Source: an uncultured Acidobacteriota bacterium (lineage in GTDB: Bacteria > Acidobacteriota > Vicinamibacteria > Vicinamibacterales > 2-12-FULL-66-21). Taken from it: a DNA stretch of 64,000 nt. Positions 1-64,000 of this stretch are shown here, piece after piece. The position numbers and the translations under genes were made by a program. A model generated the notes under the pieces. It saw only the letters and a program-made list of their open reading frames with translations, had not been told where the DNA came from and did not search any database. Within the stretch, counting starts at the first letter, position 1, and every line of letters begins with the position of its first letter. The stretch lies in NCBI GenBank assembly GCA_963797625.1, contig CAWCQI010000027.1, positions 192,774 through 256,773 of the forward strand. Direction: 5' to 3'.

Positions 1-48
1 GAGGAGCGTGCGCCGCGGCATCCGAGATGAATTATGATCTAAAACCTC

Positions 49-1416
49 ATGGCGCTTCCGCCCGTCTTCGCGGCCAGCGCGCTCTACGACAGCCTCCTGC
101 AGTCGGCGCTGCGGCAGTTCTTCGGGCGCGCCACGTTCGAGACCGAGCCGATCCCGTCGCTGTCGTCGGACGGGCGGCTGGCGATCGAGCCAACCAACGA
201 TCCGTCAGTGTTGTCGATCCGGTGGTTTGGTTCCCGCCATGTGCTGCACGTGCCGGCCCGCCGACCCTTCACGCCGCATGAAGTGCGGCTCGCGAAGGCG
301 ATCGGCAGCGTGCTGGCGTTGCGCTATCGCGCGATCTTCGACCCCAAGCAGATGCTCGAGCGCGGCGATCTCTTTCGCGGGGCGATCGAAGACCGCTACG
401 TCAGCGCGTTTCTGAACGCGCAGGAACAGCACGAGGCCGCGCATGCGCGCGCCGATCTCGTCGCCAACGCGCTCGAAATCCTCCGTGTGGCCGCGCTCTC
501 GAGCTACGAGAACAAGGCGATCTCGACCGGCGTGCTGCTCGTGGATCACGACGACGGCCGTCATTCCATGGGCGCGACGGCTCTCGCCGGACTGTCCTAC
601 AAGTATTCTCCGGCGTTGACCGGTATCAAGAGCTTCTACCGCCTCAGTGATGGTCTCGAGACGCTCTTCCTCGTCAATCGCGACGGCACGGTGCTCGACA
701 TCGTCGAGATCGCGCGGTATGTGTCCTCGGCGAGCCGCACTGGTCCGGTGATCCTCGACGTCGCGTGCCCGACCGCCTACCGCGCGCACGCGACCGCGAC
801 CGGCAGCAACCAGAGTATCTGCCTGGTGCTCAGCCCCTCGCACGAGATCAAGGTGTTTGCGCAAGGCGTTGAGGTCTTCAGCTTCCGGAACGCGCGCTGG
901 CACCTCCTCGACGTGCAGGCGAAATACGAGATGTGGGAACGCGCGATCGGGGACGCCGGGCTCGCCAGCCGCTTGTTTCAGACGGCGCTCGATTTGGCTG
1001 ACGCGCGACAGGGCGCGCTGTTCGTCGTCCTGCGCGATGCGGCGGCGTCCTTGCCGATGCTCGTGGCGCCTGGCGATCGCCTCGACGCGCCGCGCGGAAA
1101 GCCGGGCGACGCGCCCGACCGCGTCCAGCTGCTCCACATGCTGCGCGGCCGCAGCGCCGTGAATCTCGACCCCGCCGTGCTGGCTGGCCTTGCCAAGACT
1201 GACGGCGCGACGGTCATGGACGGCACGGGGCGGCTTCTCGCCGTCGGCGCGATTCTGATGCACTCCGAACCGGTCGAACCGCACTCGATGCTTGCCGTCG
1301 AAGGCGCCCGCACCACTGCCGCGATGGCAGCGGGTCGCTACGCCGCTGTCCTCAAGGTCAGCGAAGATGGTCTGATCACCTTCTACGATCGGCAGGAGAA
1401 GATCTGGGACATCTGA
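49..1416 (+). CDS. DisA_N / diadenylate-cyclase-like domain protein (divergent; RHR motif not conserved)
   Basis: 455-aa ORF with strong GC3 bias; overlapping antisense ORFs rejected. The C-terminal ~150 aa show the three DAC blocks by eye (ARQGALFVVL; TDGATVMDGTGRLLAVGAIL; EGARTTAAMAA..AVLKVSEDGLITFY), but the catalytic RHR reads RTT. Confidence 0.45.
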   Translation: MALPPVFAASALYDSLLQSALRQFFGRATFETEPIPSLSSDGRLAIEPTNDPSVLSIRWFGSRHVLHVPARRPFTPHEVRLAKAIGSVLALRYRAIFDPKQMLERGDLFRGAIEDRYVSAFLNAQEQHEAAHARADLVANALEILRVAALSSYENKAISTGVLLVDHDDGRHSMGATALAGLSYKYSPALTGIKSFYRLSDGLETLFLVNRDGTVLDIVEIARYVSSASRTGPVILDVACPTAYRAHATATGSNQSICLVLSPSHEIKVFAQGVEVFSFRNARWHLLDVQAKYEMWERAIGDAGLASRLFQTALDLADARQGALFVVLRDAAASLPMLVAPGDRLDAPRGKPGDAPDRVQLLHMLRGRSAVNLDPAVLAGLAKTDGATVMDGTGRLLAVGAILMHSEPVEPHSMLAVEGARTTAAMAAGRYAAVLKVSEDGLITFYDRQEKIWDI

Positions 1417-1421
1417 AGAAA

Positions 1422-1450
1422 TGCTGAATGCTGAGTGCTGAATGCTGAAT
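1422..1450 (+). repeat. four tandem TGCTGAR heptamers directly after the stop codon
   Basis: tgctgaa tgctgag tgctgaa tgctgaa begins 6 nt after TGA 1414-1416. The same string forms the left arm of the palindrome at 12261-12342. Confidence 0.85.
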
Positions 1451-1506
1451 TGGGAAGAGTGAAGTAAGATTCAGGCTCTTTCGACGAGCGGGGTGCTGCG
1501 AGCCTT

Positions 1507-2404
1507 ATGCGAGTCCTTCTGACGGGGGGCACGGGGTACATCGGATCGGCGGTTCTCGACGCGCTGGTTCGCGCCGGTCACCAGGTCGAGGCGCTCGTCC
1601 GCAATCGTGAAAAGGCGGCCGCGGTGCAGGCGCGCGGCGGCCATCCGGTGCTCGGCGACCTCTCGCGGCCCGAGACCTACGCGGGCGTGGCGGCGGCAGC
1701 CGATGGCGTGATTCACGCCGCGCTCGACGATGCGTCCCGCGGGCATGCGCTCGACGCCTTGGCGCTCGACACGCTGCTGTCGCCGTGCACGCGCCAAACG
1801 ATTCTTCATCTACACATCGGGCGTGTGGGTCCTTGGCCCGGCCCCGACGCCGGTGGACGAGACTGTTGCGGTCAATCCAGTCGAGCAGTCCGCCTGGCGC
1901 GTGCCGCATGAACAACGTGTGCTGGCCGCCGCGGGGCCGAACCTCCGCACTCTCGTCGTCCGCCCCGGCATCGTCTACGGCGGCTGCCGCGGGATTGTCG
2001 GCGATATGTTCAAGTCGGCCGCAAACGGCCTCGTCCGGGTGATTGGCACGGGCGAGAATCACTGGCCGCTCGTCTACGACCGGGATCTCGGTGAGTTGTA
2101 CGTGCTGCTGGCCACCAACCCGACCGCGTCGGGTGTTTTCCATGCCAACGACGAATGTGATGAGCGCGTCAACGACCTCGTCGCCGCGATTACCGGTCAC
2201 GTGTCGATTAGTCCGAGCATCCGCAAGGTCCCTCTGACGGAAGCCAGGAAGAAAATGGGTGTCTACGCGGACGCGCTGGCGCTCGATCAGATCGTGCGGT
2301 CCACTCGCGCGCGCGAGCTCGGCTGGGCGCCGTCGCTGCACGCCGTGTCAAGGAACGCCGCGCGTTTGTTCGAAGAGTGGCGGAACGGCCGCGAGGCGGC
2401 ATGA
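1507..2404 (+). CDS. NAD-dependent epimerase/dehydratase (extended SDR); +1 frameshift near 1785
   Basis: Rossmann N-terminus MRVLLTGGTGYIGSAV lies in frame 1. The conserved body (RFFIYTSGVWVLGP..VVRPGIVYG) continues in frame 2 (ORF 1730-2404). One extra base joins the two frames. Confidence 0.75.
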
Positions 2405-2410
2405 AACCGG

Positions 2411-2470
2411 CTCTCAGCTATGAGCTATCAGCTCTCAGTATTTCTGCTGACAGCTGACAGCGGACAGCTA
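2411..2470. repeat. imperfect hairpin built from 7-nt periodic units between convergent genes
   Basis: Left arm ctctcagctatgagctatcagctctcag, loop tatttc, right arm tgctgacagctgacagcggacagcta. About 6 of 7 positions pair per unit. Same AGCTNTC/GACAGCT unit family as 11024-11139. Confidence 0.7.
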
Positions 2471-3125
2471 CTTCATGCTCACTCCCGCGCTGAAGACCAT
2501 CATGCGTCTGCCACCGTACGCAGGTCGTCCAGGGGTGGCATCCTGCGCATTGATCTTGTAGAAGCGCAGGTCGAACGCAAAGGCGAGGTGCTCCTTCGCG
2601 AACCATCGCGCGCCGCCGCCATAGTTGATGGACCGCGTGCGCCCGTCCGAGTCTTCGACGGGCAATTCTTTCAGCTCGGTCGTGAATGCCGCCCACCCGA
2701 TGCCGCCGCTCAGGTAGCTCCACCCGTTTCGGCTGCCGAAGTTGAGCGAGATCTGCGGTGAGAGGACCGAAAACTCAGTTCTGACTGTCGGACCGCTGGC
2801 TGACGCCGTCCGTCTCCGGGTCGAGCGTCTTGCTGCCGCGGCTGAAGACCAGCCACTCTCCACCGATGCCAAGCGCCACCTTGCCCAGGCGCGCCGGATA
2901 GAAGTTGAGGCCCGCGGCCAATCCCAGGCCGCGGCTCGGCAGGTGCTCGGTTGTCACACCGAGCGCGGTGGCCGTCGCTGCATCATCCGGGAATCGCGGC
3001 AAGGCGATGCGCACATCGGCCGCAAACCTGCCGATGGGTTCTTTCTCGGGCTCTTGCGCGGCGGCTCGAGGGACGCCAAGCGCCATCGCCATCGCCACGA
3101 GAACTGCGGGACCCACACGATTCAT
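2468..3125 (-). CDS. small outer-membrane beta-barrel protein; +1 frameshift near 2780-2800
   Basis: Signal peptide MNRVGPAVLVAMAMALGVPRAAAQ (ORF 2775-3125) continues in ORF 2468-2872 (FSVLSPQISLNFGSRNGWSYLSGGIGWAAF..DLRFYKI..MMVFSAGVSMK). Alternating beta-strand pattern throughout. Confidence 0.55.
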
Positions 3126-3147
3126 TTGAAGTTGAACCTTTCCATCA

Positions 3148-4524
3148 TTACGACTGAGCCTGCATGTCGTCGACGATACGTCGGGCCAGCGTCAGCCCCT
3201 CGTCGAGCGTTTGCAGGCGCCCGTCCAGTTGCAGTTCGTACAAGCGTCGGAGGATTTCGCCCATTCGTGGTCCTGGTTCGACACCGAGATCGAGCAGATG
3301 GCGGCCGAGGACGATCGGCGCCGGGGGGCGATGTTCGACGCCGAGCGCGCGCGCCCGGTCGAGAAAGTGCTCGATCGCCGAGCAGTCGAACGCTCCCGTC
3401 CGTCCGCGGCAGTCCGACATGGCCACGCGCGCGAGCAGCTCGAGGTCCACTTTCTCCGCAAGGCGGCGGTAGGCACCGTCACCGACCGGGGTTGCCGACT
3501 TGGAGAATGCGTGCGGCTTCAGGTGGTGCGCGACAATCCCTTTGACCTGGCGAGCAACGTCGTAGCCGCCGATCGTCTGGACGTTCAGGCGGGCGAGGAA
3601 CGCGTCCGCCGGAGCCACTCCGGCCTGCTCGTGGTCCATCGACCGGATGCGGCCGTCGATGAAGGCCGTCGTGAGGGGCTTACCGAAATCGTGACACACG
3701 GCGCCAAGCATGACGGTCAACTGCTGCGGGCGATCGAGGTCGGCAATCCGGCGGCGGGCCTCGTCGATGACGAGCAGCGTGTGCACCCAGACGTCTCCCT
3801 CTGGATGCCACTCCGGTTCCTGTGGACAGTCGACGAGCGTCCTCAACTCTGGAAACAACCGATCGATCACGCCGAGCTCGAGCGCGAGCGCGAAACCGAT
3901 CGACGGCCGTTCGGCGAGGAGCAGCAGCTTCTCGACCTCGCCCCAGACGCGTTCGGCGGGAAGATCGTCCAGCGGAATGCGTTCACAGAGCGCCTTCGTG
4001 CCCGGATCCATCTCGAGCTCGAAACGCGCGGCAAACTGAATCCCGCGCAGCACGCGCAGGCTGTCGTCACCAAAGGTTCGCGCGTCGACGGCACGGAGCA
4101 CGCGGCGCTCGAGCAGGTCACGACGGCCATGATACGGATCGAGGTAGGTGTCCTCGAGTGGGTCCCATGCGATGGCATTGACGGTGAAGTCCCGCCGCCG
4201 CGCCGCTTCTTCCGGCGGCAGGTTCGGATCGCCCGTGACCTCGAACCCGCGGTGTCCGCGGCCGGTCTTCGATTCCCGGCGCGGCAGCGACACGTCGACG
4301 TCGAGCACCTTGTAGACGGTGAAGCTCTCGCCGACGGTATTGACGGGGCCGAGCGTTTCGAGCAGCGCCTTCAGCTGCGGCGCCGCCAGGCCGTAGACCT
4401 CGACGTCGACATCTTTGCCGGTTCGGCCGAGGAGCCGATCGCGCACCCAGCCACCGACCACCAGCGCGCGCCCGCCGTGCTGCCTCACGAGATCGGCGAT
4501 GGTCGTTGCCGCCTCGATGCTCAT
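3148..4524 (-). CDS. cca: CCA-adding tRNA nucleotidyltransferase / poly(A) polymerase family with HD domain
   Basis: GGWVRDRLLG..DVDVEV head motif, RRDFTVNA, HD motif VCHDFGKP. Start chosen at MSIEAATT (ATG 4524), which forms an ATGA overlap with the upstream SDR stop. Upstream part of the 513-aa ORF rejected. Confidence 0.75.
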   Translation of the reverse strand: MSIEAATTIADLVRQHGGRALVVGGWVRDRLLGRTGKDVDVEVYGLAAPQLKALLETLGPVNTVGESFTVYKVLDVDVSLPRRESKTGRGHRGFEVTGDPNLPPEEAARRRDFTVNAIAWDPLEDTYLDPYHGRRDLLERRVLRAVDARTFGDDSLRVLRGIQFAARFELEMDPGTKALCERIPLDDLPAERVWGEVEKLLLLAERPSIGFALALELGVIDRLFPELRTLVDCPQEPEWHPEGDVWVHTLLVIDEARRRIADLDRPQQLTVMLGAVCHDFGKPLTTAFIDGRIRSMDHEQAGVAPADAFLARLNVQTIGGYDVARQVKGIVAHHLKPHAFSKSATPVGDGAYRRLAEKVDLELLARVAMSDCRGRTGAFDCSAIEHFLDRARALGVEHRPPAPIVLGRHLLDLGVEPGPRMGEILRRLYELQLDGRLQTLDEGLTLARRIVDDMQAQS

Positions 4525-5352
4525 CGCGCGCGCGATCGCGAAGGATCCGGTGCGGCGGGCTCGACAACGCGACGCCGGCCGTACTTCCGCACCAGCCGAT
4601 CGGTAAATGCCGGCGCGAGCGAATTCAGGATCGCGAGCCCTCGCGACAGGCGATGCGGATACACCTCTGCCGCCGGCCGCCGGATGCATTGCACGATCGC
4701 GCGGGCGACGTCCTCGACCGGCTGCTTGGGTCCAAGCCCAGACACCTGGTGGCCAAAGTCCCGCTCCATCGCTTCCCGGAATTCGGTCGTCGTCGACACT
4801 GGAAAGACCGCGCTGACGTGAATGTCAGTACCGGAGAATTCTGACCGCAGCGACTCCGCGAAGACCGCCTGCGCGGCCTTCGTCGCGCTGTAGCCGCTCA
4901 TCAACGGGATGCCGCGCTTGCCGACGATCGACGAGACAAAAATCAGGTGGCCGTGCCCTTGCCGGCGGAAGACCGGCAGCGCGGCGCGCGTGCCGTAGAA
5001 CGTTCCCATGAAATTGACGTCCATCATCCGTTCCATCACGCCGCTGTCCATCTCGTCGACGCTGCCGTAGTAGCCGAAGCCGGCGTTGCAGACCATGATG
5101 TCCAGCCGGCCGAACGCCTCCTGAGCGCGCGTGACCAGTCGCACGACATCTGCTTCCTTCGTCACGTCCATGATCACCGACTCGGCGCGGCCCCCGCCAG
5201 CACGGATCCGCTGCACGGCGAGCTCGAGCCGATCGCCTCGCCGCGCGCCGAGCACGACTGACACGCCTTCGTGCGCGAGATGTTCGGCGACAGCGAGCCC
5301 GATCCCTGAGAGACGCTCCGGTGATCGCCGCGACCGTTCCGTTCAAGTCCAT
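4521..5352 (-). CDS. short-chain dehydrogenase/reductase; +1 frameshift at ~5310
   Basis: MDLNGTVAAITGAS (ORF 4825-5352) joins GIGLAVAEHLAHEGVSVVLGA (ORF 4521-5264). Deleting one base restores the classic TGASSGIG. NAG and YSATK catalytic motifs present. Confidence 0.8.
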
Positions 5353-5470
5353 CGCGGCATGATACTGTAGCCGTCGATCCGTCTCGCGCGCACGATCCGT
5401 GCCGTTTTAACGGCGGGGACACTCAACCTTGACTGTCCCCGGCCAGCCCGCGAGCCGGGCGCTTCGGTAG

Positions 5471-6616
5471 TTGCGGCCAATGTCCCACGACCCTGCCATC
5501 GATCTTCTCCGCGACCTCGTGGCGATCGATTCGGTGAACCCGTCACTGGTTCCCGGCGCTGCCGGAGAAGCGCAGATCGCTTCGGCGATCGCGGCGCACC
5601 TGCGACAGATCGGACTCGATGTGCACGTCCAGGAGGTCGCGCCCGGCCGACCGAACGTGATCGGCGTGCTCGAAGGCCAGGCCCCCGGACGATCGCTGAT
5701 GTTCTGCGGACACATGGACACGGTCGGCGTCGAGGGGATGGAAGCGCCGTTTGCGCCAGCCGTTCGTTCCGGGCGCCTGTATGGCCGTGGATCCCAGGAC
5801 ATGAAGGGAGGCGTGGCCGCGATGATCGATGCGGCGCGCCTGACGGCGGAACGCGGCCTCAGTCGCGGGCGGCTGATCGTGGCGGCGGTCGTCGACGAGG
5901 AGTTTGCGAGCATCGGCGCCGACGCGCTCGTCAAAGAATGGTCGGCCGACGGCGCGGTGGTCACCGAACCCACCGACCTGCAGGTCGGCGTCGGCCACAA
6001 AGGCTTCGCCTGGATCGATATCGAAACACACGGCCGAGCGGCGCATGGCAGCCGTCCGCGCGACGGGCGAGACGCCATCATGCGCATGGGCCGAGTCCTT
6101 CGCCAGCTCGAGACGCTCGACCGCGAGCTCCAGGCCCGAGCACCTCACCCGTTGATGGGCTCCGGTTCGCTGCACGCGTCGATTGTCAGTGGAGGGCGCG
6201 AGCTGAGCTCGTATCCGGATCGGTGCCGGCTGCAGATCGAGCGACGCACGATCGGAGCCGAAAGCGGTGAGGCTGCGCTTCAGGAAGTACTCGGCATCCT
6301 CGATGGGCTCTCACGCGAGGATGCGGAGTTCGAAGCGTCGGCGGTCCTCGCGTTTTCGCGGCCGCCCTACGAGCTATCGTCCGATCATGAGCTGCCGCGG
6401 CAACTGGTCGAAGCGATGCAGTCGCTCGGGAGAGGCCCCGCTGCTGTAGGTATGAGCTTCTGGACCGACGCCGCGGTGCTTGGCGCGGCGGGCATCCCGA
6501 CGGTCCTCTTCGGGCCCGGCGGCGCGGGCCTTCACAGTCGCGAGGAATACGTCACAACCGACGATGTCGTGACGTGCCGCGACGCCCTCAGCCGCCTGGC
6601 GCTCAGCTGGTGCTGA
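5471..6616 (+). CDS. M20 family metallopeptidase (ArgE/DapE-like deacylase)
   Basis: FCGHMDTV, GRGSQDMKGG, VVDEE and HGRAAHGS motifs; intact 381-aa ORF. Confidence 0.7.
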   Translation: MRPMSHDPAIDLLRDLVAIDSVNPSLVPGAAGEAQIASAIAAHLRQIGLDVHVQEVAPGRPNVIGVLEGQAPGRSLMFCGHMDTVGVEGMEAPFAPAVRSGRLYGRGSQDMKGGVAAMIDAARLTAERGLSRGRLIVAAVVDEEFASIGADALVKEWSADGAVVTEPTDLQVGVGHKGFAWIDIETHGRAAHGSRPRDGRDAIMRMGRVLRQLETLDRELQARAPHPLMGSGSLHASIVSGGRELSSYPDRCRLQIERRTIGAESGEAALQEVLGILDGLSREDAEFEASAVLAFSRPPYELSSDHELPRQLVEAMQSLGRGPAAVGMSFWTDAAVLGAAGIPTVLFGPGGAGLHSREEYVTTDDVVTCRDALSRLALSWC

Positions 6617-6625
6617 TCCAGACGC

Positions 6626-6940
6626 CTAGGCGGCGTCGTGCGTGCGTCGACCTTTCGCGAGCGCGATGTGCGGCTTGAGCGCATGCCGACGGGCATCGCC
6701 CTCGTAACGCATCCGGGGACCCTGACCGGAAATCTCCCAACCGGGTGTATCGTGCCCGCACGAGGTGCACCGCATCATCACGCGGTTGCCCTCGAAATGT
6801 AGCACCGCGTCGTGGCCGTGAAGTCCGCAAACCATCTGGCCGAGTCGGCTGGCCATCCGCGCCATCAGTCCGGCCTCTGGAGTTGACTTGCTCGTAACTT
6901 CCGCCGCCGCCGTGAGTTGCTGGGGATAGTTGGTAACCAT
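6626..6940 (-). CDS. small hypothetical protein with Cys/His pairs (possible zinc ribbon)
   Basis: 104-aa ORF with RBS GGGAGA 6 nt upstream of the ATG. Contains CGLHGH..CTSCGH. No family recognised. Confidence 0.45.
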   Translation of the reverse strand: MVTNYPQQLTAAAEVTSKSTPEAGLMARMASRLGQMVCGLHGHDAVLHFEGNRVMMRCTSCGHDTPGWEISGQGPRMRYEGDARRHALKPHIALAKGRRTHDAA

Positions 6941-7274
6941 GGGCGTCTCCCTGTAGCCTCCCGTTTGCCCTCTATCTAAGACTCCGGCCCGTTCCGAGCC
7001 GATTCAACGTCCTCGGGCAATCAGGGGAGTTCAATAGGTGTGCCACGGTCGGGCTATCCGACCTATCAATAGTCTTATCAGTGTTTTAGAGACAAAGATT
7101 GGCCCTGCATACGCTTCTGTCATTGGCAAATTCTCCGACCGGCCGGAGAACTTGCAAACCCTGAAGCTGACGGGAAATACACACCCTTCACAGCAAGACT
7201 ATGGGCGTCCCGAGCGCAGATATATGTCTGCGTTTCGGATGACTTTTAAGCTCTACTGTTGGGATCTGATCAGT

Positions 7275-8408
7275 TTAGTGAGTCCGGGACGTACGCCGCG
7301 GACCGTGAAGCAAGTGCTGAAGCGTGCGCGCGTAGTATCGGAGCACCGTGCGCTCGCGGACCCGAACCCGACCGCCACGCTCCACGAAGATGATGTTGCG
7401 CGCGGCGAGCGGCTCAATCCCTTCCTCGACGGCCTGGCGGCCGTCGTCGACACCGAGGTTGGCGCCGGCGGCCTGAAGCGTCTCAATCAATTCGTCAGCC
7501 CGCGATTCGAGCTCCCGCCGCGTAATCGACGGGCGCATCGCCGCGGCCACGACAGCGGTGGGCAGGACTTTGTAGAGGCGGCCAATCGAGTCTCGAATCT
7601 GGTGCGCGAGCGTCATGACGTCGCGTCGGGACTCGGGATCGTAGCCATCGAGTGAAATCGGCGCGCCGAAGGTCACAAACGCGCGCGACTGATATCCGAC
7701 AGCGAAGCGGACCATTTCGGCGACTTCGCGCGCGAACGGCCGCTGGCGCCGCTTCGATCCCTGGTGCGCGAGGATATGGTCCTCGAGCACGAGATCGTAC
7801 GAGACGGCAAGCGGAACGATCGACGAATCAGCGCGCTCGGCCTGAACCGCGGCATGGAGCAGGCCCGTCTTCGGTGATTTGAGCTCGCCCGTGTAGCTCC
7901 GGCCTCCCTCGATATAGAACAGCAAATCGTGACGCTGCAGCAGCTCCGCGACGTACGCCTTCAGCGTCACCAGATACGCCGGATCCTTGGCGTTGCGGCG
8001 AATTGGAATGGCCCCGGTGACGTGCCGGTGAATGAGCCCGAGCGGGCCGCCGAACAGGTTGATCCCCGCTGCAATTACCGGCGGCCGGATGCCGTTGTCG
8101 TCGATGACCAGGGGCTCGACGAGATAGTCGAGGTGGCTCTTGTGATTCGAGATGTAGATCGTGCGGCCCCTGCGGGTGGCGTCCTGTGCGATTCGGACAT
8201 GCTCTTCGATCCGGTCGATCTTCCGCAGGATCGGATAGAGCGGATGCTTCAGGGCCCGGTAGATGGGGTAGCGCTGCGTCGTTCGCAGCTCATCAAGGTA
8301 GGCGTGGATCCGCTCGCGAGCTTCCAGCTCCGACTGCCCGTGCCCTCCCCGCAAGTAGCGCCCGACGTCTTCCCGCGCCAGCACCGCCTGGGTGATCTCA
8401 TCGAGCAT
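7275..8408 (-). CDS. glycerol-3-phosphate / lysophospholipid acyltransferase family protein
   Basis: Acyltransferase motifs I-IV present: SNHKSHLDYLV (H-x4-D), GINLFGG, IEGGRSYTG, IVPLAVSYD. Confidence 0.7.
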   Translation of the reverse strand: MLDEITQAVLAREDVGRYLRGGHGQSELEARERIHAYLDELRTTQRYPIYRALKHPLYPILRKIDRIEEHVRIAQDATRRGRTIYISNHKSHLDYLVEPLVIDDNGIRPPVIAAGINLFGGPLGLIHRHVTGAIPIRRNAKDPAYLVTLKAYVAELLQRHDLLFYIEGGRSYTGELKSPKTGLLHAAVQAERADSSIVPLAVSYDLVLEDHILAHQGSKRRQRPFAREVAEMVRFAVGYQSRAFVTFGAPISLDGYDPESRRDVMTLAHQIRDSIGRLYKVLPTAVVAAAMRPSITRRELESRADELIETLQAAGANLGVDDGRQAVEEGIEPLAARNIIFVERGGRVRVRERTVLRYYARTLQHLLHGPRRTSRTH

Positions 8409-8541
8409 GCCGGAGGGACTATATCAAAGAAGTCGGCCTGTATACTGACATCCTTGACCGGGCCGGCTCACAGGACCTCCGCCTCGGCTCCACAGGCCAT
8501 GCCTCCGGAGGCGCGCGCCATGGCTCGTCGCGGCCGCGGTC

Positions 8542-9210
8542 GTGACCCTGCTCCAGATTCCGGTGGCCGGAGTTCGATCCCAAAAGGTCACCTTCAGGAC
8601 CGACGATGGCCTGACGCTCGCCGCAACGTGGTTCGAGCCATCCACCCGGCCGGCCCCGGCAGTCATTTTCGTGCACATGCTGCAGAAATCCCGCCGCGAC
8701 TGGGAAGGCCTTGCCGCACAGTTCGCGGCCGAGGGCATTGGCGGACTGGCCATCGATCTCCGTGGTCATGGCGAGTCGGCCGGCAGCCCGCAGGACTATA
8801 CGGGCATGGTCCAGGACGTGCGAGCCGCTCGGCGCTTTCTCTCGGCGCGCGCCGAGGTGACGCCCTCGCGCATCGGGATCGCCGGCGCATCGATTGGCGC
8901 GTCACTCGCGGTGCTTGCGGCGGTTGACGATCCGTCGGTCGCCAGCCTCGCGCTTCTCTCACCGTCGCTCGACTATCGCGGCCTCCGCCTGGAGAGCGCG
9001 ATCAAGAAGTACGGCGCGCGCCCGGCGCTCCTCGTGGCGAGCGACGACGATGGATATGCCGCGCGGTCCGTGCGTGAGCTGCAAAAGGCGGGTGGCGGCA
9101 GTCGCGAGGTCGTCGTGCTCAGCCGTGCCGGCCATGGTACCGCAATGTTGACGGGCGATTCGGCTCTCGGCCAGCGCCTCCTGGAGTGGTTCCGACGAAC
9201 GCTGCTATGA
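8542..9210 (+). CDS. alpha/beta hydrolase; 5' end uncertain
   Basis: IDLRGHGES and nucleophile elbow GASIG. In-frame upstream codons read WLVAAAVVTLL (signal-like) but have no start codon. ATG 8499 lies one frame back, so a further +1 indel near 8515 is possible. Confidence 0.6.
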   Translation: MTLLQIPVAGVRSQKVTFRTDDGLTLAATWFEPSTRPAPAVIFVHMLQKSRRDWEGLAAQFAAEGIGGLAIDLRGHGESAGSPQDYTGMVQDVRAARRFLSARAEVTPSRIGIAGASIGASLAVLAAVDDPSVASLALLSPSLDYRGLRLESAIKKYGARPALLVASDDDGYAARSVRELQKAGGGSREVVVLSRAGHGTAMLTGDSALGQRLLEWFRRTLL

Positions 9211-9245
9211 TCGAACCGCGGTCATCCCAGGGCATCCTCTAGAGC

Positions 9246-9272
9246 CACGGATCACACGGACAACACGGATCG
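9246..9272 (+). repeat. three tandem CACGGAYMA 9-mers downstream of the hydrolase gene
   Basis: cacggatca cacggacaa cacggatcg. Same unit as at 16846-16925, 20424-20458 (minus) and 60058-60081 (minus). Confidence 0.8.
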
Positions 9273-9290
9273 GGTTGTGAGATAGCTTTC

Positions 9291-9909
9291 GTGTCACGAG
9301 ACTCAGTCATCTTCGGCCTCGCCGGCGTGTTCTTCGGCATTCTCGTCGGCTGGATCATCGGCAGCCAGCAGAACGCCGCGCCGCGCGTCGCCACTCCGGC
9401 GGCAGAACGGCGCGGCCAAGTCAGGGCAGTCGACGGCGGCGCCGCTCGACGAGTCGCGCGCGGCCGCGCTGGCCCAGACGGCAAAAGGCAACCCGCAGGA
9501 TGCCGCGGTGCGACTCGAGCTCGGCAACCTCTATTTCGACTCGGAGCGCTTCGCAGATGCCGCGCGCTGGTACGAGCAGGCGATCGCCATCGAGCCGCGC
9601 AACGTCAGCGCCAGCACGGATCTCGGCATCAGCTACTACTACATGAACCAGCCCGATCGCGCGCTCCAGCAGTTCGACCGCTCGCTGGCGATTGACCCGC
9701 GTCACTCCAAGACGTTGCTGAACGTCGGCATCGTGCGCGCGTTCGGGAAAGACGATCTGGAGGGGGCCGCCGAGGCGTGGCAGCGGGTCGTGGAGTATGC
9801 GCCGGACTCGGCCGAAGGGAAGCGCGCGAAACAAGCCCTCGACAGCCTTCGCAGCGCGCATCCCAACCTGCCGGGAGGCGGTGGCGGGAGCGGCAAACCT
9901 CCAGGATAG
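9291..9909 (+). CDS. membrane-anchored TPR-repeat protein; +1 frameshift ~9400
   Basis: TM helix VIFGLAGVFFGILVGWIIG (frame of 9291) joins ..QNGAAKSGQSTAAPLDESRAAALAQTAKGNPQDAAVRLELGNLYFDSERFADAARWYEQAI (frame of 9508). TPR-like repeats follow. Confidence 0.65.
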
Positions 9910-9911
9910 CC

Positions 9912-10164
9912 ATGGTGCTCCGCCTCCTTCAGCTCCTCTTGCTCCTGGCTGTCGCACGAGCGGTCTGGCGACTCGCCAAGGGTGTCCTCGAAGGCGCGGG
10001 CTACCGACGCGTCGATGGTCCCGTGCAAAGTCGGCGTGAAGCTCGAGCGCGATCCCGTCTGCGGCACTTTCGTCTCGCCGGCCAAGGCGCCAGTACTCCG
10101 GATCGGTGGAGAGACGCTGTACTTCTGTTCGGACCGGTGCCGCCGCGAATGGGAACGCCGGTGA
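9912..10164 (+). CDS. membrane-anchored YHS/TRASH-type Cys-rich metal-binding domain protein; +1 frameshift ~10000-10025
   Basis: ATG 9912 sits 2 nt after the TPR stop. MVLRLLQLLLLLAVARAVWRL (TM helix) lies in frame 0. DPVCGTFV..YFCSDRCRREW lies in frame 1 (ORF 9982-10164). Confidence 0.55.
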
Positions 10165-10167
10165 TGC

Positions 10168-11025
10168 ATGGCTGACCGCTCAGAAGCCCAGCACCGCGCC
10201 GACATCGTCGAAGTCGGTCGCCGTCTTTATGCGCGCGGCTACACCGCCTCGAACGACGGCAACATCAGCCTCCGGCTCGACGCGTCGCGGCTGCTGATGA
10301 CGCCGACCAACGTCTGCAAGGGGTTCATGACCGTCGAGATGATGTGCATCACCGATCTCGACGGGAAGAAGATTGCCGGCGAGCGCAATCCGTCCTCCGA
10401 AATGCAGATGCACCTCGAGGTCTACCGCCAACGTCCCGAAATCCAGGCGGTGGTCCACGCACACCCGCCCATCGCCACCGGCTTCGCGGTCGCCGGTATC
10501 CCGCTCGATCGCGCGGTGCTTGCCGAGGTCGTCACCACGCTCGGGAGCGTGCCGATCGCCGAGTACGCGACGCCCTCGACCCGCGAGCTGCCTGAGGCCG
10601 TGCGCAAGTACGTCAAGGCGCACGATGGCATGCTCCTCGCCAACCACGGCGCGCTGACGCTCGGCGCCGACGTGTTCTCGGCCTACTACAAGATGGAGAC
10701 GATCGAGCACTTCGCCAAGATCAGTCTGGTGGCGCGAATGCTCGGCGGCGAGCGCCTGCTGTCGCGCGAGGAGGTCGCGCGGCTCGAGAAATTGCGCGGC
10801 TCCTACGGGATCGCCGCGCCCGCGCCGATCTGTCCCGAGCCCTCCGCCGCTGACCCGCTCGATTGCCAGGTGGTTCAGGCGCCATCGTCGACGCCAGGCG
10901 AGCGACTGGTTCCCCGGTCGCCCTCGGTGCGGCCGGGATCCGGCGTAGGCCCTGATGAGGAAATTCGGCTAACATACAGCGAGTTGACGGCGCTCATCGA
11001 GGACGCCGTACGAAGTCTCAAGTAG
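10168..11025 (+). CDS. class II aldolase/adducin-family enzyme (FucA/RhaD-like) with C-terminal encapsulation-peptide-like helix
   Basis: Zn/catalytic residues present (SSEMQMH, VVHAHPP, LLANHGALTLG). A ~55-aa Pro/Ser-rich linker follows, then the terminal amphipathic helix LTYSELTALIEDAVRSLK. Confidence 0.8.
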   Translation: MADRSEAQHRADIVEVGRRLYARGYTASNDGNISLRLDASRLLMTPTNVCKGFMTVEMMCITDLDGKKIAGERNPSSEMQMHLEVYRQRPEIQAVVHAHPPIATGFAVAGIPLDRAVLAEVVTTLGSVPIAEYATPSTRELPEAVRKYVKAHDGMLLANHGALTLGADVFSAYYKMETIEHFAKISLVARMLGGERLLSREEVARLEKLRGSYGIAAPAPICPEPSAADPLDCQVVQAPSSTPGERLVPRSPSVRPGSGVGPDEEIRLTYSELTALIEDAVRSLK

Positions 11026-11139
11026 CTATCAGCCATCAGCTGTCAGCTCTCAGCTCTCAGCTGGCGACAGTCGGACGACAAGACAGAATCACTAACAGCG
11101 GCGAGCTGACAGCTGAGAGCTGATAGCTGAGAGCTTTTT
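11024..11139 (+). terminator. long imperfect hairpin of AGCTNTC 7-mers followed by a T5 tract (terminator/attenuator-like) inside the BMC operon
   Basis: Left arm 11024-11063 and right arm 11104-11135 pair at about 28 of 32 positions. The loop is ~40 nt. ttttt at 11135-11139 lies just before the BMC-H RBS ggagg. Confidence 0.5.
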
Positions 11140-11152
11140 GTGGAGGCAGCAC

Positions 11153-11446
11153 ATGGGTGAGGCGCTCGGGATGGTCGAGACCAAAGGTCTCGTCGCGATG
11201 ATCGAGGCCGCGGACGCGATGGTCAAGGCCGCCAAGGTCACGCTCGTCGGCTGGGAAAAGATCGGCGCGGGTTATGTGACGGCAATCGTGCGCGGCGACG
11301 TCGCCGCAGTGAAGGCGGCGACCGACGCCGGCGCCGCCGCGGCGCGGCGCGTCGGAGAGCTCGTATCGGTGCACGTCATTCCGCGTCCGCATGCCAACCT
11401 CGAGGACGCGCTGCCGATCGGAAAGGCGACCGCAAGCGCGAAATGA
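11153..11446 (+). CDS. BMC-H shell protein (PduA/EutM/CcmK-type, single BMC domain)
   Basis: [63 protein letters not shown] ggagg at 11142-11146; ATG at 11153. Confidence 0.9.
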
Positions 11447-11715
11447 TCCTGGCGAAGATTGTCGGCACCGTGGTCGCCACGCGCAAAGACGACCGGCTGC
11501 TGAGCAGCAAGCTGCTCGTCGCGCGCCCGATGGATCCCCGAGGGAAGCCCGAAGGCAGCTACCTGGTAGCCGTCGACACGGTTGACGCGGGCGTCGGCGA
11601 GACGGTGCTGATCGTCAGCGGCAGCTCGGCGCGCATGGCCGCCGGCCTCAAGGATTGCCCGGTCGATGCCGCCATTGTCGGCATCGTCGATGCGATCGAA
11701 GTCAGGGAAACGTAA
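11443..11715 (+). CDS. BMC-P vertex protein (EutN/CcmL family), paralogue 1
   Basis: [71 protein letters not shown] overlap with BMC-H. Confidence 0.9.
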
Positions 11716-11993
11716 TGCAGCTCGCTCGTGTCATCGGTGAGGTCGTCGCGACGATGAAGGACGCGAATCTGGCCGCGTCGAAACTGCTGGTACTGCAGCC
11801 GCTGACTGCCGCCGGCGAGCCGGTCGGCCGCACGCTCGTCGCGCTCGATTCAGTCGGTGCGGGCGTTGGCGAGAACGTCTTCTTCGTCCGCGGCCGGGAG
11901 GCCGCGTTTCCGTTCTATCCCGCCGAGCCGCCGACCGACGCGTCGATCATCGGGATCGTCGACTACTGGCACACCGAGAGCGGCGGCGCCTAG
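11715..11993 (+). CDS. BMC-P vertex protein (EutN/CcmL family), paralogue 2
   Basis: [57 protein letters not shown]. Its ATG shares a base with the upstream TAA stop. Confidence 0.85.
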   Translation: MQLARVIGEVVATMKDANLAASKLLVLQPLTAAGEPVGRTLVALDSVGAGVGENVFFVRGREAAFPFYPAEPPTDASIIGIVDYWHTESGGA

Positions 11994-11997
11994 GCCA

Positions 11998-12277
11998 ATG
12001 CAAATCGCGCGTGTGGTCGGTACCGTGGTCTCCACGCAGAAGAACCGGAAGCTGGAGGGCGCCAAGCTGCTGCTCGTCCAGCCGCTGTCGATCGATGATG
12101 CACCGCGCGGCGTCCCGCTCATCGCGATCGATTCGGTGGGCGCCGGCATCGGCGAAAAGGTGCTGGTGGTGATCGAGGGCAAGGCCGCCGGGCGACGCGC
12201 TCGGCAAGAAAGCCGCCGCGGTCGATGCCGCGATCATCGGGATCATCGATACAATTACTTGCAATGCTGAATGCTGA
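11998..12277 (+). CDS. BMC-P vertex protein (EutN/CcmL family), paralogue 3; +1 frameshift at ~12190-12193
   Basis: MQIARVVGTVVSTQKNRKLEGAKLLLVQP..IAIDSVGAGIGEKVLVVIEGKAAG, then frame 2 gives DALGKKAAAVDAAIIGIIDTITCNAEC. The extra base lies in a ggg run. The stop codon sits inside the repeat at 12261-12342. Confidence 0.8.
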
Positions 12278-12342
12278 GTGCTGAATGTAAATGATGAATT
12301 CAGCATTTACTTCAGCATTCAGCATTCAGCACTCAGCATTGC
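12261..12342. repeat. 82-nt near-perfect palindrome of GCTGAAT/GCTGAGT heptamers centred on gaattc
   Basis: The arm gcaatgctgaatgctgagtgctgaatg matches the reverse complement of cattcagcattcagcactcagcattgc with 2 mismatches in 27. Lies between BMC-P3 and the small Cys protein. Confidence 0.85.
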
Positions 12343-12354
12343 AAGGATCAGCAT

Positions 12355-12564
12355 ATGGATGAACAGGCACTGCGCGCGATGGTCCGCGAGGCGGTGGCGA
12401 AGCGCCTGCAGACGCCCCAGCCGGTTGCGCCCGCCGCCCCCGCGGCCTTCTCGGCGCATGTGAGCCACATCCGCTACGTGCTGCCGAAGTCCGATGGGCC
12501 CTGCCTCATCGAACCGACCGTTTCCTGCAACCACTGTGGCTACTGCGAATCGCACGGACACTGA
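12355..12564 (+). CDS. small BMC-associated protein: N-terminal encapsulation-peptide-like helix, Pro/Ala linker, C-terminal C-x8-C-x2-C-x2-C motif
   Basis: MDEQALRAMVREAVAKRLQ (amphipathic), then TPQPVAPAAPAAF, then PCLIEPTVSCNHCGYCESHGH. GC3 counted by eye over 12481-12561 is 21 of 27 in this frame, against 13 of 25 in the overlapping frame. Confidence 0.6.
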   Translation: MDEQALRAMVREAVAKRLQTPQPVAPAAPAAFSAHVSHIRYVLPKSDGPCLIEPTVSCNHCGYCESHGH

Positions 12565-13525
12565 TTCGCGCCCTCGCGTCCTCCTGACCCGCCGGATCCC
12601 CGCGTCGGTCCTGTCGAAGCTCGAAGCTGGCTGCGACGTCGAGCTGTATGACGGCGGGGCGCCGCTGACGGCCGCCGAGCTCGTCAACCGGCTGCAGGGC
12701 AAGCAGGGGCTGGTCTGCGTCCTGACCGATCCAGTGAATGCAGACGTGCTGGCGGCGGCGCCGGATCTGAAGGTCGTCGCCAACATCGCCGTCGGTTACG
12801 ACAACATCAACGTCGCGGCCGCTCACGCGCGACACATCGTCGTGACCAACACACCTGACGTGCTGACCCAGTCGACCGCCGAGTTCACGTGGGCGCTGAT
12901 TCTGGCGGTGACGCGCCGGCTTGTCGAAGGCGAGCGGTTGGTGCGCAGAGGCGGCTGGAAGGGGTGGGCGCTCGACTTCATGCTCGGCATGGAGCTCGGC
13001 GGCAAGCAGCTCGGGATCATCGGCAGGGGACGGATTGGCCGCGCGGTCGCGGCCCGCGCGCCGGCATTCGGCATGACGGCGGTCTTCATGGCGAGAGAGG
13101 GACGGCCTGCCCTCGACCTGCCCGAGATGTCGCTCGACGAGCTGCTGGTCAGCTCGGACGTCATCTCAATCCACACGCCGCTGACGCCGTCGACTCGACA
13201 CTTGATCGACAAGCGAGCGCTGGCCCGGATGAAGCGGTCGGCGTATCTCGTCAACACGGCGCGCGGACCGGTCGTCGACGAAGAGGCGCTCGCCTGGGCG
13301 CTCAACGAACACTTGATTGCCGGCGCCGCGCTCGACGTCTACGAGAAGGAACCTGAAGTCTTCGCCGGGCTCCTCGGCCTCGAGAACGTCGTGCTGGCGC
13401 CGCATCTTGGCAGCGCCACGCGCGAGACGCGGACGGCGATGGCCGATCTTGCCGTGTCGAACGTGCTCGCCGTCCTTCACGGCCGTCCGGCGCTGACGCC
13501 TGTCACGCCGCGGACGGGACCCTAG
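12494..13525 (+). CDS. D-isomer-specific 2-hydroxyacid dehydrogenase (GyaR/HprA-like); 5' end unresolved
   Basis: Conserved core starts at RPRVLLTRRIP (~12571). LGIIGRGRIGRAVA (GxGxxG), NTARG, LDVYEKEP, APHLGSAT. No ATG/GTG lies just upstream of the core. ATG 12494 and GTG 12536 overlap the small ORF in a low-GC3 frame. Confidence 0.8.
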   Translation: MGPASSNRPFPATTVATANRTDTDSRPRVLLTRRIPASVLSKLEAGCDVELYDGGAPLTAAELVNRLQGKQGLVCVLTDPVNADVLAAAPDLKVVANIAVGYDNINVAAAHARHIVVTNTPDVLTQSTAEFTWALILAVTRRLVEGERLVRRGGWKGWALDFMLGMELGGKQLGIIGRGRIGRAVAARAPAFGMTAVFMAREGRPALDLPEMSLDELLVSSDVISIHTPLTPSTRHLIDKRALARMKRSAYLVNTARGPVVDEEALAWALNEHLIAGAALDVYEKEPEVFAGLLGLENVVLAPHLGSATRETRTAMADLAVSNVLAVLHGRPALTPVTPRTGP

Positions 13526-13610
13526 AAGCCATTTCACTAATGGCGCGAACGAGCGTAGCGAGTGAGCCACGCGATCGGAGCGCGCCGTCGCCAGCGGCGC
13601 GCGAGAGCGC

Positions 13611-14357
13611 GTGTCGGGGAGTCCGAGGGGCGAAGCCCCTCGGGTAAGACTAGACCAGGTGCCCCTGCCGCCGCAGCCGAAGGTTCCGCGCGGGCGCATC
13701 GCCGCGGTGATGCGCCGCCTGGCGAAGGCGATCGATGGGCTCGACGAGCCGGCGGTCGAGAAGATCGCCGCCGAGCAGCATGACGATCCGTTTCAGGTAC
13801 TGATCGCGACCATGCTGTCGGCGCAAACGCGCGATGCCGTCACGGCCTCAGCATCGAGGCGTCTGTTCCGGGCCGCTCGTACTCCGCGTACGATCGCCAG
13901 GCTGCCGACGGCGCGCGTCGAGGCGCTCATCTACCCCGTGAGCTTCTATCGAAACAAGGCCGTGCACGTCGTCGAGACCTGCAAGCAGCTCCTCGAACGC
14001 TTTGACGGCCGCGTGCCGCCGACGATGAACGACCTGCTGACGCTGCCGGGGGTCGGCCGCAAAACGGCGAACCTGGTCCTGATTCTCGCGCACCGCAGCG
14101 CCGACAACATCTGCGTCGACACGCACGTGCATCGCATCTCGAATCGGCTTGGCTGGGTGCGGACCCGGACGCCGGAAGAGACCGAGCGCGCGCTCTATCG
14201 AGTGGTCGAGCAGCGCTGGTGGCCAGTCGTCAATTTGTACCTCGTGACCTGGGGACAGAACGTCTGTCGGCCGGTGTATCCCCTATGCGGGAGTTGCGCG
14301 ATTGCCGATCTATGCCCCAGAATCGGCGTGACCCGGGTGGGGAAGGCTGCCAAGTGA
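13611..14357 (+). CDS. nth: endonuclease III (DNA glycosylase/AP lyase)
   Basis: LIATMLSAQTRD, HhH-GPD LPGVGRKTANLVL, VDTHV, and Fe-S cluster C-x6-C-x2-C-x5-C (CRPVYPLCGSCAIADLC). The true start is probably at MRRLAKAI (13710). Confidence 0.85.
   Translation: MSGSPRGEAPRVRLDQVPLPPQPKVPRGRIAAVMRRLAKAIDGLDEPAVEKIAAEQHDDPFQVLIATMLSAQTRDAVTASASRRLFRAARTPRTIARLPTARVEALIYPVSFYRNKAVHVVETCKQLLERFDGRVPPTMNDLLTLPGVGRKTANLVLILAHRSADNICVDTHVHRISNRLGWVRTRTPEETERALYRVVEQRWWPVVNLYLVTWGQNVCRPVYPLCGSCAIADLCPRIGVTRVGKAAK
13623..13643 (+). terminator. GC-rich 8-bp hairpin downstream of the dehydrogenase gene (no U tract)
   Basis: ccgagggg cgaag cccctcgg. It lies inside the nominal 5' end of ORF 13611, which argues for a later nth start. 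Confidence 0.3.
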
Positions 14358-14363
14358 GGACCT

Positions 14364-14900
14364 ATGAAACTGATTGCGTGCGCACTGGGCGTCTTGTTGT
14401 TGATGCCCTCGACCGTCAACTCTGAACAGACATCTCCAGGTGCCGGGCCGATCATCGTGCTCGACACCGCCAAAGGTGTCATCGAGATCGAGACCTACCC
14501 GGAGGAGGCCCCGAAGACCGTCGCGCACGTGCTCGCGCTCATCAAGAAAGGGTTCTACAACGGCCTGAGGTTTCACCGCGCTGAAGCGGGATTCGTGATT
14601 CAGGTCGGCGATCCGCAGACGCGTGACATGACGAAGCAGTCGTCGTGGGGCACGGGAAGCAGCGGCACGCCGATCGGCGTCGCCGAGATCACGAAGAAGC
14701 GGCGGAATGGCCCTGGCGCCGTCGGCATGGCTCACAGCGGTTCGGCCAAAGACGCGTCGAGCCAGTTCTACATCACGCTGCGCGCTGCACCGACGCTCGA
14801 CGGAAAGTTTGCCGTGTTCGGCAAGGTGATCAAAGGGCTGGACGTTGCCGCCAAGATCCAGAAAGCCGATGTGCTCAAGAAGGCTTCGGTGAAGGAATGA
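14364..14900 (+). CDS. cyclophilin-type peptidyl-prolyl cis-trans isomerase, secreted
   Basis: Signal peptide MKLIACALGVLLLMPS; FHRAEAGFVIQVGDP, GAVGMAH, QFYITL, FGKVIKG. Confidence 0.85.
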   Translation: MKLIACALGVLLLMPSTVNSEQTSPGAGPIIVLDTAKGVIEIETYPEEAPKTVAHVLALIKKGFYNGLRFHRAEAGFVIQVGDPQTRDMTKQSSWGTGSSGTPIGVAEITKKRRNGPGAVGMAHSGSAKDASSQFYITLRAAPTLDGKFAVFGKVIKGLDVAAKIQKADVLKKASVKE

Positions 14901-15840
14901 GCGCCGGCTGCAGAATCCTGACGAGGCCCTTCAGATCCGGATAGCGCTCGACGAACTCTTCCGGGTAGTCGCCCGGAAGCGTCTGGCCCAGCTGGTGCTT
15001 GAGGATCGCAGCGTTGGCCACCGCCTTCGCCGAGAAGTGATTGTTGGTGTAGAGATACGCCTTCTTCACTGCCCGTGCCGCCTCGCCGGCCGCCGCGGCG
15101 AATGGCTCGAGCTCGTCGGCCGAGTAGAGATAGTTGTAGCGGTCTTCGGCCTTCTCGTGCGTCCACCACTGTGCGGTGTTACGGCCGTGCAGGCGGAGGT
15201 AGTAGAAGGATCGGACGTTGGGCCGCAGGTCCTGCCGAATCGACGTCCTGAACTTGGGCTCGTCGATCTGCGTCCAGGCGGCGCCGAACGTTTCGAGCAG
15301 GTCGAACGTCGAACGCGGGTCATCGCTCCAGCTCCGATGGCGCAGTTCGACGGCGACGCTGTACTCCCTGAACTGCTCCAGGAGCCATTCCAGGTATCCG
15401 CGCGCGTCAGGCTCATTGGTGAAGCTGGCTGGAAACTGGGCGAGGAGCGCGCCCAGCTTGCCGGCTGATGCCAGCGGGTCGATCGCGCGACGGAACTCGT
15501 CGACGTCGCGCTCGCCGAGGTCGTGCGGATCGCTGCCCACGGCCTTGTGGAACATCTCGGGGTGGGTGAACTTCTGAAAGAGCTTCAGCGAGAAGTCAAA
15601 GTCCCTGGGCGTGCGGTCAGCCCAGCCCTTCGTTGTCGATGCCGCCGGCACGCCGTAGAACGTCGAGTTGATCTCGACGGTGTCGAAGTGCTCGGCGTAG
15701 TAGGCGAGCTCGTCGAACTTGCCGCGCCGGCGCGCGCGTGGCTGCGCCGGGTAGAAGATCCCGTTCCAGGTGCCCTGGCCGGACGGATAGTGCCAGCCTG
15801 AAGTGCCGATTTTGATTAGCGCCGTGCTACTTGTAGGCAT
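14875..15840 (-). CDS. DUF72 (UPF0759) family protein
   Basis: IKIGTSGWHY..YAEHFDTVEINSTFYG..ELRHRSW. Its ATG overlaps the end of the upstream ArsC-like gene by 14 nt. Confidence 0.75.
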   Translation of the reverse strand: MPTSSTALIKIGTSGWHYPSGQGTWNGIFYPAQPRARRRGKFDELAYYAEHFDTVEINSTFYGVPAASTTKGWADRTPRDFDFSLKLFQKFTHPEMFHKAVGSDPHDLGERDVDEFRRAIDPLASAGKLGALLAQFPASFTNEPDARGYLEWLLEQFREYSVAVELRHRSWSDDPRSTFDLLETFGAAWTQIDEPKFRTSIRQDLRPNVRSFYYLRLHGRNTAQWWTHEKAEDRYNYLYSADELEPFAAAAGEAARAVKKAYLYTNNHFSAKAVANAAILKHQLGQTLPGDYPEEFVERYPDLKGLVRILQPALIPSPKPS

Positions 15841-16153
15841 CCTTGTTGAACCCGAAGGTCACCTTCGAGCCCTGGATCAGAATCGGCCGCTTGATGAGGT
15901 TTGGCTGCTGCATCATCAAGTCGATCGCCTCCTTCTTGGACTTCGGTAAAGGCCGCTCCTTGAACACCGGGCTCCGCGTGCTGACGAAATCGAGGAAGCG
16001 GTCGGCGTCGATGTGCTTCTCGAGAAACGCGCGATCCGGTGGGTGTTTGTTGATGTCCCGCTCTTCGACGTCGATCTTCTGCTGCTCCAGAAAACTTCTG
16101 GCGTTTCTGCAGGTCGTTCACGTGGGCTTGAGGTAGAGGATCGGCTTGGCCAT
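15827..16153 (-). CDS. ArsC/Spx/YffB-family thioredoxin-fold protein with one in-frame TGA at the CxxC position (candidate selenocysteine, U-T-T-C)
   Basis: Manual translation: MAKPILYLKPT[TGA]TTCRNARSFLEQQKIDVEERDINKHPPDRAFLEKHIDADRFLDFVSTRSPVFKERPLPKSKKEAIDLMMQQPNLIKRPILIQGSKVTFGFNKDAYK*. 109 codons with high GC3. The TGA is at 16118-16120. Absent from the ORF track because of the stop. Confidence 0.6.
16079..16112 (-). promoter_or_regulatory. candidate bacterial SECIS hairpin
   Basis: mRNA CUGC-AGAAACG-CCAGAA-GUU-UUCUGG-A-GCAG starts 6 nt after the UGA. The apical loop begins with GU, about 22 nt downstream of the UGA. Confidence 0.35.
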
Positions 16154-16200
16154 GTCCGTATTGTACGTCTCGGACGCGGTACAATTGCTGTTTGGTCCCG

Positions 16201-16842
16201 ATGCTGACGATCAACGAGATTTTCCACTCGATTCAGGGAGAGTCGACCCATACCGGCCGGCCCTGTGTCTTCGTCCGCCTGACCGCGTGCGACCTGCGCT
16301 GCTCGTGGTGTGACACGCCGTACGCGTTTCATGAAGGCCGGAAGATGAGCATCGATCAGGTCGTCGCCGATGTGGCCGCGTTCGAGTGTCCGGTGGTCGA
16401 GATTACCGGTGGTGAGCCACTGCTCCAGCCAGACGTCTATCCCCTGATGAGCGAACTCCTGCAGCGGGGCCATACGGTCCTCCTCGAGACCGGTGGTCAC
16501 CGCAGCGTCGCGCAGGTCCCCGCTGGCGTCATCCGGATCATCGACGTGAAGTGTCCGGCGAGCGGCGAGTCAGCGAAGAACGACTGGTCGAACCTGGATC
16601 TCCTGACGCCGACCGACGAAGTCAAGTTCGTGGTGCAGGATCGGCAGGACTACGAGTTCGCAAAGGACGTGATCAGGCGGCACGCGCTCGAAGGGCGGTG
16701 CGCCGCGATTCTGCTGTCGCCCGTGCACGGTGTCCTGCCCGGCCACGAGCTCGCGGCGTGGATCCTCGCCGACCGTCTCCCGGTCCGGCTGCAGTTGCAG
16801 GCGCACAAGTACATCTGGAGCGCGGATGCCCGAGGCGTCTGA
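16201..16842 (+). CDS. queE: 7-carboxy-7-deazaguanine synthase (radical SAM)
   Basis: MLTINEIFHSIQGESTHTGRPCVFVRLTACDLRCSWCDT (CxxxCxxC). The ORF opens at TTG 16192; ATG 16201 preferred. Confidence 0.85.
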   Translation: MLTINEIFHSIQGESTHTGRPCVFVRLTACDLRCSWCDTPYAFHEGRKMSIDQVVADVAAFECPVVEITGGEPLLQPDVYPLMSELLQRGHTVLLETGGHRSVAQVPAGVIRIIDVKCPASGESAKNDWSNLDLLTPTDEVKFVVQDRQDYEFAKDVIRRHALEGRCAAILLSPVHGVLPGHELAAWILADRLPVRLQLQAHKYIWSADARGV

Positions 16843-16845
16843 CGC

Positions 16846-16925
16846 CACGGATCACACGGATCATCGCCACGGATCAATCGGAACATCGATCACGGATCCA
16901 CGGATTACACGGATTACACGGATCA
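16846..16925 (+). repeat. array of about seven CACGGAT(C/T)A 9-mers filling the queE-queC spacer
   Basis: cacggatca cacggatca tcgc cacggatca atcggaacatcgat cacggatc cacggatta cacggatta cacggatca. Direct repeats with no complementary arm. Confidence 0.85.
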
Positions 16926-16926
16926 G

Positions 16927-17634
16927 ATGAGTCACACGGAGGACCAGAGCGGTCGGCGAGCCATCGTGCTGCTCAGCGGCGGCCTCGACTCGTTCACTGC
17001 CGCGGCGATGACGAAGTCCGAGGGCTATGAACTCTACGCCCTCAGCATCCGCTACGGCCAGATCCATGCGCGCGAGATTGAGGCGGCGCGCGCGGCGGCA
17101 CGCGCGCTCGGCGTCGCCCGGCATCTCGAGCTCGCGGTCGACCTCGCGGCGTTCGGTGGCTCGGCTCTCGTCGGTGACGGCACGATTCCGAAGGATCGCG
17201 CGCTCGAGAGCGATCACAGCATCCCGTCGACCTACGTGCCCGCGCGCAACACTGTCTTTCTCTCGCTAGCGCTCGCCTGGGCCGAGGTCGTCGGCGCAAC
17301 CGCCATCGTCATCGGCGTGAACGCGCTCGATTATTCGGGGTATCCAGACTGCCGGCCTGAGTACCTCGAGGCCTTCGAGCGCATGGCCGCACTCGCCACC
17401 AAGGCCGGCGTCGAAGGCCGGCCGCTGCAGATCCTGGCGCCACTCCTGCGTCTGTCGAAGGCCGACATCATCCGACGCGGTCTCGCGCTCGGGCTCGATT
17501 ACGCGGTCACCCACAGTTGCTACGACCCGGCGCCGTCTGGCGCGCCCTGCGGCCGTTGTGACAGTTGCCGCCTGCGAGCGAAGGGATTCGCAGAAGCCGG
17601 TGTCGCCGACCCGGTGATCGGGGGACATTCGTGA
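16927..17634 (+). CDS. queC: 7-cyano-7-deazaguanine synthase
   Basis: PP-loop [11 protein letters not shown]; C-terminal zinc cysteines [14 protein letters not shown]. Confidence 0.9.
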
Positions 17635-18833
17635 CCGAACGCCTCTACTATCACGACGCCTACGCCCGCGAGTTCGATGCTGCGGTGGTCGGCGTTGACG
17701 CAGTGTCGGAGCGTCCGGGCCAGTTCGCAGCCGTCCTCGACCGCACCGCGTTCTATCCGACCTCCGGTGGCCAGCCATTCGATACCGGCATCCTCGGCGC
17801 CGCTCGCGTCGTCGACGTGATCGATGGCGACGACGGCCGGATTCTGCACCTGGTGGAGGGTCCAATCGAGCTCGGCCCGACGCGGGGCGTGATCGACTGG
17901 CCGCGACGATTCGAGCATATGCAGCAGCACACCGGTCAACACGTGCTTTCAGCGGCCTTCGACCGGTTGCTCAACGTGTCAACGGTCAGCTTCCATCTCG
18001 GCTCGACCGCCTCAACCATCGATCTGGCACGCGAGGTCACGCCGGCGGAGATTGCCCGAGCCGAGGACGAGGCCAATCGCGTTGTCTGGGAGAACCGGCC
18101 GGTCACGATTCGATTTGCGGACGCGGATGAGGTCGCGGCGCTGCCGCTGCGAAAGGAATCGAAACGGGAAGGCGTCTTGCGGCTGGTTGACGTCGAGGAC
18201 TTCGACGTGTCGGCGTGTGGCGGGACGCACGTCGCGCGCACGGGTGCAATCGGCATCATCGCGGTCGCCGCGTTCGAGAAGTTCAAGGGTGGGACCCGAC
18301 TCGAGTTTCTGTGCGGTGGGCGCGCCCTGGCCGGCTATCACGGGCTCCGCGATACTGTCGCGGCGAGCGTTCGGCTCCTGTCGGTGCTGCCGGCCGAGTT
18401 GCCAGCGGCGATCGATCGCGGACAGACCGACGCCCGCGACCTCCGACGGCAGGTCAAGGATCTGCAGACACGGCTCGCTGGACACGAAGCCAACGCGCTC
18501 GCGGAGCGCGCGGAGCCGGTGGGGGCGGCCCGCGTGGTCCTCGCTGCGCTCGAAGTTGGCGACGGGTGGGATGCCAACGGTCTCAAGTCCATTGCGACTG
18601 CGATTGCAGCTCGGCCGGGGCACGCCGCAGTCCTCATCAGCGTTCCCGAGCCGTCGGCGATCGTCATCGCACGGGCGCCGGATGTCGGGCTCGATAGCGC
18701 CACGGTCCTCAAGCAGTTGACGGCGATGTTCGGCGGGAAAGGTGGCGGCCGTCCGGAGCTCGCGCAGGGTGGCGGGCTAAAGGGCGACGCGAACGCGATC
18801 CTCGGCGCCGCGCGAACCGTTATTTCCGCGTGA
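17631..18833 (+). CDS. alaX: AlaX-L type alanyl-tRNA editing protein (tRNA_SAD + DHHA1)
   Basis: HTGQHVLS and CGGTHV zinc motifs; C-terminal [18 protein letters not shown] start in a GTGA overlap with the queC stop. Confidence 0.75.
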
Positions 18834-18853
18834 AGTAAGATGGCCCCCAGCGG

Positions 18854-20254
18854 CTACTGCCGCGTGAAGTTAGCAAGGTGCTCGACCGCGAGGTCGGTGA
18901 TCCAGTTCACCGTCGCCGCCGGAATGACGAAGTCGTTGGCGAGAATCGAGAAGACCAGCATCTCGCCATCGCGCGTCCGCACGTAGCCGGACAGCGCCCG
19001 CACGTTCGAGATCGACCCTGTCTTGGCGGCCGCGTTCCCCGCCGCGCGCGTCCGCCGCATGCGCGTCGCCATCGTGCCTTCGCCTTCCTTGCCGGCGATC
19101 GGCAGCGTCGCGATGAAAGGAGCGCGGTGGCGATCGTCCTTGTAGATGCGCTCGAGGATGGCAGTCACGGTCGAGGCCGCAAGGTAGTTGTAGCGTGAGA
19201 GCCCCGAGCCGTCGGCGTTCACGTAGCTGTCGGTAGGTATTCCCCAGGACGTGAGCGTGGCGCGGACCGCGTTCAGCCCGCCGTCGAAAGTCCCGAGGCC
19301 GTCTCTCGCTCCGCCGATCGCCTTGATGAGCGTTTCGGCGTAGAGGTTCTGACTGACTTTCATGAGGACGGTCGCGATCTGGCGTAGCGGGGGCGAGCTG
19401 GTCGTGACGATCGTGCGCCGTTCGGCGGTCGATTGCGAAAGCTCCGCGGCGACGTCGTCCTGGTCGACCGCACTGCCGGTGACCGCAATCCCTCGAGCGA
19501 TCAATCCATCCTTGAGCGACTGAGCGAAAAAGATCGTCGGGTTGACGACCGCCACTGCGCGCTCGAGCGTGGCAGAGTCCGCGCCGATCGAGCCCGTGAC
19601 CTCGAGCACCGGCTGGTCGAGCCGGCGGCGGTAGTCGATGCTGGGAGTGGCGCCGCTTGCGACCGTGGCGACGCGGTTGATGAGCGTGAAACCGGCGCCG
19701 GGAGTCAGCATCACCTGAGCAGGCTGGCCGGCCACCGCCGGGCGGATCGTCAGGGTCGCGAGATTCTCGTTGAACTGCAGCGCGCCAACCGGTGCAGCGT
19801 AACCAAACTGCAGATAATCCCAGGCCCAGCCCGGCCCGATGCCCTCATCGTCAAAACGCTGGTCGTCACCGATTATTCGGCCGTCGATCTTCTGAATGCC
19901 GGCCGATCGCAGCGCCGCCACCCATTCATCGAGGACGGCAGCGGCGCGCTGGTCGCGCGAGTTGATGGTCGGATCGCCCCCGCCGCGCACGATCAGGTCG
20001 CCCATCAAGACGCCGTCCGTCACCGGCGCGGACGTCTCGAGTGTGGTCGTGAAGACGTAGTCCCAGCCGAGCGCGTCGGCGGCCGCCGCGAGCGTCAGGA
20101 TCTTCATGTTCGACGCCGGCATCATGAGCCGGCCGGCATTGAGCTCGAATAACGGCTCGCCGGTGTCGAGCGACCGGATGTCGACGCCCCATACGCCACG
20201 CGCCATGATCGGGGCGGTGAAGACCAGCGTCAGATCCGCACGAAGTCGTGCCAC
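18854..20254 (-). CDS. dacB: D-alanyl-D-alanine carboxypeptidase/endopeptidase (PBP4, S13 family); true 5' end probably upstream (~20370)
   Basis: SxxK motif ASNMKILT and the typical PBP4 body. In-frame upstream codons read RILTVTAAWVAISLSAGC (lipoprotein signal + lipobox), but no canonical start codon is visible. Confidence 0.8.
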   Translation of the reverse strand: MARLRADLTLVFTAPIMARGVWGVDIRSLDTGEPLFELNAGRLMMPASNMKILTLAAAADALGWDYVFTTTLETSAPVTDGVLMGDLIVRGGGDPTINSRDQRAAAVLDEWVAALRSAGIQKIDGRIIGDDQRFDDEGIGPGWAWDYLQFGYAAPVGALQFNENLATLTIRPAVAGQPAQVMLTPGAGFTLINRVATVASGATPSIDYRRRLDQPVLEVTGSIGADSATLERAVAVVNPTIFFAQSLKDGLIARGIAVTGSAVDQDDVAAELSQSTAERRTIVTTSSPPLRQIATVLMKVSQNLYAETLIKAIGGARDGLGTFDGGLNAVRATLTSWGIPTDSYVNADGSGLSRYNYLAASTVTAILERIYKDDRHRAPFIATLPIAGKEGEGTMATRMRRTRAAGNAAAKTGSISNVRALSGYVRTRDGEMLVFSILANDFVIPAATVNWITDLAVEHLANFTRQ

Positions 20255-20423
20255 CGCAGCCGAGGCTTTGGGTGCCTCGGGAGAGGAAGTCGGAGGTGTG
20301 GCACCAGCGGGAAGCGAAGCAACCGGCGCTGTCGCGCAGCCAGCCGAGAGCGAGATAGCGACCCACGCGGCCGTGACTGTCAGAATCCGCGTTGTCGTGG
20401 TGGGCCGGTGCGTCGTGAATGTC

Positions 20424-20458
20424 TCCGTCTGGTCCGTGTTATCCGTGTTATCCGCGGC
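20424..20458 (-). repeat. CACGGATAA-type 9-mers (sense on minus strand) between the DUF4340 gene and dacB
   Basis: The minus strand reads cggataacacggataacacggaccagacgga. Confidence 0.75.
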
Positions 20459-20485
20459 TCGTGAGCCTCGGTGTTGCTGGTGGTT

Positions 20486-21820
20486 CTACTTGATGCCGTC
20501 GAGCGACTTGACGATGTTGTCGATCGTGGCGACATCGACTTTTGCGGCGCCTGGCTCGCTGTCGCGGCTTGCGTAACCGTCGGCGCCGCTGCGAGCAAAA
20601 CTGACCTTCTCGACACGCTTGCCCTCATCCGACGTGAATGTGATTGAAAGTTCCGGCTTGTCCAGCCCGGTCTTGGCCGCGCCCTCGACGAAGCTGGTCG
20701 CGCGCGCCGCGGTGATCGCCGAGATCAGGTTGTCGACAGTGGACTGGTCGACGTCTTTCGCCGCCGGCGCCGTCTGCTTCCACTTCTCTTCGTCCTGGCC
20801 TTCCTTGTTCTTCGTTTTGGTTTTCTCGAACGTCGAGGTCTGGCCGCCGCGCGTCACCTCGAGGCGAGTCGCATTGAAGGCGCGGCCGTCGAAGAGATCC
20901 TTTTGCCGATACTCGCCGGTGTCCTTGCTGGCATCATCGGCCAGGGTCGATTCGATCGTGATGATCGCCGGCCGCGATTGATCCTTGGCGTAGACGACGC
21001 CTTCCCCGGCGCTCTTGCCGAGGAGGAGCGTCGCCTGTGAGGAGCCTGATCCGAGCTGAATCGTGGTGGCGGGCTTGTCGAGCCCGTATTCGCCGAGCGC
21101 TGTCGCCTGCGGCGCGACGATCGATTTGGTCTGAAGCGTGCTGAGGCGGCTGACGAGACCATCCACGGTCGTGAAATCCGCGCGTCCCTTCACGGGCAAA
21201 GCCATCTTCCACTCGCCATCGGCCTTGGTGAATTGCAGGACGCGTTTCGGCGACGTGATCGAGAGGGTGTCGATCTTGTCGCGCTCGACCTTGAGGACGG
21301 TCTTGTCACGCAGGTCGAAGGTGGTCTTGTTGAACGTCGCGTCGACGAAGCTGGGGATCAGGAACACGCGCTTCTGATCGGCGATCTTCGCGTACAAGTC
21401 AGTCGCCGCGGGGGTCTTGCGGCCAATTTGGAGCCGCTGCTCCTTGCCGGCGGCCTTGAAGGTGACCTCGATGCGCGGCTGCGTCAGACCGTACTCCGCG
21501 ACGTCCTGCGGGTTGTCGTCGATGACCCGCTGGAGCTCGAGCGTGGAGAGGTTGCTCGTCAACCCCGACACCGCGGCGCTGTCGGTCGGTGCGGTCACGG
21601 GTTCGACGATTTGCCAATCGGTGCCGGTCTTCTTGAGCGTCGTGCGCTCGCCGGACTCCGACTTGATGGTCATCTCGTCGATCTTGTCCGCCTCGACGGT
21701 AAAGACCTTCTCTTTCTTTTCCGCGTCCGACGGGTCGCGCTTCGACTCGACGAAATACAGATAGGCGCCGAGGCCGGCGGCCACGACGAACAGGAGCAGA
21801 AACGATCGGATGCCCCGCAT
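20486..21820 (-). CDS. DUF4340-like protein (last gene of the GldA/F/G-like operon)
   Basis: Starts at MRGIRSFLLLFVVAAGLGAYLYF (ATG 21820), 2 nt after the GldG-like TAA. It is the C-terminal 444 aa of the artefactual 971-aa ORF. Confidence 0.65.
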   Translation of the reverse strand: MRGIRSFLLLFVVAAGLGAYLYFVESKRDPSDAEKKEKVFTVEADKIDEMTIKSESGERTTLKKTGTDWQIVEPVTAPTDSAAVSGLTSNLSTLELQRVIDDNPQDVAEYGLTQPRIEVTFKAAGKEQRLQIGRKTPAATDLYAKIADQKRVFLIPSFVDATFNKTTFDLRDKTVLKVERDKIDTLSITSPKRVLQFTKADGEWKMALPVKGRADFTTVDGLVSRLSTLQTKSIVAPQATALGEYGLDKPATTIQLGSGSSQATLLLGKSAGEGVVYAKDQSRPAIITIESTLADDASKDTGEYRQKDLFDGRAFNATRLEVTRGGQTSTFEKTKTKNKEGQDEEKWKQTAPAAKDVDQSTVDNLISAITAARATSFVEGAAKTGLDKPELSITFTSDEGKRVEKVSFARSGADGYASRDSEPGAAKVDVATIDNIVKSLDGIK

Positions 21821-21822
21821 CG

Positions 21823-23401
21823 TTAACGCCTCCGCCACCAGGTCTGAATGCCGGCGAGGAAGATCAGCCCGGGCAGAATCGCAATCGTGAACCAGAAGAT
21901 CATCCGGTCCTGGCCGGCCGTCATCGTGATGCGACGATCCTCGGGGTTGCGCGGCCGAACCGAAATCAGGTTCTCCTGCTGCGCCAGCCAGTTGACCATG
22001 TTGAGGAACATGTCCTGGTTGCCGGGGATTCCCGCGACCGAGTTTGCGGCGAAATCGGAGTCGCCGACGACGACCAGGCGCGTCTCGGGCTTGTTCGGAT
22101 TGGCATCCGGCCCGTCGTGCCGGAGGAGGCGGGGTCGCGCCTTCGACCGGCGCGCTGACCGCGACGGCGAGCGAAATTGGTCCCTGGACGTCGCCCTGGT
22201 CGAAGTTCGGCTCGGCGCTGCCCTCAGTCGTCATTCGTTTCAGATCGCTTTCGGCCCAGCTGTTTCGGCCGCTCATGACAATCGACGTCGCCGTGCGTCC
22301 CGCCGGCGCGCCCTCGATCGGCTTGACCGAGCGGACGTACGGATAGGCGGTCAGCAGTCGGAACGTGCTCGTGATCGCGTGAAAGGGATACTGAGCGGCC
22401 ACCGGCACGTCAGCCTGAGTGCCGCGGAGCTGACTCATCGGATCGAGGACGGCATTTGTGCCAACGTCGACCGACCAATCCTTCAAGAGCGCGATCAGGT
22501 TGGTCATCGGCGGCGCATCGGCCTTCTGCGGCGGGTCGATGAGGACCATCAGCTTCCCGCCCTTCGCCAGGTACGCCTTGAGCTTGGCAACCTCGGGCTC
22601 GAGGAGGTCGGACTTGGGGCCGGCGACGACGACGACGGCGGCGTCGGCAGGAATGTCCTGCTGGAGCAGCACCAATGGCTCGGTGACGAAGTTGTCCGAC
22701 TTCAGCGCTCCGGCAATTCCACTGTAACCACCGCCGTCCGATCCCGCGATGTCACGCTCGCCGTGGCCGGTGACGAAATACACCTTGGGCTGCTGGCCCT
22801 GGACGACTTTGATCAGCCCGTTGGTGAGGTCCTGTTCGGCATCCGAGGTCACGCGCTGCACGCGCCCGTCGTACTCGAGGACGATCGTTCCGAGGGCGTT
22901 CTCCTTGAGCCGCTCGGCCAGCGACGGGCGTTTCTCCGGATCGACGTACTCGACCTGCAGCTGCTTGGTTTGATACTGGTATTCCTCGAGGCGCGATCGG
23001 AATCGCTCGAAGTCGTCGGTGCGCGCGAAGACCGTCACCTTGACCGGTTTGGTCAGCCCCTGCAGGACCTTCTTGGTCTGATCCGACAGCGTGTACTGGC
23101 TCGCGGCGGTCAGGTCCCAGCGCTTGTTGTGGCGCTCGGCGAGGTAATTGATGGCGGCCAGGATGGCCAGGACGATGAGGACGCTCGCGCCCGCGAGCGT
23201 GCCGTACCGCGCCTGCCTGCCTGAAAAGTCACGCGCGATCTCGCGCCACTGGCTCAGCACGTAGAGCAGGACGCAGACCAGGCCGGCGATGGAGAGGCCT
23301 CTCCACCATCCCCATTCGGGCCGCAGGTTCGACACCGCGACCGAGGCGAACACGAGTATGACGCCCAGCCATCCCAAGAGTCCGAGAAGTCGTTTCAACA
23401 T
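21823..23401 (-). CDS. GldG-like ABC-transporter auxiliary component; +1 frameshift ~22117
   Basis: N-terminal TM helices. Body runs to ..VSAPVEGATPPPPA, then the frame of ORF 21823-22011 gives DGPDANPNKPETRLVVVGDSDFAANSVAGIPGNQDMFLNMVNWL..C-terminal TM..WWRRR*. Confidence 0.75.
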
Positions 23402-23419
23402 GATGTCGTTTTGGTCCGC

Positions 23420-24193
23420 TTATCCGCGCCAGCGTTCGGAGTCGACCGACTTGGCAGTCAGAAACAGGCCGAACGTGATGAAGCTCAGGTAGTAGACGAT
23501 GTGTTTCGTGTCGATGATGCCCTTGGTGAAATCGTCGAGGTGCTCGGTAATCGACAGGAAGCCGACGATCACGCGTCCGGTCGGCCCGACCGAATCGGCA
23601 AACCAGTTGATGATCCAGAGCATCAGGAACACCGCGAAGGTCATCACTCCGGCGACGATTTGATTCTTGGTCAGGCTCGAGAGAAACAGCCCGACCGACA
23701 GGAAACAGCCGCCGAGGAGGAGCAGTCCGAGATAGCCGGCAAGCACAGGCTTGAGCTCGGGGTTGCCCAGCCTGAACAGGATGGCGATATCGATCGCGGT
23801 GACGAGCAGCATCGCTCCAAACAGGCCCATCGCGCCGAGGAACTTGCCGACGATGATCTGGACGTCGGTGATCGGTGAGGTCAGCAGCAGCTCCATCGTG
23901 CCCGATCGTTTCTCTTCGGCGTAGGTCCGCATCGTGACGAGCGGCATGACGAAGAGAATGATGATGGCGACGTTGTGCAGCACGCCGCGAATCAGGTACT
24001 CGTTCACGTTGATATTTCCGCCGCCCCCCATCGCCATGCGCTGGCTTTGATCGGCAAAGCCCGTCAAGTAGACGCGGAAGAACGCGCCGAAGAGCAGCGC
24101 GAACAGCCCGACGAGGATATAGCCCATCGGCGAGGCAAAGTACCCGCGCAGCTCCTTGCCCGCGATGGCCAGAATGTTACGAACGCTCGTCAC
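23420..24193 (-). CDS. ABC-2 type transporter permease (GldF-like)
   Basis: 257 aa with about 6 TM helices. N-terminus NILAIAGKELRGYFASPMGYILVGLF is typical of the family. Confidence 0.8.
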   Translation of the reverse strand: MTSVRNILAIAGKELRGYFASPMGYILVGLFALLFGAFFRVYLTGFADQSQRMAMGGGGNINVNEYLIRGVLHNVAIIILFVMPLVTMRTYAEEKRSGTMELLLTSPITDVQIIVGKFLGAMGLFGAMLLVTAIDIAILFRLGNPELKPVLAGYLGLLLLGGCFLSVGLFLSSLTKNQIVAGVMTFAVFLMLWIINWFADSVGPTGRVIVGFLSITEHLDDFTKGIIDTKHIVYYLSFITFGLFLTAKSVDSERWRG

Positions 24194-25178
24194 GCGGCGC
24201 CTCCTGGATACGGGTCATATCGTCTGTTGCTGCGATCGCCGGCGCGGCGGGGTCGGGCGCACTTTCGTCGGTCGTCACCTGGAGGAAGACCTCCTCGAGG
24301 CTCATCCGCATCGGCCGAAGCTCCAGCAGTCCCCACCCCTTGTTGACGACGGTCTTCGCGAGCTCGCGCCGCACGTCCGTTCCGCGCTCGCTCTCGACTT
24401 CGAAGCCGCCGTCCGACTCGACCACGCGCGACACGCCGGGGATGGCGGCAAGCGCCGGTCCCGGCTCCGCGCCGGCCGCGTCAATCTGGATGTACATCGT
24501 TTCAGAGCCGGTCAGCCGCGCGGTCAGGTTCTCGGGCGTGTCGACGGCGACGACCCGGCCCTTGTTGATGATGACGACCCGCTGGCAGGTCTGGGCGACT
24601 TCGGGAAGGATGTGCGTGCTCAGGACGATCGTGTGGCTGCCGGCCAGGCTGCGAATGAGCTGCCGGGTCTCGATGATCTGCTTGGGGTCGAGGCCGGCGG
24701 TCGGTTCGTCGAGGATCAGGACCTCGGGATTGTGAATCAAAGCCTGCGCAAGGCCAACGCGCTGCCTGTATCCCTTGGAAAGCTTCGAGCAATGCCGGTC
24801 AGCCATGTCGCTGACATGGGTCTGCTTCATCACGCCCGTCACACGCGACTTGCGTTCCCCCGGCGGGACGCCTTTGATGCGCGCGACGAAATCGAGGTAC
24901 TCGCGGACCGTCATGTCGGGATAGAGGGGTGGGGATTCCGGCAAGTAGCCGGTGCGGCGCTTCGCGTCGAGCGGGTGCTCGAACACATCGAAGCCCGCGA
25001 CCATGGCTTTTCCTTCCGACGCCGGCATATAGCCGGTGAGAATGCGCATGGTTGTGGTCTTGCCAGCGCCGTTCGGGCCGAGAAAGCCGAGAATCTCGCC
25101 TCGTTCTACCTTGAAACTGACATCGTCGACGGCGGTCACGCGACCGTACCGCTTCGAGACGTGTTGGACCTCAATCAC
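24177..25178 (-). CDS. ABC transporter ATP-binding protein (GldA-like)
   Basis: Walker A GPNGAGKTT, signature LSKGYRQRV, Walker B ILDEPTAGLD. Confidence 0.9.
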   Translation of the reverse strand: MIEVQHVSKRYGRVTAVDDVSFKVERGEILGFLGPNGAGKTTTMRILTGYMPASEGKAMVAGFDVFEHPLDAKRRTGYLPESPPLYPDMTVREYLDFVARIKGVPPGERKSRVTGVMKQTHVSDMADRHCSKLSKGYRQRVGLAQALIHNPEVLILDEPTAGLDPKQIIETRQLIRSLAGSHTIVLSTHILPEVAQTCQRVVIINKGRVVAVDTPENLTARLTGSETMYIQIDAAGAEPGPALAAIPGVSRVVESDGGFEVESERGTDVRRELAKTVVNKGWGLLELRPMRMSLEEVFLQVTTDESAPDPAAPAIAATDDMTRIQEAPRDERS

Positions 25179-25325
25179 AGACTGCTCCAGCGTAGGGGGA
25201 CCGGGGCCGTAGAGCTCGCCGCCCTGGTCGCCTTTCGTAACATGTAGTTAGAGAGCCGATTACTGACCGATCCTTGGGATCCTACAGACACGCGGAAAAA
25301 CGTGTCAAGAAGTGCGCTACAGTAT

Positions 25326-25353
25326 ATATGAGCATCTGTTCAGATATTCATAT
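25326..25353. promoter_or_regulatory. 28-nt imperfect palindrome, candidate ArsR/SmtB operator
   Basis: ATATGAGCATCTGT|TCAGATATTCATAT matches at 11 of 14 positions per half-site. It sits in the AT-rich divergent region ~120 nt upstream of the ArsR-type gene. Confidence 0.5.
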
Positions 25354-25472
25354 GTTGCGCACCCTCAAAAGAACACCGGCCGTCGTCCCCTTCAGACTCC
25401 CCGAGAGCGGTCCCGGTTGCAGAAGAGCCCTGCAGCGCGCCGCATCTCGGGGGGAGCGAGGCGCGGCGACGC

Positions 25473-25760
25473 TTGCTGATGTCAGCTGGGGCGGTCGAGG
25501 CGCTGGCCGAGACGTTTCGCGTCCTCGGCGACCCGACGCGAGTCCGGATCCTCGACGCGCTGTCGGGTGGCGAGTTATGCGTCTGCGACATCGCGTCGCT
25601 TGCAGGGATCAGCGAGTCGGCGGTGTCGCACCAGCTGCGACTCCTGCGCGGTATGCGGCTCGTCCGTTACCGCCGTTCCGGGCGGCTGGTCTTCTACGCG
25701 CTCGACGACCACCACATCATCGAGCTGCTGAGACAAGGGCTGACGCACGTCGAGGAGTAG
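25473..25760 (+). CDS. ArsR/SmtB-family metal-responsive repressor
   Basis: GDPTRVRILDAL, ELCVCDIA (alpha3 site), HQLRLLR recognition helix, LDDHHIIELL (alpha5-type site). Confidence 0.85.
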   Translation: MLMSAGAVEALAETFRVLGDPTRVRILDALSGGELCVCDIASLAGISESAVSHQLRLLRGMRLVRYRRSGRLVFYALDDHHIIELLRQGLTHVEE

Positions 25761-25788
25761 CGGTTCGAGCGACGTAACGAAAGCGACT

Positions 25789-27922
25789 ATGGCTGACTGT
25801 CCTGTTTGCGAACTGCACGCCGAGTCGGTCTTCAGGATCGAGGGGATGGACTGTCATGAAGAGGTCGCCATCCTGGAGCACCGCCTGAAGACGCTCACCG
25901 GCCTCGAGATGTTCGATGCCGACGTGGTTGGCCAACGCCTTCGGATTCAGTACGACGCGGCGAAACTGACGACCTCGGGCATCGCCGAGGCGGTCGCGCA
26001 GACCGGGATGCGTGCCTGGCTGGAGCACGAAGAACCTCGTCCGGCGTCGTCGTCTATCTGGCGCGAGCGGCTGGTCCTCCTCTCGGGCGCCTTCCTCGCC
26101 TTCGGTCTGGTGACCCAGCTATCGAGTGCGCCGACGGTCACATGGCTGTGCTCGTACGTCGTCGCTGTTGGGTTGGCCGGCAGCCAAACGGCGCGGCGCG
26201 CCTGGATGTCGATTCGGGCCGGGCATCTCGATATTCACGTGCTGATGATGGTGGCTGTTGCCGGGGCGATCGCCCTCGGCGAATGGGCCGAGGGCGCATC
26301 AGTCGTGTTTCTCTTCGCGCTGGCGCAGATGCTCGAGGCACGCGCGATGGAACGGGCCCGCGGCGCGATTCGTGCGCTGATGGATCTCGCACCGGCTGAC
26401 GCGCTCGTCCGCCGGGCCGGTTCCGAGTTCATCGTTCCAGTCGACGAGATCGCTGTCGGCGATCTCGTGATCGTGCGTCCTGGCGAAAAGATTCCGCTGG
26501 ACGGGCTCGTCGACGCCGGCCAGAGCCACGTCAACCAGGCGCCGATCACCGGCGAATCACTGCCGGTCTTGAAAGAGCCGGGCGACGAAGTGTTCGGAGG
26601 AGCCATCAACGGTCGCGGCGCGCTCGAGGTGACCGTCACGCGCCTGCGCCGGGACTCGACCCTGGCCCGAATCATTCACCTCGTCGAGCGCGCTCAAGCG
26701 CAGCGCGCTCCGAGCCAGACGTTCGTCGATCGCTTCGCGCGCGTGTACACACCGATCGTGCTGGCGCTGGCGTGTGCGATCGCCCTCTTGCCGCCGCTCG
26801 TTCTTGGTGGAGGGGCCGGCGCCGACTGGAGCACATGGATCTATCGCTCGCTCGTACTGCTCGTCATCTCGTGCCCGTGCGCGCTCGTCATCTCCACGCC
26901 GGTCTCGATTGTGTCGGCGCTGGCGGCAGCGGCGCGCAAGGGGGTGCTCATCAAGGGTGGCGCACGTCTGGAGCGGCTGGCGGCCGTGCGCTGTATCGCG
27001 TTCGACAAGACCGGCACTTTGACAAGAGGACGCTTGCGCGTCACTGACGTCGTGCCGCTCAACGGCGCGTCGACGATCGAGATCCTCACGCTCGCGGCTT
27101 CCCTCGAATCGCGATCCGAACACCCAATTGCACAAGCGATCGTCGCGCGAGCGGTTGCCGACGATGTACCGCTGACCAGGGCTGATCGCGTCGAAGCGCT
27201 GCCCGGACTGGGGGCCGAGGGACGGGTCGCTGGTCGCACGGTCGTAGTCGGCAGTCATCGTCTGGTCGACGAGCGCGGGTGGGCCGGGACGACAGTCGAT
27301 CGCGCTACACAAGCCCTCGCTGCCCTCGGGAAAAGTACCGTCGTGGTCGCCGCCGATGGCGCGGCTATCGGCGTAATCGGTGTGGCTGATGAGATTCGCG
27401 CGAACGCGCGCGATACCGTGGGGATGCTGTGCGAGAACGGGATCGAGCACGTGGTGCTCCTGACGGGCGATCACGAGCTGGCGGCGCGTGCGCTTGCGGA
27501 CAACGTGGGGATCTCAGATTACCGGGCGGCGCTTTTACCGGAGCAGAAACTCGCCGCCGTCGAAGAACTCCAGCGCGCGTTTTGGCGCTCTCGCGATGGT
27601 GGGAGATGGCATCAACGACGCGCCGGCGCTCGCCGCCGCGGACGTCGGGATTGCGATGGGGGTGGCTGGTACGGACGCCGCGCTCGAAACGGCCGACGTT
27701 GCGCTCATGGCCGATGAGCTGGCGAAGATTCCCTACGCCCTCCGGCTCAGTCGCGCGACCGTCCGGAACATTCGCGTCAATGTCGGCTTCTCGCTCGCCC
27801 TCAAGGCGGCGTTCCTGGCGCTCGCGTTGACTGGCAACGCCACACTTTGGATGGCTGTCGTCGCCGACATGGGCGCGTCGCTCGTCGTGATTGGCAATGC
27901 GTTGCGGTTGCTTGCGGAATAG
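25789..27922 (+). CDS. P1B-type heavy-metal (Cd/Zn/Co-type) translocating ATPase; +1 frameshift ~27574
   Basis: N-terminal CPVC plus an HMA-like fold; [25 protein letters not shown]. After ..EELQR the frame of ORF 27488-27922 continues [18 protein letters not shown].. Confidence 0.85.
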
Positions 27923-27932
27923 CCTGAACCAT

Positions 27933-28655
27933 CTACGCTTTTCTATTCGAAAAGAAGTGCTGATCGACGAACTCGTCGACCTTGGCCTGATCGGCGGGAT
28001 CGACCTTTTCGAACTGCAGGCCCATGCCGACCCGCCGGTCGCTCCACGCGACGCGTGACTCGGCTTCGATGTCTCGTTTGGACCCTGGCAGACGGAAGCG
28101 CACGCGCATCTTGGCATCCTGCTGGAGCGGGCTCATCGTGCGGATTGCCAGCCCGCCCTTGCTGATGTTCAGCGTGAGCGCTGCGGCGATGGTGTTGCCG
28201 AAGCGATAGTTGATCGGTATCCCGAGGACGACTCGCGGACTGCCACGACGATTGAAGTTGTCGGGGAAGAGATGCGGCGCGAGCGACGGCAAGATGTGCT
28301 GGACGGCGCTGTACTCGTTGACGTAGCCGGAGACGCCAAGGGCCGCGAGGTCGCGAACCTCTTCCGCGGTCGCGATCGTGCCGCTGAAGACGAGAATCGG
28401 CAGCTTGCCGCCGTCGAGCTTGCGAATCGACCGCACGAGGTCCACTCCACCGGCATGCGGCAGGCGAAGATCGAGGACAATCAGATCGATGCGCGCGAGA
28501 TCGGCGCGCACGCGGGCGAGCAGCTCCACGGCGCTCTTGACGGTGAGCGCGGTGTGACCGGCGCCGAGCAGCGCCGTAGCGAAACGGTCGCGCACGAAGG
28601 CGGTGTCGTCGGCAACGATGACGGTCTTGTTGGTCGTCACAGCGGTAGCCGTCAC
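27933..28655 (-). CDS. response-regulator receiver + PilZ domain protein
   Basis: REC domain: VIVADD..LIVLDLRLP..ILVFSG. PilZ domain: RRGSPRV..LNISKGGLAIRT. Confidence 0.8.
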   Translation of the reverse strand: MTATAVTTNKTVIVADDTAFVRDRFATALLGAGHTALTVKSAVELLARVRADLARIDLIVLDLRLPHAGGVDLVRSIRKLDGGKLPILVFSGTIATAEEVRDLAALGVSGYVNEYSAVQHILPSLAPHLFPDNFNRRGSPRVVLGIPINYRFGNTIAAALTLNISKGGLAIRTMSPLQQDAKMRVRFRLPGSKRDIEAESRVAWSDRRVGMGLQFEKVDPADQAKVDEFVDQHFFSNRKA

Positions 28656-28757
28656 GCTTGGAGGTATCGGTCGGCGCGATTCCGGGCGTTAGGCTCGTTG
28701 CAGAATCTATCAGGTTCTCGTTATAATTCGAAGCCTTACAGCGATTGGCAACGAGGC

Positions 28758-28797
28758 GTCGATCGCGTAAATTGAAGCTCGATCGCGTAGATTGAGG
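28758..28797. promoter_or_regulatory. two tandem 20-nt direct repeats in a divergent promoter region
   Basis: gtcgatcgcgtaaattgaag / ctcgatcgcgtagattgagg (17 of 20 identical), ending 45 nt upstream of the LysW-like ATG. Confidence 0.4.
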
Positions 28798-28842
28798 AAC
28801 TTTGAGCTCGAACCCGTGCGCTGAGGAGTGTGAGGAGTTAGT

Positions 28843-29103
28843 ATGGCCACCTGTCCCGAATGTGATGCCGAAATCGAGATCGACGAATTCGACGTCGACA
28901 AGGGCGACCTGATTAGTTGCCCCGAGTGCGGCTCCAATCTCGAAGTGACCACCACTTCTCCGGTCGAGCTCGAAGCAGTCGATGAAGACGACGACGACGA
29001 CGATGACGACGAGGACGACGACGAAGTGGAGGATGACGACGCCGAACTCGACGACGAAGATGACGTAGACGACGACGCGAACGGGGAGGACTGGGAAGAG
29101 TGA
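28843..29103 (+). CDS. LysW-like zinc-ribbon amino-group-carrier-type protein with an unusually long poly-Asp/Glu tail
   Basis: MATCPECDAEIEIDEFDVDKGDLISCPECGSNLEVTTTSPVELEAV, then ~40 acidic residues ending GEDWEE (compare the LysW terminus EDWGE). Confidence 0.6.
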   Translation: MATCPECDAEIEIDEFDVDKGDLISCPECGSNLEVTTTSPVELEAVDEDDDDDDDDEDDDEVEDDDAELDDEDDVDDDANGEDWEE

Positions 29104-29993
29104 GCCAGTCCCCGACGGCGCTCGATCCTGCGGGCACTCGAGCACTCGGCGGAAGTCAGCAGTCCAACGAAAAAGAAGCCGCCCTGCTCGACCTCCTGGC
29201 CGCCTGGCCTGCGGTCATCATCGCCTACAGCGGTGGAGTCGATAGCGCCTACCTCGCCTGGGCGGCGACACAGGTGCTCGGCCGCCAGGCACTCTGCATT
29301 ACCGCCGACAGCCCCAGTTATCCCGAACGGCATCGCGCTCTCGCGCTGCGGATTGCTGCCGATTTCGCGTTTCACCACGAAATCATCCGCACCAACGAGA
29401 TGGCGAGCCCGGATTACCGCGCAAATCCCGCGAACCGGTGCTATTTCTGCAAACACGAGCTCTACACGCACCTGTCTCAGATCGCGCGGGAGCGCGGCAT
29501 TCCGACGATCGCCGACGGCAGCAATGCCGACGACCGCGGTGATTACCGTCCCGGCCGTCAGGCAGCCCGAGAGTTCGGTGTCGTCAGCCCCCTCGATGCT
29601 GTCGGTCTGACGAAAGCCGAGATTCGCGAGTTGTCGCACCGCGCCGGGCTGCCGACCTGGGACGAGCCCGCTTCCGCCTGCCTGTCGTCGCGGATTCCGT
29701 ATTTCAGCGAGGTGACGGAGAGCAAGCTGCGAATGATCGAACAGGCTGAGGCCGTCCTGCGGGAGCTTGGCTTTCGAGTTTGCCGGGTCCGTCATCATGC
29801 TCAGCATGGCGAGGAGGATCCAATCGCGCGGCTCGAGATCGGCCGCGACGAGATGGCCCGCGCCCTCGAGCCGGAGGTTGCAGATGCAATCGACGTCGCG
29901 CTGCGCGAGCTCGGCTACCGGCATGTGACGGTCGATCTGCGCGGCTACCGCCTGGGCAGCCTCAACGACGCGCTGCGACTCCGCCCAGTCTGA
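29100..29993 (+). CDS. larE: LarE-like PP-loop ATP pyrophosphatase (sulfur-transferase family)
   Basis: IIAYSGGVDS, DYRPG, ASACLSSRIPY, VRHH..ARLEI, GYRHVTVDLRGYRLGSLND. Extra CYFCK cysteines. GTG start in a GTGA overlap with the LysW-like stop. Confidence 0.7.
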   Translation: MSQSPTALDPAGTRALGGSQQSNEKEAALLDLLAAWPAVIIAYSGGVDSAYLAWAATQVLGRQALCITADSPSYPERHRALALRIAADFAFHHEIIRTNEMASPDYRANPANRCYFCKHELYTHLSQIARERGIPTIADGSNADDRGDYRPGRQAAREFGVVSPLDAVGLTKAEIRELSHRAGLPTWDEPASACLSSRIPYFSEVTESKLRMIEQAEAVLRELGFRVCRVRHHAQHGEEDPIARLEIGRDEMARALEPEVADAIDVALRELGYRHVTVDLRGYRLGSLNDALRLRPV

Positions 29994-29994
29994 C

Positions 29995-32255
29995 TTGGCG
30001 CGCATTCTCGTTGGCCTGATCGCGGTTGTGTCGTTCGCGGCGCACCTGACCGCGCTCCCCCCCACGCTCGAAGATTCCGACTCGGTCAATTTCGCGTTGG
30101 GCGTGCGCCATTTCGACGTCGCCCAGCATCAACCCCACCCGCCCGGTTACCCGATCTTCATCGCTCTCGGAAAGCTCGGTACGTCCGCGCTCACCCGGGC
30201 CGGCATCGCGAGCCCGGATGTGCGCGGCCTCGCAATCTGGAGCGCCTTCGCCGCTGGCGCGCTGCCATTTTTCTTTTTTGCGTTCTTCCGGCGGCTCGGC
30301 GGAGACGTTCCAGGCGAAAGTGGCGATCGACGCGCTGCAATCGCGACCCTGCTCATCGTCTGCAATCCGCTCTTCTGGTTCACCGCGACGCGGCCCCTGT
30401 CGGACATGGCCGGTCTCGCCGCAGCCTGGGCTGCGCTCGCCGCCCTGGGGTCAGGTCTCGATCTTCTCCCCCGAGTAGAAAATCGAGATCTGACCCCGCG
30501 GTGGTTGGTGGTCGGAGCGTTTCTCGCGGGGCTGTCGATCGGGTTCCGGTCGCAGATGGCGATTCTGACGATGCCGCTGCTTGTCTGGGTGGTCCTGACG
30601 CGTCCGCGCGTCAGGATGGCGGCCATCGCGGCTGCCATCGCCGGTGTCATCGCGTGGGTCAGTGCCGCTCATCTGGTTCAGCGGCGGCCCGCGTCGATAT
30701 ATTGCGGCGCTCGGCAGTCAGGCTGGCGAGGACTTTTCCGGCGTCGAGATGCTGTGGACGCATCCGACGCCGCGTGCCATCGTGACCGCCGTCCTCCAGA
30801 CCTTCGTTCGCCCATGGGACTCGCCGACGCTCGCTGGCATCATGCTGGCCTTCGCCGCCGCCGGCATCGTCGTCCTCCTGCGGCGTTCTCCGCGGGTGCT
30901 GGCCATCCTCGTGATGACCTTCGGCCCCTATGCCGTGTTCCATCTGCTCTTCCAGGACACGCCGGCCATTCGTTACGCGTTGCCGCTCGTCCCCCTCGTG
31001 GCGTATCTCGCGGCGGTCGTGACTGACTGAAGCCGACTCACGTGTTGGCGGCATCGTGGCGTCCGGGTTGGCCGTCGCTAGTCTCACTTTCGTGGTGCCC
31101 GCTGCTGCGGCTTTTGGCAAGACGCCAAATCCGACGTTCGCTCTACTTTCCGAAATGCGCCTGGTCCAGGACCGCGGCGCCAGGCCCGTCGTCGGCATGC
31201 ACCGTCGTGTGTTTACCGAATCGAAGCGCGCCCGGCTCTATGCCGGTGATGTTCCGGGCAGGCTGCTGCCGGCGCCTCGGGACTACGAGTGGCTCGAACT
31301 GACTCGCGCGTGGCGCGAGGGTCACGACGGCGAGACGTGGTTTGTCGCCGATCCGCGCCGGACCGACCTTGCATTGATCGATCGTGACCACGCCAGGACC
31401 CGCCAATATCGCTGGCCCTTCAACGCCGCCGTTTACGTCGGCGGCGCCAGGCCAGACGAACTCGACTGGCATGTCGTGACCGAGCCGGGATGGTTTCTCG
31501 AGCAGGGCTGGGCGCTGACACCTGAGACGGCTGGGATCGCCGAACGGGACGGGTGGGGGCCGCACCGCAAACCGAGCATCGGCTGGGTGCGCCGTCGCTC
31601 CACGGAATTGCTGATGATGATTGGCGGCCGCCACCTTGGCGGCGATCCGCCGGTCAACCTTCACGTGAATCTGGACGAGCGTCCAGTCACGACGCTGGTG
31701 ATACGTCCGGGTTATTTCCTCGATTTTGTGAACGTTCCCCCGGCGGCGCTGGCGGGCGAGGGCAGATACGCGAAGTTGACGGTGAGCGCGACGGTGCAGG
31801 GCGGCGGCGCAGTTCCACCGGTCGCGATCGAGCAGTTCAACCTCCAGCCGCCCGACCGGGTGCAATACGGCTTCGACCAGGGGTGGTACGAGCCGGAATA
31901 CAACCCGCGAACCGGTCGATCGTGGCGCTGGATGAGCGAGCGGGCCGTCGTCAGGGTGCATCCCGCAGGCAAGGCAGTCGTGCTTCGACTCGCCGGCGAG
32001 TCGCCGCTTCGCTACTTCGACGAGCCGCCGCGAATCACGATCAACGTCGGCGACCGTGTGGTCGCCGAGCTGACGCCGGCCGCGGACTTCACCGCCGAGG
32101 TATCGATCCCCGTCGACGCCCTCACAGGGGCCGACGGCCGGATCGTGCTCACCTCGGACCGCAGCTTCGTTGCGGGTGAGAAAGAGGGCACCGCCGACCG
32201 GCGCAAGCTGGCGATCCGCGTGTATTCGCTGAGCGTCGAGGCGGGGAGTCGCTAG
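29995..32255 (+). CDS. DUF2723/TMEM260-like polytopic membrane glycosyltransferase-family protein with large C-terminal domain; two +1 frameshifts (~30660, ~31026)
   Basis: TTG start 2 nt after the LarE-like stop. HPPGYPIF motif and many TM helices. Frames 1, 2 and 0 join as ..IAGVIAW|VPLIWFSGGPRRYIAALG.. and ..AYLAAVVT|EADSRVGGIVASGLAVASL.. Confidence 0.55.
30447..30497. repeat. intragenic hairpin element with GGGGTCAG..CTGACCCC termini
   Basis: ggggtcaggtctcgat (19 nt) atcgagatctgacccc pairs at 15 of 16 positions. Translated in frame as GSGLDLLPRVENRDLTPR. Confidence 0.7.
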
Positions 32256-32262
32256 GCGCGAC

Positions 32263-33000
32263 TCAGTCCGGCTTTCTTGCCAACGCCAGCAACGAGCTGC
32301 CAAGTGGCATGTTGACCACCTTGAGCGCCGCGGCCTCGACGGCGAGCGCCCCGGAGAGCGCGGCATTGACCGGTTTTGCCGGGACCGTCATCTCGGCGGT
32401 CGACTCCTGGTGGCCGGCCAGGCGCTGAGCGAACCGAACGCCGGCGACGATGGGCAGAAGTGTGAAATTCGTGTAGCTGATGCGCAATACCGTAAAGCCG
32501 GTCCTCGTCAGGTGGTCGCGTAACTCGTCGCGGTGATAGCGGCGGACCTCCCCGCCCAGGACGGAGTGGTTGCCGCGCAAAAAATTTAGGGCCGCGACGT
32601 TGATGATGATCTGTCCTCCCGGCCGCAACACCCGATACATCTCATTGAGCGCGTCCCGCTCCATCTCGTCGTCGAACGCGTAGAGGACGTCGAACGAGGT
32701 GACGAGGTCGAACTGGCCGGCCGGGAACGGCAGTCGGGTGGCGGATGCACGTGCCACCTGGACCTCTCCGCGGCGGCGCGCGTAGGCGAGACCACTCCAG
32801 GTGATATCGATGCCGCAGGCGCGGCCGTAGCGGCGGAGCATCGTCAGGTTGTTGCCGGTGCCGCAACCGCAGTCGAGGATGAGGGGATCCTGTCGGCCGG
32901 CGGTGGCGCGTTCGAGTAGGGGCCCGACGAAACGGCGAAACCCGCGGAACCAGAAGTGGTCACGCTCGGCGCGCGCCGTGGCTTCGAGCAATCGGTCCAT
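32263..33000 (-). CDS. class I SAM-dependent methyltransferase
   Basis: Motif I ILDCGCGTGNN; post-I and motif II FDLVTSFDVLYA. Confidence 0.8.
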   Translation of the reverse strand: MDRLLEATARAERDHFWFRGFRRFVGPLLERATAGRQDPLILDCGCGTGNNLTMLRRYGRACGIDITWSGLAYARRRGEVQVARASATRLPFPAGQFDLVTSFDVLYAFDDEMERDALNEMYRVLRPGGQIIINVAALNFLRGNHSVLGGEVRRYHRDELRDHLTRTGFTVLRISYTNFTLLPIVAGVRFAQRLAGHQESTAEMTVPAKPVNAALSGALAVEAAALKVVNMPLGSSLLALARKPD

Positions 33001-33084
33001 GAATGTGTGTGTGCGAGAAGAAAATCGAGTGTGTTTGCCCGTAGGACGGTCAGTGACATCTTACTCCGAGGAGAGACGACGGTG

Positions 33085-33668
33085 ATGATTCTCAGCGTTC
33101 GAACTGCTGCCACGGCGGTGCTCGTCTGCGCGCTCGCGGTCAGCGCGTGCGGCAAGAAGCCACCCGAAGTGAAACCCATGCCGCCGCCCCCGCCACCCGC
33201 GGAGAAGCCCACGACACCACCGCCGCCGCCACCACCGACGCCGCCGCCACCGCCGGTCGACAGCCGCCTGACAAGCCGCTGACCGAGGACGAGATCTTCG
33301 CAAAGGCGACTCCAGATGACCTCACCAAGAGCGGCGTGCTGAAGCCGGTCTACTTCGACTACGACTCGATCGTCCTGACCGAAGCCGCCCGCGGCATTCT
33401 GCAGAAGGATGTCGAGTATTTGAAGAAACGGCCGAGCACGAAGGTCATGGTTGAGGGCCACGCCGACTCGCGCGGAACAAACGAGTACAACCTCGCCCTG
33501 ACCGAGCGCCGCGCCGCGGCGGTGAAAGCGTATCTGGTCAGCCTCGGCGTGGCGTCGGATCGCGTGACCACCGTGGCCAAGGGTGAGGAACAGCCATTCT
33601 GCAGGGAAGAAACCGAAGCCTGCTGGCAGCAGAACCGCGTCGGCTATTTCGTGTTCACCGCGAAGTAG
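33085..33668 (+). CDS. pal: peptidoglycan-associated lipoprotein (OmpA-C family); -1 frameshift ~33260 in the proline-rich linker
   Basis: Lipobox LAVSACG and poly-Pro linker in frame 1. QPPDKPLTEDEIF..VYFDYDS..VEGHADSRGTNEYNLALTERRA in frame 0. Confidence 0.8.
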
Positions 33669-33679
33669 CCAAAGAGCGA

Positions 33680-33708
33680 CTCAGGGCTCAAGGCTCAGGG
33701 GTTCAGGG
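33680..33708. repeat. four tandem CTCARGG-type heptamers between convergent pal and pyrF
   Basis: ctcaggg ctcaagg ctcaggg gttcaggg. Overlaps the pyrF stop codon (33703-33705). Confidence 0.7.
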
Positions 33709-34432
33709 CCGCAGGGAACGAGCAATTTCCTCTGCGGCCCGTCGCGCGTTGGGGGCGGCGATGATCGGTCTCCCGACGACGATGTAGCTGGCGCCGGCGG
33801 CGATGGCTTCGGCCGGCCCCAGCGTTCGTTCCTGGTCGTCCTTTTTTGCGCTCGTTCCGGCCGCGCCGTCCGGCCGCTCCGCCACGAATACCCGGTGTCA
33901 CGATCGTGAAATCGGGTCCGCAACGTTTCCGAATCAACGGCGTCTCGAGAGGTGAGGCCACGACACCGTCGAGGCCGGCCGCCTGCGAGAGATCGGCAAG
34001 CCGCAGCACCTGATCGAGGACTGGCGTGTGGACGCCGGTTTCATCAAGCATGGCCTCGTTCATGCTGGTGAGCACGGTCACGGCGATCACGAGCGGCGGA
34101 TGGCGCCGCTCGCGCGCGGCGGTCTCGCGCGCCGCGTCGCGCGCCGCCTGCATCATCCGCGTGCCGCCCGAGGCGTGAACGTTGACCATCCAGACGCCGA
34201 GCGACGTCGCGGCCGCTACCGCGGTCGCCACCGTGTTGGGAATGTCGTGAAACTTCAGGTCGAGGAAAACGCGGGTGCCGTTGGCCGCGAGCGTCCGGAC
34301 GATATCTGGGCCTTCGGTGGTGAAAAGACGGCTGCCGACTTTGAAGGCGCCGACGACATCGCGGAGGTTGTTGCCGAGCGCCAGAGCCGCGACGCCGTCC
34401 TGTACGTCCAGGGCGACTACGAGCTGATCCAT
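33703..34432 (-). CDS. pyrF: orotidine-5'-phosphate decarboxylase; +1 frameshift ~33883
   Basis: MDQLVVALD..VFLDLKFHDIPNT..TIVTPGIRGG, then the frame of ORF 33703-33885 gives AERPDGAAGTSAKKDDQERTLGP..YIVVGRPI. Confidence 0.85.
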
Positions 34433-35355
34433 GCCTGTTCCCGCCGCGCCAGATCGAGGCTGCCGGTCAGATCGGCGAGGCGCGTGAGTCCCTGCCGTTC
34501 CATGTAGGCGGTCAATCCCTCGAGGAGCGAGCGCCAGATGAATGGATCGACGAAGTTGGCCGTGCCGACCTGGACGGCGGTCGCGCCGGCAATCATGAAC
34601 TCGAGGACATCGGTGGCGCTGTTGATGCCGCCCATGCCGATGATCGGCAGCTTCACCGCCCGCCGGCACTCGTAGACCATTCGCACGGCAATCGGCCGGA
34701 TGGCCGGGCCGCTCAGCCCGCCGACGATGTTCGACAGCTTCGGGCGCCTGGTTTCGACGTCGATCGCCATCGCGAGGAATGTGTTCACAAGGGACACGGC
34801 ATCCGCGCCCGCCTCTTCCGCAGCGCGCGCGAACGACGCGACATCGGTCACGTTCGGGGTGAGTTTCGGGATCACCGGCAGGCGGGTGACCTTGCGAACC
34901 GCGCTGACGACGCTATGGGTGCCGGTCAGACTGCAGCCGAACGTGATGCCGCCTTCCTTGATGTTGGGGCACGAGATGTTGAGCTCGAGGGCGGCAACAC
35001 CCTCGGCATCGCTCAGGATTCGCGCGAGCTCGACGTACTCATCGATGGTCGTCCCGCAGATGTTGACGAAGACGATGGCGCGGCGATCGCGCAACTCGGG
35101 CAGCTTCTCGCGCACGAAACGGTGTACGCCGATGCCCTGCAGGCCGATCGCGTTGAGCATCCCCGATGGAGTCTCGACGATACGCGGCGGCGGATGCCCC
35201 TGGCGTTCGGCGAGGAACAACCCCTTGACCGCCACGCCGCCGAGCGTCGAGAGGTCGACGATATCGCTGTACTCGACGCCGTAACCGAAGCACCCGCTCG
35301 CCGCGATCAGCGGGTTCGGCAGTCGAAGCGATCCGATTGAAACCGACAGGTCCAT
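34417..35355 (-). CDS. pyrD: dihydroorotate dehydrogenase, catalytic subunit (class 1B type)
   Basis: Starts MDLSVSIGSLRLPNPLIAASGCFGYG (ATG 35355). NISCPN; GMGGI. Upstream part of the 493-aa ORF rejected. Confidence 0.9.
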   Translation of the reverse strand: MDLSVSIGSLRLPNPLIAASGCFGYGVEYSDIVDLSTLGGVAVKGLFLAERQGHPPPRIVETPSGMLNAIGLQGIGVHRFVREKLPELRDRRAIVFVNICGTTIDEYVELARILSDAEGVAALELNISCPNIKEGGITFGCSLTGTHSVVSAVRKVTRLPVIPKLTPNVTDVASFARAAEEAGADAVSLVNTFLAMAIDVETRRPKLSNIVGGLSGPAIRPIAVRMVYECRRAVKLPIIGMGGINSATDVLEFMIAGATAVQVGTANFVDPFIWRSLLEGLTAYMERQGLTRLADLTGSLDLARREQAWISS

Positions 35356-35357
35356 CG

Positions 35358-36182
35358 TCAATGCGCCAATGCTTCCCAAACGATACGCTCGGCGTCGAAG
35401 ACCGGGCCTTCGAGGCAGGAACGAACAAAGTGTGGTGGCGCGCCGACCTGTCGCGTCAGGACGACGCAGCTGTAGCAGCCACCAAGGGCGCAACCCATGA
35501 CCTGCTCCAGCGAGACATCGCAGGGCTGGCCGTGGAATTCCGCGATAGTCGCGACCGCGCGCATCATCGGCGTCGGTCCGCAGACGTAGAGCTTCACCCG
35601 GCCGCCCGGCCGTAGCGCCGCGAGCGCATCGTTCAGCGGGCCGGTGATGAAGCCCTTGGCGCCGAGGCTGCCGTCCTCTGTCGAGGCGACAATGCGAACG
35701 CCGAGGCGCTCGAACGCCTCGATGCAGTAAAGATCGCGCGCGCGTCGCGCGCCATAGAAAAGCGTTGCCGGTGTTCCACGGCGCGCGAGCGCTTCGGCGA
35801 GCGTCAGGAAGGGCGCCAGGCCCACGCCTCCTGCCACCATCCACGCCTGAACCGGCGGTTCGACCGGCTCGAACGGCCGGCCCAAAGGCCCGAGGCACGA
35901 GAGCCGGGCGCCCGGTTCGGCGTCGTAGATCAACCGCGTGCCGACTCCGATGCGCTTGTTGAGGATCGACAGCCCCAGAGGATGTCCGTTGCTATCGCGG
36001 AGAATTTCGAAGATGGAAAACGGCCGCCGCAGCAGCGGATCGGTGGTTCGCGAGGGTTTGACCATCACGAACTGACCCGGGCGCGCGAGCCCGGCGATCT
36101 CCGCCGCGTCAAGTGCAAGCACGCTGTAGTCGTCGGACAGGCGCGTGTTCGACAGGACCGCCGCATCGATATCGCAAGGCAC
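35358..36182 (-). CDS. pyrK: dihydroorotate dehydrogenase electron-transfer subunit
   Basis: PGQFVMVKP, RPFSI (FAD), C-terminal 2Fe-2S cysteines CDVSLEQVMGCALGGCYSC. Start set at GTG 36182; GTG 36197 is also possible. Confidence 0.8.
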   Translation of the reverse strand: MPCDIDAAVLSNTRLSDDYSVLALDAAEIAGLARPGQFVMVKPSRTTDPLLRRPFSIFEILRDSNGHPLGLSILNKRIGVGTRLIYDAEPGARLSCLGPLGRPFEPVEPPVQAWMVAGGVGLAPFLTLAEALARRGTPATLFYGARRARDLYCIEAFERLGVRIVASTEDGSLGAKGFITGPLNDALAALRPGGRVKLYVCGPTPMMRAVATIAEFHGQPCDVSLEQVMGCALGGCYSCVVLTRQVGAPPHFVRSCLEGPVFDAERIVWEALAH

Positions 36183-36205
36183 ACCCGAAGTATACACTTC
36201 GGGTG
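36182..36205. other. 24-nt palindrome spanning the back-to-back GTG codons of pyrK and the divergent phosphodiesterase-like gene
   Basis: cacccgaagt atac acttcgggtg: 10-bp stem with a 4-nt loop. Confidence 0.6.
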
Positions 36206-37950
36206 ATGCGGTTCCTCCGGATGCTGACCAACTCGCTGCTCGCAGGCGCGCTTGGCGCGGCATTCCTCACCATCATCGTCCTTCAGCTCAATCCGAACGT
36301 GCCGCTCGTGTCGGGGACGACGTGGCGCTTGTTTGTCACGCTCGCGCTCTTCTACGGGGTTCACCTGGCAGTGCTTTTCTATCTGCTGATGGTTGGTGGC
36401 GAGTTCATCGGCGTGTACGCCCTCTCGCCCGGGTGGGTGAGCGTTCGCGTGCTCGCGTGGCTCGCGGCAGCATCGGCGGCGGGTGCGGCTGTATTGATGT
36501 GGCTGAACGTCAGCGGATTCTCGGTGGCGCTCGATGAAACCGCGGCCCGGCGGATGACCGCCGGTGCGGCCGCGACGGCCGCGACCGCCATCGTGTTGCT
36601 GGGACTGGCAGGCGCGCACTACTCGTTCGGGCGGCGAGGCAGTCGTGTTGGCGCCGGGCTGCTGGCGATCGCGGTAATTCGGCTCGCTGGCGCTGCCGAT
36701 CGCTGCGCGCGGGCCCGCAGTCGCAGGGCTCGATGGATCGCTCGCGATGACGATGGCCGACCGAGCGACGCCGGTGTCAGGCCCGCGTATCGTCATGCTG
36801 CTGCTCGACGGCGCGTCTCTCGAATACATCTGGCCGGGCGTGGCTGGCGGTCGGCTCCCGAACTTCGCGCGAATCCTCGAGACTGGCGCGTCGATGGATC
36901 TGGCGACGGTCCGGCCCACCGGCCCCGATCCCGTCTGGGGTGCAGTCGCCACCGGGATGTATCCCGCCAAAAACGGCGTGCGGTCGCCATCTGTCTACTA
37001 CGTGCGCGGCGACACGCGTCCGCTCGCCCTCTTGCCGGATCATTGCTTCTCGCACGTCCTCGTGCATCTCGGGCTTCTGCGCCGCGAACCGAATACGTCG
37101 CGATCGCTCCGCGCGCGGCCCCTCTGGAGCATTCTGGCCGACGCCGGCATCACCGCCGGCGTCGTGCGCTGGCCGCTGACCTTTCCGGCGCAGCCGGTTC
37201 ACGGTTTCGTGGTGAGCGACCGTTTCCATCAACTCCTGGGATCGTTCCAGGAGTTCGACCAGAGTGCGGCGTATCCGTCCGATGTGCTGCCGGTGGCCCG
37301 CAGCGCGTTTGCCGACGCCGGACAAACACCCGACTGGCTGCCGTCGCACGATGTCCGACACCGGTTCGCTGTCGCCGGAGGCGTCCGCTGGCCTGCGCGA
37401 CCAGCTCTACAGTCGTGCCATCCGCGATTTGCGAGCGCAATGGCCCGTGCAGTTGTCGGCGGTGCGATACCAGGGACTCGACACGGTCGGCCACTACAAC
37501 TTGCGGTACACGGAGCCCCGGGACGCTGCTGGCGCCAGCGAAGACGAACGTCGGCGTCGCCTCCAAGTGATCGATCGTTACTACGGCTACATCGACAGCG
37601 AGATCGGCGCGGCGATGTCTGAGTTGCTGCCCGGGGATCTGCTGATGGTCGTGTCGGGCTTCGGCATGCAACCGCCGAATGCCGTCAAGCGCCTGCTCGG
37701 CCGCTTGATTGGCGATCCGATGAGCGGCACGCATGAGCGCGCGCCCGACGGCTTTCTGCTCGCGTATGGGACGACGGTCGAGCCGGGCCGGCACCAGCGC
37801 GGATCGATTGTCGACGTCGCGCCGACCGTCCTCTATTTCCTGGGCCTTCCTGTCGGCCGTGACATGGACGGATACGCGCGCGCGGATTTGTTCCGGAGCA
37901 CGTTCACCGCCGAACGGCCGATTGCCTTTGTACCGACACATAATCGGTGA
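36206..37950 (+). CDS. membrane-anchored alkaline-phosphatase-superfamily protein (type I phosphodiesterase/nucleotide pyrophosphatase-like); two +1 frameshifts (~36680, ~37348)
   Basis: About 5 N-terminal TM helices (frame 2). ..AIAVI|GSLALPIAARG..RIVMLLLDGASLEYIW (frame 0). ..LPSH|MSDTGSLSPE..YQGLDTVGHY..MVVSGFGM (frame 1). Confidence 0.55.
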
Positions 37951-37960
37951 AACGAACAGG

Positions 37961-38175
37961 ACAGTCGGCAGTCGGCGGTCGTCAGTCGGCAGTCGCAGTC
38001 GTTAGTCTGAGTCGGCAGTCGCAGTCCTCAGTCGCAGTCCTCAGTCCAAGTCGTCAGTCGCAACGGGTCGACTTGGACTGTCGACTCGAACTCGACTAGG
38101 ACTGTCGAGTTGGACTGACTGACTCAGACTGAAGACTGTGACTGCCGACTGACGACCGCCGACTGACGACTGTCG
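37961..38175. repeat. ~215-nt imperfect palindrome built from CAGTCG/GACTG units, upstream of the pyrR operon
   Basis: The outer ~45-55 nt of the arms pair with only about 3 mismatches (gtcggcggtcgtcagtcggcagtc.cagtc.t.agtctgagtc). Inner stem cagtccaagtc/gacttggactg with a 16-nt apical loop at 38054-38069. Confidence 0.8.
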
Positions 38176-38322
38176 TGTTACACTACTGCAGCTCTTTAAG
38201 TGCGTCCCTGTGAGGCCGCCAAGAGGTGCCACGTTGAATACTCCGTCCACGCCTTCAACTTTCCGCTCGGTCTCTGCACGATTCCGCTCCACGCCTTTCC
38301 GGATCTGCCGACAGAGGTCCAG

Positions 38323-38859
38323 ATGCCGCAGGTAATGGACGCGGATCGGATGTCGCGCGCGTTGACGCGGATCGCCCACGAGATTCTCGAGCGGAACCGC
38401 GGGCTCGACGAGCTGGCGCTCGTCGGCATCCGGACGCGAGGCGTGCCGATCGCCCGGCGGCTGGCGCGAGCCCTCAAGGAGATCAACGGCGACGACGTGC
38501 CGACCGGCGCGCTCGACATCACGCTCTATCGCGATGATCTGATGCGCCATCCGGTCGGGCCGCAGCCGCTCGTCCGGCGTACCGAGATCCCCTTTTCGAT
38601 CGACGATCGAAAAATCATGCTCGTCGACGACGTGCTGTACACCGGCCGGACGATCCGCGCGGCACTCGACGCGCTGATCGATTTTGGGCGTCCTCGCGTC
38701 ATCCAGCTGATCGCCCTCGTCGACCGCGGGCATCGCGAGCTGCCGATCAAGGCCGACTACGTCGGGAAGAATCTGCCGACGTCGCTCAAGCAGAGCGTCC
38801 AGGTCCGCCTCCAGGAGATTGACGGAATCGACGAGATTGTCATCGAGGGTGAGCCATGA
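38323..38859 (+). CDS. pyrR: bifunctional pyrimidine regulatory protein / uracil phosphoribosyltransferase
   Basis: [62 protein letters not shown] at 38323. Confidence 0.9.
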
Positions 38860-39876
38860 CTACGCGAACCGCGGATCGGCCGGAGATTTCCGAGCGGGAC
38901 CTCGTCCAGGGACCGGCCGCGGCGGCGTTGAAGTCGCGCCATCTCCTGGGCATCGCGGGTCTCGGCGCCGATGAGATCACGCTCGATCCTGGACACCGCC
39001 GAGGCGATGAAAGAGATCGGCGGCCGCGCCATCAAGAAAGTGCCGACGCTCCGGGGCCGCACGGTCGTCAATCTGTTCTTCGAGCCGAGCACGCGCACGC
39101 GCACCTCGTTCGAAATCGCCGAAAAACGTCTGAGCGCCGACACACTCAGCATCGCGACGGCGACCTCGAGCGTGACCAAAGGCGAAACGCTCGTCGACAC
39201 CGTCCGAAATCTCGAGGCGATGTCACCCGACATGATCGTCATGCGCCACGCGTCGTCAGGCGCCCCAGAGCTGCTGGCGCGGATCTGCCGCTCGGCGATC
39301 ATCAACGCCGGCGACGGCATGCACGAGCATCCGACGCAGGCGCTCCTCGATGCCTTCACCATCCGGGCGCACAAGGGACGGCTCGCGGGCCTCAAAGTCG
39401 CGATCGTCGGCGACCTGCTCCACAGCCGCGTGTTTCGGTCGAACGTCCTCCTGCTCAAGACGATGGGCGCCGACGTCTGGGCCTGCGGCCCGGCGACGCT
39501 GATTCCGCCCGGGCTCGAGCGGCTCGGCGCGCAGCCGACCACGTCGGTCGACGAGGCGGTGACCGACGCCGACGTCGTGATGCTGCTGCGCATCCAGCAC
39601 GAACGCATGGAGAGCCATTTCATCCCGTCGGTGCGCGAATACTTCACGCTCTTTGGCATGACCCCCGAGCGCGTCCGCCTCGCGCGGGAGGACGCCATCA
39701 TCATGCATCCCGGGCCGATGAATCGCGGCGTTGAGATCGATTCCGCGGTGGCCGACGGTCCGCACTCGGTCATTCTCGAGCAGGTCTCGAACGGCGTGGC
39801 CGTGCGGATGGCCGTGCTCTATCTGCTGTCAGGAAGAGAAGGACGCGACGACGAGTCGCTCGGGGAGGGCCGGTAG
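38856..39876 (+). CDS. pyrB: aspartate carbamoyltransferase catalytic subunit; +1 frameshift ~38985
   Basis: ATGA overlap with pyrR. ..[15 protein letters not shown] then, after removing one base, [32 protein letters not shown]. Confidence 0.9.
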
Positions 39877-39882
39877 GCCACG

Positions 39883-41179
39883 ATGAACTTACTGTTGAAG
39901 AACGGGCGGGTGGTCGATCCCGCGAGCGGCCGGGACGGCGAATTCGATGTGTTGATCGAAGACGGCGTGATCCGGCGCGTCGGCAAGAACCTTCCAGCCA
40001 ATGGCGCCGAGGTGTTCGAGGTCGCGCGCGGCTGGGTGGTCACGCCGGGGCTGATCGATATTCACGTGCACCTGCGCGAGCCTGGTCAGGAACACAAGGA
40101 GACCGTCGCCACCGGCGCGGCTTCGGCCGTCGCCGGCGGATTCACCGCCGTCGCCTGCATGCCGAACACCGACCCGGTCAACGACCACGCCGGCATCACC
40201 GAGTTCATCCTCAAGAAAGCCGCCGAAGCGAAACTGGCGCGCGTGTATCCGATCGGCGCAGTGTCGCTCGGCTCGAAGGGGGAGCAGCTCGCCGAGCTCG
40301 GCGAGCAGAAGGCTGCCGGCTGCGTGGCGTTCACCGACGATGGCCGTCCCGTGGCCACGGCGCTTCTGATGCGCCGTGCGCTCGAGTACGCCGGCATGCT
40401 CGGCGTGCCAATCGTCAACCATTGCGAGGACCCCTCGCTCAAGGGAGACGGCGTCGCGCACGAGGGTTACCACGCCTCGGCGCTCGGGCTGCGCGGGATT
40501 CCCGGCGTCGCCGAATCGCTGATGGTGGAGCGCGACGTGTCGCTGGCCGAGCTGACCGGTGGCCACGTGCACATTGCGCACATGAGCGCGCGGCAGTCGC
40601 TCCGGGCCGTGCGGGCGGGCAAGGAACGCGGCGTCCACGTCACCTGCGAGGTCGCCCCGCACCATTTCACGCTGACCGACGCGGCGCTCGAGGGCCCCCC
40701 GAAGTACGACACGAACCTCAAGATGAACCCGCCCCTCCGCGAGGACGCGGATCGCGACGCCATGCTCGAGGGGATCGCTGACGGCAGCGTCGACGTGATT
40801 GCCACCGACCACGCCCCGCATCACGCCGACGAGAAAATGCTCGAATTCGACCGCGCGCCCTTCGGCATCGTCGGGCTCGAAACGGCAGTGCCGATCGTTT
40901 GCGATCGGCTGTTGCACGCCGGAAAGATCTCCTGGAGCCGATTCGTCGAGCTCCTCTCGGTCAATCCCGCCAGGGTCTTTCGATTACCCGGCGGGTCGCT
41001 GGCCGAGGGCGCCGCCGCCGACATCACGGTGATTGCCCCGGACGCGCGGGTCACGATCAGCGCGGCCGCGTTGCGGTCGAAGTCCAAGAACACGCCGTTT
41101 GACGGCTGGGAGCTGCGCGGCGCCGTCGTCGGCGACGCTCGTCGGGGGCCGCGTCGTCTACCGCAACACCGCTTTCTGA
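39883..41179 (+). CDS. pyrC: dihydroorotase; +1 frameshift ~41131
   Basis: DIHVHLREPG..DHAPH. After ..ELRGAVV, frame 2 gives ATLVGGRVVYRNTAF* (TGA 41177-41179). The 550-aa ORF tail is read-through. Confidence 0.9.
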
Positions 41180-41197
41180 TTCGGAGAACCACGGGCA

Positions 41198-41821
41198 ATG
41201 ACGGTCAATCGTCTGGAAGACCTGCGGGATCAGGCACTCAAGAAGCTTCAGACTTTCGAGGTGCTCATGACCGACGGGCATTTCGACTACCACAACGGAT
41301 TTCACGGTCGGGTCTACCTGAATCCTCACCAGCTGCTGCAGCATCCATCGACGATCTGGCGTTTGGCGCAGGATCTGCTCGACACGCTGCCGCTGCCCCT
41401 TATCGAACAGACCGACATTGTTGCCGGACCAGCCACCGGCGGCGCGCTCGTCGCGCATACGCTGGCGGGGCTGATCGACGGGCGTCGTGCCTTGAGCCAT
41501 CCGGCGTGCAGCTTTGCCCCCTTCACGCCGGGTGAGGGCAAGTTCACGCTGCGGAGCTTCTATGCGCGCTTGATGCGAGGCAAACGCGTGCTGCTGGCCG
41601 ACGACGTGCGGAATACCGGGAAGACGTTTCAACGCTGCGCGAAGCTTGTCGCAGAGGCCGGAGGCACCGTGCTCGCAACCGTCGAAATCTGCGATCGGAT
41701 GGAAGCCATCGTCGACCTCGGCGTTCCCAACTACGCCCTCGTCGAGTACCGCGCCCCCGAGAACTATCGCGAGGCCGAGTGCCCGATGTGCGCGGCCGGT
41801 GAGCCGGTGACGGCGTTTTAG
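41198..41821 (+). CDS. type I phosphoribosyltransferase, divergent PyrE-like paralogue
   Basis: PRPP loop VLLADDVRNTGKT. TDGHFDYHNGFHGRVYL replaces the GHFxLSSGxHS box seen in the pyrE gene at 49764. C-terminal CPMC. Confidence 0.65.
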   Translation: MTVNRLEDLRDQALKKLQTFEVLMTDGHFDYHNGFHGRVYLNPHQLLQHPSTIWRLAQDLLDTLPLPLIEQTDIVAGPATGGALVAHTLAGLIDGRRALSHPACSFAPFTPGEGKFTLRSFYARLMRGKRVLLADDVRNTGKTFQRCAKLVAEAGGTVLATVEICDRMEAIVDLGVPNYALVEYRAPENYREAECPMCAAGEPVTAF

Positions 41822-41921
41822 GCTCATGGCTCATGGCTCAAGGCTCAGGGCTCAGGCAAGACCTCGGAACAGTCGCTCGAAGATCTTGCTTGCCTTGAGC
41901 CTTGAGCCTGAGCCATGAGCC
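41821..41921. repeat. 101-nt hairpin with arms of GGCTCAN heptamers
   Basis: Left arm ggctcat ggctcat ggctcaa ggctcag ggctcag gcaag; loop ~24 nt; right arm cttgcttgccttgagccttgagcctgagccatgagcc. The right arm contains ATG 41915. Confidence 0.8.
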
Positions 41922-42794
41922 CTGCAGCCATCCCTCGCCTCCTCACTCGACGCGCTCTATCGCGACTACAACCGCGAAGAATCGGCGAGCGATCCCGTCC
42001 ACCGCGTGCGGCCGTTCTCGGACTCTCGCGATCGGGAAGTGGCGGGCTTCTGCGCGGCGGCGCTCGCCTTCGGTCGGGTCGCGAGTGTGCTGAACACGAT
42101 CGACACCTTGTTCGCGATTCTGGGTCCTCGGCCGGCAGAATACGTCAGGCGGTTCGATCCGGCCGGCAGTCATCCTGAACTGCGAGCGATGGTCCATCGA
42201 TGGACCCGAGGCGTGGACATCGCCGCCCTCCTCTGGCTGTTGCGGCAGATGCTCGAGCGGTCCGGGTCGATCGAGGCCTTTTTCCTCGAAGGCGATTCCG
42301 AAGCAACCCCTGATGTCGGTGCGGCGCTCGACAGTTTCTCGACGAGGGCGCTCGCGCTCGACATCCGGCGAGCCTACGGCCGCGTGCCGAAGCGTCCGGG
42401 GGTGTGCTATTTCTTTCCGCGTCCCTCAGCGGGCAGCGCCTGCAAGCGTCTGAACCTGTTCCTCCGCTGGATGGTGCGCCGCGACGCGGTCGACCTGGGC
42501 GTCTGGACGCGACTCTCGCCAGCGCGACTCGTCGTCCCGCTCGACACGCACGTGATCCGGCTGGGCCGCTGCCTGAGGCTGACGCGGTACGTCAGTCCTG
42601 GCTGGCGGATGGCATCCGACATCACTCACTCACTCCGTGACCTCGACGCGACGGATCCCGTCCGGTTCGATTATTCGATCTGTCACGTCGGCATGATGAA
42701 CGCCTGCGGCTTCGGCCGGAAGCAGGGAGACTCGCAATGTCCGCTCAAAGGGCTATGCCATCCACGACCGCGTCGCGCGCGACGTTCCGGCTGA
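41915..42794 (+). CDS. TIGR02757/DUF2400 family protein; 5' end uncertain (possible +1 indel ~41930)
   Basis: SLDALYRDYNREESASDPVHRVRPF..FCAAALAFGRV..CYFFP..LNLFLRWMVR..VPLDTHV..CHVGMMNACGF. ATG 41915 lies one frame back from the conserved body. Confidence 0.6.
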
Positions 42795-43273
42795 TCGCGG
42801 CGCTGATCCTCGGGATCGTGCTCGGCGCCGCCGGCGCGTTCCTGCTGACCGCGCGGACGACGGAGCCGGCGCGCCGCCGCGTGATGGCCCGGATCTATTC
42901 CCCCGACAAGTCACGAGTGGCAGTGGCGCTCGAGGCGCCATGCGCGGAAGGCTTCTGTCAGGAATTGCGGCTCGGCACTTCTCAGGACGCGAGTCAGGTC
43001 GTCTCGTCGCTCACCAACAGAACGTGCGGCGAGATCGCCTGGACACCCGACGGCAAGAGAGTGGCGTTCGTGATCGACGGCTCAGAGATGGCGGTGTACG
43101 ACGTGCAGACCGCCAAACTCGCGGGAACCGTCCGGCTCCTGACATCGGAGGCGGCGCTGACCCGCATCGCGCGCGGTGTGACGTTCTCCGAGAACGGCCG
43201 CGCCGCGACGTTCGACGACTGCCCACGGACGCAGTCAGGCTGTCGTGCTGGCGTGGTGGGAGTGCCACAGTGA
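42737..43273 (+). CDS. hypothetical membrane-anchored protein
   Basis: TM helix FRLIAALILGIVLGAAGAFLL followed by a ~130-aa Cys-containing domain. GC3 bias supports coding. No family recognised. Confidence 0.4.
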   Translation: MSAQRAMPSTTASRATFRLIAALILGIVLGAAGAFLLTARTTEPARRRVMARIYSPDKSRVAVALEAPCAEGFCQELRLGTSQDASQVVSSLTNRTCGEIAWTPDGKRVAFVIDGSEMAVYDVQTAKLAGTVRLLTSEAALTRIARGVTFSENGRAATFDDCPRTQSGCRAGVVGVPQ

Positions 43274-43400
43274 GACAGGAGACAGGAGACAGGAGCTCGA
43301 GCGCGCAGCGAATCCGCACCGACACTTTCTGACAACGGTGCCAACCTTCAGCTTCTCCTGTCTCATCTCCTATCTTCTATCTCCTGTCTTCTGTCTCCTG
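43272..43400. repeat. hairpin-type element: (GAGACAG)x3 arm, ~56-nt spacer, CTCCTGT/CTNNTCT arm
   Basis: gagacaggagacaggagacaggag at 43272-43295 is partly complementary to cttctcctgtctcatctcctatcttctatctcctgtcttctgtctcctg at 43352-43400. Lies between convergent genes and overlaps the GT4 3' end. Confidence 0.7.
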
Positions 43401-44504
43401 ATCTTCGACATGCGGTCTCAGCGCGACGCGCTGGTAGACGCGTAGCGTCTCCTTCAGCATCCGCTCGGCGCTGAACCGCTGGCCGGCGCGTGCGCGCCCG
43501 GCCTTTCCCATCCGCTCGCGAAGCGCGGGGTCCTTCAAGAGGCGCACGATGGCGTCAGCCAGCGCCGCGTCGTTCCGCGCGGGAACGAGGATGCCGGTGT
43601 CGCCGTCGACCACGACCTCCGGGATGCCACCGGTGGCGGTCGCCACGATCGGCTTCCCGGCTGCCATCGCATCGAGCAGCGACGTGCCCAGGCCCTCGGT
43701 GATAGAGCTCATCACGAAAATGTCGAACGCCTTGTGGAGCGAGAGCACGTCGGGCCGGAAACCGGCGAGCAGGACGTGTTTCTCCAGGCGATGCTCCCGG
43801 ATCTGCCGCTCGAGCGCCGGGCGCAGCTCACCCTCGCCGGCGATGACGAAGCGCGCGTCGGGCACCTTGCGGACGACGAGCGCTGCCGCTTCGATGAGGT
43901 GCCGCTGTCCCTTGTGCGGGACGAGCGCCGCGACGTTCCCGACGATCGGCGCCTGATGTGGGAGAAACAGCTGCTCGTGAAGATTGGCGGGCGGCGCCAT
44001 CGAGACCCGCTCGAGGTCGATGCCCTCGTGCACGGTGACCGTTCGCGCCGCCGGCACGCCATCGGCGACCAGCATCGCGCGAATCGCTTCAGAGGCGCAG
44101 ATGAAGCAATCCACTTGTCGATACTTCCATCGCGAGAGCGCGCCGTTGCGCAGGTGAAAGTCGACCCGCCGCGAGGCGATGAGCGGCGGTTTGGCGAGTT
44201 GGGTGCTCATCGACAACGCCAGCCCAGCCATCGCGACGCCGTGCGGGTCGTGGGCATGGACCACGTCAGGCTTGAGCGTTTTGAGCAGGCGCGACAAACG
44301 CCAGGCCGCGCCGAGATCCATCTCGGTCTTGGGTGCCAGCGGGATGAGGTCCAGACCTTCCTGCGCGCGCTGCCGCAGTTCGCCGCCGGGATGCGCGACG
44401 AGCATCGTCCGATGACCGAGGCCGCGCAGGCCCAGCACGGTGACGAGGACCTGGTTCTGACCACCACGCCACGTGCGCGCCGTGTCGATGTGGAGAGAAA
44501 ACAT
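43377..44504 (-). CDS. glycosyltransferase family 4 (GT-B)
   Basis: VHAHDPHG.., FVMSSITEGLGTSLLDAMAAGKPIVAT, GILVP. The last ~8 codons are encoded by the repeat. Confidence 0.8.
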   Translation of the reverse strand: MFSLHIDTARTWRGGQNQVLVTVLGLRGLGHRTMLVAHPGGELRQRAQEGLDLIPLAPKTEMDLGAAWRLSRLLKTLKPDVVHAHDPHGVAMAGLALSMSTQLAKPPLIASRRVDFHLRNGALSRWKYRQVDCFICASEAIRAMLVADGVPAARTVTVHEGIDLERVSMAPPANLHEQLFLPHQAPIVGNVAALVPHKGQRHLIEAAALVVRKVPDARFVIAGEGELRPALERQIREHRLEKHVLLAGFRPDVLSLHKAFDIFVMSSITEGLGTSLLDAMAAGKPIVATATGGIPEVVVDGDTGILVPARNDAALADAIVRLLKDPALRERMGKAGRARAGQRFSAERMLKETLRVYQRVALRPHVEDQETEDRR

Positions 44505-45371
44505 CTAATGCGGTCGGGAGTCGGATTCCGACAGCGCACCACCCTCGACGTTCGGCGTCCGGGCGAACTTCGGTCGCCGACGCGAGTTGCTGGCGCCAGG
44601 CGCATCGCCGGGACCGAGCGATCGATATCCGCGCTGCAGCTCCCAGAGCTTCAAGACCTTCAGGAAGACGTAGTAGGAGTTGAGGATCGAGATCAGGAAG
44701 CCCGCCGCTCCGTCGCGAAAGCCGCGGCGAGCGACGTAGTTCCGCAGGAACGCCACGGGAGGATGCACGGCAAACTCGATGGCGTTGGTCCGGCGTCCCT
44801 CGGCAAACCACTCCTCGGCGGCGAGCGTCGTGTAGTGATCGATGCTCGTGACGTGATCCGAGATGTCCCGGTAGGGGTAATGCTGGAGATCGTGCTGAAG
44901 CTGTCCCGGACGGCCGTAGGTCAGTTCCACCGATTCGTGGACCCGCTTGCCGTTGAAGCGGCCAACGCGCCGGTCGTAGAGCCGCAACTGATAATCGGGA
45001 TACCAGTCGGTGCCGCGAATCCAGCGCCCGAGATAGTAGGAGATGCGCGGCATGCGGTAGCCGCCGTGCACTGACCCCTCCCGCATGATTCGCTGAATCT
45101 CGGCGGCGAGCTCGGTTGGCACGCGCTCGTCGGCGTCGAGCGCCAGGATCCAGTCGTTCGAGGCGATCTCGGCGGCGTAGTTGCGCTGCGCGCTGTAGCC
45201 GGCCCAGTCGTGGATGACGATGCGGGCGTTGTACTTTTGGGCGAGAGCGACGGTTTCATCCGCGCTATGAGAGTCGACGACGACGATTTCGTCGGCCCAC
45301 CTGACGGATTCGAGGGCGCCCTCGATGTTGGCGGCCTCGTTCCGGGTGATGACCGTAACGGTCAGCTTCAC
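44505..45371 (-). CDS. glycosyltransferase family 2
   Basis: VTVITRNEAANI, VVVDSHSADET, ALDADE. Its stop abuts the GT4 ATG. Confidence 0.85.
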   Translation of the reverse strand: MKLTVTVITRNEAANIEGALESVRWADEIVVVDSHSADETVALAQKYNARIVIHDWAGYSAQRNYAAEIASNDWILALDADERVPTELAAEIQRIMREGSVHGGYRMPRISYYLGRWIRGTDWYPDYQLRLYDRRVGRFNGKRVHESVELTYGRPGQLQHDLQHYPYRDISDHVTSIDHYTTLAAEEWFAEGRRTNAIEFAVHPPVAFLRNYVARRGFRDGAAGFLISILNSYYVFLKVLKLWELQRGYRSLGPGDAPGASNSRRRPKFARTPNVEGGALSESDSRPH

Positions 45372-45383
45372 ACGGGGAGTGTA

Positions 45384-45478
45384 CAGCTACCGGCTACCAG
45401 CTGCCAGCCTCCAGCGTCGGAGGGGAGGTTCTTCGTCGCTGGAAGCTGGGAGCTGGAAGCTGGAGCCGGCAGCGCTGG
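45384..45478. repeat. 95-nt hairpin with CCAGCTN/GGAAGCT periodic arms
   Basis: cagctaccggctaccagctgccagcctccagcg, 20-nt loop, cgctggaagctgggagctggaagctggagccggcagcgctgg. The inner 20 nt pair at about 18 of 20 positions. Confidence 0.8.
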
Positions 45479-47120
45479 TTAGAATCCCCCTCCCGGCGGC
45501 ACAACCTGCACGGCCTCGAAGTTAATCAGCGCGCGGTTGTAGGAAATGATCGCGGACAGTTCGTTGTTCAGCTGAGTAGTCAGATCGCGCTGCGCCTGGA
45601 TGACGAGAAACGTGTCTGACAGGCCAACGGCCAGCCGCTTCTCGTACGCCTGCAGGTTCTGTTCGGCGAGCTCGCGGGCTTTCTTCGTGGTTTCCACCCG
45701 CTTGAGCGCCGTCGTCACCTGCCGCGCGGCATCGCGCACCTGCGCGACGACGATCGTCTCGAGGTCGCGAAGGTTCGTCGTCTGCTGGTCACGCTGGAGC
45801 CGCGCCTGCGCGAGGCCGGCGTCCGCGGCGCTCGTGCCAATCGGATAGCTCAGACGCGAACGCGACACTCCACGTCCTGAAGTCGTTGCCGAAGACGTCG
45901 CCCAGCGAGTCGCCGAAGCTCCGCTGCGACTGCCCGATGATTGGCGGCGGGAACACGCCGGCCTGGCGATCGAAAGCGAATTGGGTTCCGGCGACGCCCT
46001 GGACGTTGTACGAGCCGATGACATCGAGCGCGGGGAGCTTCTGGTTGCGCAGGTACTTCATGCTGATGTCGGTCTGGTCGAGCTGCTTGCGGTTCTGAGC
46101 CAGATCGGTCCGGTTCTCGAGGGCGTTTTTGATCGCGGCGTCGAGGTCGAGCGGCTGCGGGGCCAGGGACGGTCGCTCGGCCGGTTCGAGCTTGGTGGTC
46201 CAGAAATCGGGCTGCGACGGGTTCATGATGAGGACGCGCAGGTTGTCCTCCGCGGTCTGAATCTGGCCCTCGGCGACGATCACCTGTTCTTCGGTTCGTG
46301 CCACTTCGGCCTCTGCCTGCACGATATCGATCGGCGCGATCGTGCCGAGCTCCACTTTCTTCTGGTTGTTCCTGAGCGAAGTCTGCGCCAGCTCATACGA
46401 CTTCTGCGCAACCTGCAGCGAGCCGATCGCGTTGACCAGGTTGAAATAGGCGTTGCGGACGACTCGTGAGGTCTGGGTCAGGCTCTGCCGAAGCTGCACG
46501 TCGGCGATTTCCAGATTCTTCTGGCTCTGAAGCAGGTTCTGCCGCTGCGCATCGATCTTGAAGTTGCGAAGAAGCGGCTGCGTGAAGATCGCCGCAAGGC
46601 TCGAATCGAGCTGCGGGTTGAACGGGTTGGTCGGATTGTTCGTCGTCACCCGCGAGGCATCGAGGCCGAGCGTGTAGCGCCCGCCGCCCCAAGGCACGAA
46701 CTGGTTGATGCCCGCGCCTGTCCTGAAGCTGTCATTCGACAGGACGCTGCTCTCGGCGCCAGTCGCGAGAAAATCGGTTGGCGGTGCAGTAGCACTCCTG
46801 GTCGTCGTCGTCGACGTCAGGTTGAGGGCGTACGCCGCACGCGCCTCCGCAACACCGTAGGTCCCGATTTGAGGGCCCAACCGGTCGGCCTGGACACCGA
46901 GGTTGTTCTCGAGCGCCATCCTGACGGCTTCATCCGGCGTGATTTTGAGTGTGGTCGGCGCCGCCGAGGCATTGAGCGGCCTCGTTGGCTGAGCCGTTTG
47001 TGCCGCAGGCTGGGCCTGTTCGGAAGCGGACAGTGCCGGACCGAAAGCGAACATCGATAACGCCATCGCGCCTGCCGTTGTTACCCGGGCACACGCTGTT
47101 ACTAGGGCTTTCACGCGCAT
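45479..47120 (-). CDS. TolC-family outer-membrane efflux protein; +1 frameshift ~45854
   Basis: Signal peptide MRVKALVTACARVTTAGAMALSMFAFGPALSA and two TolC repeats. ..FRTWSVAFA|LSYPIGTSAADAGLAQARLQ.. joins ORFs 45789-47270 and 45479-46024. Confidence 0.8.
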
Positions 47121-47283
47121 TACTCTCTCTCCAAGTAGTAGTAGAAGGGGCCGCCCTGACGGCGTTGCAAGAACTGGGCGCGGCTCCAAAAACGAGCGTT
47201 TTCCGGAGTGTATACTGCTGGTTCGAGCGGCAAGCCGCTCGAGCACTACCCCTGCCGCCCAGGTTTCCAAGGATTAGACGTTG

Positions 47284-49764
47284 ATGCGACCAAATAGTGT
47301 TGGTTTTGCGGCAGCCCTTCTGCTCATGCTGCCCATGGCCGCTCCGGTGGTGCAGGCGCAACGAGCGTCGGGGCTCGCGGCTCCCAGCAGCGGATCGAGC
47401 GAGCCAGCCAACGGCCGCCTCGAGCTGACCGTCGACAGCATCATGCGCGGACCTGACCTCGTCGGTTATCCGCCAACCGGGCTCCGATGGGCTGCCGACT
47501 CCCAGAAGCTCTACTTCGATTGGCGTAAACCGGGCGAGGACAAGGCACACCCCTACGTCGTCGGACGGACGGGCGGATCGCCGCGCAAATTGTCCGAGGA
47601 CGAGGCGAAGAGCATTCCACCCTCGGCCGGCGGTCGCTGGGACAAGGCGCGCCGTCGCGTCGTCTTTGTAGACGGCGGCGACATCGTCATGGTTGACGCG
47701 GTCGCGGGCGTCCGCCGTCAGTTGACGAAAACGGCAGGTGCCGAATCGAATCCCCGCTGGGCGCGCAACGACACGCACGTCGCCTGGACGCGCGACGGCA
47801 ACCTCTTTATCGCGCCGGTCGATCCAGGAGCCTCGACGCTCCTGACACAGTTGACCGACGTCGCGCCCCGCCGGCCCGAGCCCCGGCTGACCGACAGCCA
47901 GCGGTTCATTCGCGACGAAGAAGAGAAACTCATCGACTTTGTCGAAAAACAGAAGGCCGAAAAGAAGAAGACCGAGGACGAGCAGAAGAAAGACCGGCTT
48001 CCGAGCCTCGAGCTCCAGGAACGGCAATCGGCCGTCGACCTGATGCTCTCACCCGACGACACGCACGTGTTCGTGGTGATTGCCGAGCGCGCCGTCGGCG
48101 TCAAGCCGACGATCGTTCCGAACTACATCACCGAAACCGGATATACCGAGGACATCCCGGCGCGATCCAACGTCGGCGACTCGCAGGAACGCCGGCTGCT
48201 CGCCGTGTTGAATATCAAAACGGGGAAGACCGCCTGGGCTGACGGAAGTTTTGCTCGACCAGGTCCAGCCGACGATGACAAGACGCCGACCCCTTCCGAT
48301 ATCTCCGCGTCCGAACGGCCCGCCCGCCCGTCCGGGCGGGAGCTTCGGTGGTCGATGCCGGTGGTCTCCGTCGACGGCACGCGCGTGATTGCGACGGCTC
48401 GTTCTGCAGACAACAAAGATCGCTGGCACGTGGTCCTCGACCCAGAAACCGGCAGCACGCGGGTCATCGACCTGCTGCACGACGATGCCTGGGTTCGCGA
48501 CGGGGTCGGTGGTGGAGGGCTCGCTGCTCCCGCCGTCGAGTTTCTCCCCGACGGCAAGCAGATCTGGTTTCTTTCCGAACGTGATGGCTGGATGCATCTC
48601 TACACGCTCGACGTCTCGGTCGAGTCGGCCAAGGCGACGCAGCTGACGTCGGGCAAATGGGAAGTGACGTCGGCGGAGGTGGCGCGGGACGGCAAGCAGT
48701 TCTACATCACGACCAGCGAAGTCCATCCTGGCGAGCGGCATCTCTATCGGCTTCCGATCGAGGGTGGTCCGCGAACGAGAATCACGTCGATGGCTGGCTC
48801 GAATCAGGCGGAGATCTCGCCAGATGAATCGACGCTGGGCCTGGTCTTTTCTTACAGTAACAAGCCGCCCGAAGTGTTCGTGATGCCGAACACGGTGGGG
48901 GCGCAAGCCATCCAGATCACGACGACGCCAACCGAGGCCTGGCGCTCGTTCAAGTGGATCGATCCGAAGGTCATCACCTTCAAGGCGCGGGACGGCGCTG
49001 ATGTCTACGCGAGGCTCTTCACGCCAGAGATGATCGGCGCCCGGCGCGACCCGGCCCGGCCGGGGGTCGTGTTCGTGCACGGCGCTGGCTATCTTCAGAA
49101 CGCGCACAAGTACTGGTCGACCTATTTCCGCGAGTACATGTTCCATAACCTGCTGGCGGCTCGAGGGTATGTCGTGCTCGACGTCGATTACCGCGCGAGC
49201 TCGGGCTACGGCCGCGACTGGCGGACGGCCATCTACCGGTTCATGGGCGGGAAAGATCTCGAAGACATCGTCGATGGGGCGAAGTATCTGACGACCGCCG
49301 AGAAGGTGGATCCGAAGCGCATCGGCGTCTACGGCGGCAGCTACGGCGGCTTCATCACGCTCATGGGAATGTTCACGACGCCGGACGTCTTCGCCGCCGG
49401 AGCGGCGTTGAGGCCGGTGACGGACTGGGCGCACTACAACCACGGCTACACGTCGAACATCCTCAACAGTCCGCAGCGGGACGCGGAGGCGTATCGCAAG
49501 AGCTCGCCAATCTACTTTGCCGAAGGCTTGAAGGGGGCGCTCCTCATCTGCCACGGCATGGTGGATACCAACGTTCATTTCCAGGATTCGGTGCGGCTCG
49601 CGCAACGCCTGATCGAGCTGCGGAAGGAAAACTGGGAGCTCGCCGTCTACCCGGTCGAGAACCATGGGTTCACGGAAGAGACGAGCTGGGCGGACGAATA
49701 CAAGCGCATCCTGAAGCTATTCGACGACACGCTCCGGACCAGGAATGGGAAGGCGACCAGCTAA
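47284..49764 (+). CDS. S9 family serine peptidase (DPP-IV/prolyl oligopeptidase-like beta-propeller + hydrolase)
   Basis: Signal peptide; nucleophile GGSYGGF; CHGMVDTNV and ENHGF complete the triad. Confidence 0.8.
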   Translation: MRPNSVGFAAALLLMLPMAAPVVQAQRASGLAAPSSGSSEPANGRLELTVDSIMRGPDLVGYPPTGLRWAADSQKLYFDWRKPGEDKAHPYVVGRTGGSPRKLSEDEAKSIPPSAGGRWDKARRRVVFVDGGDIVMVDAVAGVRRQLTKTAGAESNPRWARNDTHVAWTRDGNLFIAPVDPGASTLLTQLTDVAPRRPEPRLTDSQRFIRDEEEKLIDFVEKQKAEKKKTEDEQKKDRLPSLELQERQSAVDLMLSPDDTHVFVVIAERAVGVKPTIVPNYITETGYTEDIPARSNVGDSQERRLLAVLNIKTGKTAWADGSFARPGPADDDKTPTPSDISASERPARPSGRELRWSMPVVSVDGTRVIATARSADNKDRWHVVLDPETGSTRVIDLLHDDAWVRDGVGGGGLAAPAVEFLPDGKQIWFLSERDGWMHLYTLDVSVESAKATQLTSGKWEVTSAEVARDGKQFYITTSEVHPGERHLYRLPIEGGPRTRITSMAGSNQAEISPDESTLGLVFSYSNKPPEVFVMPNTVGAQAIQITTTPTEAWRSFKWIDPKVITFKARDGADVYARLFTPEMIGARRDPARPGVVFVHGAGYLQNAHKYWSTYFREYMFHNLLAARGYVVLDVDYRASSGYGRDWRTAIYRFMGGKDLEDIVDGAKYLTTAEKVDPKRIGVYGGSYGGFITLMGMFTTPDVFAAGAALRPVTDWAHYNHGYTSNILNSPQRDAEAYRKSSPIYFAEGLKGALLICHGMVDTNVHFQDSVRLAQRLIELRKENWELAVYPVENHGFTEETSWADEYKRILKLFDDTLRTRNGKATS

Positions 49765-50336
49765 TGGACCAGGACGCGGTGCTCGATCTCTTTCGGAAGT
49801 CCGGCGCGCTGCTCGAGGGCCATTTCCGCCTCTCATCCGGCCTGCACAGCGATCGCTACCTGCAAAGCGCGCTCGTGCTCCAGTATCCGGAGTTCGCCGA
49901 CGCCCTCGGCCAGGCGCTGGCGGCGCGCACGCGCCACCTGCAGCCGACGGTCGTCCTCTCTCCGGCGCTCGGTGGCATCGTCATCGGCCAGGAAGTGGGG
50001 CGGGCACTCGGGGTGCGGTCGATCTTTGCTGAGCGTCAGGACGGCACGCTCGTGCTGCGGCGAGGATTCACGCTCGACGGGTCGGATCGCGTGCTCGTCG
50101 TCGAGGACGTGATCACGACCGGTGGCTCGACGCGCGAAACCGCGGCGGTGGCGGAGTCGTTCGGCGCCCTCGTCACCGGTGCCGCCGCGATCATCGATCG
50201 TGGCTCGGATCCGGCGCGGCTCAACATGCCGACCCAATCGCTCGTCCGCCTCGAAGTGCCGACCTACGCGCCCGAGGCCTGCCCGCATTGTGCCAAGGGA
50301 ATGGCGATCGTCAAGCCTGGCTCGAGGGCGTCGTAG
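49764..50336 (+). CDS. pyrE: orotate phosphoribosyltransferase
   Basis: LLEGHFRLSSGLHSDRYL, PRPP loop VLVVEDVITTGGS. The ATG shares a base with the upstream TAA stop. Confidence 0.8.
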   Translation: MDQDAVLDLFRKSGALLEGHFRLSSGLHSDRYLQSALVLQYPEFADALGQALAARTRHLQPTVVLSPALGGIVIGQEVGRALGVRSIFAERQDGTLVLRRGFTLDGSDRVLVVEDVITTGGSTRETAAVAESFGALVTGAAAIIDRGSDPARLNMPTQSLVRLEVPTYAPEACPHCAKGMAIVKPGSRAS

Positions 50337-50390
50337 TCGCCTGAGTGTCTTCGTGCCTGTCGTGAGCGTTGGGATCTTCGTGGATGAGCT

Positions 50391-51174
50391 GTGAGCCAGC
50401 GCACTCTGAGGCTGACGGTCGAATACGACGGCACGAACTACGTTGGCTGGCAGCGTCAGGCCGAAGGCGTATCGATTCAGGGACTGCTCGAGGAGGCGCT
50501 GCAGCCTTTCGAGGGCGAGCCGCTGACGGTGCACGGCGCGGGCCGAACCGATGCCGGAGTCCACGCCCTGGCCCAGGTGGCCAGCGTCCGGACGCGTACC
50601 CTTCATGATGTCCGCACGCTGCGCCGCGCGTTGAACGCAGTGCTCCCCACCGACGTGCGCGTCGTTTCTGTCGAAGACGCGCCTCCCGAGTTTCATGCGC
50701 GCTTCGATGCGGTCTCGAAGACCTACGCCTATCGGATAGCCAACGCTCCGGTCGTCTCGGCTTTCGAGCATCGCTTTGTCTGGCACGTCCCGGGCGCGCT
50801 CAACGTCGAGGCGATGCATCAGGGCGCGCAGGCGCTTCTCGGCCGTCATGACTTCGCGGCATTCCAGTCCAGCCGGCGGGGACGTCCACACCACGGAGCG
50901 CACGATCCTGTCGATTGCCGTGGAGCCAGAGCGGGGTCAGACCGGGGTCAGACCATGGTCTGACCCCGGTCTGACCCCGCTCGTCATTCGCGTGACCGGC
51001 GACGGCTTTCTGCGGCACATGGTCCGCTCGATCGCGGGCACGCTCGTTGACGTCGGCCTCGGCCGATGGCAACCGAGCGAGGTCGGCAGGATTCTGGCGG
51101 GCCGGGATCGCTCGCGCGCGGGCCGCGCCGCCCCGGCCTCGGGACTCTTTCTCGTCCGCGTCGACTATGTGTAG
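50391..51174 (+). CDS. truA: tRNA pseudouridine(38-40) synthase; +1 frameshift ~50873; carries an in-frame 54-nt palindrome
   Basis: LTVEYDGTNYVGWQRQ, GAGRTDAGVHA. ..HDFAAFQSS|GGDVHTTERTILSI..GDGFLRHMVR joins ORFs 50391-50963 and 50776-51174. Confidence 0.85.
50929..50982. repeat. perfect 54-nt palindrome, (GGGGTCAGACC)x2 arms, in codon register inside truA
   Basis: gagcggggtcagaccggggtcagacca|tggtctgaccccggtctgaccccgctc. Encodes ERGQTGVRPWSDPGLTPL on both strands; the same peptide appears in minus ORF 50800-51498. Confidence 0.9.
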
Positions 51175-51268
51175 CGGTTTTGCTTTATAATGCAAAGCTA
51201 GGCGCTCGCGCCTTGAAATGGCCCCGTAAGACTCTGTATTATCAGGATTTATTTGCCACGCTTGTCCG

Positions 51269-52054
51269 ATGGCGCTTGACGACTTCCTTTCCGCTCTGAC
51301 CTCCGGCTCCCCTGAAGAGGCGCTCGCCCGCCAGGTCGACTTCGACCGACTGCCGCGGCACGTCGCCGTCATCATGGACGGCAACGGCCGCTGGGCCGCG
51401 CAGCGCCATCTGCCGCGTGTCGAAGGCCACCGCGCCGGGATCGATTCGGTCCGCGAGGTCGTCGAAAGCTCGGCCCGGCTCGGCATCCAGGTGCTCACGC
51501 TCTATGCGTTCTCGGTCGAGAACTGGAAGCGGCCGGCGACGGAAGTCTCGACGCTGATGTCGCTCCTCAAGCGCTATCTCCGCCTCGAGCTGAACACGCT
51601 GCTGCGCAACAACATTCGCTTTCGCGTCATCGGCAGGGAAGAGGAACTGGCCCGCGACATCCGCGAAGAGTTGAAGGCGGCCGAAAGCAAGACCGCGGGC
51701 AACACCGGCATGCTCTTCAACATCGCCCTCAACTATGGGGGCCGGGCCGAGATTGTCGAAGCGACGAAGCGGCTGCTGGCCGCGCAGGTTCCGCCCGAAG
51801 AGCTCGACGAGCAGCGCTTCGCGGGTTTCCTCTATACCTCCGGGCAACCCGATCCCGATCTGTTGATTCGGACGAGCGGCGAGATGCGGATCAGCAATTT
51901 TCTGCTCTGGCAGATTGCCTACGCTGAGATCTGGGTCACCGACACGCTGTGGCCGGATTTCCGGAAGCGGGATCTGCTCGAGGCCGTTCTCGCCTACCAG
52001 AAGCGCGACCGCCGCTACGGCGGCATCAACAAGCCAGTGGTCGCGGGTCGCTGA
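51269..52054 (+). CDS. uppS: undecaprenyl-diphosphate synthase
   Basis: HVAVIMDGNGRWA, AFSVENWKRP, RTSGEMRISNFLLWQ. Confidence 0.9.
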   Translation: MALDDFLSALTSGSPEEALARQVDFDRLPRHVAVIMDGNGRWAAQRHLPRVEGHRAGIDSVREVVESSARLGIQVLTLYAFSVENWKRPATEVSTLMSLLKRYLRLELNTLLRNNIRFRVIGREEELARDIREELKAAESKTAGNTGMLFNIALNYGGRAEIVEATKRLLAAQVPPEELDEQRFAGFLYTSGQPDPDLLIRTSGEMRISNFLLWQIAYAEIWVTDTLWPDFRKRDLLEAVLAYQKRDRRYGGINKPVVAGR

Positions 52055-52845
52055 TGACCCGCGTGCTCAGCGCCGTGGCTCTCGCGGCGCTCGTTCTGGC
52101 GATCGTCAGCCTGCTGCCCCCGCACGCGACGCTGCTCCTGGCCGTGCTCGCGTCGGCGGTGGCGTTTGCCGAGTATGTCGACCTCGCCGCCGCGGTCGGC
52201 GCCCGGATTCCGATCATCCCGAGCGGCGCGGCAGTGGCCGCGGCATGCGTGTCGGTGGGCGGTGACGGCCCTCCACTCGAGCTCGTGTGCCTTGCCGCCG
52301 CGATCGTGATCGGGATCTGGATCGTCGCGCGCGGGCGGCCAGGTCCCGAAGTCCTGCGCGACGCCTCGGCCTCGCTCTTTCCGATCCTCTACATCGGGAT
52401 CCCGCTCGGGGCGCTGGCCGCCGTCCGATTCATCGGCGGACGCGATGCGACGCTGCTGCTGATTGGGACGATTGTGGTCAGCGATTCGGCGCAGTACTAC
52501 ACCGGGCGAGCACTCGGCCGGCACCGGCTCGCGCCGGCGATTAGTCCCGCCAAGACTGTTGAAGGTGCGATTGGCGGACTCGTCCTCGGGTCGGCCGCAA
52601 TGACCTACGGCGGCCTCGCGCTGTTCAAGGGCGTCAATCCCTGGTTGCTGCTCGCGACGTCGGTGGCGGTCGTGGCGCTCGGCATGGTTGGCGACCTGTT
52701 CGAGTCGCTCCTGAAGCGCAGCGCTGGCGTGAAGGATTCCTCGACGCTGATTCCCGGGCACGGCGGTGTCCTCGATCGGATCGACAGCTGGCTCTTTGCG
52801 GCGCCCGTTTTCTACGTCTTCGTCATGTATCTCCAGACCTCATGA
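52054..52845 (+). CDS. cdsA: phosphatidate cytidylyltransferase
   Basis: ATG 52054 overlaps the uppS TGA. Multi-TM protein with signature SLLKRSAGVKDSSTLIPGHGGVLDRIDS. Confidence 0.85.
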   Translation: MTRVLSAVALAALVLAIVSLLPPHATLLLAVLASAVAFAEYVDLAAAVGARIPIIPSGAAVAAACVSVGGDGPPLELVCLAAAIVIGIWIVARGRPGPEVLRDASASLFPILYIGIPLGALAAVRFIGGRDATLLLIGTIVVSDSAQYYTGRALGRHRLAPAISPAKTVEGAIGGLVLGSAAMTYGGLALFKGVNPWLLLATSVAVVALGMVGDLFESLLKRSAGVKDSSTLIPGHGGVLDRIDSWLFAAPVFYVFVMYLQTS

Positions 52846-54029
52846 AGCGAGTCGCGATCGTCGGATCCACCGGCTCGATCGGACAGAGCGCCCTCGCGGT
52901 CGTGGCCGCGCATCCCGATCGGCTGCGGGTCGTGGCATTGTCGGCTGGAGAGAATGTTCCCAGGCTCGTCGAGCAGGCTGCCCAGTACGCGCCCGACACG
53001 GTCGCCATGGCGACGGCTGCCGGCGTTGCCGAGCTCGAGGCTGGACTCCGGAGCGCTGGCGCGCCGCTTCCGGCGAGGACGGCATGCGGAGCAGAGGGGC
53101 TGATTGCCGTGGCGACGCATCCGGACGCCGACGTCGTACTCTTCGCTTCGTCGGGCACCGCGGCGCTCGACGCGGTCCTCGAAGCCATTGCCTGCGGGAA
53201 GTCCATTGCGCTCGCCAACAAAGAGATCCTGGTCATGGCCGGCTCGATCGTGATGGATCACGCCCGGAGGCGGGGCGTCACGGTGCTCCCGGTGGACAGC
53301 GAACACAACGCCATTCACCAATGCGTGCATGGGCGGGCAGCCGGCGAGATCCGCCGGCTCATCCTCACGGCGTCCGGAGGTCCGTTCCGGGAGTTCCAGG
53401 CCGATCGGCTCCAGCACGTCACGCCGGAAGATGCGCTGCGTCACCCGACGTGGCGGATGGGTCCGAAGATCACCATCGATTCGGCGACGTTGATGAACAA
53501 GGGACTCGAGGTCATCGAAGCGCACTGGCTGTTTGGCGTCGGGCCGCGTCAGATAGACGTGGTCGTCCACCCGCAATCGATCGTCCATTCGATGGTCGAG
53601 CTCGTCGACGGCTCGATCATCGCGCAGCTTGGCGTGACCGACATGCGCCTGCCCATCCAGTACGCATTTTCCTATCCGGAGCGCTGGAGCGCGCCGCTCG
53701 AGCCCCTCGACCTGACGCGGGCCGGCCGGCTCGAGTTCGAACCGCCCGACGAGGCCCGCTTCCCGTGTCTGGCGCTGGCGTTTCGGGCGCTCGACGGTAA
53801 CGTCGGGCTGCCGATCGTCTTGAACGCAGCCAACGAGGTGGCAGTGGCAGAGTTTCTGCAATCCCGTCTGGGTTTTACCTCGATCCCCGACGTCATCGCG
53901 CAGGCGATGGAAGCCTACGAACGGAGTGGCCCGTCGACGGTTTCGGGTCTGGATGACGTGCGGGCTATCGATCGGTGGGCTCGAGACTTCTCCTTTCGAC
54001 GGGCGCGGGGAGACCTGAGTGCCAGTTGA
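52842..54029 (+). CDS. dxr: 1-deoxy-D-xylulose-5-phosphate reductoisomerase
   Basis: VAIVGSTGSIGQS, LANKE, PVDSEHNA, HPTWRMG. Confidence 0.9.
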   Translation: MKRVAIVGSTGSIGQSALAVVAAHPDRLRVVALSAGENVPRLVEQAAQYAPDTVAMATAAGVAELEAGLRSAGAPLPARTACGAEGLIAVATHPDADVVLFASSGTAALDAVLEAIACGKSIALANKEILVMAGSIVMDHARRRGVTVLPVDSEHNAIHQCVHGRAAGEIRRLILTASGGPFREFQADRLQHVTPEDALRHPTWRMGPKITIDSATLMNKGLEVIEAHWLFGVGPRQIDVVVHPQSIVHSMVELVDGSIIAQLGVTDMRLPIQYAFSYPERWSAPLEPLDLTRAGRLEFEPPDEARFPCLALAFRALDGNVGLPIVLNAANEVAVAEFLQSRLGFTSIPDVIAQAMEAYERSGPSTVSGLDDVRAIDRWARDFSFRRARGDLSAS

Positions 54030-54069
54030 AGGTCGCGGCCGGATTGGCCAGTAAGGTAAAATCAACAGC

Positions 54070-55395
54070 GTGACGAGTATTCTCGCTTTCCTTTTTGTAC
54101 TCGGAGTACTAATTTTCGTCCATGAGCTCGGCCATTTCCTGATGGCCCGGCGGATTGGTGTCCGTGTCATCACGTTCTCGCTCGGCTTCGGTCCGAAGCT
54201 GCTGTCCTTCAAGCGAGGCGACACCGAGTACTGCATCAGCGCGATTCCGCTCGGTGGCTACGTCAAGATGGCGGGCGAGACGCCGGAAGACGCGCGGACG
54301 GGGTCGTCGGACGAGTTTCTCTCGAAGTCGAAATGGCAGCGGTTCCAGGTACTGGTGATGGGGCCGGTGATGAACCTGGCACTGGCCGTCGTCGTCATGA
54401 CGTTCGTCCTGTTGCAGGGCGCGCGGCTTCCGGCTTTCGAAGACAGCGCCGTGGTGATCGGCGGATTCGAGCAGAATTCGGTCGCCGAGGCTGCCGGTCT
54501 CCAGATCGGCGACCGCGTCATCAGCGTCGACGACAAAGAGGTTCCGACCTGGAAGAACTTCTTCATCGCGATCGCGACGCGAGCCAACCGTCCGGTGCGC
54601 CTGACGATCGAGCGCGACGGAAAACGGATTGAGCGTCAAGTCACGCCTGCCGCGATCGACAGGTTCGAGACCGGGGCGATTGGCGTGTTACCGGTGACGC
54701 ATCCGCAGATTGCCGAGGTTCGCAGCGGACAGCCCGGCGCCGAGGGCGGATTGCGCGGCGGCGACGTCGTCGATCGGGGCCGCAGGCGAAGCCAACGTCA
54801 ATCGAGCGCGGCTGATCGAGTTGATCCGCGCTCATGAAGGGAAGCAGCTTGCCGCTCGATATTATCGCGGGGGAAGCGCGAGTCGCGTTGACCCTCGTGC
54901 CGCGGCATCATCGATCGGCAGGTCATCATCGGCGCGACGATTACCGAGGCCGAGTTCAAGACCGTCGAGCCCGGCCCGGTCGAGGCCGTCAAGCTCAGCC
55001 TCAAACAGAACTGGGAGTGGACGACGCTGATTTTCGAGACGCTCGGTGGCTTGTTCACGCGTCAGACCTCCGTCAAGCAACTCATGGGTCCGGTCGCGAT
55101 TGCGGACTTGTCCGGGACGGCAGCGCAACAAGACAGCTGGATCCCTCTCTTCCAGCTGATGGCCATGATCAGCCTCAACCTCGGGCTCCTCAACCTCATG
55201 CCGATTCCGGTCCTTGACGGCGGGCATATCGCCATCCTGGCGCTCGAAGGCGTCTCGCGCCGTGACTTCAGCATGAAGGTCAAGGAAAAGATGCTGCTCG
55301 CCGGGTTCGTCCTGCTCCTGATGCTGATGGTCACCGTGATCTACAACGACCTCATGCGCATTCAGTGGATCGAAAGACTCGTGCCTTGGCGCTAG
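54070..55395 (+). CDS. rseP: RIP zinc metalloprotease (site-2 protease); three +1 frameshifts (~54771, ~54851, ~54905)
   Basis: HELGHF, two PDZ-like regions, NLMPIPVLDGGH. Path: ..GGDVV|IGAAGEANVNRARLIELIRAHEGKQL|PLDIIAGEARVALTLVPR|IIDRQVIIGATITEAEFK.. Confidence 0.85.
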
Positions 55396-56156
55396 GAGAG
55401 GTCGCTCGCCGAACGGCGCTCCTCTTCCTGTCGATACTCGCTATTCTCACAATCCATCCGCTGGCGGCTCAGGACGAGCGTTCACCGGAACCCGTCGCCA
55501 CATTCTCGATCCTCGGTTACGACCCGCAGACGGGAGAGGTCGGAGGCGCCGTCCAATCGCGCGTCTTCTCGGTTGGCAATGGCGTGCTCTGGGCCGAGGC
55601 CGACGTCGGCGTCGTCGCGACCCAGGCGATCGTCGACGTCAGCTACGGACCGCAGGCGCTGCAGCTCCTGAAGAAGGGCCAGAAGCCAGCCGATATCGTC
55701 AAGACGATCTGGGAGGGTGATCCCGATCCGGGGCTCCGCAACAATCCCTGGCCGAAGGCAGGTCGGCAGTTCGCCGTCATGGATGCCAAGGGAAACTACG
55801 CCGCCTTCACAGGTCCGAAGGCGACCGCTTGGGCCGGGAACAAAGGCGGAAAGTTCTGCACCGCTCAGGGCAACATCCTCGCGGGAGAGATTGTCGTCAC
55901 CAACATGGTGGACGCGTTCGAAAAGACCACCGGGCCTCTTTCCCTGCGGCTCATGGCCGCGCTCGACGCCGGCCAGGCCGGCGGCGGCGACACGCGCGGC
56001 ATGCAATCGGCGGCCATGCTGATCGTCAAGAAAAACGGCGGCGTGTGGCTTCACAACGACGTTGTCCTGCGCCTGCAGGTTGACGACAGCTCCGAGCCTC
56101 TCAAAGAACTCCGCCGCCTCGTCGAGATCCACGCGAAGCGGTTCGCTCCTCGATAG
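55365..56156 (+). CDS. DUF1028 family (Ntn-hydrolase-like) protein, secreted
   Basis: Signal peptide, then TFSILGYDPQTGEVGGAVQSRVFSVGNGVLWAEADVGVVATQA. Start at GTG 55365 or TTG 55386. Confidence 0.6.
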   Translation: MDRKTRALALGEVARRTALLFLSILAILTIHPLAAQDERSPEPVATFSILGYDPQTGEVGGAVQSRVFSVGNGVLWAEADVGVVATQAIVDVSYGPQALQLLKKGQKPADIVKTIWEGDPDPGLRNNPWPKAGRQFAVMDAKGNYAAFTGPKATAWAGNKGGKFCTAQGNILAGEIVVTNMVDAFEKTTGPLSLRLMAALDAGQAGGGDTRGMQSAAMLIVKKNGGVWLHNDVVLRLQVDDSSEPLKELRRLVEIHAKRFAPR

Positions 56157-56269
56157 ACTCCCTGCGCCGGCTTCGACCTCTCAATCGCTCGGCGGTCGCC
56201 ACCGCGGAGCATGCCCGTCGTCGCGACGGCTTGCCACCATTCATCTGTGACATCATTCAGGGTTCCCGC

Positions 56270-57622
56270 ATGCTTCCCTCCGTTCGCGATCTCAGACAGG
56301 AACTCCGGCCGATGGTCACGCTCGCGGCCCCTGTGGTCGTCGCGGAGATCGGCTGGGTCGCGATGGGGTTGGTCGACACGCTGATGGTCGGGCCTCTTGG
56401 GCCGGAAGCCATCGGCGCCGTGGGTGTCGGCAGTTCGCTCTTCATCGGCGTGGTGATCTTCGCGATGGGGATCCTGCTCGGCCTCGACACGCTGGTGTCG
56501 CAGGCCTACGGCGCCGGACGCATCGACGAGTGCCACCGATGGCTCGTGCACGGCGCCGTGCTGAGCCTGGTGGTCGCCGTGCCCGTCACGCTCCTGCTCG
56601 TCGGTCTCTCCGCCGTTCTTGCCGGTTGGGGTCTCGATCCTTCGGTCCTGGTCCTGACGCGACCGTACCTGGATGTCGTGACCTGGAGCGTGCTACCGCT
56701 CCTGCTGTACGCGACGTTCCGTCGCTATCTCCAGGGCATGGGCGTCGTGCGGCCGGTCATGATTGCGCTCGTCACGGCCAACATCACCAACGTGATCGTC
56801 AACTGGGTACTCATCTACGGCAAGCTCGGCGCGCCGGCGATGGGCGTGCGCGGGGCCGCGTGGGCCACGGTACTCTCGCGCGTGGTGATGGCGGCGTATC
56901 TCCTGGGCACAATCGTCGCGCGCGAGCGTAGCCGTCGGCCTGGCCTGTTCGAGACGCCGCTCGCGATCGAGTGGTCGTGGATACGGAGGCTGCTGAGGCT
57001 CGGGGTGCCAGCGGCGTCGCAAATCACGCTCGAGGTCGGCGTGTTCGCCGCCTCAACGGCGCTCGCGGGACGACTGGCGCCGATCGCGCTCGCCGCGCAC
57101 CAGATCGCCATTCACATCGCCGCGCTGTCATTCATGGTCCCGCTCGGGATTTCGTCGGCGGGCGCGGTGCGCGTCGGCCACGCGGTCGGGCGCCGCGACC
57201 CGGCCGGAGCCGCGCGCGCGGGATGGACGGCGCTGGCGCTCGGCGCGGTCTTCATGGCTTGCACGGCCGCCGCATTCGTGCTGTTTCCGAGGGCGCTGAT
57301 GGGCGGCTTCACCCGCGACGAAGGTGTCCTCAGCCTTGGGGTCTCGCTCCTTGCCGTCGCCGCGGTCTTCCAACTCTTCGACGGAATCCAGGGCGTCGCC
57401 ACCGGAGTACTCCGCGGCCTCGGCGACACGCGCACGCCAATGATCTGGAATTTGATCGGCCACTGGTTCATCGGCCTGCCGACCGGCTATTTCCTGTGCT
57501 TCGGCCTCGGGCGAGGCGTGGTGGGTCTCTGGTGGGGCCTGTCGATCGGCCTCATCATCTGCGGCGCTGTATTGCTGGTGGTGTGGTCGCGCCGAATCCG
57601 CGCGCTGAAAGCCGAACCCTGA
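56270..57622 (+). CDS. MATE family efflux transporter
   Basis: 12 predicted TM helices. N-terminus LRPMVTLAAPVVVAEIGWVAMGLVDTLMVG. ATG 56270 preferred over the ORF opening at 56231. Confidence 0.8.
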   Translation: MLPSVRDLRQELRPMVTLAAPVVVAEIGWVAMGLVDTLMVGPLGPEAIGAVGVGSSLFIGVVIFAMGILLGLDTLVSQAYGAGRIDECHRWLVHGAVLSLVVAVPVTLLLVGLSAVLAGWGLDPSVLVLTRPYLDVVTWSVLPLLLYATFRRYLQGMGVVRPVMIALVTANITNVIVNWVLIYGKLGAPAMGVRGAAWATVLSRVVMAAYLLGTIVARERSRRPGLFETPLAIEWSWIRRLLRLGVPAASQITLEVGVFAASTALAGRLAPIALAAHQIAIHIAALSFMVPLGISSAGAVRVGHAVGRRDPAGAARAGWTALALGAVFMACTAAAFVLFPRALMGGFTRDEGVLSLGVSLLAVAAVFQLFDGIQGVATGVLRGLGDTRTPMIWNLIGHWFIGLPTGYFLCFGLGRGVVGLWWGLSIGLIICGAVLLVVWSRRIRALKAEP

Positions 57623-57650
57623 ACCTCTGAACCCTGTGAACCCTGAACCA
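57614..57650. repeat. four CTGAACC-type units filling the convergent MATE/ispG spacer
   Basis: gaaccctgaacctctgaaccctgtgaaccctgaacca. Includes the MATE stop codon. Confidence 0.7.
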
Positions 57651-57657
57651 GCCTGGG

Positions 57658-58887
<1,230 letters not shown>

Positions 58888-59064
58888 GTCGATAACTCAT
58901 TCGATCATAGCAAGTTCTTCGGCTTGCGGTTGGGCTTGCGCCAACAGCCCGGCGTCACTTTTGCACCACCAGGGCTAAGTCGGGGCCGCGTGCCCGGTAC
59001 CGGCTGAACAGGAGGCGCTGACGTCTATGGCAATAGGGCGCCTCAGCAAACAGGTGAGGATTCG

Positions 59065-60022
59065 ATGACCGTACAGAGATGGAATCGCGCGGCAATTGCT
59101 CTACTGGCCCTGAGCTGGATGCTGTGTATGTCGGTGCCGGCCCTTGCGCAAACTGCTGTGTCGAGCGGCGACATTCAGCGTTTGCAGGACGAGGTGTACC
59201 AGGCCAGCGCCGACGTGTCGCGGTTGAGGACCACCGATGCGCTCCAGGCAGGCCGCCTGCAGGATGATCTCGACAGGCTGCGCGAAGACGTGATTTATCT
59301 CAAGGTGAAGCTGCGCAAAGAGAGCAGGGTGAGCCGCTCAGAGTACGACCAGGTTCGCGACGACCTCCTGGAGCTGCGTTCCCGCGCGCGAGGCGAGACG
59401 CGTCCACCGACCTCCGTGGGTAACGGCCCGACCTCCACGGGTGTCAGCGGCGGCTCTTCCGGATCGGCGCCGGTCTACGACGATCGGCCCCGCGCCACCA
59501 CCACCCGTGCTGGGCAAAGCGGGATTCCTGTCGGCCAGGAAATCGACGTGCGGATTCAGACGGAGCTGACGTCGGACACCGCTCAAGTCGAGGATCGGTT
59601 CGAGGCGACGACCGTGGTGGATCTGTATCAAGGCGATCGCGTGCATCATCCCGGCCGGCTCGGTGATGCGTGGGCTGGTCACGTCAGTGAATCGAGCGTC
59701 GCGCACCGATCGAAAGGGAAGCCTCACCGTCGCCTTCAATCAGATCACCGTTCGCGGCCGCAACTACCCAATGCGCGGCACGGTGACGGAGGCCATCGAG
59801 AGCTCGGGCATCAAAGGTGAGATCGGCCGGATCGGTGCGGGCTCAGCCGTCGGCGCCATCATCGGAGGCATCATCGGCGGCGCCAAAGGCGCGCTGATCG
59901 GCGTCCTGATTGGCGGCGGTGGCACGATGGTGGCGACAGAGGGGAAGGACGTGACCCTGCCGGCTGGAACGATCCTCCGCGTCAGGATGGATACGCCGCC
60001 AGAGATCAGCGCCGGAAGCTAG
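59065..60022 (+). CDS. secreted coiled-coil protein with C-terminal glycine-zipper region; +1 frameshift ~59644
   Basis: Signal peptide ..SVPALAQ and a coiled-coil region. ..LYQGDRV|IIPAGSVMRGLVTSV..GAIIGGIIGGAKGALIGVLIGGGG..LPAGTILRVRM joins ORFs 59065-59820 and 59663-60022. Confidence 0.5.
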
Positions 60023-61387
60023 CGGCGATACCAGTCCGGATGCTATTTCATGAGACGGTCCCGTGTTGTCCGTGTAATCCGCAGGCCCGTAGACCGCTCG
60101 CATAGCCTCGCGGGCGGCTTTGATTGTCCGCTGGACATCGCGCTCGGTGTGCGCCGCCGACAGGAACCAGGCCTCGAACTGCGACGGGGGCGGATAGATG
60201 CCCCGTTCGAGCATCGCGTGGAAGAAGCGGCCGTAGGCCCGGGTGTCGGCAGTCAGCGCCGACTGGTAGTCGACGACGGCCCGACTCGTGAAAAACGGGG
60301 TCAGCATCGATCCGAAGGCGTTCACTTGCAGGGGAACGCCCGCCTCCCTCGCGGCATCAGCGAGCCCGGCCGCCAACATCAACCCGTGTTTTGCCAGGTC
60401 GCGATAGAGCTTCGGCGAAAGTTCCTTCAACGACCACACGCCCGCTGTCATCGCCAGTGGGTTGCCCGAGAGGGTGCCCGCCTGGTAGACGGGGCCCGCC
60501 GGCGCGACGAGGTCCATGATGTCTGCGCGGCCGCCATACGCACCGACCGGCAAGCCTCCACCGATGATTTTTCCGAGGCACGTCAGGTCCGGACGAATCC
60601 CGGCGAGTTGCTGCGCGCCGCCGATCGACGCGCGAAATCCGGATATCACCTCGTCAAAGACGAGCAGCGCGTGTTCGCGATCGCACAGCGCGCGCAGCCC
60701 CTCCAGAAATCCCGGCTTGGGCGCTACCACGCCCATGTTGCCGGCAACCGGCTCGACGAAGACTGCGGCAATCTGTTTCGGGTTCTTTGCGAAGACGGCT
60801 TCGACCGAGGACAGATCGTTGTAACGCGCGATCAGCGTGTCTCGCGCCGCTCCAGACGAGACACCGGGGCTGGTCGGCACACCAAGCGTCATGGCCCCCG
60901 ATCCGGCCTGCACGAGAAACGCGTCGGCATGCCCGTGGTAGCAGCCTTCGAATTTGATGACGCGATCGCACCCGGTGGCCGCGCGGGCGACGCGGAGCGC
61001 ACTCATTGCCGCCTCGGTGCCCGAGCTGACGAAGCGGATCCGCTCCATCGAAGGCATGACGTTCGTCACGCGCGCGGCGAGCTCGGTTTCGAGCGCGGTC
61101 GGCGCGCCGAAGCTGGTGCCGCGAGCGGCCGCCGCGGCGAGTGCCTTGCGCAAGCGCGCCGGCGCGTGCCCGTGGATGAGCGGACCCCAGGACATCACGT
61201 AGTCAATGTAGGTGTTGCCGTCGACGTCCTCGAGCCGCGACCCCAGCGCTCTCGCCACGAAGATCGGGGATCCACCAACCGCCTTGAAGGCGCGCACCGG
61301 GCTGTCGACGCCGCCGGGAAGAAAACGACGCGCGTCGGCGAAGAGCTTCTCCGAGCGCGTGTACTTTGACCGCTTTCGCCGGATCAT
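59843..61387 (-). CDS. hemL: glutamate-1-semialdehyde 2,1-aminomutase; 3' end probably artefactually extended beyond ~60045
   Basis: Starts MIRRKRSKYTRSEKLF (ATG 61387). GGVDSPVRAF, FDEVISGFR. After ..AAREAMRAV the frame runs 65+ codons into the convergent gene. Both other frames stop at 60043-60050. Confidence 0.85.
   Translation of the reverse strand: MIRRKRSKYTRSEKLFADARRFLPGGVDSPVRAFKAVGGSPIFVARALGSRLEDVDGNTYIDYVMSWGPLIHGHAPARLRKALAAAAARGTSFGAPTALETELAARVTNVMPSMERIRFVSSGTEAAMSALRVARAATGCDRVIKFEGCYHGHADAFLVQAGSGAMTLGVPTSPGVSSGAARDTLIARYNDLSSVEAVFAKNPKQIAAVFVEPVAGNMGVVAPKPGFLEGLRALCDREHALLVFDEVISGFRASIGGAQQLAGIRPDLTCLGKIIGGGLPVGAYGGRADIMDLVAPAGPVYQAGTLSGNPLAMTAGVWSLKELSPKLYRDLAKHGLMLAAGLADAAREAGVPLQVNAFGSMLTPFFTSRAVVDYQSALTADTRAYGRFFHAMLERGIYPPPSQFEAWFLSAAHTERDVQRTIKAAREAMRAVYGPADYTDNTGPSHEIASGLVSPLASGADLWRRIHPDAEDRSSRQGHVLPLCRHHRATAANQDADQRAFGAADDASDDGADG
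60058..60081 (-). repeat. CACGGA-type 9-mers at the hemL 3' end (sense on minus strand)
   Basis: The minus strand reads cggattacacggacaacacgggac. Confidence 0.7.
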
Positions 61388-61435
61388 AGATCGACGAAGA
61401 TAGCATACGGACCGCGTGGACTGGCGCGTGGAGGA

Positions 61436-62269
61436 GTGATGACGATTCATGCCGCGGCGCGCGTGCTCGCGTTGGCCGCCGCCGGCGTCGGAGTCCTGCT
61501 GCTCTTGATATGGCTAGGGCAGCGCCGGATGATCTATTTTCCGTCTGGCACCGTGCCAGCCCCAGGCGACGTCGGTCTCCTCCGCGCCGAGCAGGTGAGG
61601 TTCGCCACCGACGATGGGTTGACGCTCAACGGATGGTTCGTGCCGGCCGGGCGGCCGGGTGCGGATACCGTCATCGTCTTCAACGGCAATGCCGGGAATC
61701 GCGCCTATCGATCCGACCTAGCCGCGTGGATGTCCACAGCGGGAATGGCGGTCCTGCTCTTCGACTACCGTGGCTACGCCGAGAATCCCGGCTCGCCGTC
61801 CGAGGAAGGCCTGGCGCTGGACGCTCGTGCGGCCCGACGCTACGTCGTTTCACGCCCCGACGTCGATGCGCGCCGGCTCGTGTACTTCGGCGAGTCCCTG
61901 GGATCGGGTGTGGCTGTCCGGCTGGCCGTCGAGCACCCACCCCGCGCGCTCGTCCTGCGTTCGCCCTTCACGTCGTTCGTGGACATGGGGCGCGTGCACT
62001 ATCCGTTCCTGCCCGTCGCCTGGCTGCTGCGGGATCGATATCCGTCAATCGATCGCATCGCGCAGGTCACGTGTCCAGTGCTCGTCATCGCAGGCGCCAA
62101 CGACACGCTCGTTCCGGCCGCGCAGAGTCGCCGCCTGTTCGACGCCGCGCATGAGCCGAAACACCTCCTGATTGTCGAAGGCGCGGATCACAACGATGAG
62201 GCGCTGGCCGCTGGCCAGCAGGTCGTCGCGGCGGTCACGATCTTCGTGAGGAGCCTTGGTGATCCCTAG
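61436..62269 (+). CDS. alpha/beta hydrolase (membrane-anchored)
   Basis: N-terminal TM helix; nucleophile elbow GESLGSG; VIAGANDTLVP; GADHND. Confidence 0.7.
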   Translation: MMTIHAAARVLALAAAGVGVLLLLIWLGQRRMIYFPSGTVPAPGDVGLLRAEQVRFATDDGLTLNGWFVPAGRPGADTVIVFNGNAGNRAYRSDLAAWMSTAGMAVLLFDYRGYAENPGSPSEEGLALDARAARRYVVSRPDVDARRLVYFGESLGSGVAVRLAVEHPPRALVLRSPFTSFVDMGRVHYPFLPVAWLLRDRYPSIDRIAQVTCPVLVIAGANDTLVPAAQSRRLFDAAHEPKHLLIVEGADHNDEALAAGQQVVAAVTIFVRSLGDP

Positions 62270-62331
62270 TGGACGTTCACCGCACGACCCGGAGACCGAA
62301 GAGATCGGCCGCTTCAATCACCGCCGGATCG

Positions 62332-62835
62332 TCAAGTGTGAGCGCCCGCACCGAGCGCAGCGCGCAGCTTTGTCGCGGCTCGATCGAACAGCGTGACGTT
62401 CATCCACAGCGCCTCATAGGTCGACCACCACTGCAAGCCAGCCGCGGCGGGATGAGCTGCGTGCAGATGACGTGCCTGCGGCTGCGTCATGTCTCGCTGA
62501 CGAGTGGCGACGACCGATGGCCGCAAACGCTCACGGCGAAGGACCACCGGATCGTCGAGATCGATGAGCTCGACAGGATCGGCCAGTTCCAACTCGGCCA
62601 GGCCGAGGGGGAGCCCGCGGCGGCGCAGCAACGAAGGGAGAAGTCGCTGGCCGCGGAACCGCGCGAGCTGTTCGGCGACCGACGAGAGGGCGCGAGTGGA
62701 GAGATACAGGCAGCCGAAAAGCTCAGGGTTGTCGTGCCGGCCCTCACCCTGGAACACCCGCGGAAACCAGAGCGGCCCATCAGCGGCCCGATCGTCCGCG
62801 CGGGCGTCCCACGCGAAGCAGCGGTAGAGGATCAC
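62332..62835 (-). CDS. RES-domain toxin
   Basis: GRHDNP..CLYLS..VAE..WWSTYE (R-E-S signature). GTG start in a GTGA overlap with the antitoxin stop. Confidence 0.8.
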   Translation of the reverse strand: MILYRCFAWDARADDRAADGPLWFPRVFQGEGRHDNPELFGCLYLSTRALSSVAEQLARFRGQRLLPSLLRRRGLPLGLAELELADPVELIDLDDPVVLRRERLRPSVVATRQRDMTQPQARHLHAAHPAAAGLQWWSTYEALWMNVTLFDRAATKLRAALGAGAHT

Positions 62836-63164
62836 GCGAAGCTGTCCGAGCGCTCGGCCCGAATCGCCCGCATCAGCTCCTCAGCGCGGCCCAGGCGAAT
62901 GAGATCAATCGGGCGGCGGTCTCCGAGCAGCGGGTTCACACCGAACAGCCACGCGAGTGCCGCGTCGCGCTCGTACAGACGGAGTACGTTCGACCAGACG
63001 AGCTCGAGCAGGTCGACTTTCTCGGCGTTGAGTGGGTCGATCCCGGCCCCCTGCAGCCAGCGCGTCACCTGGGAACGGCTGACCCCGAGGAGATCGGCCA
63101 ATTGCGCCGCCGAGCGGAAATCCGCTCGAAGCGCCTCAATCTTCTGGGCAAACGCCACCGGCAT
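62832..63164 (-). CDS. Xre-type HTH / DUF2384-like antitoxin (MbcA/ParS family)
   Basis: HTH LADLLGVSRSQVTRWL. C-terminal WLFGVNPLLGDRRPIDLIRLGRAEEL. Confidence 0.8.
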   Translation of the reverse strand: MPVAFAQKIEALRADFRSAAQLADLLGVSRSQVTRWLQGAGIDPLNAEKVDLLELVWSNVLRLYERDAALAWLFGVNPLLGDRRPIDLIRLGRAEELMRAIRAERSDSFA

Positions 63165-63175
63165 GTCTCATGATA

Positions 63176-63213
63176 GCGCAACAAAAACTGTTGCGCAACA
63201 GAAACTGTTGCGC
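63176..63213. promoter_or_regulatory. two overlapping palindromes, candidate antitoxin operator
   Basis: GCGCAACA-aaaa-CTGTTGCGCAACAG-aaa-CTGTTGCGC, starting 12 nt upstream of the antitoxin ATG. Confidence 0.55.
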
Positions 63214-63259
63214 TCGGCGGCACCGGGGCCCACGCGGCGGCCCGCGTCCGCCGCCGATC

Positions 63260-64000
63260 CTACGTCGTGCTCAGGAACGCCCGCAGGACCTCGAGCGTCT
63301 GCGTCTTGTTCTCGCGACGCACGTTGTGCCCCGCACCCTCGATGTGGACGATCTTCCCCTTCGGCAGCTTCGCGGCGACGTCCTCGTTCTGTTTTCGGAG
63401 ATCGCCCTGCGCGTCAGCCTTCAGGATCAGCGTTGGCGCGGTGATCTTCACGAAGAGCTCCGTGATCGGCGGCCGCGCTCCGGTCCCGATTGCCGCCGTG
63501 CCGGGATGATGCCGCCGTTTCGACGGCGCCCAGAACTCACACTCCGACTGTCCCCACTTGGGAGAGTTCTTCATGCAGCCGGCGACCAGCTCCTGCTCGC
63601 TCATGTTGTTGCGCGCGAGGATGGTGGCCTGCCGCTGCTCCACGGTCGGTGGCGTGGCGCCCGTCGCGGGCGTCGCCGGCCTGACGAGTGCCGGGTCCTC
63701 GAGGATGACCGCGCGTGGCACGTCGGGATACCTGGCGGCGAACTGCGCCACTGACGCGCTTCCCATCGAATGGCCCATCAGGATCGGTCGTTCCAGTTTC
63801 AGCGCCCTGATCAGGGCCGCAAGGTCCTCGACCTGTACGTCGGCCGGGTCGGACGGGGTCGGCGGATCCGACAACCCGTGTCCGCGCGCGTCGAACATGA
63901 TGATGTCGTAACTATCCTGGATTTCCTTGGCCAGATTCGTCCAGCACAACCCGTCGTCGGACGAGCCGTGAGCCATGACCATCGGTGGCCGGTTCCCGCC
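63260..64000 (-). CDS. alpha/beta hydrolase, 5' end outside the window
   Basis: MFDARGHGLSD, nucleophile GHSMGS, GAGHNV. The reading frame is open to the window edge. Confidence 0.65.
   Translation of the reverse strand, partial: GGNRPPMVMAHGSSDDGLCWTNLAKEIQDSYDIIMFDARGHGLSDPPTPSDPADVQVEDLAALIRALKLERPILMGHSMGSASVAQFAARYPDVPRAVILEDPALVRPATPATGATPPTVEQRQATILARNNMSEQELVAGCMKNSPKWGQSECEFWAPSKRRHHPGTAAIGTGARPPITELFVKITAPTLILKADAQGDLRKQNEDVAAKLPKGKIVHIEGAGHNVRRENKTQTLEVLRAFLSTT

Follow-up and report, generated by a model that had tools for sequence, protein, structure and literature searches.

The gene cluster at positions 10168-13525 of the window, a 64,000-nt stretch of an Acidobacteriota contig, represents the typical main locus of a bacterial microcompartment (BMC), an organelle with a protein shell, of the ACI type. 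This type, which belongs to soil Acidobacteria, was catalogued in 2021 (Sutter, Melnicki, Schulz, Woyke & Kerfeld, Nat Commun 12:3809, Supplementary Data 2; PMC8217296) and is exactly the Acidobacteria-restricted BMC type of unknown function that the original prediction had mentioned. Pfam searches bore out the prediction of a BMC locus, with matches to PF00936, PF03319, PF00596 and PF02826/PF00389, and together with the ORFs assign to the cluster a class II aldolase, one BMC-H, three BMC-P, a 69-aa Cys-rich protein, and a D-2-hydroxyacid dehydrogenase (HADH) (Table 1). Compared with the published BMC catalogue, this gene content matches the ACI type point by point. The locus is real but belongs to an already known type, and it adds nothing new to the catalogue. 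We consider it likely that the full explanation holds jointly, namely an ACI main locus, cargo targeted by encapsulation peptides (EPs), aldol cleavage, and an aldehyde dehydrogenase (AldDh) encoded elsewhere.

Table 1. Features of the ACI-type locus and its upstream neighbours (positions in the window)
Feature	Position	Strand	Match or remark
Membrane-anchored TPR protein, 205 aa after removing one extra base near 9411	9291..9909	+	TPR Pfam families
TRASH/YHS-like protein, 83 aa, N-terminal hydrophobic anchor, C-x21-C-x3-C	9912..10164	+	Weak YHS match
Class II (Zn) aldolase-family enzyme, 285 aa	10168..11025	+	PF00596 Aldolase_II, 2.8e-49
Long intercistronic hairpin, tandem 7-nt units	11024..11135		Between aldolase and BMC-H
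BMC-H hexamer protein, 97 aa, PduA/EutM-like, PRPH motif	11153..11446 (ORF from 11138 or 11153)	+	PF00936, 3e-30
BMC-P paralogue 1, 90 aa, vertex pentamer	11443..11715	+	PF03319 EutN_CcmL, 6.5e-32
BMC-P paralogue 2, 92 aa	11715..11993	+	PF03319 EutN_CcmL, 6.5e-27
BMC-P paralogue 3, 92 aa after removing one extra base near 12189	11998..12277	+	PF03319, 4e-23
Second heptamer-repeat hairpin	12258..12345		Between BMC-P3 and Cys-protein gene; arms 30 nt, 93% complementary
Putative cargo protein, 69 aa	12355..12564	+	Without Pfam or NCBIfam family
D-2-hydroxyacid dehydrogenase, glyoxylate/hydroxypyruvate reductase kind, 329 aa	12536..13525	+	PF02826 (2-Hacid_dh_C) 7e-55, PF00389 (2-Hacid_dh) 3e-31

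ACI hosts are Acidobacteria, mainly of subdivisions 4 and 6 (PMC8217296), and the MAG lineage places the host of the window in the Vicinamibacterales, Acidobacteriota subdivision 6. At least 521 GTDB species genomes carry a related aldolase; the best 80 of these at least 521 loci have the gene order in common and, as in the ACI type, all come from Acidobacteriota (Vicinamibacterales or gp6). Soil and marine metagenome contigs show an identical gene order, and ACI compartments appear to be very common in soil Acidobacteria. In the literature, we found no experimental work on the substrate, metal or encapsulation of ACI loci.

Each complete related locus contains one EutM-like and three EutN-like matches, and the three adjacent BMC-P genes and at least one BMC-H gene of ACI loci are present here. 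The BMC-H protein scores above the NCBIfam EutM cut-off (144 vs 133 bits), and its orthologues, which occur in a single copy per locus, are 84-100% identical. The three BMC-P paralogues have mutual identities of 41-53%, and each belongs to a separate series of orthologues. The predicted content of one BMC-H and three BMC-P genes stands, within a closely packed run of genes, but the predicted overlapping junctions of the shell genes are found only between BMC-H and P1 (4 nt) and between P1 and P2 (1 nt), whereas P2 and P3 lie 4 nt apart.

As read, the BMC-P3 ORF extends from 11992 or 11998 to 12270, and its PF03319 match covers profile positions 1-68 only. Extra bases near 9411 (TPR), 10026 (TRASH) and 12189 (BMC-P3) thus amount to three frameshifting single-base insertions in three genes within 3 kb. 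If these frameshifts were real, the locus would be decaying and would encode no complete compartment. We regard decay as very improbable, because the insertions are private to the window and absent in five assemblies that match it at 95-98% DNA identity, and because these long-read assemblies in turn carry private frameshifts in different genes. Moreover, the unrelated gene RseP (54055-55395) is also split in the window, and the lineage derives from nanopore MAGs (PMC12313526). The corrected BMC-P3 product is the same as the protein of related locus L001, and an intact 205-aa TPR orthologue is present in L001-L006. The three frameshifts are probably nanopore errors.

The predicted class II aldolase was confirmed. 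Its motifs SSEMQMH, VVHAHPP and ANHGA are present in the window, as are the other motifs quoted in the original prediction (LTYSELTALIEDAVRSLK, EQALRAMVREAVAKRL and GxGxxG), and the catalytic and Zn motifs are invariant among orthologues. The best PDB and NCBIfam matches of the aldolase, whose core comprises residues 1-205, are FucA and 3-oxo-tetronate-4-phosphate decarboxylase, all under the family cut-offs. Alternatively, the enzyme could really be a decarboxylase of the latter type acting on a four-carbon acid-sugar phosphate, where HADH would make the oxo-acid and the products would be CO2 and DHAP. The top NCBIfam model is indeed the decarboxylase, not an aldolase (OxoTetrPhDc, 145 bits; FucA, 126 bits), the best PDB match, 6VOQ ("Aldolase"), stands slightly above FucA structures, and 4-phosphoerythronate dehydrogenase belongs to the HADH family (NCBIfam). 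However, the decarboxylase score is far under its cut-off of 250 and near the FucA score, and the enzyme falls under every NCBIfam equivalog cut-off. Furthermore, the locus contains no kinase or isomerase of such a pathway, HADH is separable from the cassette, and the EP-tagged AldDh in ACI genomes indicates an aldehyde intermediate (PMC8217296). We therefore consider decarboxylation improbable and retain aldol cleavage as the preferred reading.

The aldolase tail had been described as a Pro/Ser-rich linker followed by a helix. A variable linker does exist, but the tail also includes a conserved block at residues 213-247 (10804-10908), YGIxAPAPIC...CQxVxAP..RLV, with two invariant Cys residues. 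The C-terminal helix EIRLTYxELxALIExA (residues 265-285; 10960-11022) follows the variable linker, and EIRLTYxELxxLIExA is invariant at the C-terminus across 81 unique orthologues. In AF2 models, the tail is disordered, with a low-confidence helix at residues 270-284. The aldolase thereby matches the PF00596 aldolase with a C-terminal EP of the ACI type, the EP here being predicted from sequence.

The 69-aa protein, which matches no Pfam or NCBIfam family, corresponds to the short ACI protein (~80 aa) that bears an N-terminal EP and conserved Cys residues (PMC8217296). A variable Pro/Ala linker joins its helix at residues 3-19 (AF2 pLDDT 82-89) to a C-terminal HxSH...C-x7-C-x2-C-x2-C-x-S-x-G-H segment, in which C50, C58, C61 and C64 show complete or almost complete conservation among orthologues; the first spacing had been given as x8 and is actually x7 (C50-x7-C58-x2-C61-x2-C64). 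At 50% identity the family falls into 271 clusters, and at 90% into more than 7000; its members are always small and stand-alone, and the gene follows the third BMC-P gene wherever upstream sequence was retrieved. The conservation and predicted helicity of the aldolase C-terminus and of the Cys-protein N-terminus make it plausible that both helices are EPs, as originally proposed.

The only PDB matches of the Cys-protein profile are structural-zinc lobes of medium-chain (MDR) alcohol dehydrogenases (IEPGVPCGHCRYC vs IEPTVSCNHCGYC, E 0.017), whose C-x2-C-x2-C-x7-C motif has the Cys order mirrored. An hhalign comparison with E. coli Tdh gave 2.6% probability, and no Pfam ADH_N match occurred. 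As judged from these alignments, the likeness is at the motif level only and is not evidence of homology. The Cys4 module and the two conserved Cys residues of the aldolase tail are candidates for mutagenesis and metal analysis.

As predicted, there is no AldDh/PTAC core in cis, either in the window or in the surroundings of 177 related loci. We found no AldDh, PduL/Pta, acetate kinase or BMC-T in the 64 kb (Pfam on ~55 ORFs; tblastn with E. coli EutE, EutD, EutG and EutS) and no EutE-, EutD- or EutG-like genes within 10 kb of the 177 loci; a canonical core of AldDh, PTAC and alcohol dehydrogenase beside shell genes was found in neither range. HADH was confirmed by Pfam and its GxGxxG motif, and it matches the PF00389/PF02826 HADH of ACI main loci. 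Its start is most likely GTG 12536, as in relatives, rather than ATG 12494, and its 5' end then overlaps the 3' end of the Cys-protein gene.

The original prediction went further and proposed a self-sufficient, minimal metabolosome without AldDh, in which the adjacent HADH handles the aldolase product in place of AldDh/PTAC. This proposal would fit the lack of AldDh, PTAC and Fe-ADH homologues in the window and near related loci, the position of HADH in soil and marine lineages, adjacent to the Cys-protein gene and often translationally coupled to it, and one lineage that keeps the aldolase-HADH adjacency without shell genes. It is nonetheless unlikely. According to the catalogue, most ACI genomes encode an EP-tagged AldDh (PF00171) at a satellite locus (PMC8217296), so a 64-kb window cannot show that AldDh is absent. 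HADH itself carries no EP: it has no N- or C-terminal extension fit for one, and C-terminal tails are mostly ≤11 aa among related loci. A few longer HADH tails look like frameshift or read-through artefacts. In addition, HADH is missing in 7 cassette-bearing loci and present in cassette-less contigs, and the characterised enzymes closest to it are reductases of glyoxylate or hydroxypyruvate rather than of hydroxy-aldehydes (T. thermophilus glycerate dehydrogenase/glyoxylate reductase 2CUK, 6e-80; NCBIfam glyoxylate reductase, 328 bits, cut-off 455). Substrates of such reductase-like enzymes are 2-oxo acids, not the hydroxy-aldehyde released by an aldolase. We think it just as doubtful that the Vicinamibacterales compartment truly lacks AldDh, with the aldolase and the Cys4 protein as sole targeted cargo and the aldolase-tail Cys pair and Cys4 module possibly forming a metal or redox centre. 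If true, this would be microcompartment chemistry outside the aldehyde-oxidation paradigm.

The limits of the cassette follow from natural variants of related loci. The separable evolutionary unit comprises six genes, aldolase-H-P-P-P-Cys protein, which sit between the TPR-TRASH pair and an HADH-Nth-cyclophilin block, and both flanks also occur where the cassette is missing. TPR, the first gene of the conserved block, precedes the aldolase gene in nearly every complete related locus, and TPR, TRASH and HADH are retained together, without any BMC genes, in three contigs (L120, L133 and L144). The TRASH motif DPVCG...FCS..C is invariant across 49 orthologues, and the YHS match is weak in L092 also. 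Membership of TPR and TRASH in the same unit had been suggested; they are, judging from the TRASH-aldolase junction (median -4 nt), co-transcribed with the aldolase, but they persist without the cassette. These variants argue that HADH and TPR/TRASH are neighbours, not core parts, and they leave the six-gene cassette as a defined set for heterologous reconstitution.

The hairpin between the aldolase and BMC-H genes has inverted repeats of 26-37 nt that are 84-92% complementary, and in near-identical loci its folding energy is ~-60 kcal/mol. Of 71 related loci, 40 have a structured spacer (<-30 kcal/mol) at this position. The second hairpin is confined to the closest relatives, and most other loci have no spacer there. 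Elsewhere in the window, hairpins of the same kind lie between genes at several further sites.

In the mechanism that we propose, the encapsulation helices would bring the aldolase and the small, putatively metal-binding Cys protein into the shell, where the aldolase would cleave a ketose-1-phosphate-type sugar phosphate into DHAP and a reactive hydroxy-aldehyde of the lactaldehyde or glycolaldehyde type. An EP-bearing acylating AldDh encoded elsewhere in the genome would oxidise the aldehyde, as the catalogue reports for ACI. HADH would most likely act outside the shell on 2-oxo- or 2-hydroxy-acid products or in redox balance, as an accessory and not a core enzyme. In the least certain step, the Cys4 module may bind Zn or an Fe-S cluster and serve cargo organisation or electron transfer.

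The locus had been likened to the PVM or PVM-like fucose-rhamnose metabolosome, with which it shares a putative signature enzyme, the EP-tagged class II aldolase, as well as the BMC-P triplet and the proposed conversion of a sugar phosphate into DHAP and an aldehyde. This is a resemblance only. PVM hosts are Planctomycetes and Verrucomicrobia, not Acidobacteriota, and PVM loci contain AldDh, PTAC and acetate kinase, none of which is in the window's 64 kb. Moreover, the nearest kin of the ACI aldolase are HO/MIC3 aldolases, not PVM ones (PMC8217296). The HO, MIC3 and SPU5 loci likewise have a BMC-P triplet, and their PF00596 aldolase also bears a C-terminal EP, but they contain AldDh, BMC-T and (SPU) DERA/RpiB, which are not present here; for the SPU5 aldolase, the proposed role is to combine GAP with DHAP, not to generate the aldehyde (PMC11585597). 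The description of the ACI type also includes an unknown protein with three conserved histidines (PMC8217296); none was recognised here, where the unknowns are the membrane TPR and membrane TRASH proteins. From the ACI type the locus shows no defining difference, and it shares with it the host, the EP-bearing aldolase, HADH, the BMC-P triplet, a single BMC-H, the Cys protein, and a main locus free of AldDh.

The interval 9291-13525 holds nine co-directional genes, recognized by ORF listing, sequence reading, and Pfam, and it is near certain that this locus belongs to the Acidobacteria bacterial microcompartment (BMC) type, ACI. As catalogued, ACI is restricted to Acidobacteria and combines a PF00596 aldolase bearing a C-terminal encapsulation peptide (EP), a PF00389/PF02826 hydroxyacid dehydrogenase, a side-by-side triplet of BMC-P genes with at least one BMC-H gene, and an ≈80-aa protein that has conserved cysteines and carries an EP at its N-terminus (Sutter et al., 2021; PMC8217296). 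All of these features are present in the window locus. When the comparison with BMC catalogues was run, the Acidobacteria-restricted type mentioned in the original prediction proved to be ACI (PMC8217296), and the motifs that the prediction quoted were all found in the window sequence. As far as its first AldDh EP model, the catalogue's supplementary EP HMM file consists solely of short EP models (PMC8217296). Literature searches for the years after 2021 yielded no experimental or further bioinformatic study of ACI.

Features of the BMC locus and heptamer-repeat hairpins of the window
Feature	Window positions	Strand	Basis	Location
Membrane-anchored TPR protein	9291-9909	+	ORF listing, Pfam
83-aa membrane-anchored TRASH/YHS-like protein	9912-10164	+	ORF listing, Pfam
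Class II aldolase	10168-11025	+	ORF listing, Pfam
BMC-H	11153-11446	+	ORF listing, Pfam
Three BMC-P	11443-11715, 11715-11993, 11998-12277	+	ORF listing, Pfam
69-aa protein, no known family (Cys protein)	12355-12564	+	ORF listing, Pfam
D-2-hydroxyacid dehydrogenase (HADH)	12536-13525	+	ORF listing, Pfam
Hairpins, arms of tandem 7-nt units	1420-1450, 2410-2469, 11024-11135, 12258-12345			intergenic
Hairpins, arms of tandem 7-nt units	37962-38172, 41821-41931, 43267-43406, 45384-45464			intergenic

At least 521 relatives of the aldolase are encoded in GTDB species genomes; the 80 that match best all come from Acidobacteriota/Vicinamibacterales MAGs. The order TPR-TRASH-aldolase-H-P-P-P-Cys protein-HADH-Nth-cyclophilin-DUF72 is conserved down to ≈70% aldolase identity and recurs in metagenome contigs from soil and marine sources. 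Housekeeping genes flank the locus on both sides (alpha/beta hydrolase and acyltransferase upstream; endonuclease III, cyclophilin, DUF72, QueE, and QueC downstream), and G+C content is even throughout the window. Exact-protein look-ups of the window-end genes found no record extending the view beyond the window. Elsewhere, an ordinary housekeeping cluster for pyrimidine biosynthesis occupies 33695-41535 (OMP decarboxylase, dihydroorotate dehydrogenase with its Fe-S subunit, phosphoribosyltransferase, aspartate carbamoyltransferase, and dihydroorotase), and a (GAC)n array of ≈30 copies at 28987-29077 codes for an Asp-rich stretch.

As read, one surplus base interrupts each of three genes: TPR (near 9411), TRASH (near 10026), and the third BMC-P (near 12189). 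Five independent assemblies, 95-98% identical to the window at the DNA level, all lack the three insertions, and removal of the surplus bases gives products that closely match the proteins of relatives; the corrected TRASH and third BMC-P products are identical to those of L001, one of the related loci. Moreover, related long-read assemblies carry private frameshifts of their own in other genes, and the window contains an apparent further indel error, in which an RseP-like M50 protease (54055-55395) is broken into two ORFs with Pfam profile positions 1-106 and 107-221 in separate frames. The lineage is known from nanopore MAGs obtained in the Microflora Danica project. Together, these observations imply that the three frameshifts are probably assembly errors rather than signs of decay.

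The aldolase retains the phosphate-binding, Glu, and three-His Zn motifs. It scored under every NCBIfam cut-off (3-oxo-tetronate-4-P decarboxylase model, 145 bits; FucA model, 126 bits), and its PDB matches were likewise divided; therefore, we assign no substrate. The terminal helix of the original prediction is supported by an invariant EIRLTYxELxxLIExA sequence at the C-terminal end, where AF2 predicted a helix at residues 270-284 with low confidence. What had been described as a linker, however, holds a conserved YGIxAPAPIC...CQxVxAP..RLV block (residues 213-247; 10804-10908) in which two cysteines, C222 and C233, are invariant; a variable stretch separates this block from the helix. Both cysteines occur in every full-length aldolase tail of loci bearing shell genes and are gone in L160/L169, the one lineage without shell genes. 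Strict coupling of this pair to the Cys protein was rejected, because a marine lineage without the Cys protein retains the pair.

The Cys protein consists of a conserved N-terminal helix (M-[NDT]-E-x-x-L-R-x-x-V-R-x-A-x-A-R; predicted by AF2 at residues 3-19 with pLDDT of 82-89), a variable linker, and an invariant C-terminal module whose motif reads C-x7-C-x2-C-x2-C, instead of the C-x8-C-x2-C-x2-C first reported. Its gene lies 3' of the third BMC-P gene in all look-ups that returned upstream sequence. The family comprises 271 clusters at 50% identity and >7000 at 90% identity, and every member of the best 150 of the 271 is a stand-alone protein of 45-135 aa. We found no Pfam or NCBIfam family for the protein, nothing consistent in Pfam at E ≤ 10 over 32 family members, and no Foldseek match to its fold in the PDB. 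The sole sequence resemblance, to medium-chain alcohol dehydrogenases at their structural-zinc motif (E = 0.017), was lost in hhalign profile comparison, and kinship with the MDR zinc lobe was dropped. Homology of the module to the 50-aa domain reported to follow the EP of the ACI aldehyde dehydrogenase (AldDh) found no support: when 1.84 billion representatives were searched with the profile, no fusion was among the best 150 of the 271 matches. The module may hold Zn(Cys)4 or an Fe-S cluster.

Natural variants among related loci delimit the unit. HADH is missing from seven cassette-bearing loci (L017, L039, L054, L060, L068, L075, and L077), and three contigs (L120, L133, and L144) have TPR-TRASH-HADH-Nth without aldolase, shell, or Cys-protein genes, their HADH sequences forming a separate lineage. 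In the L160/L169 lineage, which nests close to BMC-bearing lineages, the EP-tagged aldolase adjoins HADH, and the shell genes and Cys protein have been lost; other loci have the cassette without the Cys protein (L101, L104, L105, L107-L109, and L121). The variants therefore define the cassette as aldolase-H-P-P-P-Cys protein, and TPR, TRASH, and HADH are conserved neighbours separable from it. To judge from junctions (median of -4 nt for both TRASH-aldolase and P3-Cys protein), these neighbours are predicted to be co-expressed with the cassette. The proposal that TPR and TRASH belong to the same unit agrees with their tight junctions and conserved order, but both persist without the cassette.

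Hairpins with arms of tandem heptamers look like a genome-wide REP-like element class. The unit varies by site (AGCTNTC, AATGCTG, CAGTCGT, GGCTCAT, ACAGGAG, and others), and the aldolase/BMC-H spacer of related species has the same architecture, with yet other 7-nt units. Specificity of the hairpins to the BMC locus was rejected, because numerous intergenic sites with no relation to the BMC genes carry them as well. Tandem 9-nt repeats (CACGGATCA and complement) lie at 9246-9271, 16843-16940, and 20433-20454, one array immediately 5' of the TPR gene that starts the BMC gene block.

Among ≈55 ORFs of the 64 kb scanned with Pfam, none matched AldDh, PduL, acetate kinase, or a further shell protein, and tblastn with E. 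coli EutE, EutD, EutG, and EutS gave no match either here or across 177 related loci including flanks of ≤10 kb. The absence of an AldDh/PTAC-type core in cis is thus solid across the window and these loci, upholding the reported lack of AldDh, PduL/Pta, acetate kinase, and BMC-T. This absence is consistent with the original prediction of an AldDh-less metabolosome in which HADH replaces the AldDh core, but that model is disfavoured. HADH has no terminal extension as an EP candidate at either end, is separable from the cassette, and is nearest to glyoxylate/hydroxypyruvate reductases (2CUK match, 6e-80; 328 bits against the NCBIfam glyoxylate reductase model, cut-off 455); moreover, the ACI type is described with an AldDh that bears an EP close to its C-terminus and is encoded on a satellite locus (PMC8217296). 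Satellite BMC-H paralogues failed as a route to this gene, the top 120 BMC-H matches all being main-locus variants, nearly all 88-100% identical.

The best-supported reading is instead an ACI metabolosome enclosing the aldolase and the putatively metal-binding Cys protein, plus an AldDh encoded elsewhere. For the window locus we infer that the EP-tagged aldolase and the Cys protein would be brought into the shell, where the aldolase would split a sugar phosphate into DHAP and a hydroxy-aldehyde; the latter would be oxidised by the AldDh, with HADH as a cytosolic accessory. The main locus of ACI in the catalogue lacks AldDh in cis, as does the window locus, which is a further member of this type already catalogued in 2021 (PMC8217296).

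Follow-up and report, generated by a model that had tools for sequence, protein, structure and literature searches.

The stretch of DNA analysed here (64,000 nt, the window), which derives from a Vicinamibacterales-like member of the Acidobacteriota, carries on its forward strand a BMC locus whose signature enzyme is a class II aldolase (10168..11025; Pfam PF00596) with a C-terminal encapsulation peptide (EP), EIRLTYSELTALIEDAVRSLK, at 10960-11022. Conservation of this aldolase tail extends over about 80 loci, and the tail has a hydrophobic moment of 0.537 (p about 0.01). Downstream on the same strand lie a BMC-H shell protein (11153..11446; Pfam PF00936), with its start placed as gene callers set it in relatives, and a BMC-P triplet (11443..12277, comprising 11443-11715, 11715-11993 and 11998-12277) that matches Pfam PF03319 three times. 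These are followed by a small gene of 69 codons plus a TGA stop (12355..12564, forward strand), encoding a mini-protein with an EP, a linker and a four-Cys module as present in the ACI-type BMC main locus, and by a gene for a D-2-hydroxyacid dehydrogenase resembling glyoxylate/hydroxypyruvate reductases (12536..13525, forward strand, probable start GTG 12536; Pfam PF00389 and PF02826), which scores 3.7e-98 against the NCBIfam glyoxylate reductase model, below the cutoff of that model. The order abhydrolase, TPR, 83-aa gene, aldolase, BMC-H, three BMC-P, small gene, dehydrogenase and nth is kept in 80 of 80 species-representative loci, although the dehydrogenase is missing in nine of them, and the small gene always stands after the third BMC-P and before the dehydrogenase where there is one. 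The 80 loci were retrieved using the small protein itself as query, and the small gene is thus present in every one.

The small protein is already known as a standard part of ACI-type BMC loci and is not a new observation. It is exactly the protein described by Sutter, Melnicki, Schulz, Woyke and Kerfeld (Sutter et al. 2021, Nat Commun 12:3809, PMC8217296; Suppl. Data 2, 'ACI - 125 loci') as very short, with an N-terminal EP, conserved Cys in the C-terminal domain and no known homologues. As that study describes it (Sutter et al. 2021, PMC8217296), the ACI locus combines BMC-H and a triplet of BMC-P with two enzymes, a dehydrogenase (PF00389/PF02826) and an aldolase (PF00596) that carries an EP at its C-terminus, and the window locus and the 80 loci have this same composition. 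All 80 are labelled Acidobacteriota or Vicinamibacterales, which fits the restriction of the type to Acidobacteria, and the protein in the window, with 69 aa, no Pfam or NCBIfam match and four C-terminal Cys, agrees with an ACI short protein of about 80 aa that has no domains and at least three conserved C-terminal Cys. Locus composition, phylum and description are the same and nothing essential differs. What is added here is that four Cys rather than three are conserved at 98% or more in this clade, with fixed spacing and a near-invariant terminal Gly-His, together with a motif resembling a zinc lobe, the persistence of the gene after loss of the dehydrogenase, and a dehydrogenase start that overlaps the codon for Cys61. 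A search of the literature after 2021 for characterisation of ACI BMCs found nothing. Microcompartments of the ACI type occur widely in soil Acidobacteria and are entirely uncharacterised.

The small ORF is a real gene on which, in its own frame, purifying selection acts strongly. Over its last 21 codons, pairwise comparison of 82 distinct orthologous sequences gives 25,005 synonymous against 10,126 non-synonymous codon differences, whereas the +1 frame of the same codons gives 3,304 synonymous against 32,328 non-synonymous. Since the synonymous excess in frame is reversed out of frame, the ORF lies far beyond chance. A Shine-Dalgarno-like AAGGA (12343..12347, forward strand), recognised by eye 7 nt 5' of ATG 12355, would favour a small gene that initiates on its own. 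A first-pass annotation of this DNA had quoted the same 69-aa ORF at 12355-12564, in frame 1 with the dehydrogenase in frame 2, and had pointed to a higher GC3 in the small-ORF frame (21 of 27 codons over 12481-12561) than in the dehydrogenase frame (13 of 25 over 12494-12568). Sequence, frames and both counts were reproduced exactly, but its Cys spacing of C-x8-C-x2-C-x2-C was one residue too long, the recount giving C-x7-C-x2-C-x2-C.

Three parts can be distinguished in the protein. The first is an N-terminal helix, the presumed encapsulation peptide, at residues 3-19 (12361..12411, forward strand; consensus ELRALVRxAIARHL), which AF2 models at residues 3-18/19 with a pLDDT of 86-92 (about 90). 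Among 141 family representatives R7 is conserved in 97%, R11 in 92% and V10 in 80%. The AF2 model and the alignment together show the features by which an EP is recognised, a terminal alpha-helix of some 15-20 residues and then a poorly conserved linker. The Eisenberg hydrophobic moment of the helix is 0.187, below the shuffle mean, so that the label 'amphipathic' rests on a visible hydrophobic stripe (L6-M9/V10-A13/V14-L18). When HMMs of the aldolase EP and of this helix were compared over 1102 window ORFs, no significant cross-match was obtained (E = 2 and 92). The second part is a tether rich in Pro, Ala, Gly and Ser (residues 20-34; 12412..12456, forward strand), of variable length and with zero conserved columns. 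Across the family this linker has between about 13 and about 75 residues, repeat expansions included, and sets the length of the whole protein from 68 to about 130 aa.

The third part is a predicted metal-binding module with four Cys and His (residues 35-69; 12457..12561, forward strand), which reads HxSH...GPC-LIEP-x-V-x-C-x-H-C-G-Y-C-x-S-x-G-H-COOH and has the full C-terminal pattern C-x7-C-x2-C-x2-C-x4-H-COOH. The first-pass annotation had named absence of the Cys motif from orthologues as an argument against function; the motif is present, with C50, C58, C61 and C64 each conserved in at least 98% of the 141 representatives. In the same set E53, P54 and G68 reach 96-99%, S37 94%, H69 92%, and H35, H38 and H60 84-87%. 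AF2 predicts a hairpin at residues 51-57 and a short helix at 63-65 (pLDDT 83-89) within this module. Scans of the small protein and of 141 family members against Pfam and NCBIfam returned zero model matches.

Homologues are short wherever they were sought: 195 in one search, the best 150 of 255 in an exhaustive profile search, and the best 120 of 3253 clusters in a larger search, none of which is credibly fused to a dehydrogenase. Among the matches listed the family consists of free-standing proteins of 68-130 aa. The few homologues that exceed this size either have long linkers or result from run-on at the upstream end or, on error-ridden contigs, from a frameshift that joins them to BMC-P3, and five candidates that appeared to be longer fusions (P0341, P0233, P0175, P0216 and P0161) were rejected as frameshift or run-on artefacts.

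The reading that we prefer, with a probability of roughly 75%, is that the ORF constitutes a conserved gene in its own right, encoding the ACI short EP protein, which is composed of an N-terminal helix, a variable tether and a Cys4 knob of about 35 residues. One of the two earlier proposals, a free-standing EP-tagged metal or redox mini-protein, is upheld as far as sequence can show, the gene being coding, separate and fixed in its position in the locus. As to targeting, metal content and partners, we infer that helix 3-18 would dock the small protein to the shell interior or the cargo core, as other metabolosome EPs do, while the knob would fold around one metal centre and the tether would act as a leash that keeps the knob in the lumen. 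The role that we favour would be that of a small module that binds or bridges the core formed by aldolase and shell in a metal-dependent way, and neither that of an enzyme nor that of a dedicated dehydrogenase carrier. If the knob is a docking or metal-handling device, it would bear on the assembly or the metal supply of an aldolase-based metabolosome, and it would offer engineers a very small cargo tag.

The N-termini of PduP and PduD are metabolosome cargo encapsulation peptides, and that of PduD contains LLRQIIEDVL, which the LRxhhx[DE]xh of the small protein resembles. Cargo EPs and the small protein alike have a terminal helix of about 16 residues and a poorly conserved linker, and are encoded in a BMC operon. 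However, the helix is here joined to a putative metal knob of 35 residues and not to an enzyme, and its amphipathicity is not statistically marked. Among other BMC types (Sutter et al. 2021, PMC8217296, Suppl. Data 2), MIC3 has an AldDh with a C-terminal linker and a roughly 40-aa four-Cys domain, MIC6 an oxidoreductase with a 4xCys tail, and MUF2 an EP protein with six Cys. Compared by description, these resemble the small protein in having a flexible linker and a small four-Cys domain on BMC cargo, and MIC3 shares the combination of a PF00596 aldolase and a BMC-P triplet. However, their Cys domains are fused to enzymes, and in MIC3 there is no EP. The AldDh of ACI itself has a tail of roughly 50 aa. 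A more specific version of the role, which we put forward tentatively and consider rather doubtful, is that helix, tether and Cys4 knob form a bivalent metal-dependent adaptor, with the helix on the shell or the EP cargo core and the knob on a second partner, which might be the aldolase, a BMC-P or BMC-H surface, or another knob bound through a shared metal. If this were true, the knob and the tethered four-Cys domains of MIC3 and MIC6 would point to a second, EP-independent docking module in several uncharacterised BMC types, one that might be switchable by redox state or by metal.

For the metal itself we lean towards a structural-type Zn(Cys)4 site, judging from motif comparisons. The profile of the C-terminal domain matches MDR structural-zinc lobes in the PDB (5vm2, IEPGVPCGHCRYC, E = 0.0011; 1e3j, E = 0.018), and the motif common to the small protein and to 5vm2, 1e3j and 3m6i is [IV]EPxVxCxxCxxC, with a His at +2 and an aromatic residue at +5 of the triad and with four Cys at spacings of x2, x2 and x7 on both sides. 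In the MDR zinc lobe the fourth Cys stands 7 residues after the triad, whereas in the small protein it stands 7 residues before it, the chain ends 5 residues after the triad and no MDR fold surrounds it. Because the match covers only 13 residues with a borderline E and the fourth Cys is on the opposite side of CxxCxxC, the likeness is one of resemblance and not of homology. The small protein does not belong among the MDR-type Zn(Cys)4 sites, its order being permuted (C-x7-C-x2-C-x2-C) and an MDR domain lacking, although the knob may work like such a structural Zn site. A comparable arrangement occurs in the QueC of the window, whose C-x9-C-x2-C-x2-C is a Zn(Cys)4 site in the B. subtilis QueC structure. 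In both, CxxCxxC is preceded by a Cys some way upstream, but the QueC site is C-terminal in a 235-aa enzyme, has x9 in place of x7 and shows no similarity beyond the Cys. PROSITE-style patterns picked out neither an aldehyde dehydrogenase nor a further Cys module in the window, where QueC alone has a similar Cys pattern, so that any ACI satellite locus would lie outside the window.

A small Fe-S cluster in the knob is a less probable but substantial alternative, kept because ferredoxin motifs, too, have CxxCGxC as their core. A CxxCGxC core with a remote Cys, as the small protein has it, is the classic pattern of cubane ligands, and the conserved H35, H38, H60 and H69 could allow mixed Cys/His ligation. 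The fuller proposal built on this, a lumen-targeted mini-ferredoxin that would carry electrons between cargo and Fe-S shell pores of the PduT/PduS type, seems unlikely. The ferredoxin motif CxxCxxCxxxCP is represented by its CxxCxxC core only, since the chain ends 5 residues later with no C-P after the triad, Fer4 Pfam models gave no usable match (three of the 141 members, with E 0.2-0.7), and the only significant profile matches in the PDB are the zinc lobes. In addition, a module of 35 residues would offer a cluster little shielding, and the main locus has no obvious electron-donor or acceptor enzyme. PduS/PduT pairs do occur as ACI satellites (Sutter et al. 2021, PMC8217296), which would suit such electron transfer, but they are occasional, whereas the small gene is in every locus examined.

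The dehydrogenase has no terminal extension of its own, and the small gene is its immediate upstream neighbour in 71 of 80 loci, the two genes overlapping in the clade of the window. This would suit a dedicated adaptor that encapsulates the EP-less dehydrogenase in trans, with the knob on the dehydrogenase, the helix on the shell and a 1:1 ratio produced by translational coupling. Such an adaptor is nevertheless improbable, as nine of the 80 loci, in at least five lineages, keep an intact four-Cys small gene after clean loss of the dehydrogenase, no Rosetta-stone fusion was found among the matches listed, and loci in which the two genes start separately, with a spacer that can reach 348 nt, are common. 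These long spacers also mean that coupling of the small gene to the dehydrogenase is not general. Still harder to sustain is the idea that the ORF is not a BMC component at all but a RiPP precursor (leader helix and Cys-rich core) or a regulatory uORF for the dehydrogenase: its small size, conserved N-terminal helix and Cys-rich C-terminus would agree with this, yet the place of the gene, with shell genes on one side and cargo on the other, is constant, the conserved neighbourhood has no maturase, protease or exporter, and for a uORF there should be neither selection at the amino-acid level on the whole C-terminal module nor retention without the dehydrogenase. The RiPP idea was dropped once the radical-SAM gene 3.6 kb downstream, which had seemed to favour it, was identified as QueE, adjoining QueC.

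Practically no credence is left for the other earlier proposal, that the small ORF is the frameshifted N-terminal extension of the dehydrogenase, supplying its EP and Cys module, and that deletion of one base near 12556-12562 would restore the fusion. What speaks for it is a dehydrogenase core (RPRVLLTRRIP) that begins 4 nt past TGA 12562-12564 in the +1 frame without an EP of its own, together with the insertion artefacts that the first-pass annotation had seen all over the window. Single-nucleotide insertions specific to the window do occur nearby, at 9411, 10026/7 and 12190, where comparison with four close relatives shows that they disrupt the TPR gene, the 83-aa gene and BMC-P3, but no window indel lies anywhere in 12292-13577. 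Four contigs from other samples, each assembled independently, have exactly the same bases at the junction, and no fused homologue appears among the matches listed, although thousands were found. Across the 80 species loci the stop always falls 5 residues past the last Cys, while the spacer before the dehydrogenase can be anything from -7 to +348 nt, with each of the three relative frames represented; in one locus (L006) an 85-nt spacer precedes a dehydrogenase with its own TTG start and an SD-like GAAGG. Where the dehydrogenase is missing the small gene is intact, and eight of the nine such loci could be placed on a tree, where they occupy at least five separate positions, corresponding to independent losses. 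Alignment of orthologous loci, advised in order to learn whether the two genes are fused or separate, thus shows them separate, with a continuous small-gene frame even where the dehydrogenase is absent. The junction between the small gene and the dehydrogenase hides neither a fusion nor an assembly artefact.

The dehydrogenase is a separate cistron, whose probable start in the clade of the window is a GTG formed by the codons for Cys61 (TGT) and Gly62. The first-pass annotation was right that ATG 12494 and GTG 12536 are the only ATG, GTG or TTG codons in frame upstream of the core, but not that the dehydrogenase lacks a start of its own, since GTG 12536 is conserved across the overlap clade and called in relatives. 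It is the sole start common to all 17 overlap-type loci, as well as the choice of gene callers, and comparison of these loci makes it the most likely start, overlapping the small gene by 29 nt. The predicted N-terminus is then expected to be M-ATANRTDTDSRPR. The codon for Cys61 is TGT in 17 of 17 overlap-type loci and in 5 of 71 others, an argument that may partly reflect descent because the overlap clade is monophyletic. No SD precedes GTG 12536, and as this start lies inside the Cys61-Gly62 codons, translational coupling of the dehydrogenase to the small gene is probable here.

Between the stop of BMC-P3 (12275-12277) and the small gene there is also a long hairpin of inverted GCTGA[AG]T heptad repeats (12258..12345, forward strand), with an RNA folding energy of -55.7 kcal/mol (z = -7.25). 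The repeat has eight matches in the window against 0.32 expected, and the 3' end of the hairpin abuts the Shine-Dalgarno of the small gene.

The 69-aa ORF (12355-12564, + strand) lies between BMC-P3 and the D-2-hydroxyacid dehydrogenase (DH; PF00389/PF02826) in a plus-strand gene series (10168-13525) that begins with a class II aldolase (PF00596; 10168-11025), continues with a BMC-H gene (PF00936) and three BMC-P genes (PF03319), and ends with the DH. Its sequence was correctly given in the first-pass annotation, as were the GC3 counts (21 of 27 codons in its own frame versus 13 of 25 in the DH frame), and AAGGA can be read from the sequence 7 nt 5' of its ATG. A single-sequence search returned 195 homologues, all of 56-98 aa. 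An exhaustive profile search found 255 among 1.84 billion representatives, with the best 150 of the 255 all 40-192 aa long, and a profile search of a 5.8-billion-protein set gave 3253 homologue clusters. The few longer homologues were rejected as true fusions, being BMC-P3 frameshift fusions, upstream run-ons in error-ridden contigs, or proteins with long repeat linkers. When the last 21 codons of 82 distinct orthologous sequences are compared pair by pair, synonymous codon differences outnumber non-synonymous ones in the small-gene frame (25,005 versus 10,126), whereas the +1 frame gives 3,304 versus 32,328. Judged on such sequence evidence, the small ORF is a real gene.

The locus fits the Acidobacteria (ACI) type that Sutter et al. 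2021 (PMC8217296) list in their catalogue of bacterial microcompartments (BMCs), and the small gene is the ACI protein described there. The proposal of a free-standing mini-protein tagged with an encapsulation peptide (EP) was right, and this protein, its function unknown, was already in the literature (PMC8217296); a search for later work characterising ACI BMCs found none. Added here are the exact Cys4-His signature, the resemblance to a zinc lobe, the independence from the DH and the overlapping DH start.

In a conservation profile of 141 representatives (mutual identity <=50%), the N-terminal helix has the consensus M-x-E-x-E-L-R-A-L-V-R-x-A-I-A-R-H-L (R7 97%, R11 92%), followed by a Pro/Ala/Gly/Ser-rich linker of ~13 to ~75 residues with zero conserved columns. 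The C-terminal module is marked by H35 (85%), S37 (94%), H38 (84%), C50 (99%), I52 (87%), E53 (98%), P54 (96%), V56 (89%), C58 (98%), H60 (87%), C61 (99%), G62 (90%), C64 (99%), S66 (91%), G68 (99%) and H69 (92%); H67 is not conserved. The cysteine spacing is C-x7-C-x2-C-x2-C, not C-x8-C-x2-C-x2-C as originally described. An AlphaFold2 model from the family alignment (mean pLDDT 82) has a helix over residues 3-18 and, in the module (pLDDT 83-89), a hairpin spanning 51-57 and a short helix spanning 63-65. By hydrophobic moment the N-terminal helix is not significantly amphipathic; it gave no HMM cross-match with the aldolase EP, and the only visible pattern common to both is L-x-A-L-[IV]-x-[DE]-A-[VI].

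Against all PDB sequences, the module profile matched only the lobes that hold the structural zinc in medium-chain dehydrogenases, namely those of 5vm2 (residues 89-101) (IEPGVPCGHCRYC; E = 0.0011), 1e3j (E = 0.018) and 3m6i (E = 1.2). These lobes arrange C-x2-C-x2-C-x7-C around Zn, whereas the remote Cys of the small protein lies 7 residues upstream. QueC encoded in the window (C-x9-C-x2-C-x2-C) orders its ligands as the small protein does, and in solved QueC structures this motif is a Zn(Cys)4 site. No structural neighbour of the small protein was found. An Fe-S cluster is a less likely alternative, in keeping with CxxCGxC, the distant fourth Cys and the several His that are conserved; ferredoxin models did not match the small protein, and its chain stops where the C-P of a ferredoxin would come. 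For these reasons, together with the likeness to PDB zinc lobes and QueC, we lean towards a Zn knuckle.

The comparison set comprised 80 species-representative genomes, every one labelled Acidobacteriota or Vicinamibacterales, in which the order abhydrolase-TPR-83aa-aldolase-BMC-H-P1-P2-P3-small-DH-nth-PPIase is kept. The DH has been cleanly lost beside an intact small gene in 9/80 loci (L020, L023, L027, L028, L041, L055, L060, L086, L087), where nth directly follows the small gene; eight of the nine could be located on a tree of shell proteins plus aldolase, where they occupy at least five separate positions, a pattern that marks the DH as a dispensable accessory of the ACI type. Retention of the small gene in these loci makes a dedicated DH-adaptor role unlikely, as does the spacing between its stop and the DH core, which varies between -7 and +348 nt with every relative frame represented; in one locus on a 4.7-Mb contig (L006) the spacer is 85 nt and the DH has its own TTG start.

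The DH core does begin 4 nt past the TGA in the +1 frame, which had suggested a frameshifted EP/Cys extension of the DH. Compared with four close relatives, the window carries specific 1-nt insertions at 9411, 10026/7 and 12190 (breaking the TPR gene, the 83-aa gene and BMC-P3, respectively), probably long-read assembly errors; insertions do occur in the neighbourhood as claimed, but no indel was found between 12292 and 13577, leaving the small gene and DH free of insertions. The fused reading is refuted by this, by a junction that shows no difference in four contigs whose assemblies come from other samples, by a stop always five residues past the last Cys in the 80 genomes, and by the variable spacers and DH losses.

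In the most likely mode of action, the ACI protein would be brought into the microcompartment by its helix, the tether would give the knob-like module freedom to roam, and the metal-folded knob would bind a partner from the invariant core (shell or aldolase), not the dispensable DH. A docking or bridging role is plausible, since tethered four-Cys domains have been noted on cargo of other uncharacterised BMC types (MIC3, MIC6 and MUF2), MIC3 being without any EPs (Sutter et al. 2021, PMC8217296).

ATG 12494 and GTG 12536 are, as first noted, the sole start candidates 5' of the DH core. Among the 17 loci with the 4-nt arrangement, ATG 12494 is limited to the closest relatives, and the GTG at -29 (12536) is the sole start common to all and the one picked by gene callers in relatives. 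This GTG is composed of the Cys61 codon TGT and the G of Gly62; Cys61 is TGT in 17/17 overlap loci versus 5/71 others, where TGC prevails, although the overlap clade is monophyletic, so that common descent accounts for part of the pattern. GTG 12536 has no SD in front of it, so we infer that DH initiation is probably coupled to small-gene translation.

Synteny across the 80 loci (window 8542-14900) reaches well past the recognisable BMC genes, to the abhydrolase and TPR genes upstream and endonuclease III and PPIase downstream, so that the functional limits of the ACI locus are hard to draw. Directly 5' of the aldolase in 78/80 loci is a conserved 82-89-aa gene (window ~9913-10164, frameshifted; 3554-3805 in locus L001). 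Its product combines a hydrophobic N-terminal helix with a YHS/TRASH-like metal-binding domain that stays under the Pfam cutoff (YHS, E 2e-5 to 2e-3). With it the locus has two small proteins of putative metal-binding type, and this one may be among the ACI proteins described as 'unknown'. The top NCBIfam match of the aldolase is OtnC, 3-oxo-tetronate 4-phosphate decarboxylase (E 3.6e-42, below cutoff), ahead of fuculose-phosphate aldolase models, and the DH resembles glyoxylate/hydroxypyruvate-reductase; taken together, these matches may point to a substrate of the acid-sugar (tetronate) type instead of the fucose/rhamnose type. QueE (radical SAM) and QueC lie downstream (16192-17634).

Between BMC-P3 and the small gene, a long hairpin of inverted GCTGA[AG]T heptad repeats (12258-12345; -55.7 kcal/mol, z = -7.25) touches the small-gene SD with its 3' end. 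The same heptad array occurs at 1423-1448 and, in L006, between the small gene and DH (6215-6260). It resembles a REP-like intergenic element confined to the lineage, one that could act on the stability of the mRNA or on how strongly shell genes are expressed relative to cargo.

Follow-up and report, generated by a model that had tools for sequence, protein, structure and literature searches.

The minus-strand frame at positions 15827–16153 of the window, the 64,000-nucleotide stretch of Vicinamibacterales DNA analysed here, is very probably a functional selenoprotein gene, in which selenocysteine would be inserted at an in-frame UGA (Table 1). This reading, drawn from comparative sequence data, is the best explanation of the observations as a whole. 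An earlier note on this DNA had proposed that the TGA is a genuine selenocysteine codon and not an error, and the results support the proposal: the TGA is present throughout the lineage, it is followed by a covarying hairpin, and the hairpin is lost where the codon specifies cysteine.

Table 1. Features of the candidate selenoprotein locus (window coordinates)
Feature	Position	Strand	Basis or remark
Candidate selenoprotein gene, 108 residues, ArsC/Spx/MgsR family	15827..16153	(-)	Translation, profile matches, orthologues, predicted fold
In-frame TGA, codon 12, probably read as selenocysteine	16118..16120	(-)	First position of U-T-T-C; aligned with Cys in homologues
TGC codon, Cys15, second (resolving) residue of U-x-x-C	16109..16111	(-)	Invariant Cys in homologues
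Predicted SECIS core hairpin, CCAGA-AGUUU-UCUGG	16087..16101	(-)	Conservation, covariation, bSECIS criteria
Window-specific lower helix, CUGC (16112-16109) with GCAG (16085-16082)	16082..16112	(-)	Flanks core hairpin
TACAAT, putative -10-like box	16160..16165	(-)	6 nt upstream of ATG 16153
DUF72 (PF01904) gene, co-oriented, downstream	14875..15840	(-)	ORF; syntenic DUF72 annotation

The frame runs for 109 codons from ATG 16153 to TAG 15827 and contains a single internal TGA, at codon 12. Frame and translation are as first described, the product being MAKPILYLKPT-U-TTCRNARSF...FGFNKDAYK. Under the standard code only a 46-amino-acid fragment of this frame is recovered as an open reading frame, in agreement with the remark that the gene is invisible in the ORF track. 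When Cys was placed at the TGA, the 108-residue protein matched Pfam ArsC (PF03960) with 55.2 bits (cut-off 24) and, also with Cys substituted and by a narrow margin, the NCBIfam model TIGR01617 (arsC_related; Spx/MgsR subfamily) with 78.5 bits (cut-off 75.05). An AlphaFold model (pLDDT 87.8) has the Spx/YffB/ArsC fold, and its top Foldseek matches were Spx, YffB and ArsC-related structures (TM 0.66–0.81). The profile matches and the modelled fold bear out the ArsC/Spx/YffB thioredoxin-fold pattern recognised in the earlier note. Full-length Sec-type orthologues were represented by 65 sequences, with identities of up to 97%. Mean entropies at codon positions 1, 2 and 3 were 0.60, 0.52 and 1.14 upstream of the TGA, and 0.63, 0.52 and 1.18 downstream. 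This coding-type pattern before and after the TGA indicates that both parts are translated, and the 96 codons downstream are under purifying selection.

The TGA falls at the family's first N-terminal Cys, as had been claimed, and aligns with the first residue of an otherwise invariant C-T-T-C motif; Sec12 corresponds to Cys10 of Spx and Cys12 of ArsC. Homologues were checked for Cys at the TGA position, as the earlier note had suggested. Of the best 120 database homologues, 114 had Cys and five had Trp; every outgroup had Cys. The five Trp-type orthologues are all JGI proteins, and the two with readable DNA (three contigs) have TGA at the codon; the Trp calls would fit a metagenome gene caller that picked a code-4 model on short contigs. 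Cys15 is invariant across all homologues, and every aligned sequence encodes it with TGC or TGT.

TGA occupies the same codon in 63 of the 68 Vicinamibacterales species-representative genomes found (63 of the 73 motif-bearing genome loci), and in three metagenome contigs. Recurrence on this scale excludes chance. A read error private to the window is likewise excluded, because the closest independent genome, 95.8% identical at the nucleotide level, and 62 further species carry TGA there. The TGA form is present in contigs with both long-read (MFD) and short-read-style (k141/NODE) names, from many independent projects. Two related long-read loci, L069 and L070, appear to have frame disruptions in this gene, to judge from E-values that are weak for their identity and, for L070, from an indel in its row of the RNA alignment. 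The gene is lineage-wide, not a one-off, and has been missed systematically: it lacks annotation in some 60 related species of soil Acidobacteria. Among clade members that keep the UGA, the lowest protein identity to the window copy is about 64%.

The Sec and Cys forms share one syntenic position. The TGA-type gene lies in the slot queC-queE <> gene -> DUF72, and at almost every orthologous locus, whether of the Sec or the Cys type, DUF72 follows directly. Its neighbourhood comprises queE, queC, DUF72, PPIase and Nth; no ars genes or ars operon context were found among them. A single replacement of an ancestral Cys by Sec, basal to the Vicinamibacterales clade, with several later reversions to Cys, appears to account for the two forms.

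The codons that follow the TGA would fold into a core hairpin with a 5-bp stem and a 5-nt loop, or with 6 bp if an A-U pair closes a GUU loop. It sits in codons 18–22 (A-R-S-F-L). The stem begins 16 nt past the UGA and the loop 21–22 nt past it; the loop G is located 22 nt after the UGA, which agrees with the loop start of about 22 nt given previously. The hairpin of the earlier note was recovered in part: its CCAGAA/UUCUGG helix (16101–16087) is present, but its CUGC/GCAG lower stem is not conserved. We rejected this lower stem as a conserved feature, as it was paired in 57.9% of cells across orthologues and RNAalifold returned a structure without it. Judged from these alignments, the lower helix probably does not belong to the conserved element.

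Pairing in the core hairpin was kept in 99.7% of cells over 63 distinct sequences. The closing pair, 33–39, was AU in 48 of these sequences, GC in 14, GU in one and broken in none; the 14 double changes and the single G-U intermediate fall in two columns that are each a synonymous third position. These changes may go back to a small number of evolutionary events. The remaining four pairs are invariant or near-invariant. When the pairing partners were slid against each other, pairing of the tested 6-pair structure fell from 89% to 15–61%. The loop G at 16095 is invariant while the residue that it helps to encode varies between S, G and R. Third-position entropy is suppressed over the hairpin codons, and rare codons build the hairpin: AGA (2.4% of Arg codons), AGT (5.4% of Ser) and TTT (24% of Phe).

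The published bSECIS criteria are a loop of 3–9 nt, a stem of 4–16 bp, a G among the first two loop nucleotides, a spacing of 16–37 nt and an MFE of <= -7.5 kcal/mol (PMC13188914). The window hairpin passes them with a GUU loop, a stem of 6, a spacing of 22 and an MFE of -12.6. Among the orthologues, 63 of 65 Sec-type sequences passed, compared with four of 12 Cys-type sequences, and the mean dG of the core hairpin was -7.3 kcal/mol in the Sec-type and -2.2 kcal/mol in the Cys-type. The hairpin is degraded or lost in most Cys-type orthologues. In a Cys-type relative with 89% identity, codon 12 is TGC and the common codons AAG-AGC-TTC break the stem. The element resembles the canonical bSECIS (E. 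coli fdhF type; Zhang and Gladyshev consensus in PMC13188914) in its location in the coding region directly 3′ of the UGA, its small apical loop of the form N1-G-[G/U]-N-N2, its spacing of 21–22 nt and its MFE below the threshold. It differs in that the conserved stem is only 5–6 bp, with no conserved lower helix and no match to an Rfam model: at gathering thresholds Rfam gave no match for the hairpin, and one sub-threshold sRNA match was meaningless. The 76 nt around the site, folded alone, were not significantly more stable than shuffled sequences (z = -0.72). Support for the RNA element is comparative, not thermodynamic.

No Shine-Dalgarno sequence was found before ATG 16153. Among the Sec-type orthologues, 44 of 65 have a TAnnnT box 5–10 nt before the start (41 of them at 6–8 nt), and an SD-like motif precedes the start in 17 of 76 sequences. 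The TACAAT box without a Shine-Dalgarno sequence suggests a leaderless or very-short-leader mRNA and supports ATG 16153 as the start. Scans of positions 15600–16400 detected no full -35/-10 match to a consensus promoter, and no terminator-like site between the selenoprotein gene and the DUF72 gene. The 14-nt overlap with the co-oriented DUF72 gene that had been reported is correct if the DUF72 ORF starts at its first ATG, and this gene is probably co-transcribed with the selenoprotein gene.

The UGA would be decoded by SelB and tRNA-Sec. Neither the 64-kb window nor some 800 kb of related loci yielded a selA, selB, selD or tRNA-Sec gene. The search for tRNA-Sec covered the window and 60 loci, and tblastn with approximate E. 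coli SelA, SelB and SelD queries gave no match in the window and 79 loci, a result that is uninformative on whole genomes. A scan for conserved in-frame TGA codons near C/S motifs revealed no second selenoprotein gene in the window and related loci; its other recurrent hits were antisense frames of an AlaX-like neighbour. Nor was a second hairpin of the same type found there in a plausible Sec context. Sec decoding is known from some Acidobacteria (PMC1794560; PMC12013277; PMC13582414). The literature searched held nothing relevant on selenocysteine in Vicinamibacter or Luteitalea, or on Spx as a selenoprotein.

Sequence data do not tell Sec from Cys insertion, and the UGA might be recoded via the hairpin with a residue other than Sec, either by a tRNA-Sec-like tRNA-Cys(UCA) acting with a SelB-like factor or by an allo-tRNA suppressor. 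For the first route, selC* tRNA-Cys(UCA) with SelB* is documented to translate Sec-type UGA codons as Cys; for the second, 8/4 and 9/3 allo-tRNAs in Acidobacteria have been proposed as possible nonsense suppressors (PMC5389517). The failure to find Sec machinery in the loci searched is also compatible with such recoding. However, selC* has been reported in anaerobic Firmicutes, Thermodesulfobacteria, Nitrospirae and Proteobacteria, and not in Acidobacteria (PMC5389517). To keep a costly UGA and its hairpin for Cys would be pointless, as a single mutation gives TGC, a codon that repeated reversions show to be viable. The hairpin also fits the canonical bSECIS model. We consider insertion of another residue very unlikely.

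Selenocysteine insertion can also be set against a leaky stop, at which a near-cognate Trp or Cys tRNA gives low, SECIS-independent read-through, perhaps stimulated by the hairpin, so that termination efficiency regulates the gene. The shortness of the hairpin, a local fold no more stable than shuffled sequence and, again, the Sec machinery not found in the loci searched are compatible with such a stop. Yet the TGA coincides with the catalytic Cys, a site at which Trp would abolish the motif, and has persisted in clade members down to about 64% protein identity. In addition, the hairpin has the loop G and the spacing of SelB-binding elements, and is conserved in nucleotides while the amino acid varies. 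Regulated read-through of this kind has a very slight probability.

The assembly type of the window has evident indel errors, and with the frame disruptions at L069 and L070 this could suggest that the TGA is a TGC misread in sequencing or assembly, or the mark of a pseudogene. We rejected both, and give them practically no weight, in view of the recurrence of the same TGA in the 63 species and three contigs, obtained with differing technologies, the purifying selection on the downstream codons, and an RNA element that goes with TGA and not with TGC. Genome-wide reassignment of TGA to Trp or Gly (genetic code 4 or 25), as the five Trp calls at codon 12 by JGI gene callers might suggest, was rejected as hardly conceivable, as TGA ends 19 of the 42 high-confidence genes in the window (DUF72, queE and queC included) and is the commonest stop, consistent with its description in the earlier note as otherwise an ordinary stop, and the aligned residue in homologues is Cys, neither Trp nor Gly.

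ArsC-like selenoproteins with UxxC were first described from Deltaproteobacteria and from marine metagenomes (PMC1794560; table in PMC13188914), so that their occurrence in other phyla, to which the earlier note referred, was already known. Profile scores place the Vicinamibacterales protein in an ArsC-like subfamily outside the models of both described ArsC selenoprotein families. It shares with the NF041106 'ArsC family (seleno)protein' the PF03960 domain, an N-terminal U-x-x-C, a coding-region SECIS just downstream and the existence of Cys homologues, but scores 29.2 bits against a cut-off of 85, and the score far below the cut-off indicates a different subfamily. With the selenoprotein arsenate reductase (TIGR00014) it shares the ArsC fold and Sec at the catalytic Cys12 position; in contrast, it scores 40.7 bits against a cut-off of 106.05, has UxxC where TIGR00014 has UxxS, and lacks an ars context. 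It is nearly universal within its clade, not sporadic. Vicinamibacterales are mentioned in the main text of neither the 2026 review nor the BSepDB paper. In its length and lack of a C-terminal extension the protein resembles YffB/ArsC-related proteins of unknown function (PDB 1rw1, 3gkx; 108–120 residues), which superpose on the model as well as or better than Spx (TM 0.77–0.81), but its 42 bits fall short of the YffB model cut-off of 121.

Spx, a global regulator under redox control in Firmicutes (PDB 1z3e, 3l78), is the best sequence match among solved structures (E = 5.6e-14) and is also among the best structural matches of the modelled protein. The N-terminal redox centres correspond, with U12-T-T-C15 aligned to C10-T-S-C13, and R60 and the RP motif are kept. 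In contrast to Spx, the protein fails the Spx models NF002459 (57.2 against 123 bits), NF009210 (37.5 against 159) and NF009885 (32 against 152), and is without the C-terminal extension of about 20 residues. Gly52 of Spx is absolutely required for binding to the alpha-CTD, and G52R abolishes the interaction (PMC2801614). By pairwise alignment, the window protein has Arg52 and the Sec-type orthologues have R (34), D (14), H (11), N (4) or T (1) at this position, and an invariant Pro takes the place of Spx K62. A role as an RNA-polymerase-binding Spx regulator is unlikely. We keep, at a low probability, the reading of the protein as a 'seleno-Spx', not an enzyme, in which a U12-C15 selenenylsulfide would act as a redox switch controlling binding to a partner (RNA polymerase or another regulator), because no characterised homologue scores better than the Spx proteins, and the protein passes the Spx/MgsR model and keeps R60. 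If true, this would be the first selenocysteine-dependent regulatory protein, and would couple the expression of stress genes in a dominant soil lineage to the supply of selenium.

The fold and motif point to a small selenol/thiol oxidoreductase as the most likely function. In the proposed mechanism, an mRNA that is probably leaderless would be translated from ATG 16153, and selenocysteine insertion would replace termination at codon 12. The product would be a 108-residue thioredoxin-fold protein with the active site U12-T-T-C15 at the beta1-alpha1 junction, where Sec12 would be the attacking nucleophile and Cys15 the resolving residue. The oxidoreductase may have a partner in the DUF72 protein, whose gene is probably on the same transcript.

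Vicinamibacterales, a widespread group of soil Acidobacteria, are represented almost wholly by metagenome-assembled genomes. The present results imply that the majority have selenocysteine decoding and at least one selenoprotein gene that annotation pipelines miss, by dropping it, trimming it to the 46-amino-acid fragment or mistranslating it with Trp. The family is a well-supported addition to the ArsC-like selenoproteins. Its 65 sequences, its natural reversions from Sec to Cys and its SECIS, which is compact and has clear limits, should be useful as training data for selenoprotein and SECIS predictors. The closeness of the family to Spx raises the question of a Sec-based redox switch, and the natural pairs of Sec and Cys orthologues, with up to about 89% identity, offer a direct view of the contribution of selenocysteine at the active site.

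Translation of the minus-strand frame reproduced the product quoted in the earlier note, with a lone TGA. Under the standard code the only ORF listed in this frame is a 46-aa tail; the gene is therefore overlooked by gene callers, which explains its reported invisibility in the ORF track. In profile searches run with Cys substituted at the TGA, the product matched Pfam ArsC (55.2 bits against a cut-off of 24) and passed marginally the NCBIfam model TIGR01617, the Spx/MgsR 'arsC_related' subfamily (78.5 against 75.05), in line with the ArsC/Spx call first made. Spx-specific models scored far under their cut-offs. Two ArsC-fold selenoprotein families are currently catalogued, TIGR00014 (UxxS) and NF041106 (UxxC) (PMC13188914), and both cut-offs were missed by far (40.7 against 106 and 29.2 against 85). 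On profile scores, the predicted protein is thus a member of the Spx/MgsR-type branch outside both described families.

Coordinates of the selenoprotein gene, its neighbourhood and related database contigs
Feature	Position	Strand	Remarks
Selenoprotein gene	16153 (ATG) to 15827 (TAG)	minus	109 codons, one internal TGA
In-frame TGA, codon 12	16118-16120	minus	aligned with the first Cys of C-T-T-C
Stem C29-C30-A31-G32-R33 / Y39-C40-U41-G42-G43	16101-16097 / 16091-16087	minus	99.7% paired
-10-like box TACAAT	within 16154-16165	minus	upstream of ATG
Neighbourhood	13611-20254		2-hydroxyacid dehydrogenase, Nth-like HhH-GPD glycosylase, cyclophilin PPIase, DUF72, selenoprotein gene, queE, queC, AlaX-like tRNA-editing protein, PBP4-type peptidase S13
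JGI contig loci behind Trp-type proteins	L080:1109-1441; L081:72-404; L082:506-835		

Homologues in the protein search number in the thousands. C-T-T-C is present in 25 of the 26 aligned top-scoring homologues, and the TGA aligns with its first Cys, where the earlier note had placed it; this alignment was a check it had named beforehand. Because gene callers cannot report TGA-containing orthologues, unannotated genomes were scanned at the DNA level. These came from many projects, with long-read (MFD) and short-read-style (k141/NODE) contig names; the window itself was absent, the nearest locus (L001) being 95.8% identical to it over 10 kb. TGA occupied the exact codon in 63 of 73 motif-bearing loci (Sec-type), and TGC or TGT in the other ten (Cys-type), five within Vicinamibacterales and five from outgroups (Bryobacterales, Terriglobia, Nitrospiraceae and Dadabacteria). 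Both types share a syntenic slot, with queC-queE divergent upstream and DUF72 co-oriented downstream. Recurrence of the TGA in long-read and short-read-style assemblies rejects a private sequencing error. Two long-read MAG loci (L069 and L070, around 5001-5322) gave tblastn E-values much weaker than their identity predicts, and L070 has, within the gene, one inserted base and a deletion close to it in the RNA alignment; these anomalies fit residual assembly indel errors, the kind already noticed in the window.

Mean entropies at codon positions 1, 2 and 3 were 0.60, 0.52 and 1.14 over the nine codons before the TGA, and 0.63, 0.52 and 1.18 over codons 12-40 downstream of it. The sequence thus evolves as a translated one on either side, and a pseudogene is rejected. 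TGA is also, as had been claimed, an ordinary stop elsewhere in the window, and the commonest; it terminates 19 of the 42 confident genes, DUF72, queE and queC among them, which excludes a reassigned code.

The SECIS-like hairpin proposed downstream was borne out in an RNA alignment of 64 Sec-type sequences. Three of the stem pairs never vary, and a fourth (30-42) fails to pair in just one sequence. At the closing pair, 48 sequences have A-U, 14 have G-C and one has G-U, with no broken case; as the varying columns of this pair are third positions of Arg and Phe codons, this covariation does not arise from protein constraint. When the 3′ partners were slid in a 6-pair structure (columns 28-33 with 39-44), pairing fell from 89% to 15-61%. 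The loop G (16095) is invariant, the residue encoded there being Ser, Gly or Arg. Among the Arg, Ser and Phe codons of the window (65.5% GC), the hairpin codons AGA, AGT and TTT account for 2.4%, 5.4% and 24% respectively, and third-position entropy across the hairpin drops to 0.69. Published bSECIS criteria are a loop of 3-9 nt, a stem of 4-16 bp, G in the first two loop positions, and a spacing of 16-37 nt with MFE <= -7.5 kcal/mol (PMC13188914). Of sequences folded without constraints, 63 of the 65 Sec-type and 4 of the 12 Cys-type ones satisfied all four; mean core hairpin dG was -7.3 and -2.2 kcal/mol respectively. The lower stem CUGC/GCAG, which had been counted as part of the hairpin, pairs in 58% of cells across orthologues and is thus not a conserved feature. 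No Rfam family matched the hairpin. The local fold around it is no stabler than shuffled sequence, so the case for the RNA element is comparative. The same-codon TGA, the coding pattern on both sides and the conserved hairpin uphold the view that this is a Sec codon and not an error; judged from sequence, the gene, which is conserved throughout the lineage, almost certainly encodes a genuine selenoprotein.

The top 120 database homologues include the family only as Cys forms or as Trp forms that are mis-translations. Five JGI proteins (P0007, P0022, P0042, P0075 and P0081) have Trp at the Sec position. The three contigs that encode P0075 and P0042 carry TGA there, with the same hairpin after it; their Trp calls thus result from translation of TGA as Trp, evidently by a gene-calling model with TGA=Trp applied to such short sequences. 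'W' variants of this kind in protein databases can point to hidden selenoproteins.

No SelA, SelB or SelD homologue was found in about 800 kb of DNA (window and related loci), and no tRNA in the 64-kb window or 60 loci. Sec decoding is documented in Acidobacteria at phylum level (PMC1794560), Occallatibacter being one case (PMC12013277), and Sec hydrogenases occur in the phylum (PMC13582414); a literature search found nothing on Sec decoding in Vicinamibacterales. A SECIS-type UGA might instead be read as Cys by selC* tRNA-Cys(UCA) with SelB*, or suppressed by acidobacterial allo-tRNAs. Such decoding and suppression are documented or proposed (PMC5389517), and we consider them very improbable here.

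In the Cys-type locus L083 (89% identical), TGC is accompanied by the common codons AAG-AGC-TTC, which disrupt the stem. Two other Vicinamibacterales loci, L021:5034-5070 and L052:5034-5070, have TGC with the SECIS-type hairpin intact (CCAGAAGTTATCTGG and CCAGACGCTTTCTGG). They are two of the four Cys-type sequences passing the bSECIS criteria and retain the same hairpin; both resemble very recent Sec-to-Cys conversions that carry a relic RNA element. Parsimony mapping on a neighbour-joining protein tree, with Sec and SECIS-encoded residues masked, placed Cys at the root and gave six changes in total, one Sec gain at the base of Vicinamibacterales and then about five isolated reversions, a history that is indicative only, given a tree built from about 100 residues.

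An AlphaFold model of P0001, a Cys-type homologue 90% identical to the protein, is confident (pLDDT 87.8) and places the U/C-x-x-C motif where beta1 meets alpha1, at the canonical active site of the thioredoxin fold. Its best Foldseek matches are Spx, YffB and ArsC-related proteins (TM 0.66-0.81), and the best sequence matches among solved structures are Spx proteins (E = 5.6e-14). As in Spx, two active-site residues align, Sec12 with Cys10 and Cys15 with Cys13. Unlike Spx, the protein has no C-terminal extension and an invariant Pro in place of K62. For binding to the alpha-CTD of RNA polymerase Spx absolutely requires Gly52, and binding is abolished by G52R (PMC2801614); in the Sec-type set the aligned position holds R, D, H, N or T but never Gly. 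Together with the failed Spx models, these differences argue against Spx proper, and a small selenol/thiol oxidoreductase is therefore the favoured role.

The 14-nt overlap with the co-oriented DUF72 ORF was recovered as described. Given this overlap, their conserved adjacency and the lack of a terminator between them, the two genes are probably co-transcribed. Gene order in the neighbourhood hardly varies among about 65 species, with no obvious functional link except DUF72 adjacency. A recurrent in-frame TGA pattern, 'CCCM-TGA-SKRR' (17520-17942, minus strand, with equivalents in several loci), was rejected as a selenoprotein, being an antisense frame of the conserved AlaX-like gene; high-GC antisense frames in this lineage readily mimic long ORFs. 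Of 65 Sec-type orthologues, 41 have the -10-like box ending 6-8 nt upstream of the ATG (TAGAAT, TAAAAT and TATTGT are among its forms), and only 17 of 76 orthologues carry an SD-like motif. A box adjoining the ATG and the scarcity of SD-like motifs suggest a leaderless mRNA, whose 5′ end would be only 33 nt away from the UGA and about 52 nt away from the SECIS.

Neither PMC13188914 nor the BSepDB paper mentions Vicinamibacterales in its main text. The family, which fails both catalogued models, may already be listed in BSepDB. The first ArsC-like selenoproteins became known in 2005-2006 (PMC1794560), and to these the present family adds a lineage-wide selenoprotein.

Follow-up and report, generated by a model that had tools for sequence, protein, structure and literature searches.

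A translated 51-nt hairpin in a TMEM260-like gene of an uncultured Acidobacteriota bacterium: a probable palindromic repeat with TIRtron-type ends

Palindromic repeats inside proteins are known in Rickettsia and in a few REP families. Among the RAYTs, group 1, to which the TIRYTs belong, is the largest and most widespread group. To our knowledge, published surveys have recorded no REP-like sequences adjoining RAYT group 1 genes, and we know of no well-described population of cargo elements for these transposases. The terminal inverted repeats (TIRs) of TIRYTs have the published consensus GGGGWSAS (Di Nocera et al., 2013, PMC3733652; Quentin et al., 2018, PMC6006769), and RAYT group 1 spans many phyla (Bertels et al., 2017, PMC5581495). 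REPs are occasionally intragenic, and related species can share the site of such a copy, for example in recB of Xanthomonas (PMC3733652).

The window analysed here is a stretch of 64,000 nt from an uncultured soil Acidobacteriota bacterium of the Vicinamibacterales (CAWCQI010000027.1, 192,774-256,773, forward strand). A 51-base element, GGGGTCAGGTCTCGATCTTCTCCCCCGAGTAGAAAATCGAGATCTGACCCC, occupies its positions 30447-30497 (+), and the two 21-nt arms form 19 Watson-Crick pairs, one G·T and one C·A around a loop of 9 nt (Table 1). The earlier note had described 15 of 16 complementary bases and a 19-nt spacer; the hairpin was real, but the pairing is longer than that. It is far beyond chance: the RNA fold reached -43.1 kcal/mol against -20.0 +/- 2.9 kcal/mol in shuffles (z = -8.1), and none of 200 shuffles was as good. 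Judged by its layout, the element would be little more than a pair of terminal inverted repeats. GGGGWSAS, which GGGGTCAG matches exactly, was present in inverted orientation on both ends (GGGGTCAG at 30447-30454, its complement at 30490-30497), and likewise in an element within truA. The pattern GGGGTCAG-N(10-40)-CTGACCCC matched only twice in the 64-kb window, at this hairpin and at the truA palindrome (50933-50978), and never in 100 dinucleotide shuffles. As had been reported before, the terminal octamers of the two are identical and their interiors differ. The two window copies belong to different subfamilies, a 51-nt type A in the TMEM260-like gene versus a type C made of 11-mer units in truA.

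Table 1. Positions of the hairpin, its sister element and their host genes in the window.
Feature	Position	Strand	Description
Host gene, TMEM260-like/DUF2723 membrane glycosyltransferase	29995..32255	+	about 752 aa; PF11028 TMEM260-like match, E 1.2e-11
Left arm	30447..30467	+	GGGGTCAGGTCTCGATCTTCT; starts with the terminal motif GGGGTCAG; translated G-S-G-L-D-L-L
Loop	30468..30476	+	CCCCCGAGT; most variable part between orthologues and between copies
Right arm	30477..30497	+	AGAAAATCGAGATCTGACCCC; last letters are CTGACCCC; translated (V)ENRDLTP
truA (tRNA pseudouridine38-40 synthase), host of the sister element	50391..51174	+	1-nt insertion (G at 50872) in the assembly
Sister element, type C	50929..50982	+	perfect 54-nt palindrome, GAGC (GGGGTCAGACC)x2 AT (GGTCTGACCCC)x2 GCTC

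The hairpin is read in frame as GSGLDLLPRVENRDLTP, within the wider translation ...ALGSGLDLLPRVENRDLTPRW..., and the reading given earlier was correct. In the host protein it lies in a hypervariable loop, preceded by the motif RPLSD and followed by GFRSQM. The segment RPLSD..G.R.Q measures 55 aa here versus 40-48 aa (most commonly 44) in most of 72 distant TMEM260-like orthologues (37-62% identity, those with an extractable loop region), whose loop is about 11 aa shorter and without the element; the TMEM260 element is thus an insertion. Furthermore, the TruA beta-turn in which the sister element is read in frame as ERGQTGVRPWSDPGLTPL is longer here than in E. coli by 13 residues. The proposal that both elements were inserted in frame into coding sequence was borne out by these comparisons in both genes. 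All close orthologues (window, L001, L202-L208 and L003; 72-96% amino acid identity) carried an element at the same codon position, with GGGGTCAGATCT as first and AGATCTGACCCC as last letters. Common to all orthologues down to about 72% identity, the TMEM260 copy is not a recent landing. Part of one arm was duplicated internally in the copy of L202, and the copy of L208 showed matching changes on both arms. In a covariation test of nine type A copies, 92.5% of stem cells were paired and double changes occurred in 2 pairs, a number reached by 132 of 500 shuffles. One-sided stem changes on the sense strand gave G·U more often than C·A (12 vs 6), a difference that was not significant. The host gene also contained 1-nt insertions relative to a 95%-identical genome (T at 30659 and A at 31022), by which the frame is broken downstream of the hairpin. 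Similar insertions were scattered through the coding regions of the window and look like assembly errors unrelated to the hairpin.

At the truA site, a 98.4%-identical gene of another genome had only GGGGTCTGACCCC and was 33 nt shorter. This difference amounts to exactly three 11-mer units and separates a tandem-11-mer palindrome from a solo 13-mer palindrome; the presence/absence difference is a recent polymorphism. In truA of L209, the copy GGGGTCAGATCTCGGTTTTCTAACCGGTCTAGAAAATCGAGATCTGACCCC differed from the TMEM260 copy of L001 only within the 7-nt loop, an asymmetric G·T position being common to both. Type A arms were also intergenic in L153, with GGGGTCAGACCCC nested within the loop. A near-identical 51-nt element in truA of one genome and its arms between genes in a third indicate a dispersed element, not a local accident. 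The TMEM260 loop and the TruA turn were each occupied, depending on the lineage, by type A, type B, type C/13-mer and heptamer-coded variants, and all subfamilies at these two loops in related genomes had the ends GGGGTCAG...CTGACCCC. Hairpins with these ends were found at at least 120 loci of many phyla among the matches listed. The idea of one family defined by its termini, raised in the earlier note for the window pair, is therefore upheld by that pair, by the other subfamilies at both loops and by the listed loci. The motif common to the cross-phylum hairpins is only 8-13 nt long, and the homology of all GGGGTCAG hairpins is thus not proven. About three quarters of 138 listed cross-phylum hairpins were clearly outside long high-GC3 ORFs, according to a crude and too rough method. 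Further copies were present in related genomes but not in the window beyond the two (2 copies in 64 kb, a low density), and no other was found in the approximately 20 kb syntenic flank of eight related loci. The lengths of the elements (51, 51, 63, 51, 72, 72, 51 and 24 nt) were all multiples of three, as had been anticipated for intragenic copies, and type A is free of stops in two of three frames on each strand; both observations fit survival in frame. Peptides predicted from the translated elements would be LGSGLDLLPR / VENRDLTPR and GQTGVRPWSDPGLTPLVIR.

The ends of the hairpin connect it with transposases in other bacteria. Genes for Y1 transposases stood between inverted GGGGTCAG repeats in four genomes. 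In L180, inverted AATCGGGGTCAGACCAC lay on both sides of a Y1_Tnp gene (PF01797, E 2.5e-13), and a hairpin matching them was found at a distance of 1.8 kb; the plasmid TIRYT genes of R. rubrum, Iodobacter and Sporomusa lay between inverted GGGGTCAGACCCC, GGGGTCAGAGCAAA and GGGGTCAGGCCT, respectively. A plasmid TIRYT gene of Skermanella had the GGGGTCAG TIR on one side only, and no such TIR was found within 400 nt of those of Pseudoalteromonas, Paraburkholderia and Burkholderia M701 (three of seven genes examined). The distribution of the hairpins across phyla resembles that of RAYT group 1. With published TIRYT sequences as tblastn queries, neither the window nor the Acidobacteriota loci examined yielded a TIRYT or Y1 gene, and the cognate enzyme is thus unproven for the source organism. 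A regex search of all loci found no RAYT motifs, and a scan of viral contigs (30 loci) found no TIRYT. A multi-copy small contig from that scan (L219) proved to be an alphaproteobacterial GTA/prophage head module and not an ssDNA virus. In L085, two hairpins 900 nt apart enclosed a gene for a secreted protein and not for a transposase. Target-site duplications were absent at three copies, with the flanks CCCT/GCGG at TMEM260, GAGC/GCTC at truA (inverted, not direct) and GTGT/GGTC at L209. Without such duplications the element is not a classical DDE-type MITE and fits HUH/Y1 (RAYT-like) transposition. The MITE-like terminal inverted repeats of the earlier note therefore held insofar as the termini act as ends of a mobile unit and flank Y1 genes, but not as a classical DDE-type MITE, and the duplications it had considered did not appear.

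In our opinion, the hairpin is probably a copy of a short non-autonomous palindromic repeat with the ends of TIRtrons, in which GGGGWSAS inverted repeats surround the gene for a TIRYT, an IS200-like HUH/Y1 enzyme (RAYT group 1, TnpA_REP subclass 2.1). The element at 30447 adds to the known cases in which mobile palindromes have turned into part of a protein, and the earlier interpretation was essentially right. The arms would pair into a hairpin on single-stranded DNA, and a TIRYT encoded elsewhere in the genome would cut at the hairpin foot and move or copy the element, leaving no target-site duplication. Landings would mostly be intergenic, and intragenic copies would survive only where a tolerant protein, a length that is a multiple of three and a stop-free frame come together. 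An ancestor of the Vicinamibacterales clade may have gained such a copy in the TMEM260-like loop and passed it on, with the hairpin loop drifting and the arms staying almost complementary. Landing or exchange could then take place at resident copies or at a solo GGGGTCWGACCCC, so that the same protein loop would come to hold different subfamilies by lineage. The data show the hairpin, its insertion in frame, the spread of the same element to other loci and, in other bacteria, Y1 transposase genes between repeats of the shared terminal motif; the mobilisation by a TIRYT in the source organism and this landing-pad step are what we infer.

Could the hairpin have arisen on the spot and never been mobile, through template switching or quasi-palindrome correction together with slippage in a length-tolerant loop? 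The length of the loop is hypervariable, the 33 nt between the tandem and solo forms in the 98.4%-identical truA genes are exactly three units, and the partial internal arm duplication of L202 would suit such an origin, as would the both-arm changes of L208, which are also expected from arm-to-arm templated correction. However, the shared termini would then have to be a coincidence or a mutational bias, while two genomes have this 51-nt sequence, identical asymmetric arms included, in two unrelated genes, and a third has it between genes. Genes for transposases are also flanked by that 8-13-nt end motif. We regard a purely local origin as unlikely; local processes probably reshape resident copies, but cannot explain their dispersal. 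Slightly less likely again is a functional cis-element of the host gene under selection for mRNA or DNA structure. It might, for example, pause translation between transmembrane segments, be a target of RNase or act as an internal attenuator. Such selection would agree with a very stable structure that every orthologue of 72-96% identity retains at one codon position, with 92.5% of its stem cells paired, and with the excess of G·U over C·A among one-sided changes on the sense strand (12 vs 6). The same elements, however, occur in cytosolic TruA and between genes, many orthologues have none, the subfamilies replace one another at the site, neither the 12:6 bias nor the covariation is significant, and there was no T-run after the stem and no Rfam match. 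The Rfam search covered the window and 16 motif-bearing loci and returned nothing at the gathering threshold, with only chance-level miRNA hits near the hairpin. An intrinsic terminator was rejected on the missing T-run and the position of the element inside an ORF.

A MITE of the classical kind, with a DDE transposon as its source, would also be small, non-coding and present at several sites. Tn3-family inverted repeats start GGGGTCTGAC, and TIRs starting GGGG could be taken to point in that direction. However, no target-site duplication was seen at any of the three copies, 24-51 nt is too short for two Tn3-type repeats of 38 bp, and the genes between GGGGTCAG repeats are Y1 (IS200-like) and not DDE, which makes a DDE origin very improbable. 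Hardly worth considering is an assembly artefact, namely a palindromic chimera of long reads. Although the window has many single-base insertion errors relative to the 95%-identical genome and related MAGs of the same kind of project have fragmented genes, the element stands at the same position in independent JGI and ENA assemblies, from short reads and from long reads, and its translation is found in database proteins that comprise up to 34 member sequences. A DNA-uptake sequence was discarded on density, which was too low (9 octamers in 64 kb vs 2.2 expected, six of the nine inside the two elements). A search of the literature for the sequence strings matched only unrelated eukaryotic and viral primers, and a 41-aa concatenate of the translated element gave no candidates in a protein database.

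Returning to a TIRYT-type palindromic repeat, a bolder extension may be offered, to which we give only a minor chance. The GGGGTCAG hairpins could be the missing dispersed, REPIN-like population of RAYT group 1/TIRYT, with landing or exchange taking place again and again at a resident hairpin or at a solo GGGGTCWGACCCC, and in Vicinamibacterales the TMEM260-like and TruA loops would have been rewritten repeatedly by different subfamilies. If true, this would be a site-specific cassette exchange giving protein-length variation. The locus supplies a sequence-defined family with the ends GGGGTCAG(A)(C/T)C, natural presence/absence variants (33 nt between 98.4%-identical truA genes) and two protein loops repeatedly occupied by different subfamilies. 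With these variants and loops it can be tested whether TIRYTs move such hairpins and whether existing copies attract new ones, as well as what amount of inserted sequence is tolerated by a membrane glycosyltransferase and by TruA. When Acidobacteriota MAGs are annotated, unusual peptides like GSDLDF...ENRDLTP or GVRPGSDP should be read as translated repeats and not as conserved protein motifs.

Among the known systems, classical MITEs (Correia, ERIC, Nezha) share with the present elements the TIRs, the small size, the non-autonomous nature and the occasional intragenic position, but MITEs derive from DDE insertion sequences and make a target-site duplication, whereas the elements here have none. 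The REPs and REPINs of RAYT groups 2/3 are, as here, short palindromes rich in G+C that fold into hairpins when single-stranded, are non-autonomous, depend on a single-copy Y1 transposase and persist vertically. In contrast to REPs, it is the termini that are conserved here and not a 5' tag plus hairpin: no unpaired GTAG/CGTC tag adjoined the window elements, and a CGTC 3 nt after the truA copy belongs to L-V-I codons and is absent at TMEM260. The density is also far below the hundreds of copies typical of REPINs.

The Rickettsia palindromic elements (RPE; reviewed in PMC10969869) are likewise mobile palindromic repeats read in frame in surface loops of unrelated housekeeping proteins that stay intact, and in Rickettsia, too, a tRNA pseudouridine synthase gene, truB, is a host (PMC3733652). 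RPE are about 100-150 bp long, A+T-rich, restricted to Rickettsia and without a known transposase, whereas the elements here measure 24-72 nt and have ends in common with TIRYT genes, and the 51-nt element is G+C-rich; size and composition set the two apart. We know of no sequence similarity to RPE. With the TIR repeats of TIRtrons the present elements share the fit to GGGGWSAS, the absence of target-site duplications and a wide spread including Acidobacteria, and some published TIR repeats are self-complementary and form moderately abundant families, as here (PMC3733652, PMC6006769, PMC5581495). They differ from the TIRtron families in that there are several subfamilies, one of them with tandem-11-mer arms, and that the cognate gene was not found. 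The published TIR families flank a transposase gene or are intergenic in Stenotrophomonas and Koribacter, whereas here a minimal 51-nt hairpin is translated in housekeeping genes of Vicinamibacterales.

A 51-nt hairpin, here called type A, lies within an ORF matching PF11028 (TMEM260-like/DUF2723); homologues of the host protein are about 750 aa long and annotated as DUF2723 proteins of Vicinamibacterales. An earlier note made from the sequence alone had placed a hairpin at this position. Its existence was confirmed, but the stem proved longer than described (see table): of its 21 pairs, 19 are Watson-Crick, one is G·T and one C·A. RNA folding of the region gave -43.1 kcal/mol, compared with -20.0 +/- 2.9 for shuffles (z = -8.1). 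As had been claimed, the termini were common to the palindrome in truA (type C, built of 11-mer units): GGGGTCAG-N(10-40)-CTGACCCC matched only twice in the window, at this hairpin and at 50933-50978, and in 0 of 100 dinucleotide-preserving shuffles. The window has nine GGGGTCAG octamers (2.2 expected), six of them within the two elements. The reading in frame was borne out by the translation, GSGLDLLPRVENRDLTP.

The host gene is split across three frames in the window. L001 is a stretch of a 1.2-Mb MAG contig, syntenic with the window and 95% identical to it; alignment with this stretch assigned the split to single-base insertions (T at 30659, A at 31022), both downstream of the hairpin. Many more 1-nt insertions within coding regions were seen against L001 over 22 kb, and truA carries one at 50872. 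They sit outside homopolymers, frameshift the TMEM260-like gene twice and truA once, and probably frameshift other genes of the window too. These insertions look like assembly errors of the long-read type, so that ORF calls in the window need care; they have no connection with the hairpin. Upstream of the TMEM260-like gene, a small ORF of 86 aa (28843-29103) encodes two CPEC motifs and then a long Asp/Glu run; its position was kept in all syntenic loci, and it has no recorded Pfam hit.

Features of the window, and repeats flanking TIRYT genes on plasmids
Feature	Position	Description
Type A hairpin, 51 nt	30447-30497	GGGGTCAGGTCTCGATCTTCTCCCCCGAGTAGAAAATCGAGATCTGACCCC
Arms of the type A hairpin	30447-30467, 30477-30497	21 nt each; 9-nt loop between
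Tandem-heptamer hairpins	11024-11135, 12258-12345, 37960-38180, 41825-41924	intergenic
Further 1-nt insertions	27572, 33021, 33259, 33264, 36676, 37347, 38986, 41130	against 95-98%-identical genomes L001, L210
Plasmid TIRYT-flanking repeats		R. rubrum TTAAAAGGGGTCAGACCCC; Iodobacter ATAACTGGGGTCAGAGCAAA; Sporomusa GGGGTCAGGCCT

The TMEM260-like element is an insertion, as the earlier note had supposed, and it is old. The loop, bounded by conserved RPLSD and G(F/I)RSQ motifs, was extracted from 81 loci. In the 72 distant orthologues yielding a loop (37-62% identity) it was mostly 40-48 aa long (mode 44), compared with 55 aa in the window and L001; a minority of the 72 had longer loops with a different sequence, and alignment of the best 120 homologues showed the loop to be hypervariable in length. 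GSDLDF...ENRDLTP-type peptides, the translations of both arms, were found in every orthologue of 72 to 96% identity. Where the DNA was compared, an element occupied the identical codon position in all eight syntenic orthologues, starting with (T)GGGGTCAGATCT and finishing with AGATCTGACCCC. Paired cells made up 92.5% of the stem in nine copies counted, and locus L208 had paired changes on both arms (TCTCGAT>TCTTGAT and ATCGAGA>ATCAAGA). The stem is thus kept, but selection on its structure cannot be shown, because covariation among the nine copies (double changes in only two pairs) was not above the shuffle control and the bias of one-sided changes (sense-strand G·U 12, C·A 6) was not significant.

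The type A hairpin is a dispersed element rather than a peculiarity of this locus. In a different Vicinamibacterales genome (L209; TruA 72% identical to the window's at the amino acid level), truA contains GGGGTCAGATCTCGGTTTTCTAACCGGTCTAGAAAATCGAGATCTGACCCC. Its arms are identical to those of the L001 TMEM260 copy, GGGGTCAGATCTCGGTTTTCTCGCCCGACTAGAAAATCGAGATCTGACCCC, including the asymmetric G·T position, and the 7-nt loop alone differs. In an Acidobacteriota MAG (L153, 4556-4628), type A arms GGGTCAGATCTCGATTTTC ... GAAAATCGAGATCTGACCCC lie between two long ORFs, at a locus that is neither TMEM260 nor truA; this copy is nested, with the 13-mer GGGGTCAGACCCC inside the type A loop. The earlier note had proposed looking for target-site duplications and for lengths divisible by three. 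Flanking direct repeats were absent at every copy examined, and the lengths (51, 51, 63, 51, 72, 72, 51 and 24 nt) were all multiples of three. Type A has two of three frames free of stops on either strand.

The turn in TruA resembles the TMEM260 loop in its behaviour, and both hold the same set of subfamilies. Among the query and 120 homologues, the turn preceding VIRVTGDGFLRHMVR had type C or 13-mer forms in 53 (GSDRGQTGVRPGSDQGQTP, one to three units), type A in two, type B (..VFQH..NVEIQDLTP) in two and heptamer-coded peptides in seven; 57 were without any of these signatures. The TMEM260 loop held type A, type B (L207), type C (L205) and heptamer-coded repeats (proteins P0029, P0030), and in an orthologue of 44% identity (L011) the 24-nt palindrome GGGGTCAGACCCGGGTCTGACCCC, present twice. 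Compared with E. coli TruA (1DJ0), the window's TruA has 13 additional residues at a beta-turn. In a truA 98.4% identical to the window's, the site holds just GAGC-GGGGTCTGACCCC-GCTC and is 33 nt shorter, a recent polymorphism. Many TruA orthologues (among them P0121, P0129, P0140 and P0144) have right-arm units GSDQGQTP (TCAGAC) and not the inverted TCTGAC; in them the A/T at the centre of GGTCWGACC is switched, and the TGA stop that the inverted unit would put in one frame is gone. Selection on the repeat to keep a frame open may have left this trace. Another repeat class than the GGGGTCAG elements is formed by intergenic hairpins of the window with tandem-heptamer arms followed by inverted copies, (CAGCTNT)n, (TGCTGAA)n, (CAGTCGN)n and (GGCTCAN)n. 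Those at 38.0 kb and 41.9 kb are indel-rich hot spots relative to L001, and the heptamer translations REPRTAS and DSGIGDQGS...DPRSLISD occur in the same TMEM260 and TruA loops of other lineages.

The view of the earlier note that the termini define an element family was supported: GGGGTCAGAYC-N(2-32)-GRTCTGACCCC, searched for in one genome per species, was present in at least 120 loci, and some TIRYT genes were flanked by the same ends. The matches listed included Proteobacteria (Stenotrophomonas, Massilia, Janthinobacterium, Rugamonas, Marinobacter, Halomonas), Actinomycetota, Planctomycetota, Gemmatimonadaceae, Lachnospiraceae, Acidobacteriota and others; among them, several loci had more than one hairpin and stems were often longer than the motif, whose core GGGGTCWGACCCC is a palindrome in itself. 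TIRYTs are RAYT-like IS200/IS605 tyrosine transposases, with genes between terminal inverted repeats (TIRs) sharing GGGGWSAS (Di Nocera et al., PMC3733652). In the same study, some TIRs were self-complementary and made up families of moderate abundance in S. maltophilia and Koribacter; one group of TIRYTs was Acidobacteria-specific (PMC3733652). TIRYTs correspond to TnpA_REP subclass 2.1, which 14.9% of strains carry and whose distribution over phyla is patchy; near its genes no REP-like sequences were found (Quentin et al., PMC6006769). RAYT group 1 comprises the same proteins and is the largest group, covering 21 classes including Clostridia (Bertels et al., PMC5581495); 16-mers flanking its genes were repeated modestly only (PMC5581495). 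GGGGTCAG fits GGGGWSAS exactly, and the published TIRs account for this end motif.

Tblastn was run with the TIRYT sequences from the supplement of PMC3733652. In a Burkholderiales MAG (L180), a Y1_Tnp gene (1039-1722, minus strand; PF01797, E 2.5e-13) was bounded by inverted AATCGGGGTCAGACCAC(C/G)TTTT repeats, and the unit at 1016-1778 is a complete TIRtron (TIRYT gene with flanking TIRs). A 40-nt hairpin with matching arms GGGGTCAGACCCCATTTTC lies 1.8 kb from it, at 3540-3579. Plasmids gave 33 records, seven of which were inspected: inverted GGGGTCAG repeats surrounded the TIRYT gene in three, the Skermanella plasmid had two tandem copies on one side only, and three had no GGGGTCAG repeats within 400 nt of the gene. 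No Y1 gene was found by tblastn in the 64-kb window or the Acidobacteriota loci compared, and this absence is the weakest point of the interpretation. An S. maltophilia locus (L168) has a RAYT gene (Y1_Tnp) with arrays of another palindrome, GTGCCGACCAACGGTCGGCAC, on both sides (400-1330); a classical REPtron and a GGGGTCAGATCCC hairpin share this 8-kb stretch, and therefore two repeat systems coexist. In the viral contig L219 (IMGVR_UViG_3300025917_000462), read by eye from translations as an alphaproteobacterial GTA- or prophage-like head module (terminase, portal, protease, HK97 capsid), the 27-nt hairpin GGGGTCAGACCCGCAGGGTCTGACCCC stands at gene ends (2301-2327 and 3593-3619). One copy encodes the portal C-terminus ...GSDPAGLTPGE*, and the hairpin was identical in about a dozen small viral contigs.

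The hairpin in the TMEM260-like gene is best read as a minimal non-autonomous TIRtron derivative, consisting of two ends and a loop. A TIRYT encoded elsewhere would move it on single-stranded DNA without target duplication, and of the insertions within genes, selection would retain those in tolerant loops, in open frames and with a length divisible by three. Since the same two loops were repeatedly occupied by different subfamilies, arrangements were nested (L153, L205) and a solo 13-mer occupied the truA site in a near-identical genome, we suggest that resident copies serve as a landing pad, drawing in new copies or exchanging with them. Copies are probably reshaped by local slippage or arm-templated correction as well, for example in the 11-mer units and the duplication in locus L202. 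A palindrome that arose purely locally would not account for identical copies at unrelated loci. The same elements in TruA and intergenic DNA, together with many orthologues that lack the element, argue against a gene-specific regulatory structure, which may exist as a secondary effect. Neither the missing target duplication nor the element size fits a DDE-type MITE, and the presence of the hairpin in independent assemblies excluded an assembly artefact.

In-frame palindromic repeats were already known as RPE in Rickettsia, and REPs within genes, even at one recB site shared by two Xanthomonas species (PMC3733652, PMC10969869). In the literature we found no description of the family in Vicinamibacterales, of its translated subfamilies, of the recurrent use of TMEM260-like and TruA loops, or of the cross-phylum breadth of GGGGTCAG-ended hairpins, which are candidate cargo of group 1 RAYTs. 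What has been published for TIRYT-associated TIR repeats is their GGGGWSAS ends, and the ends of the window element fit them.
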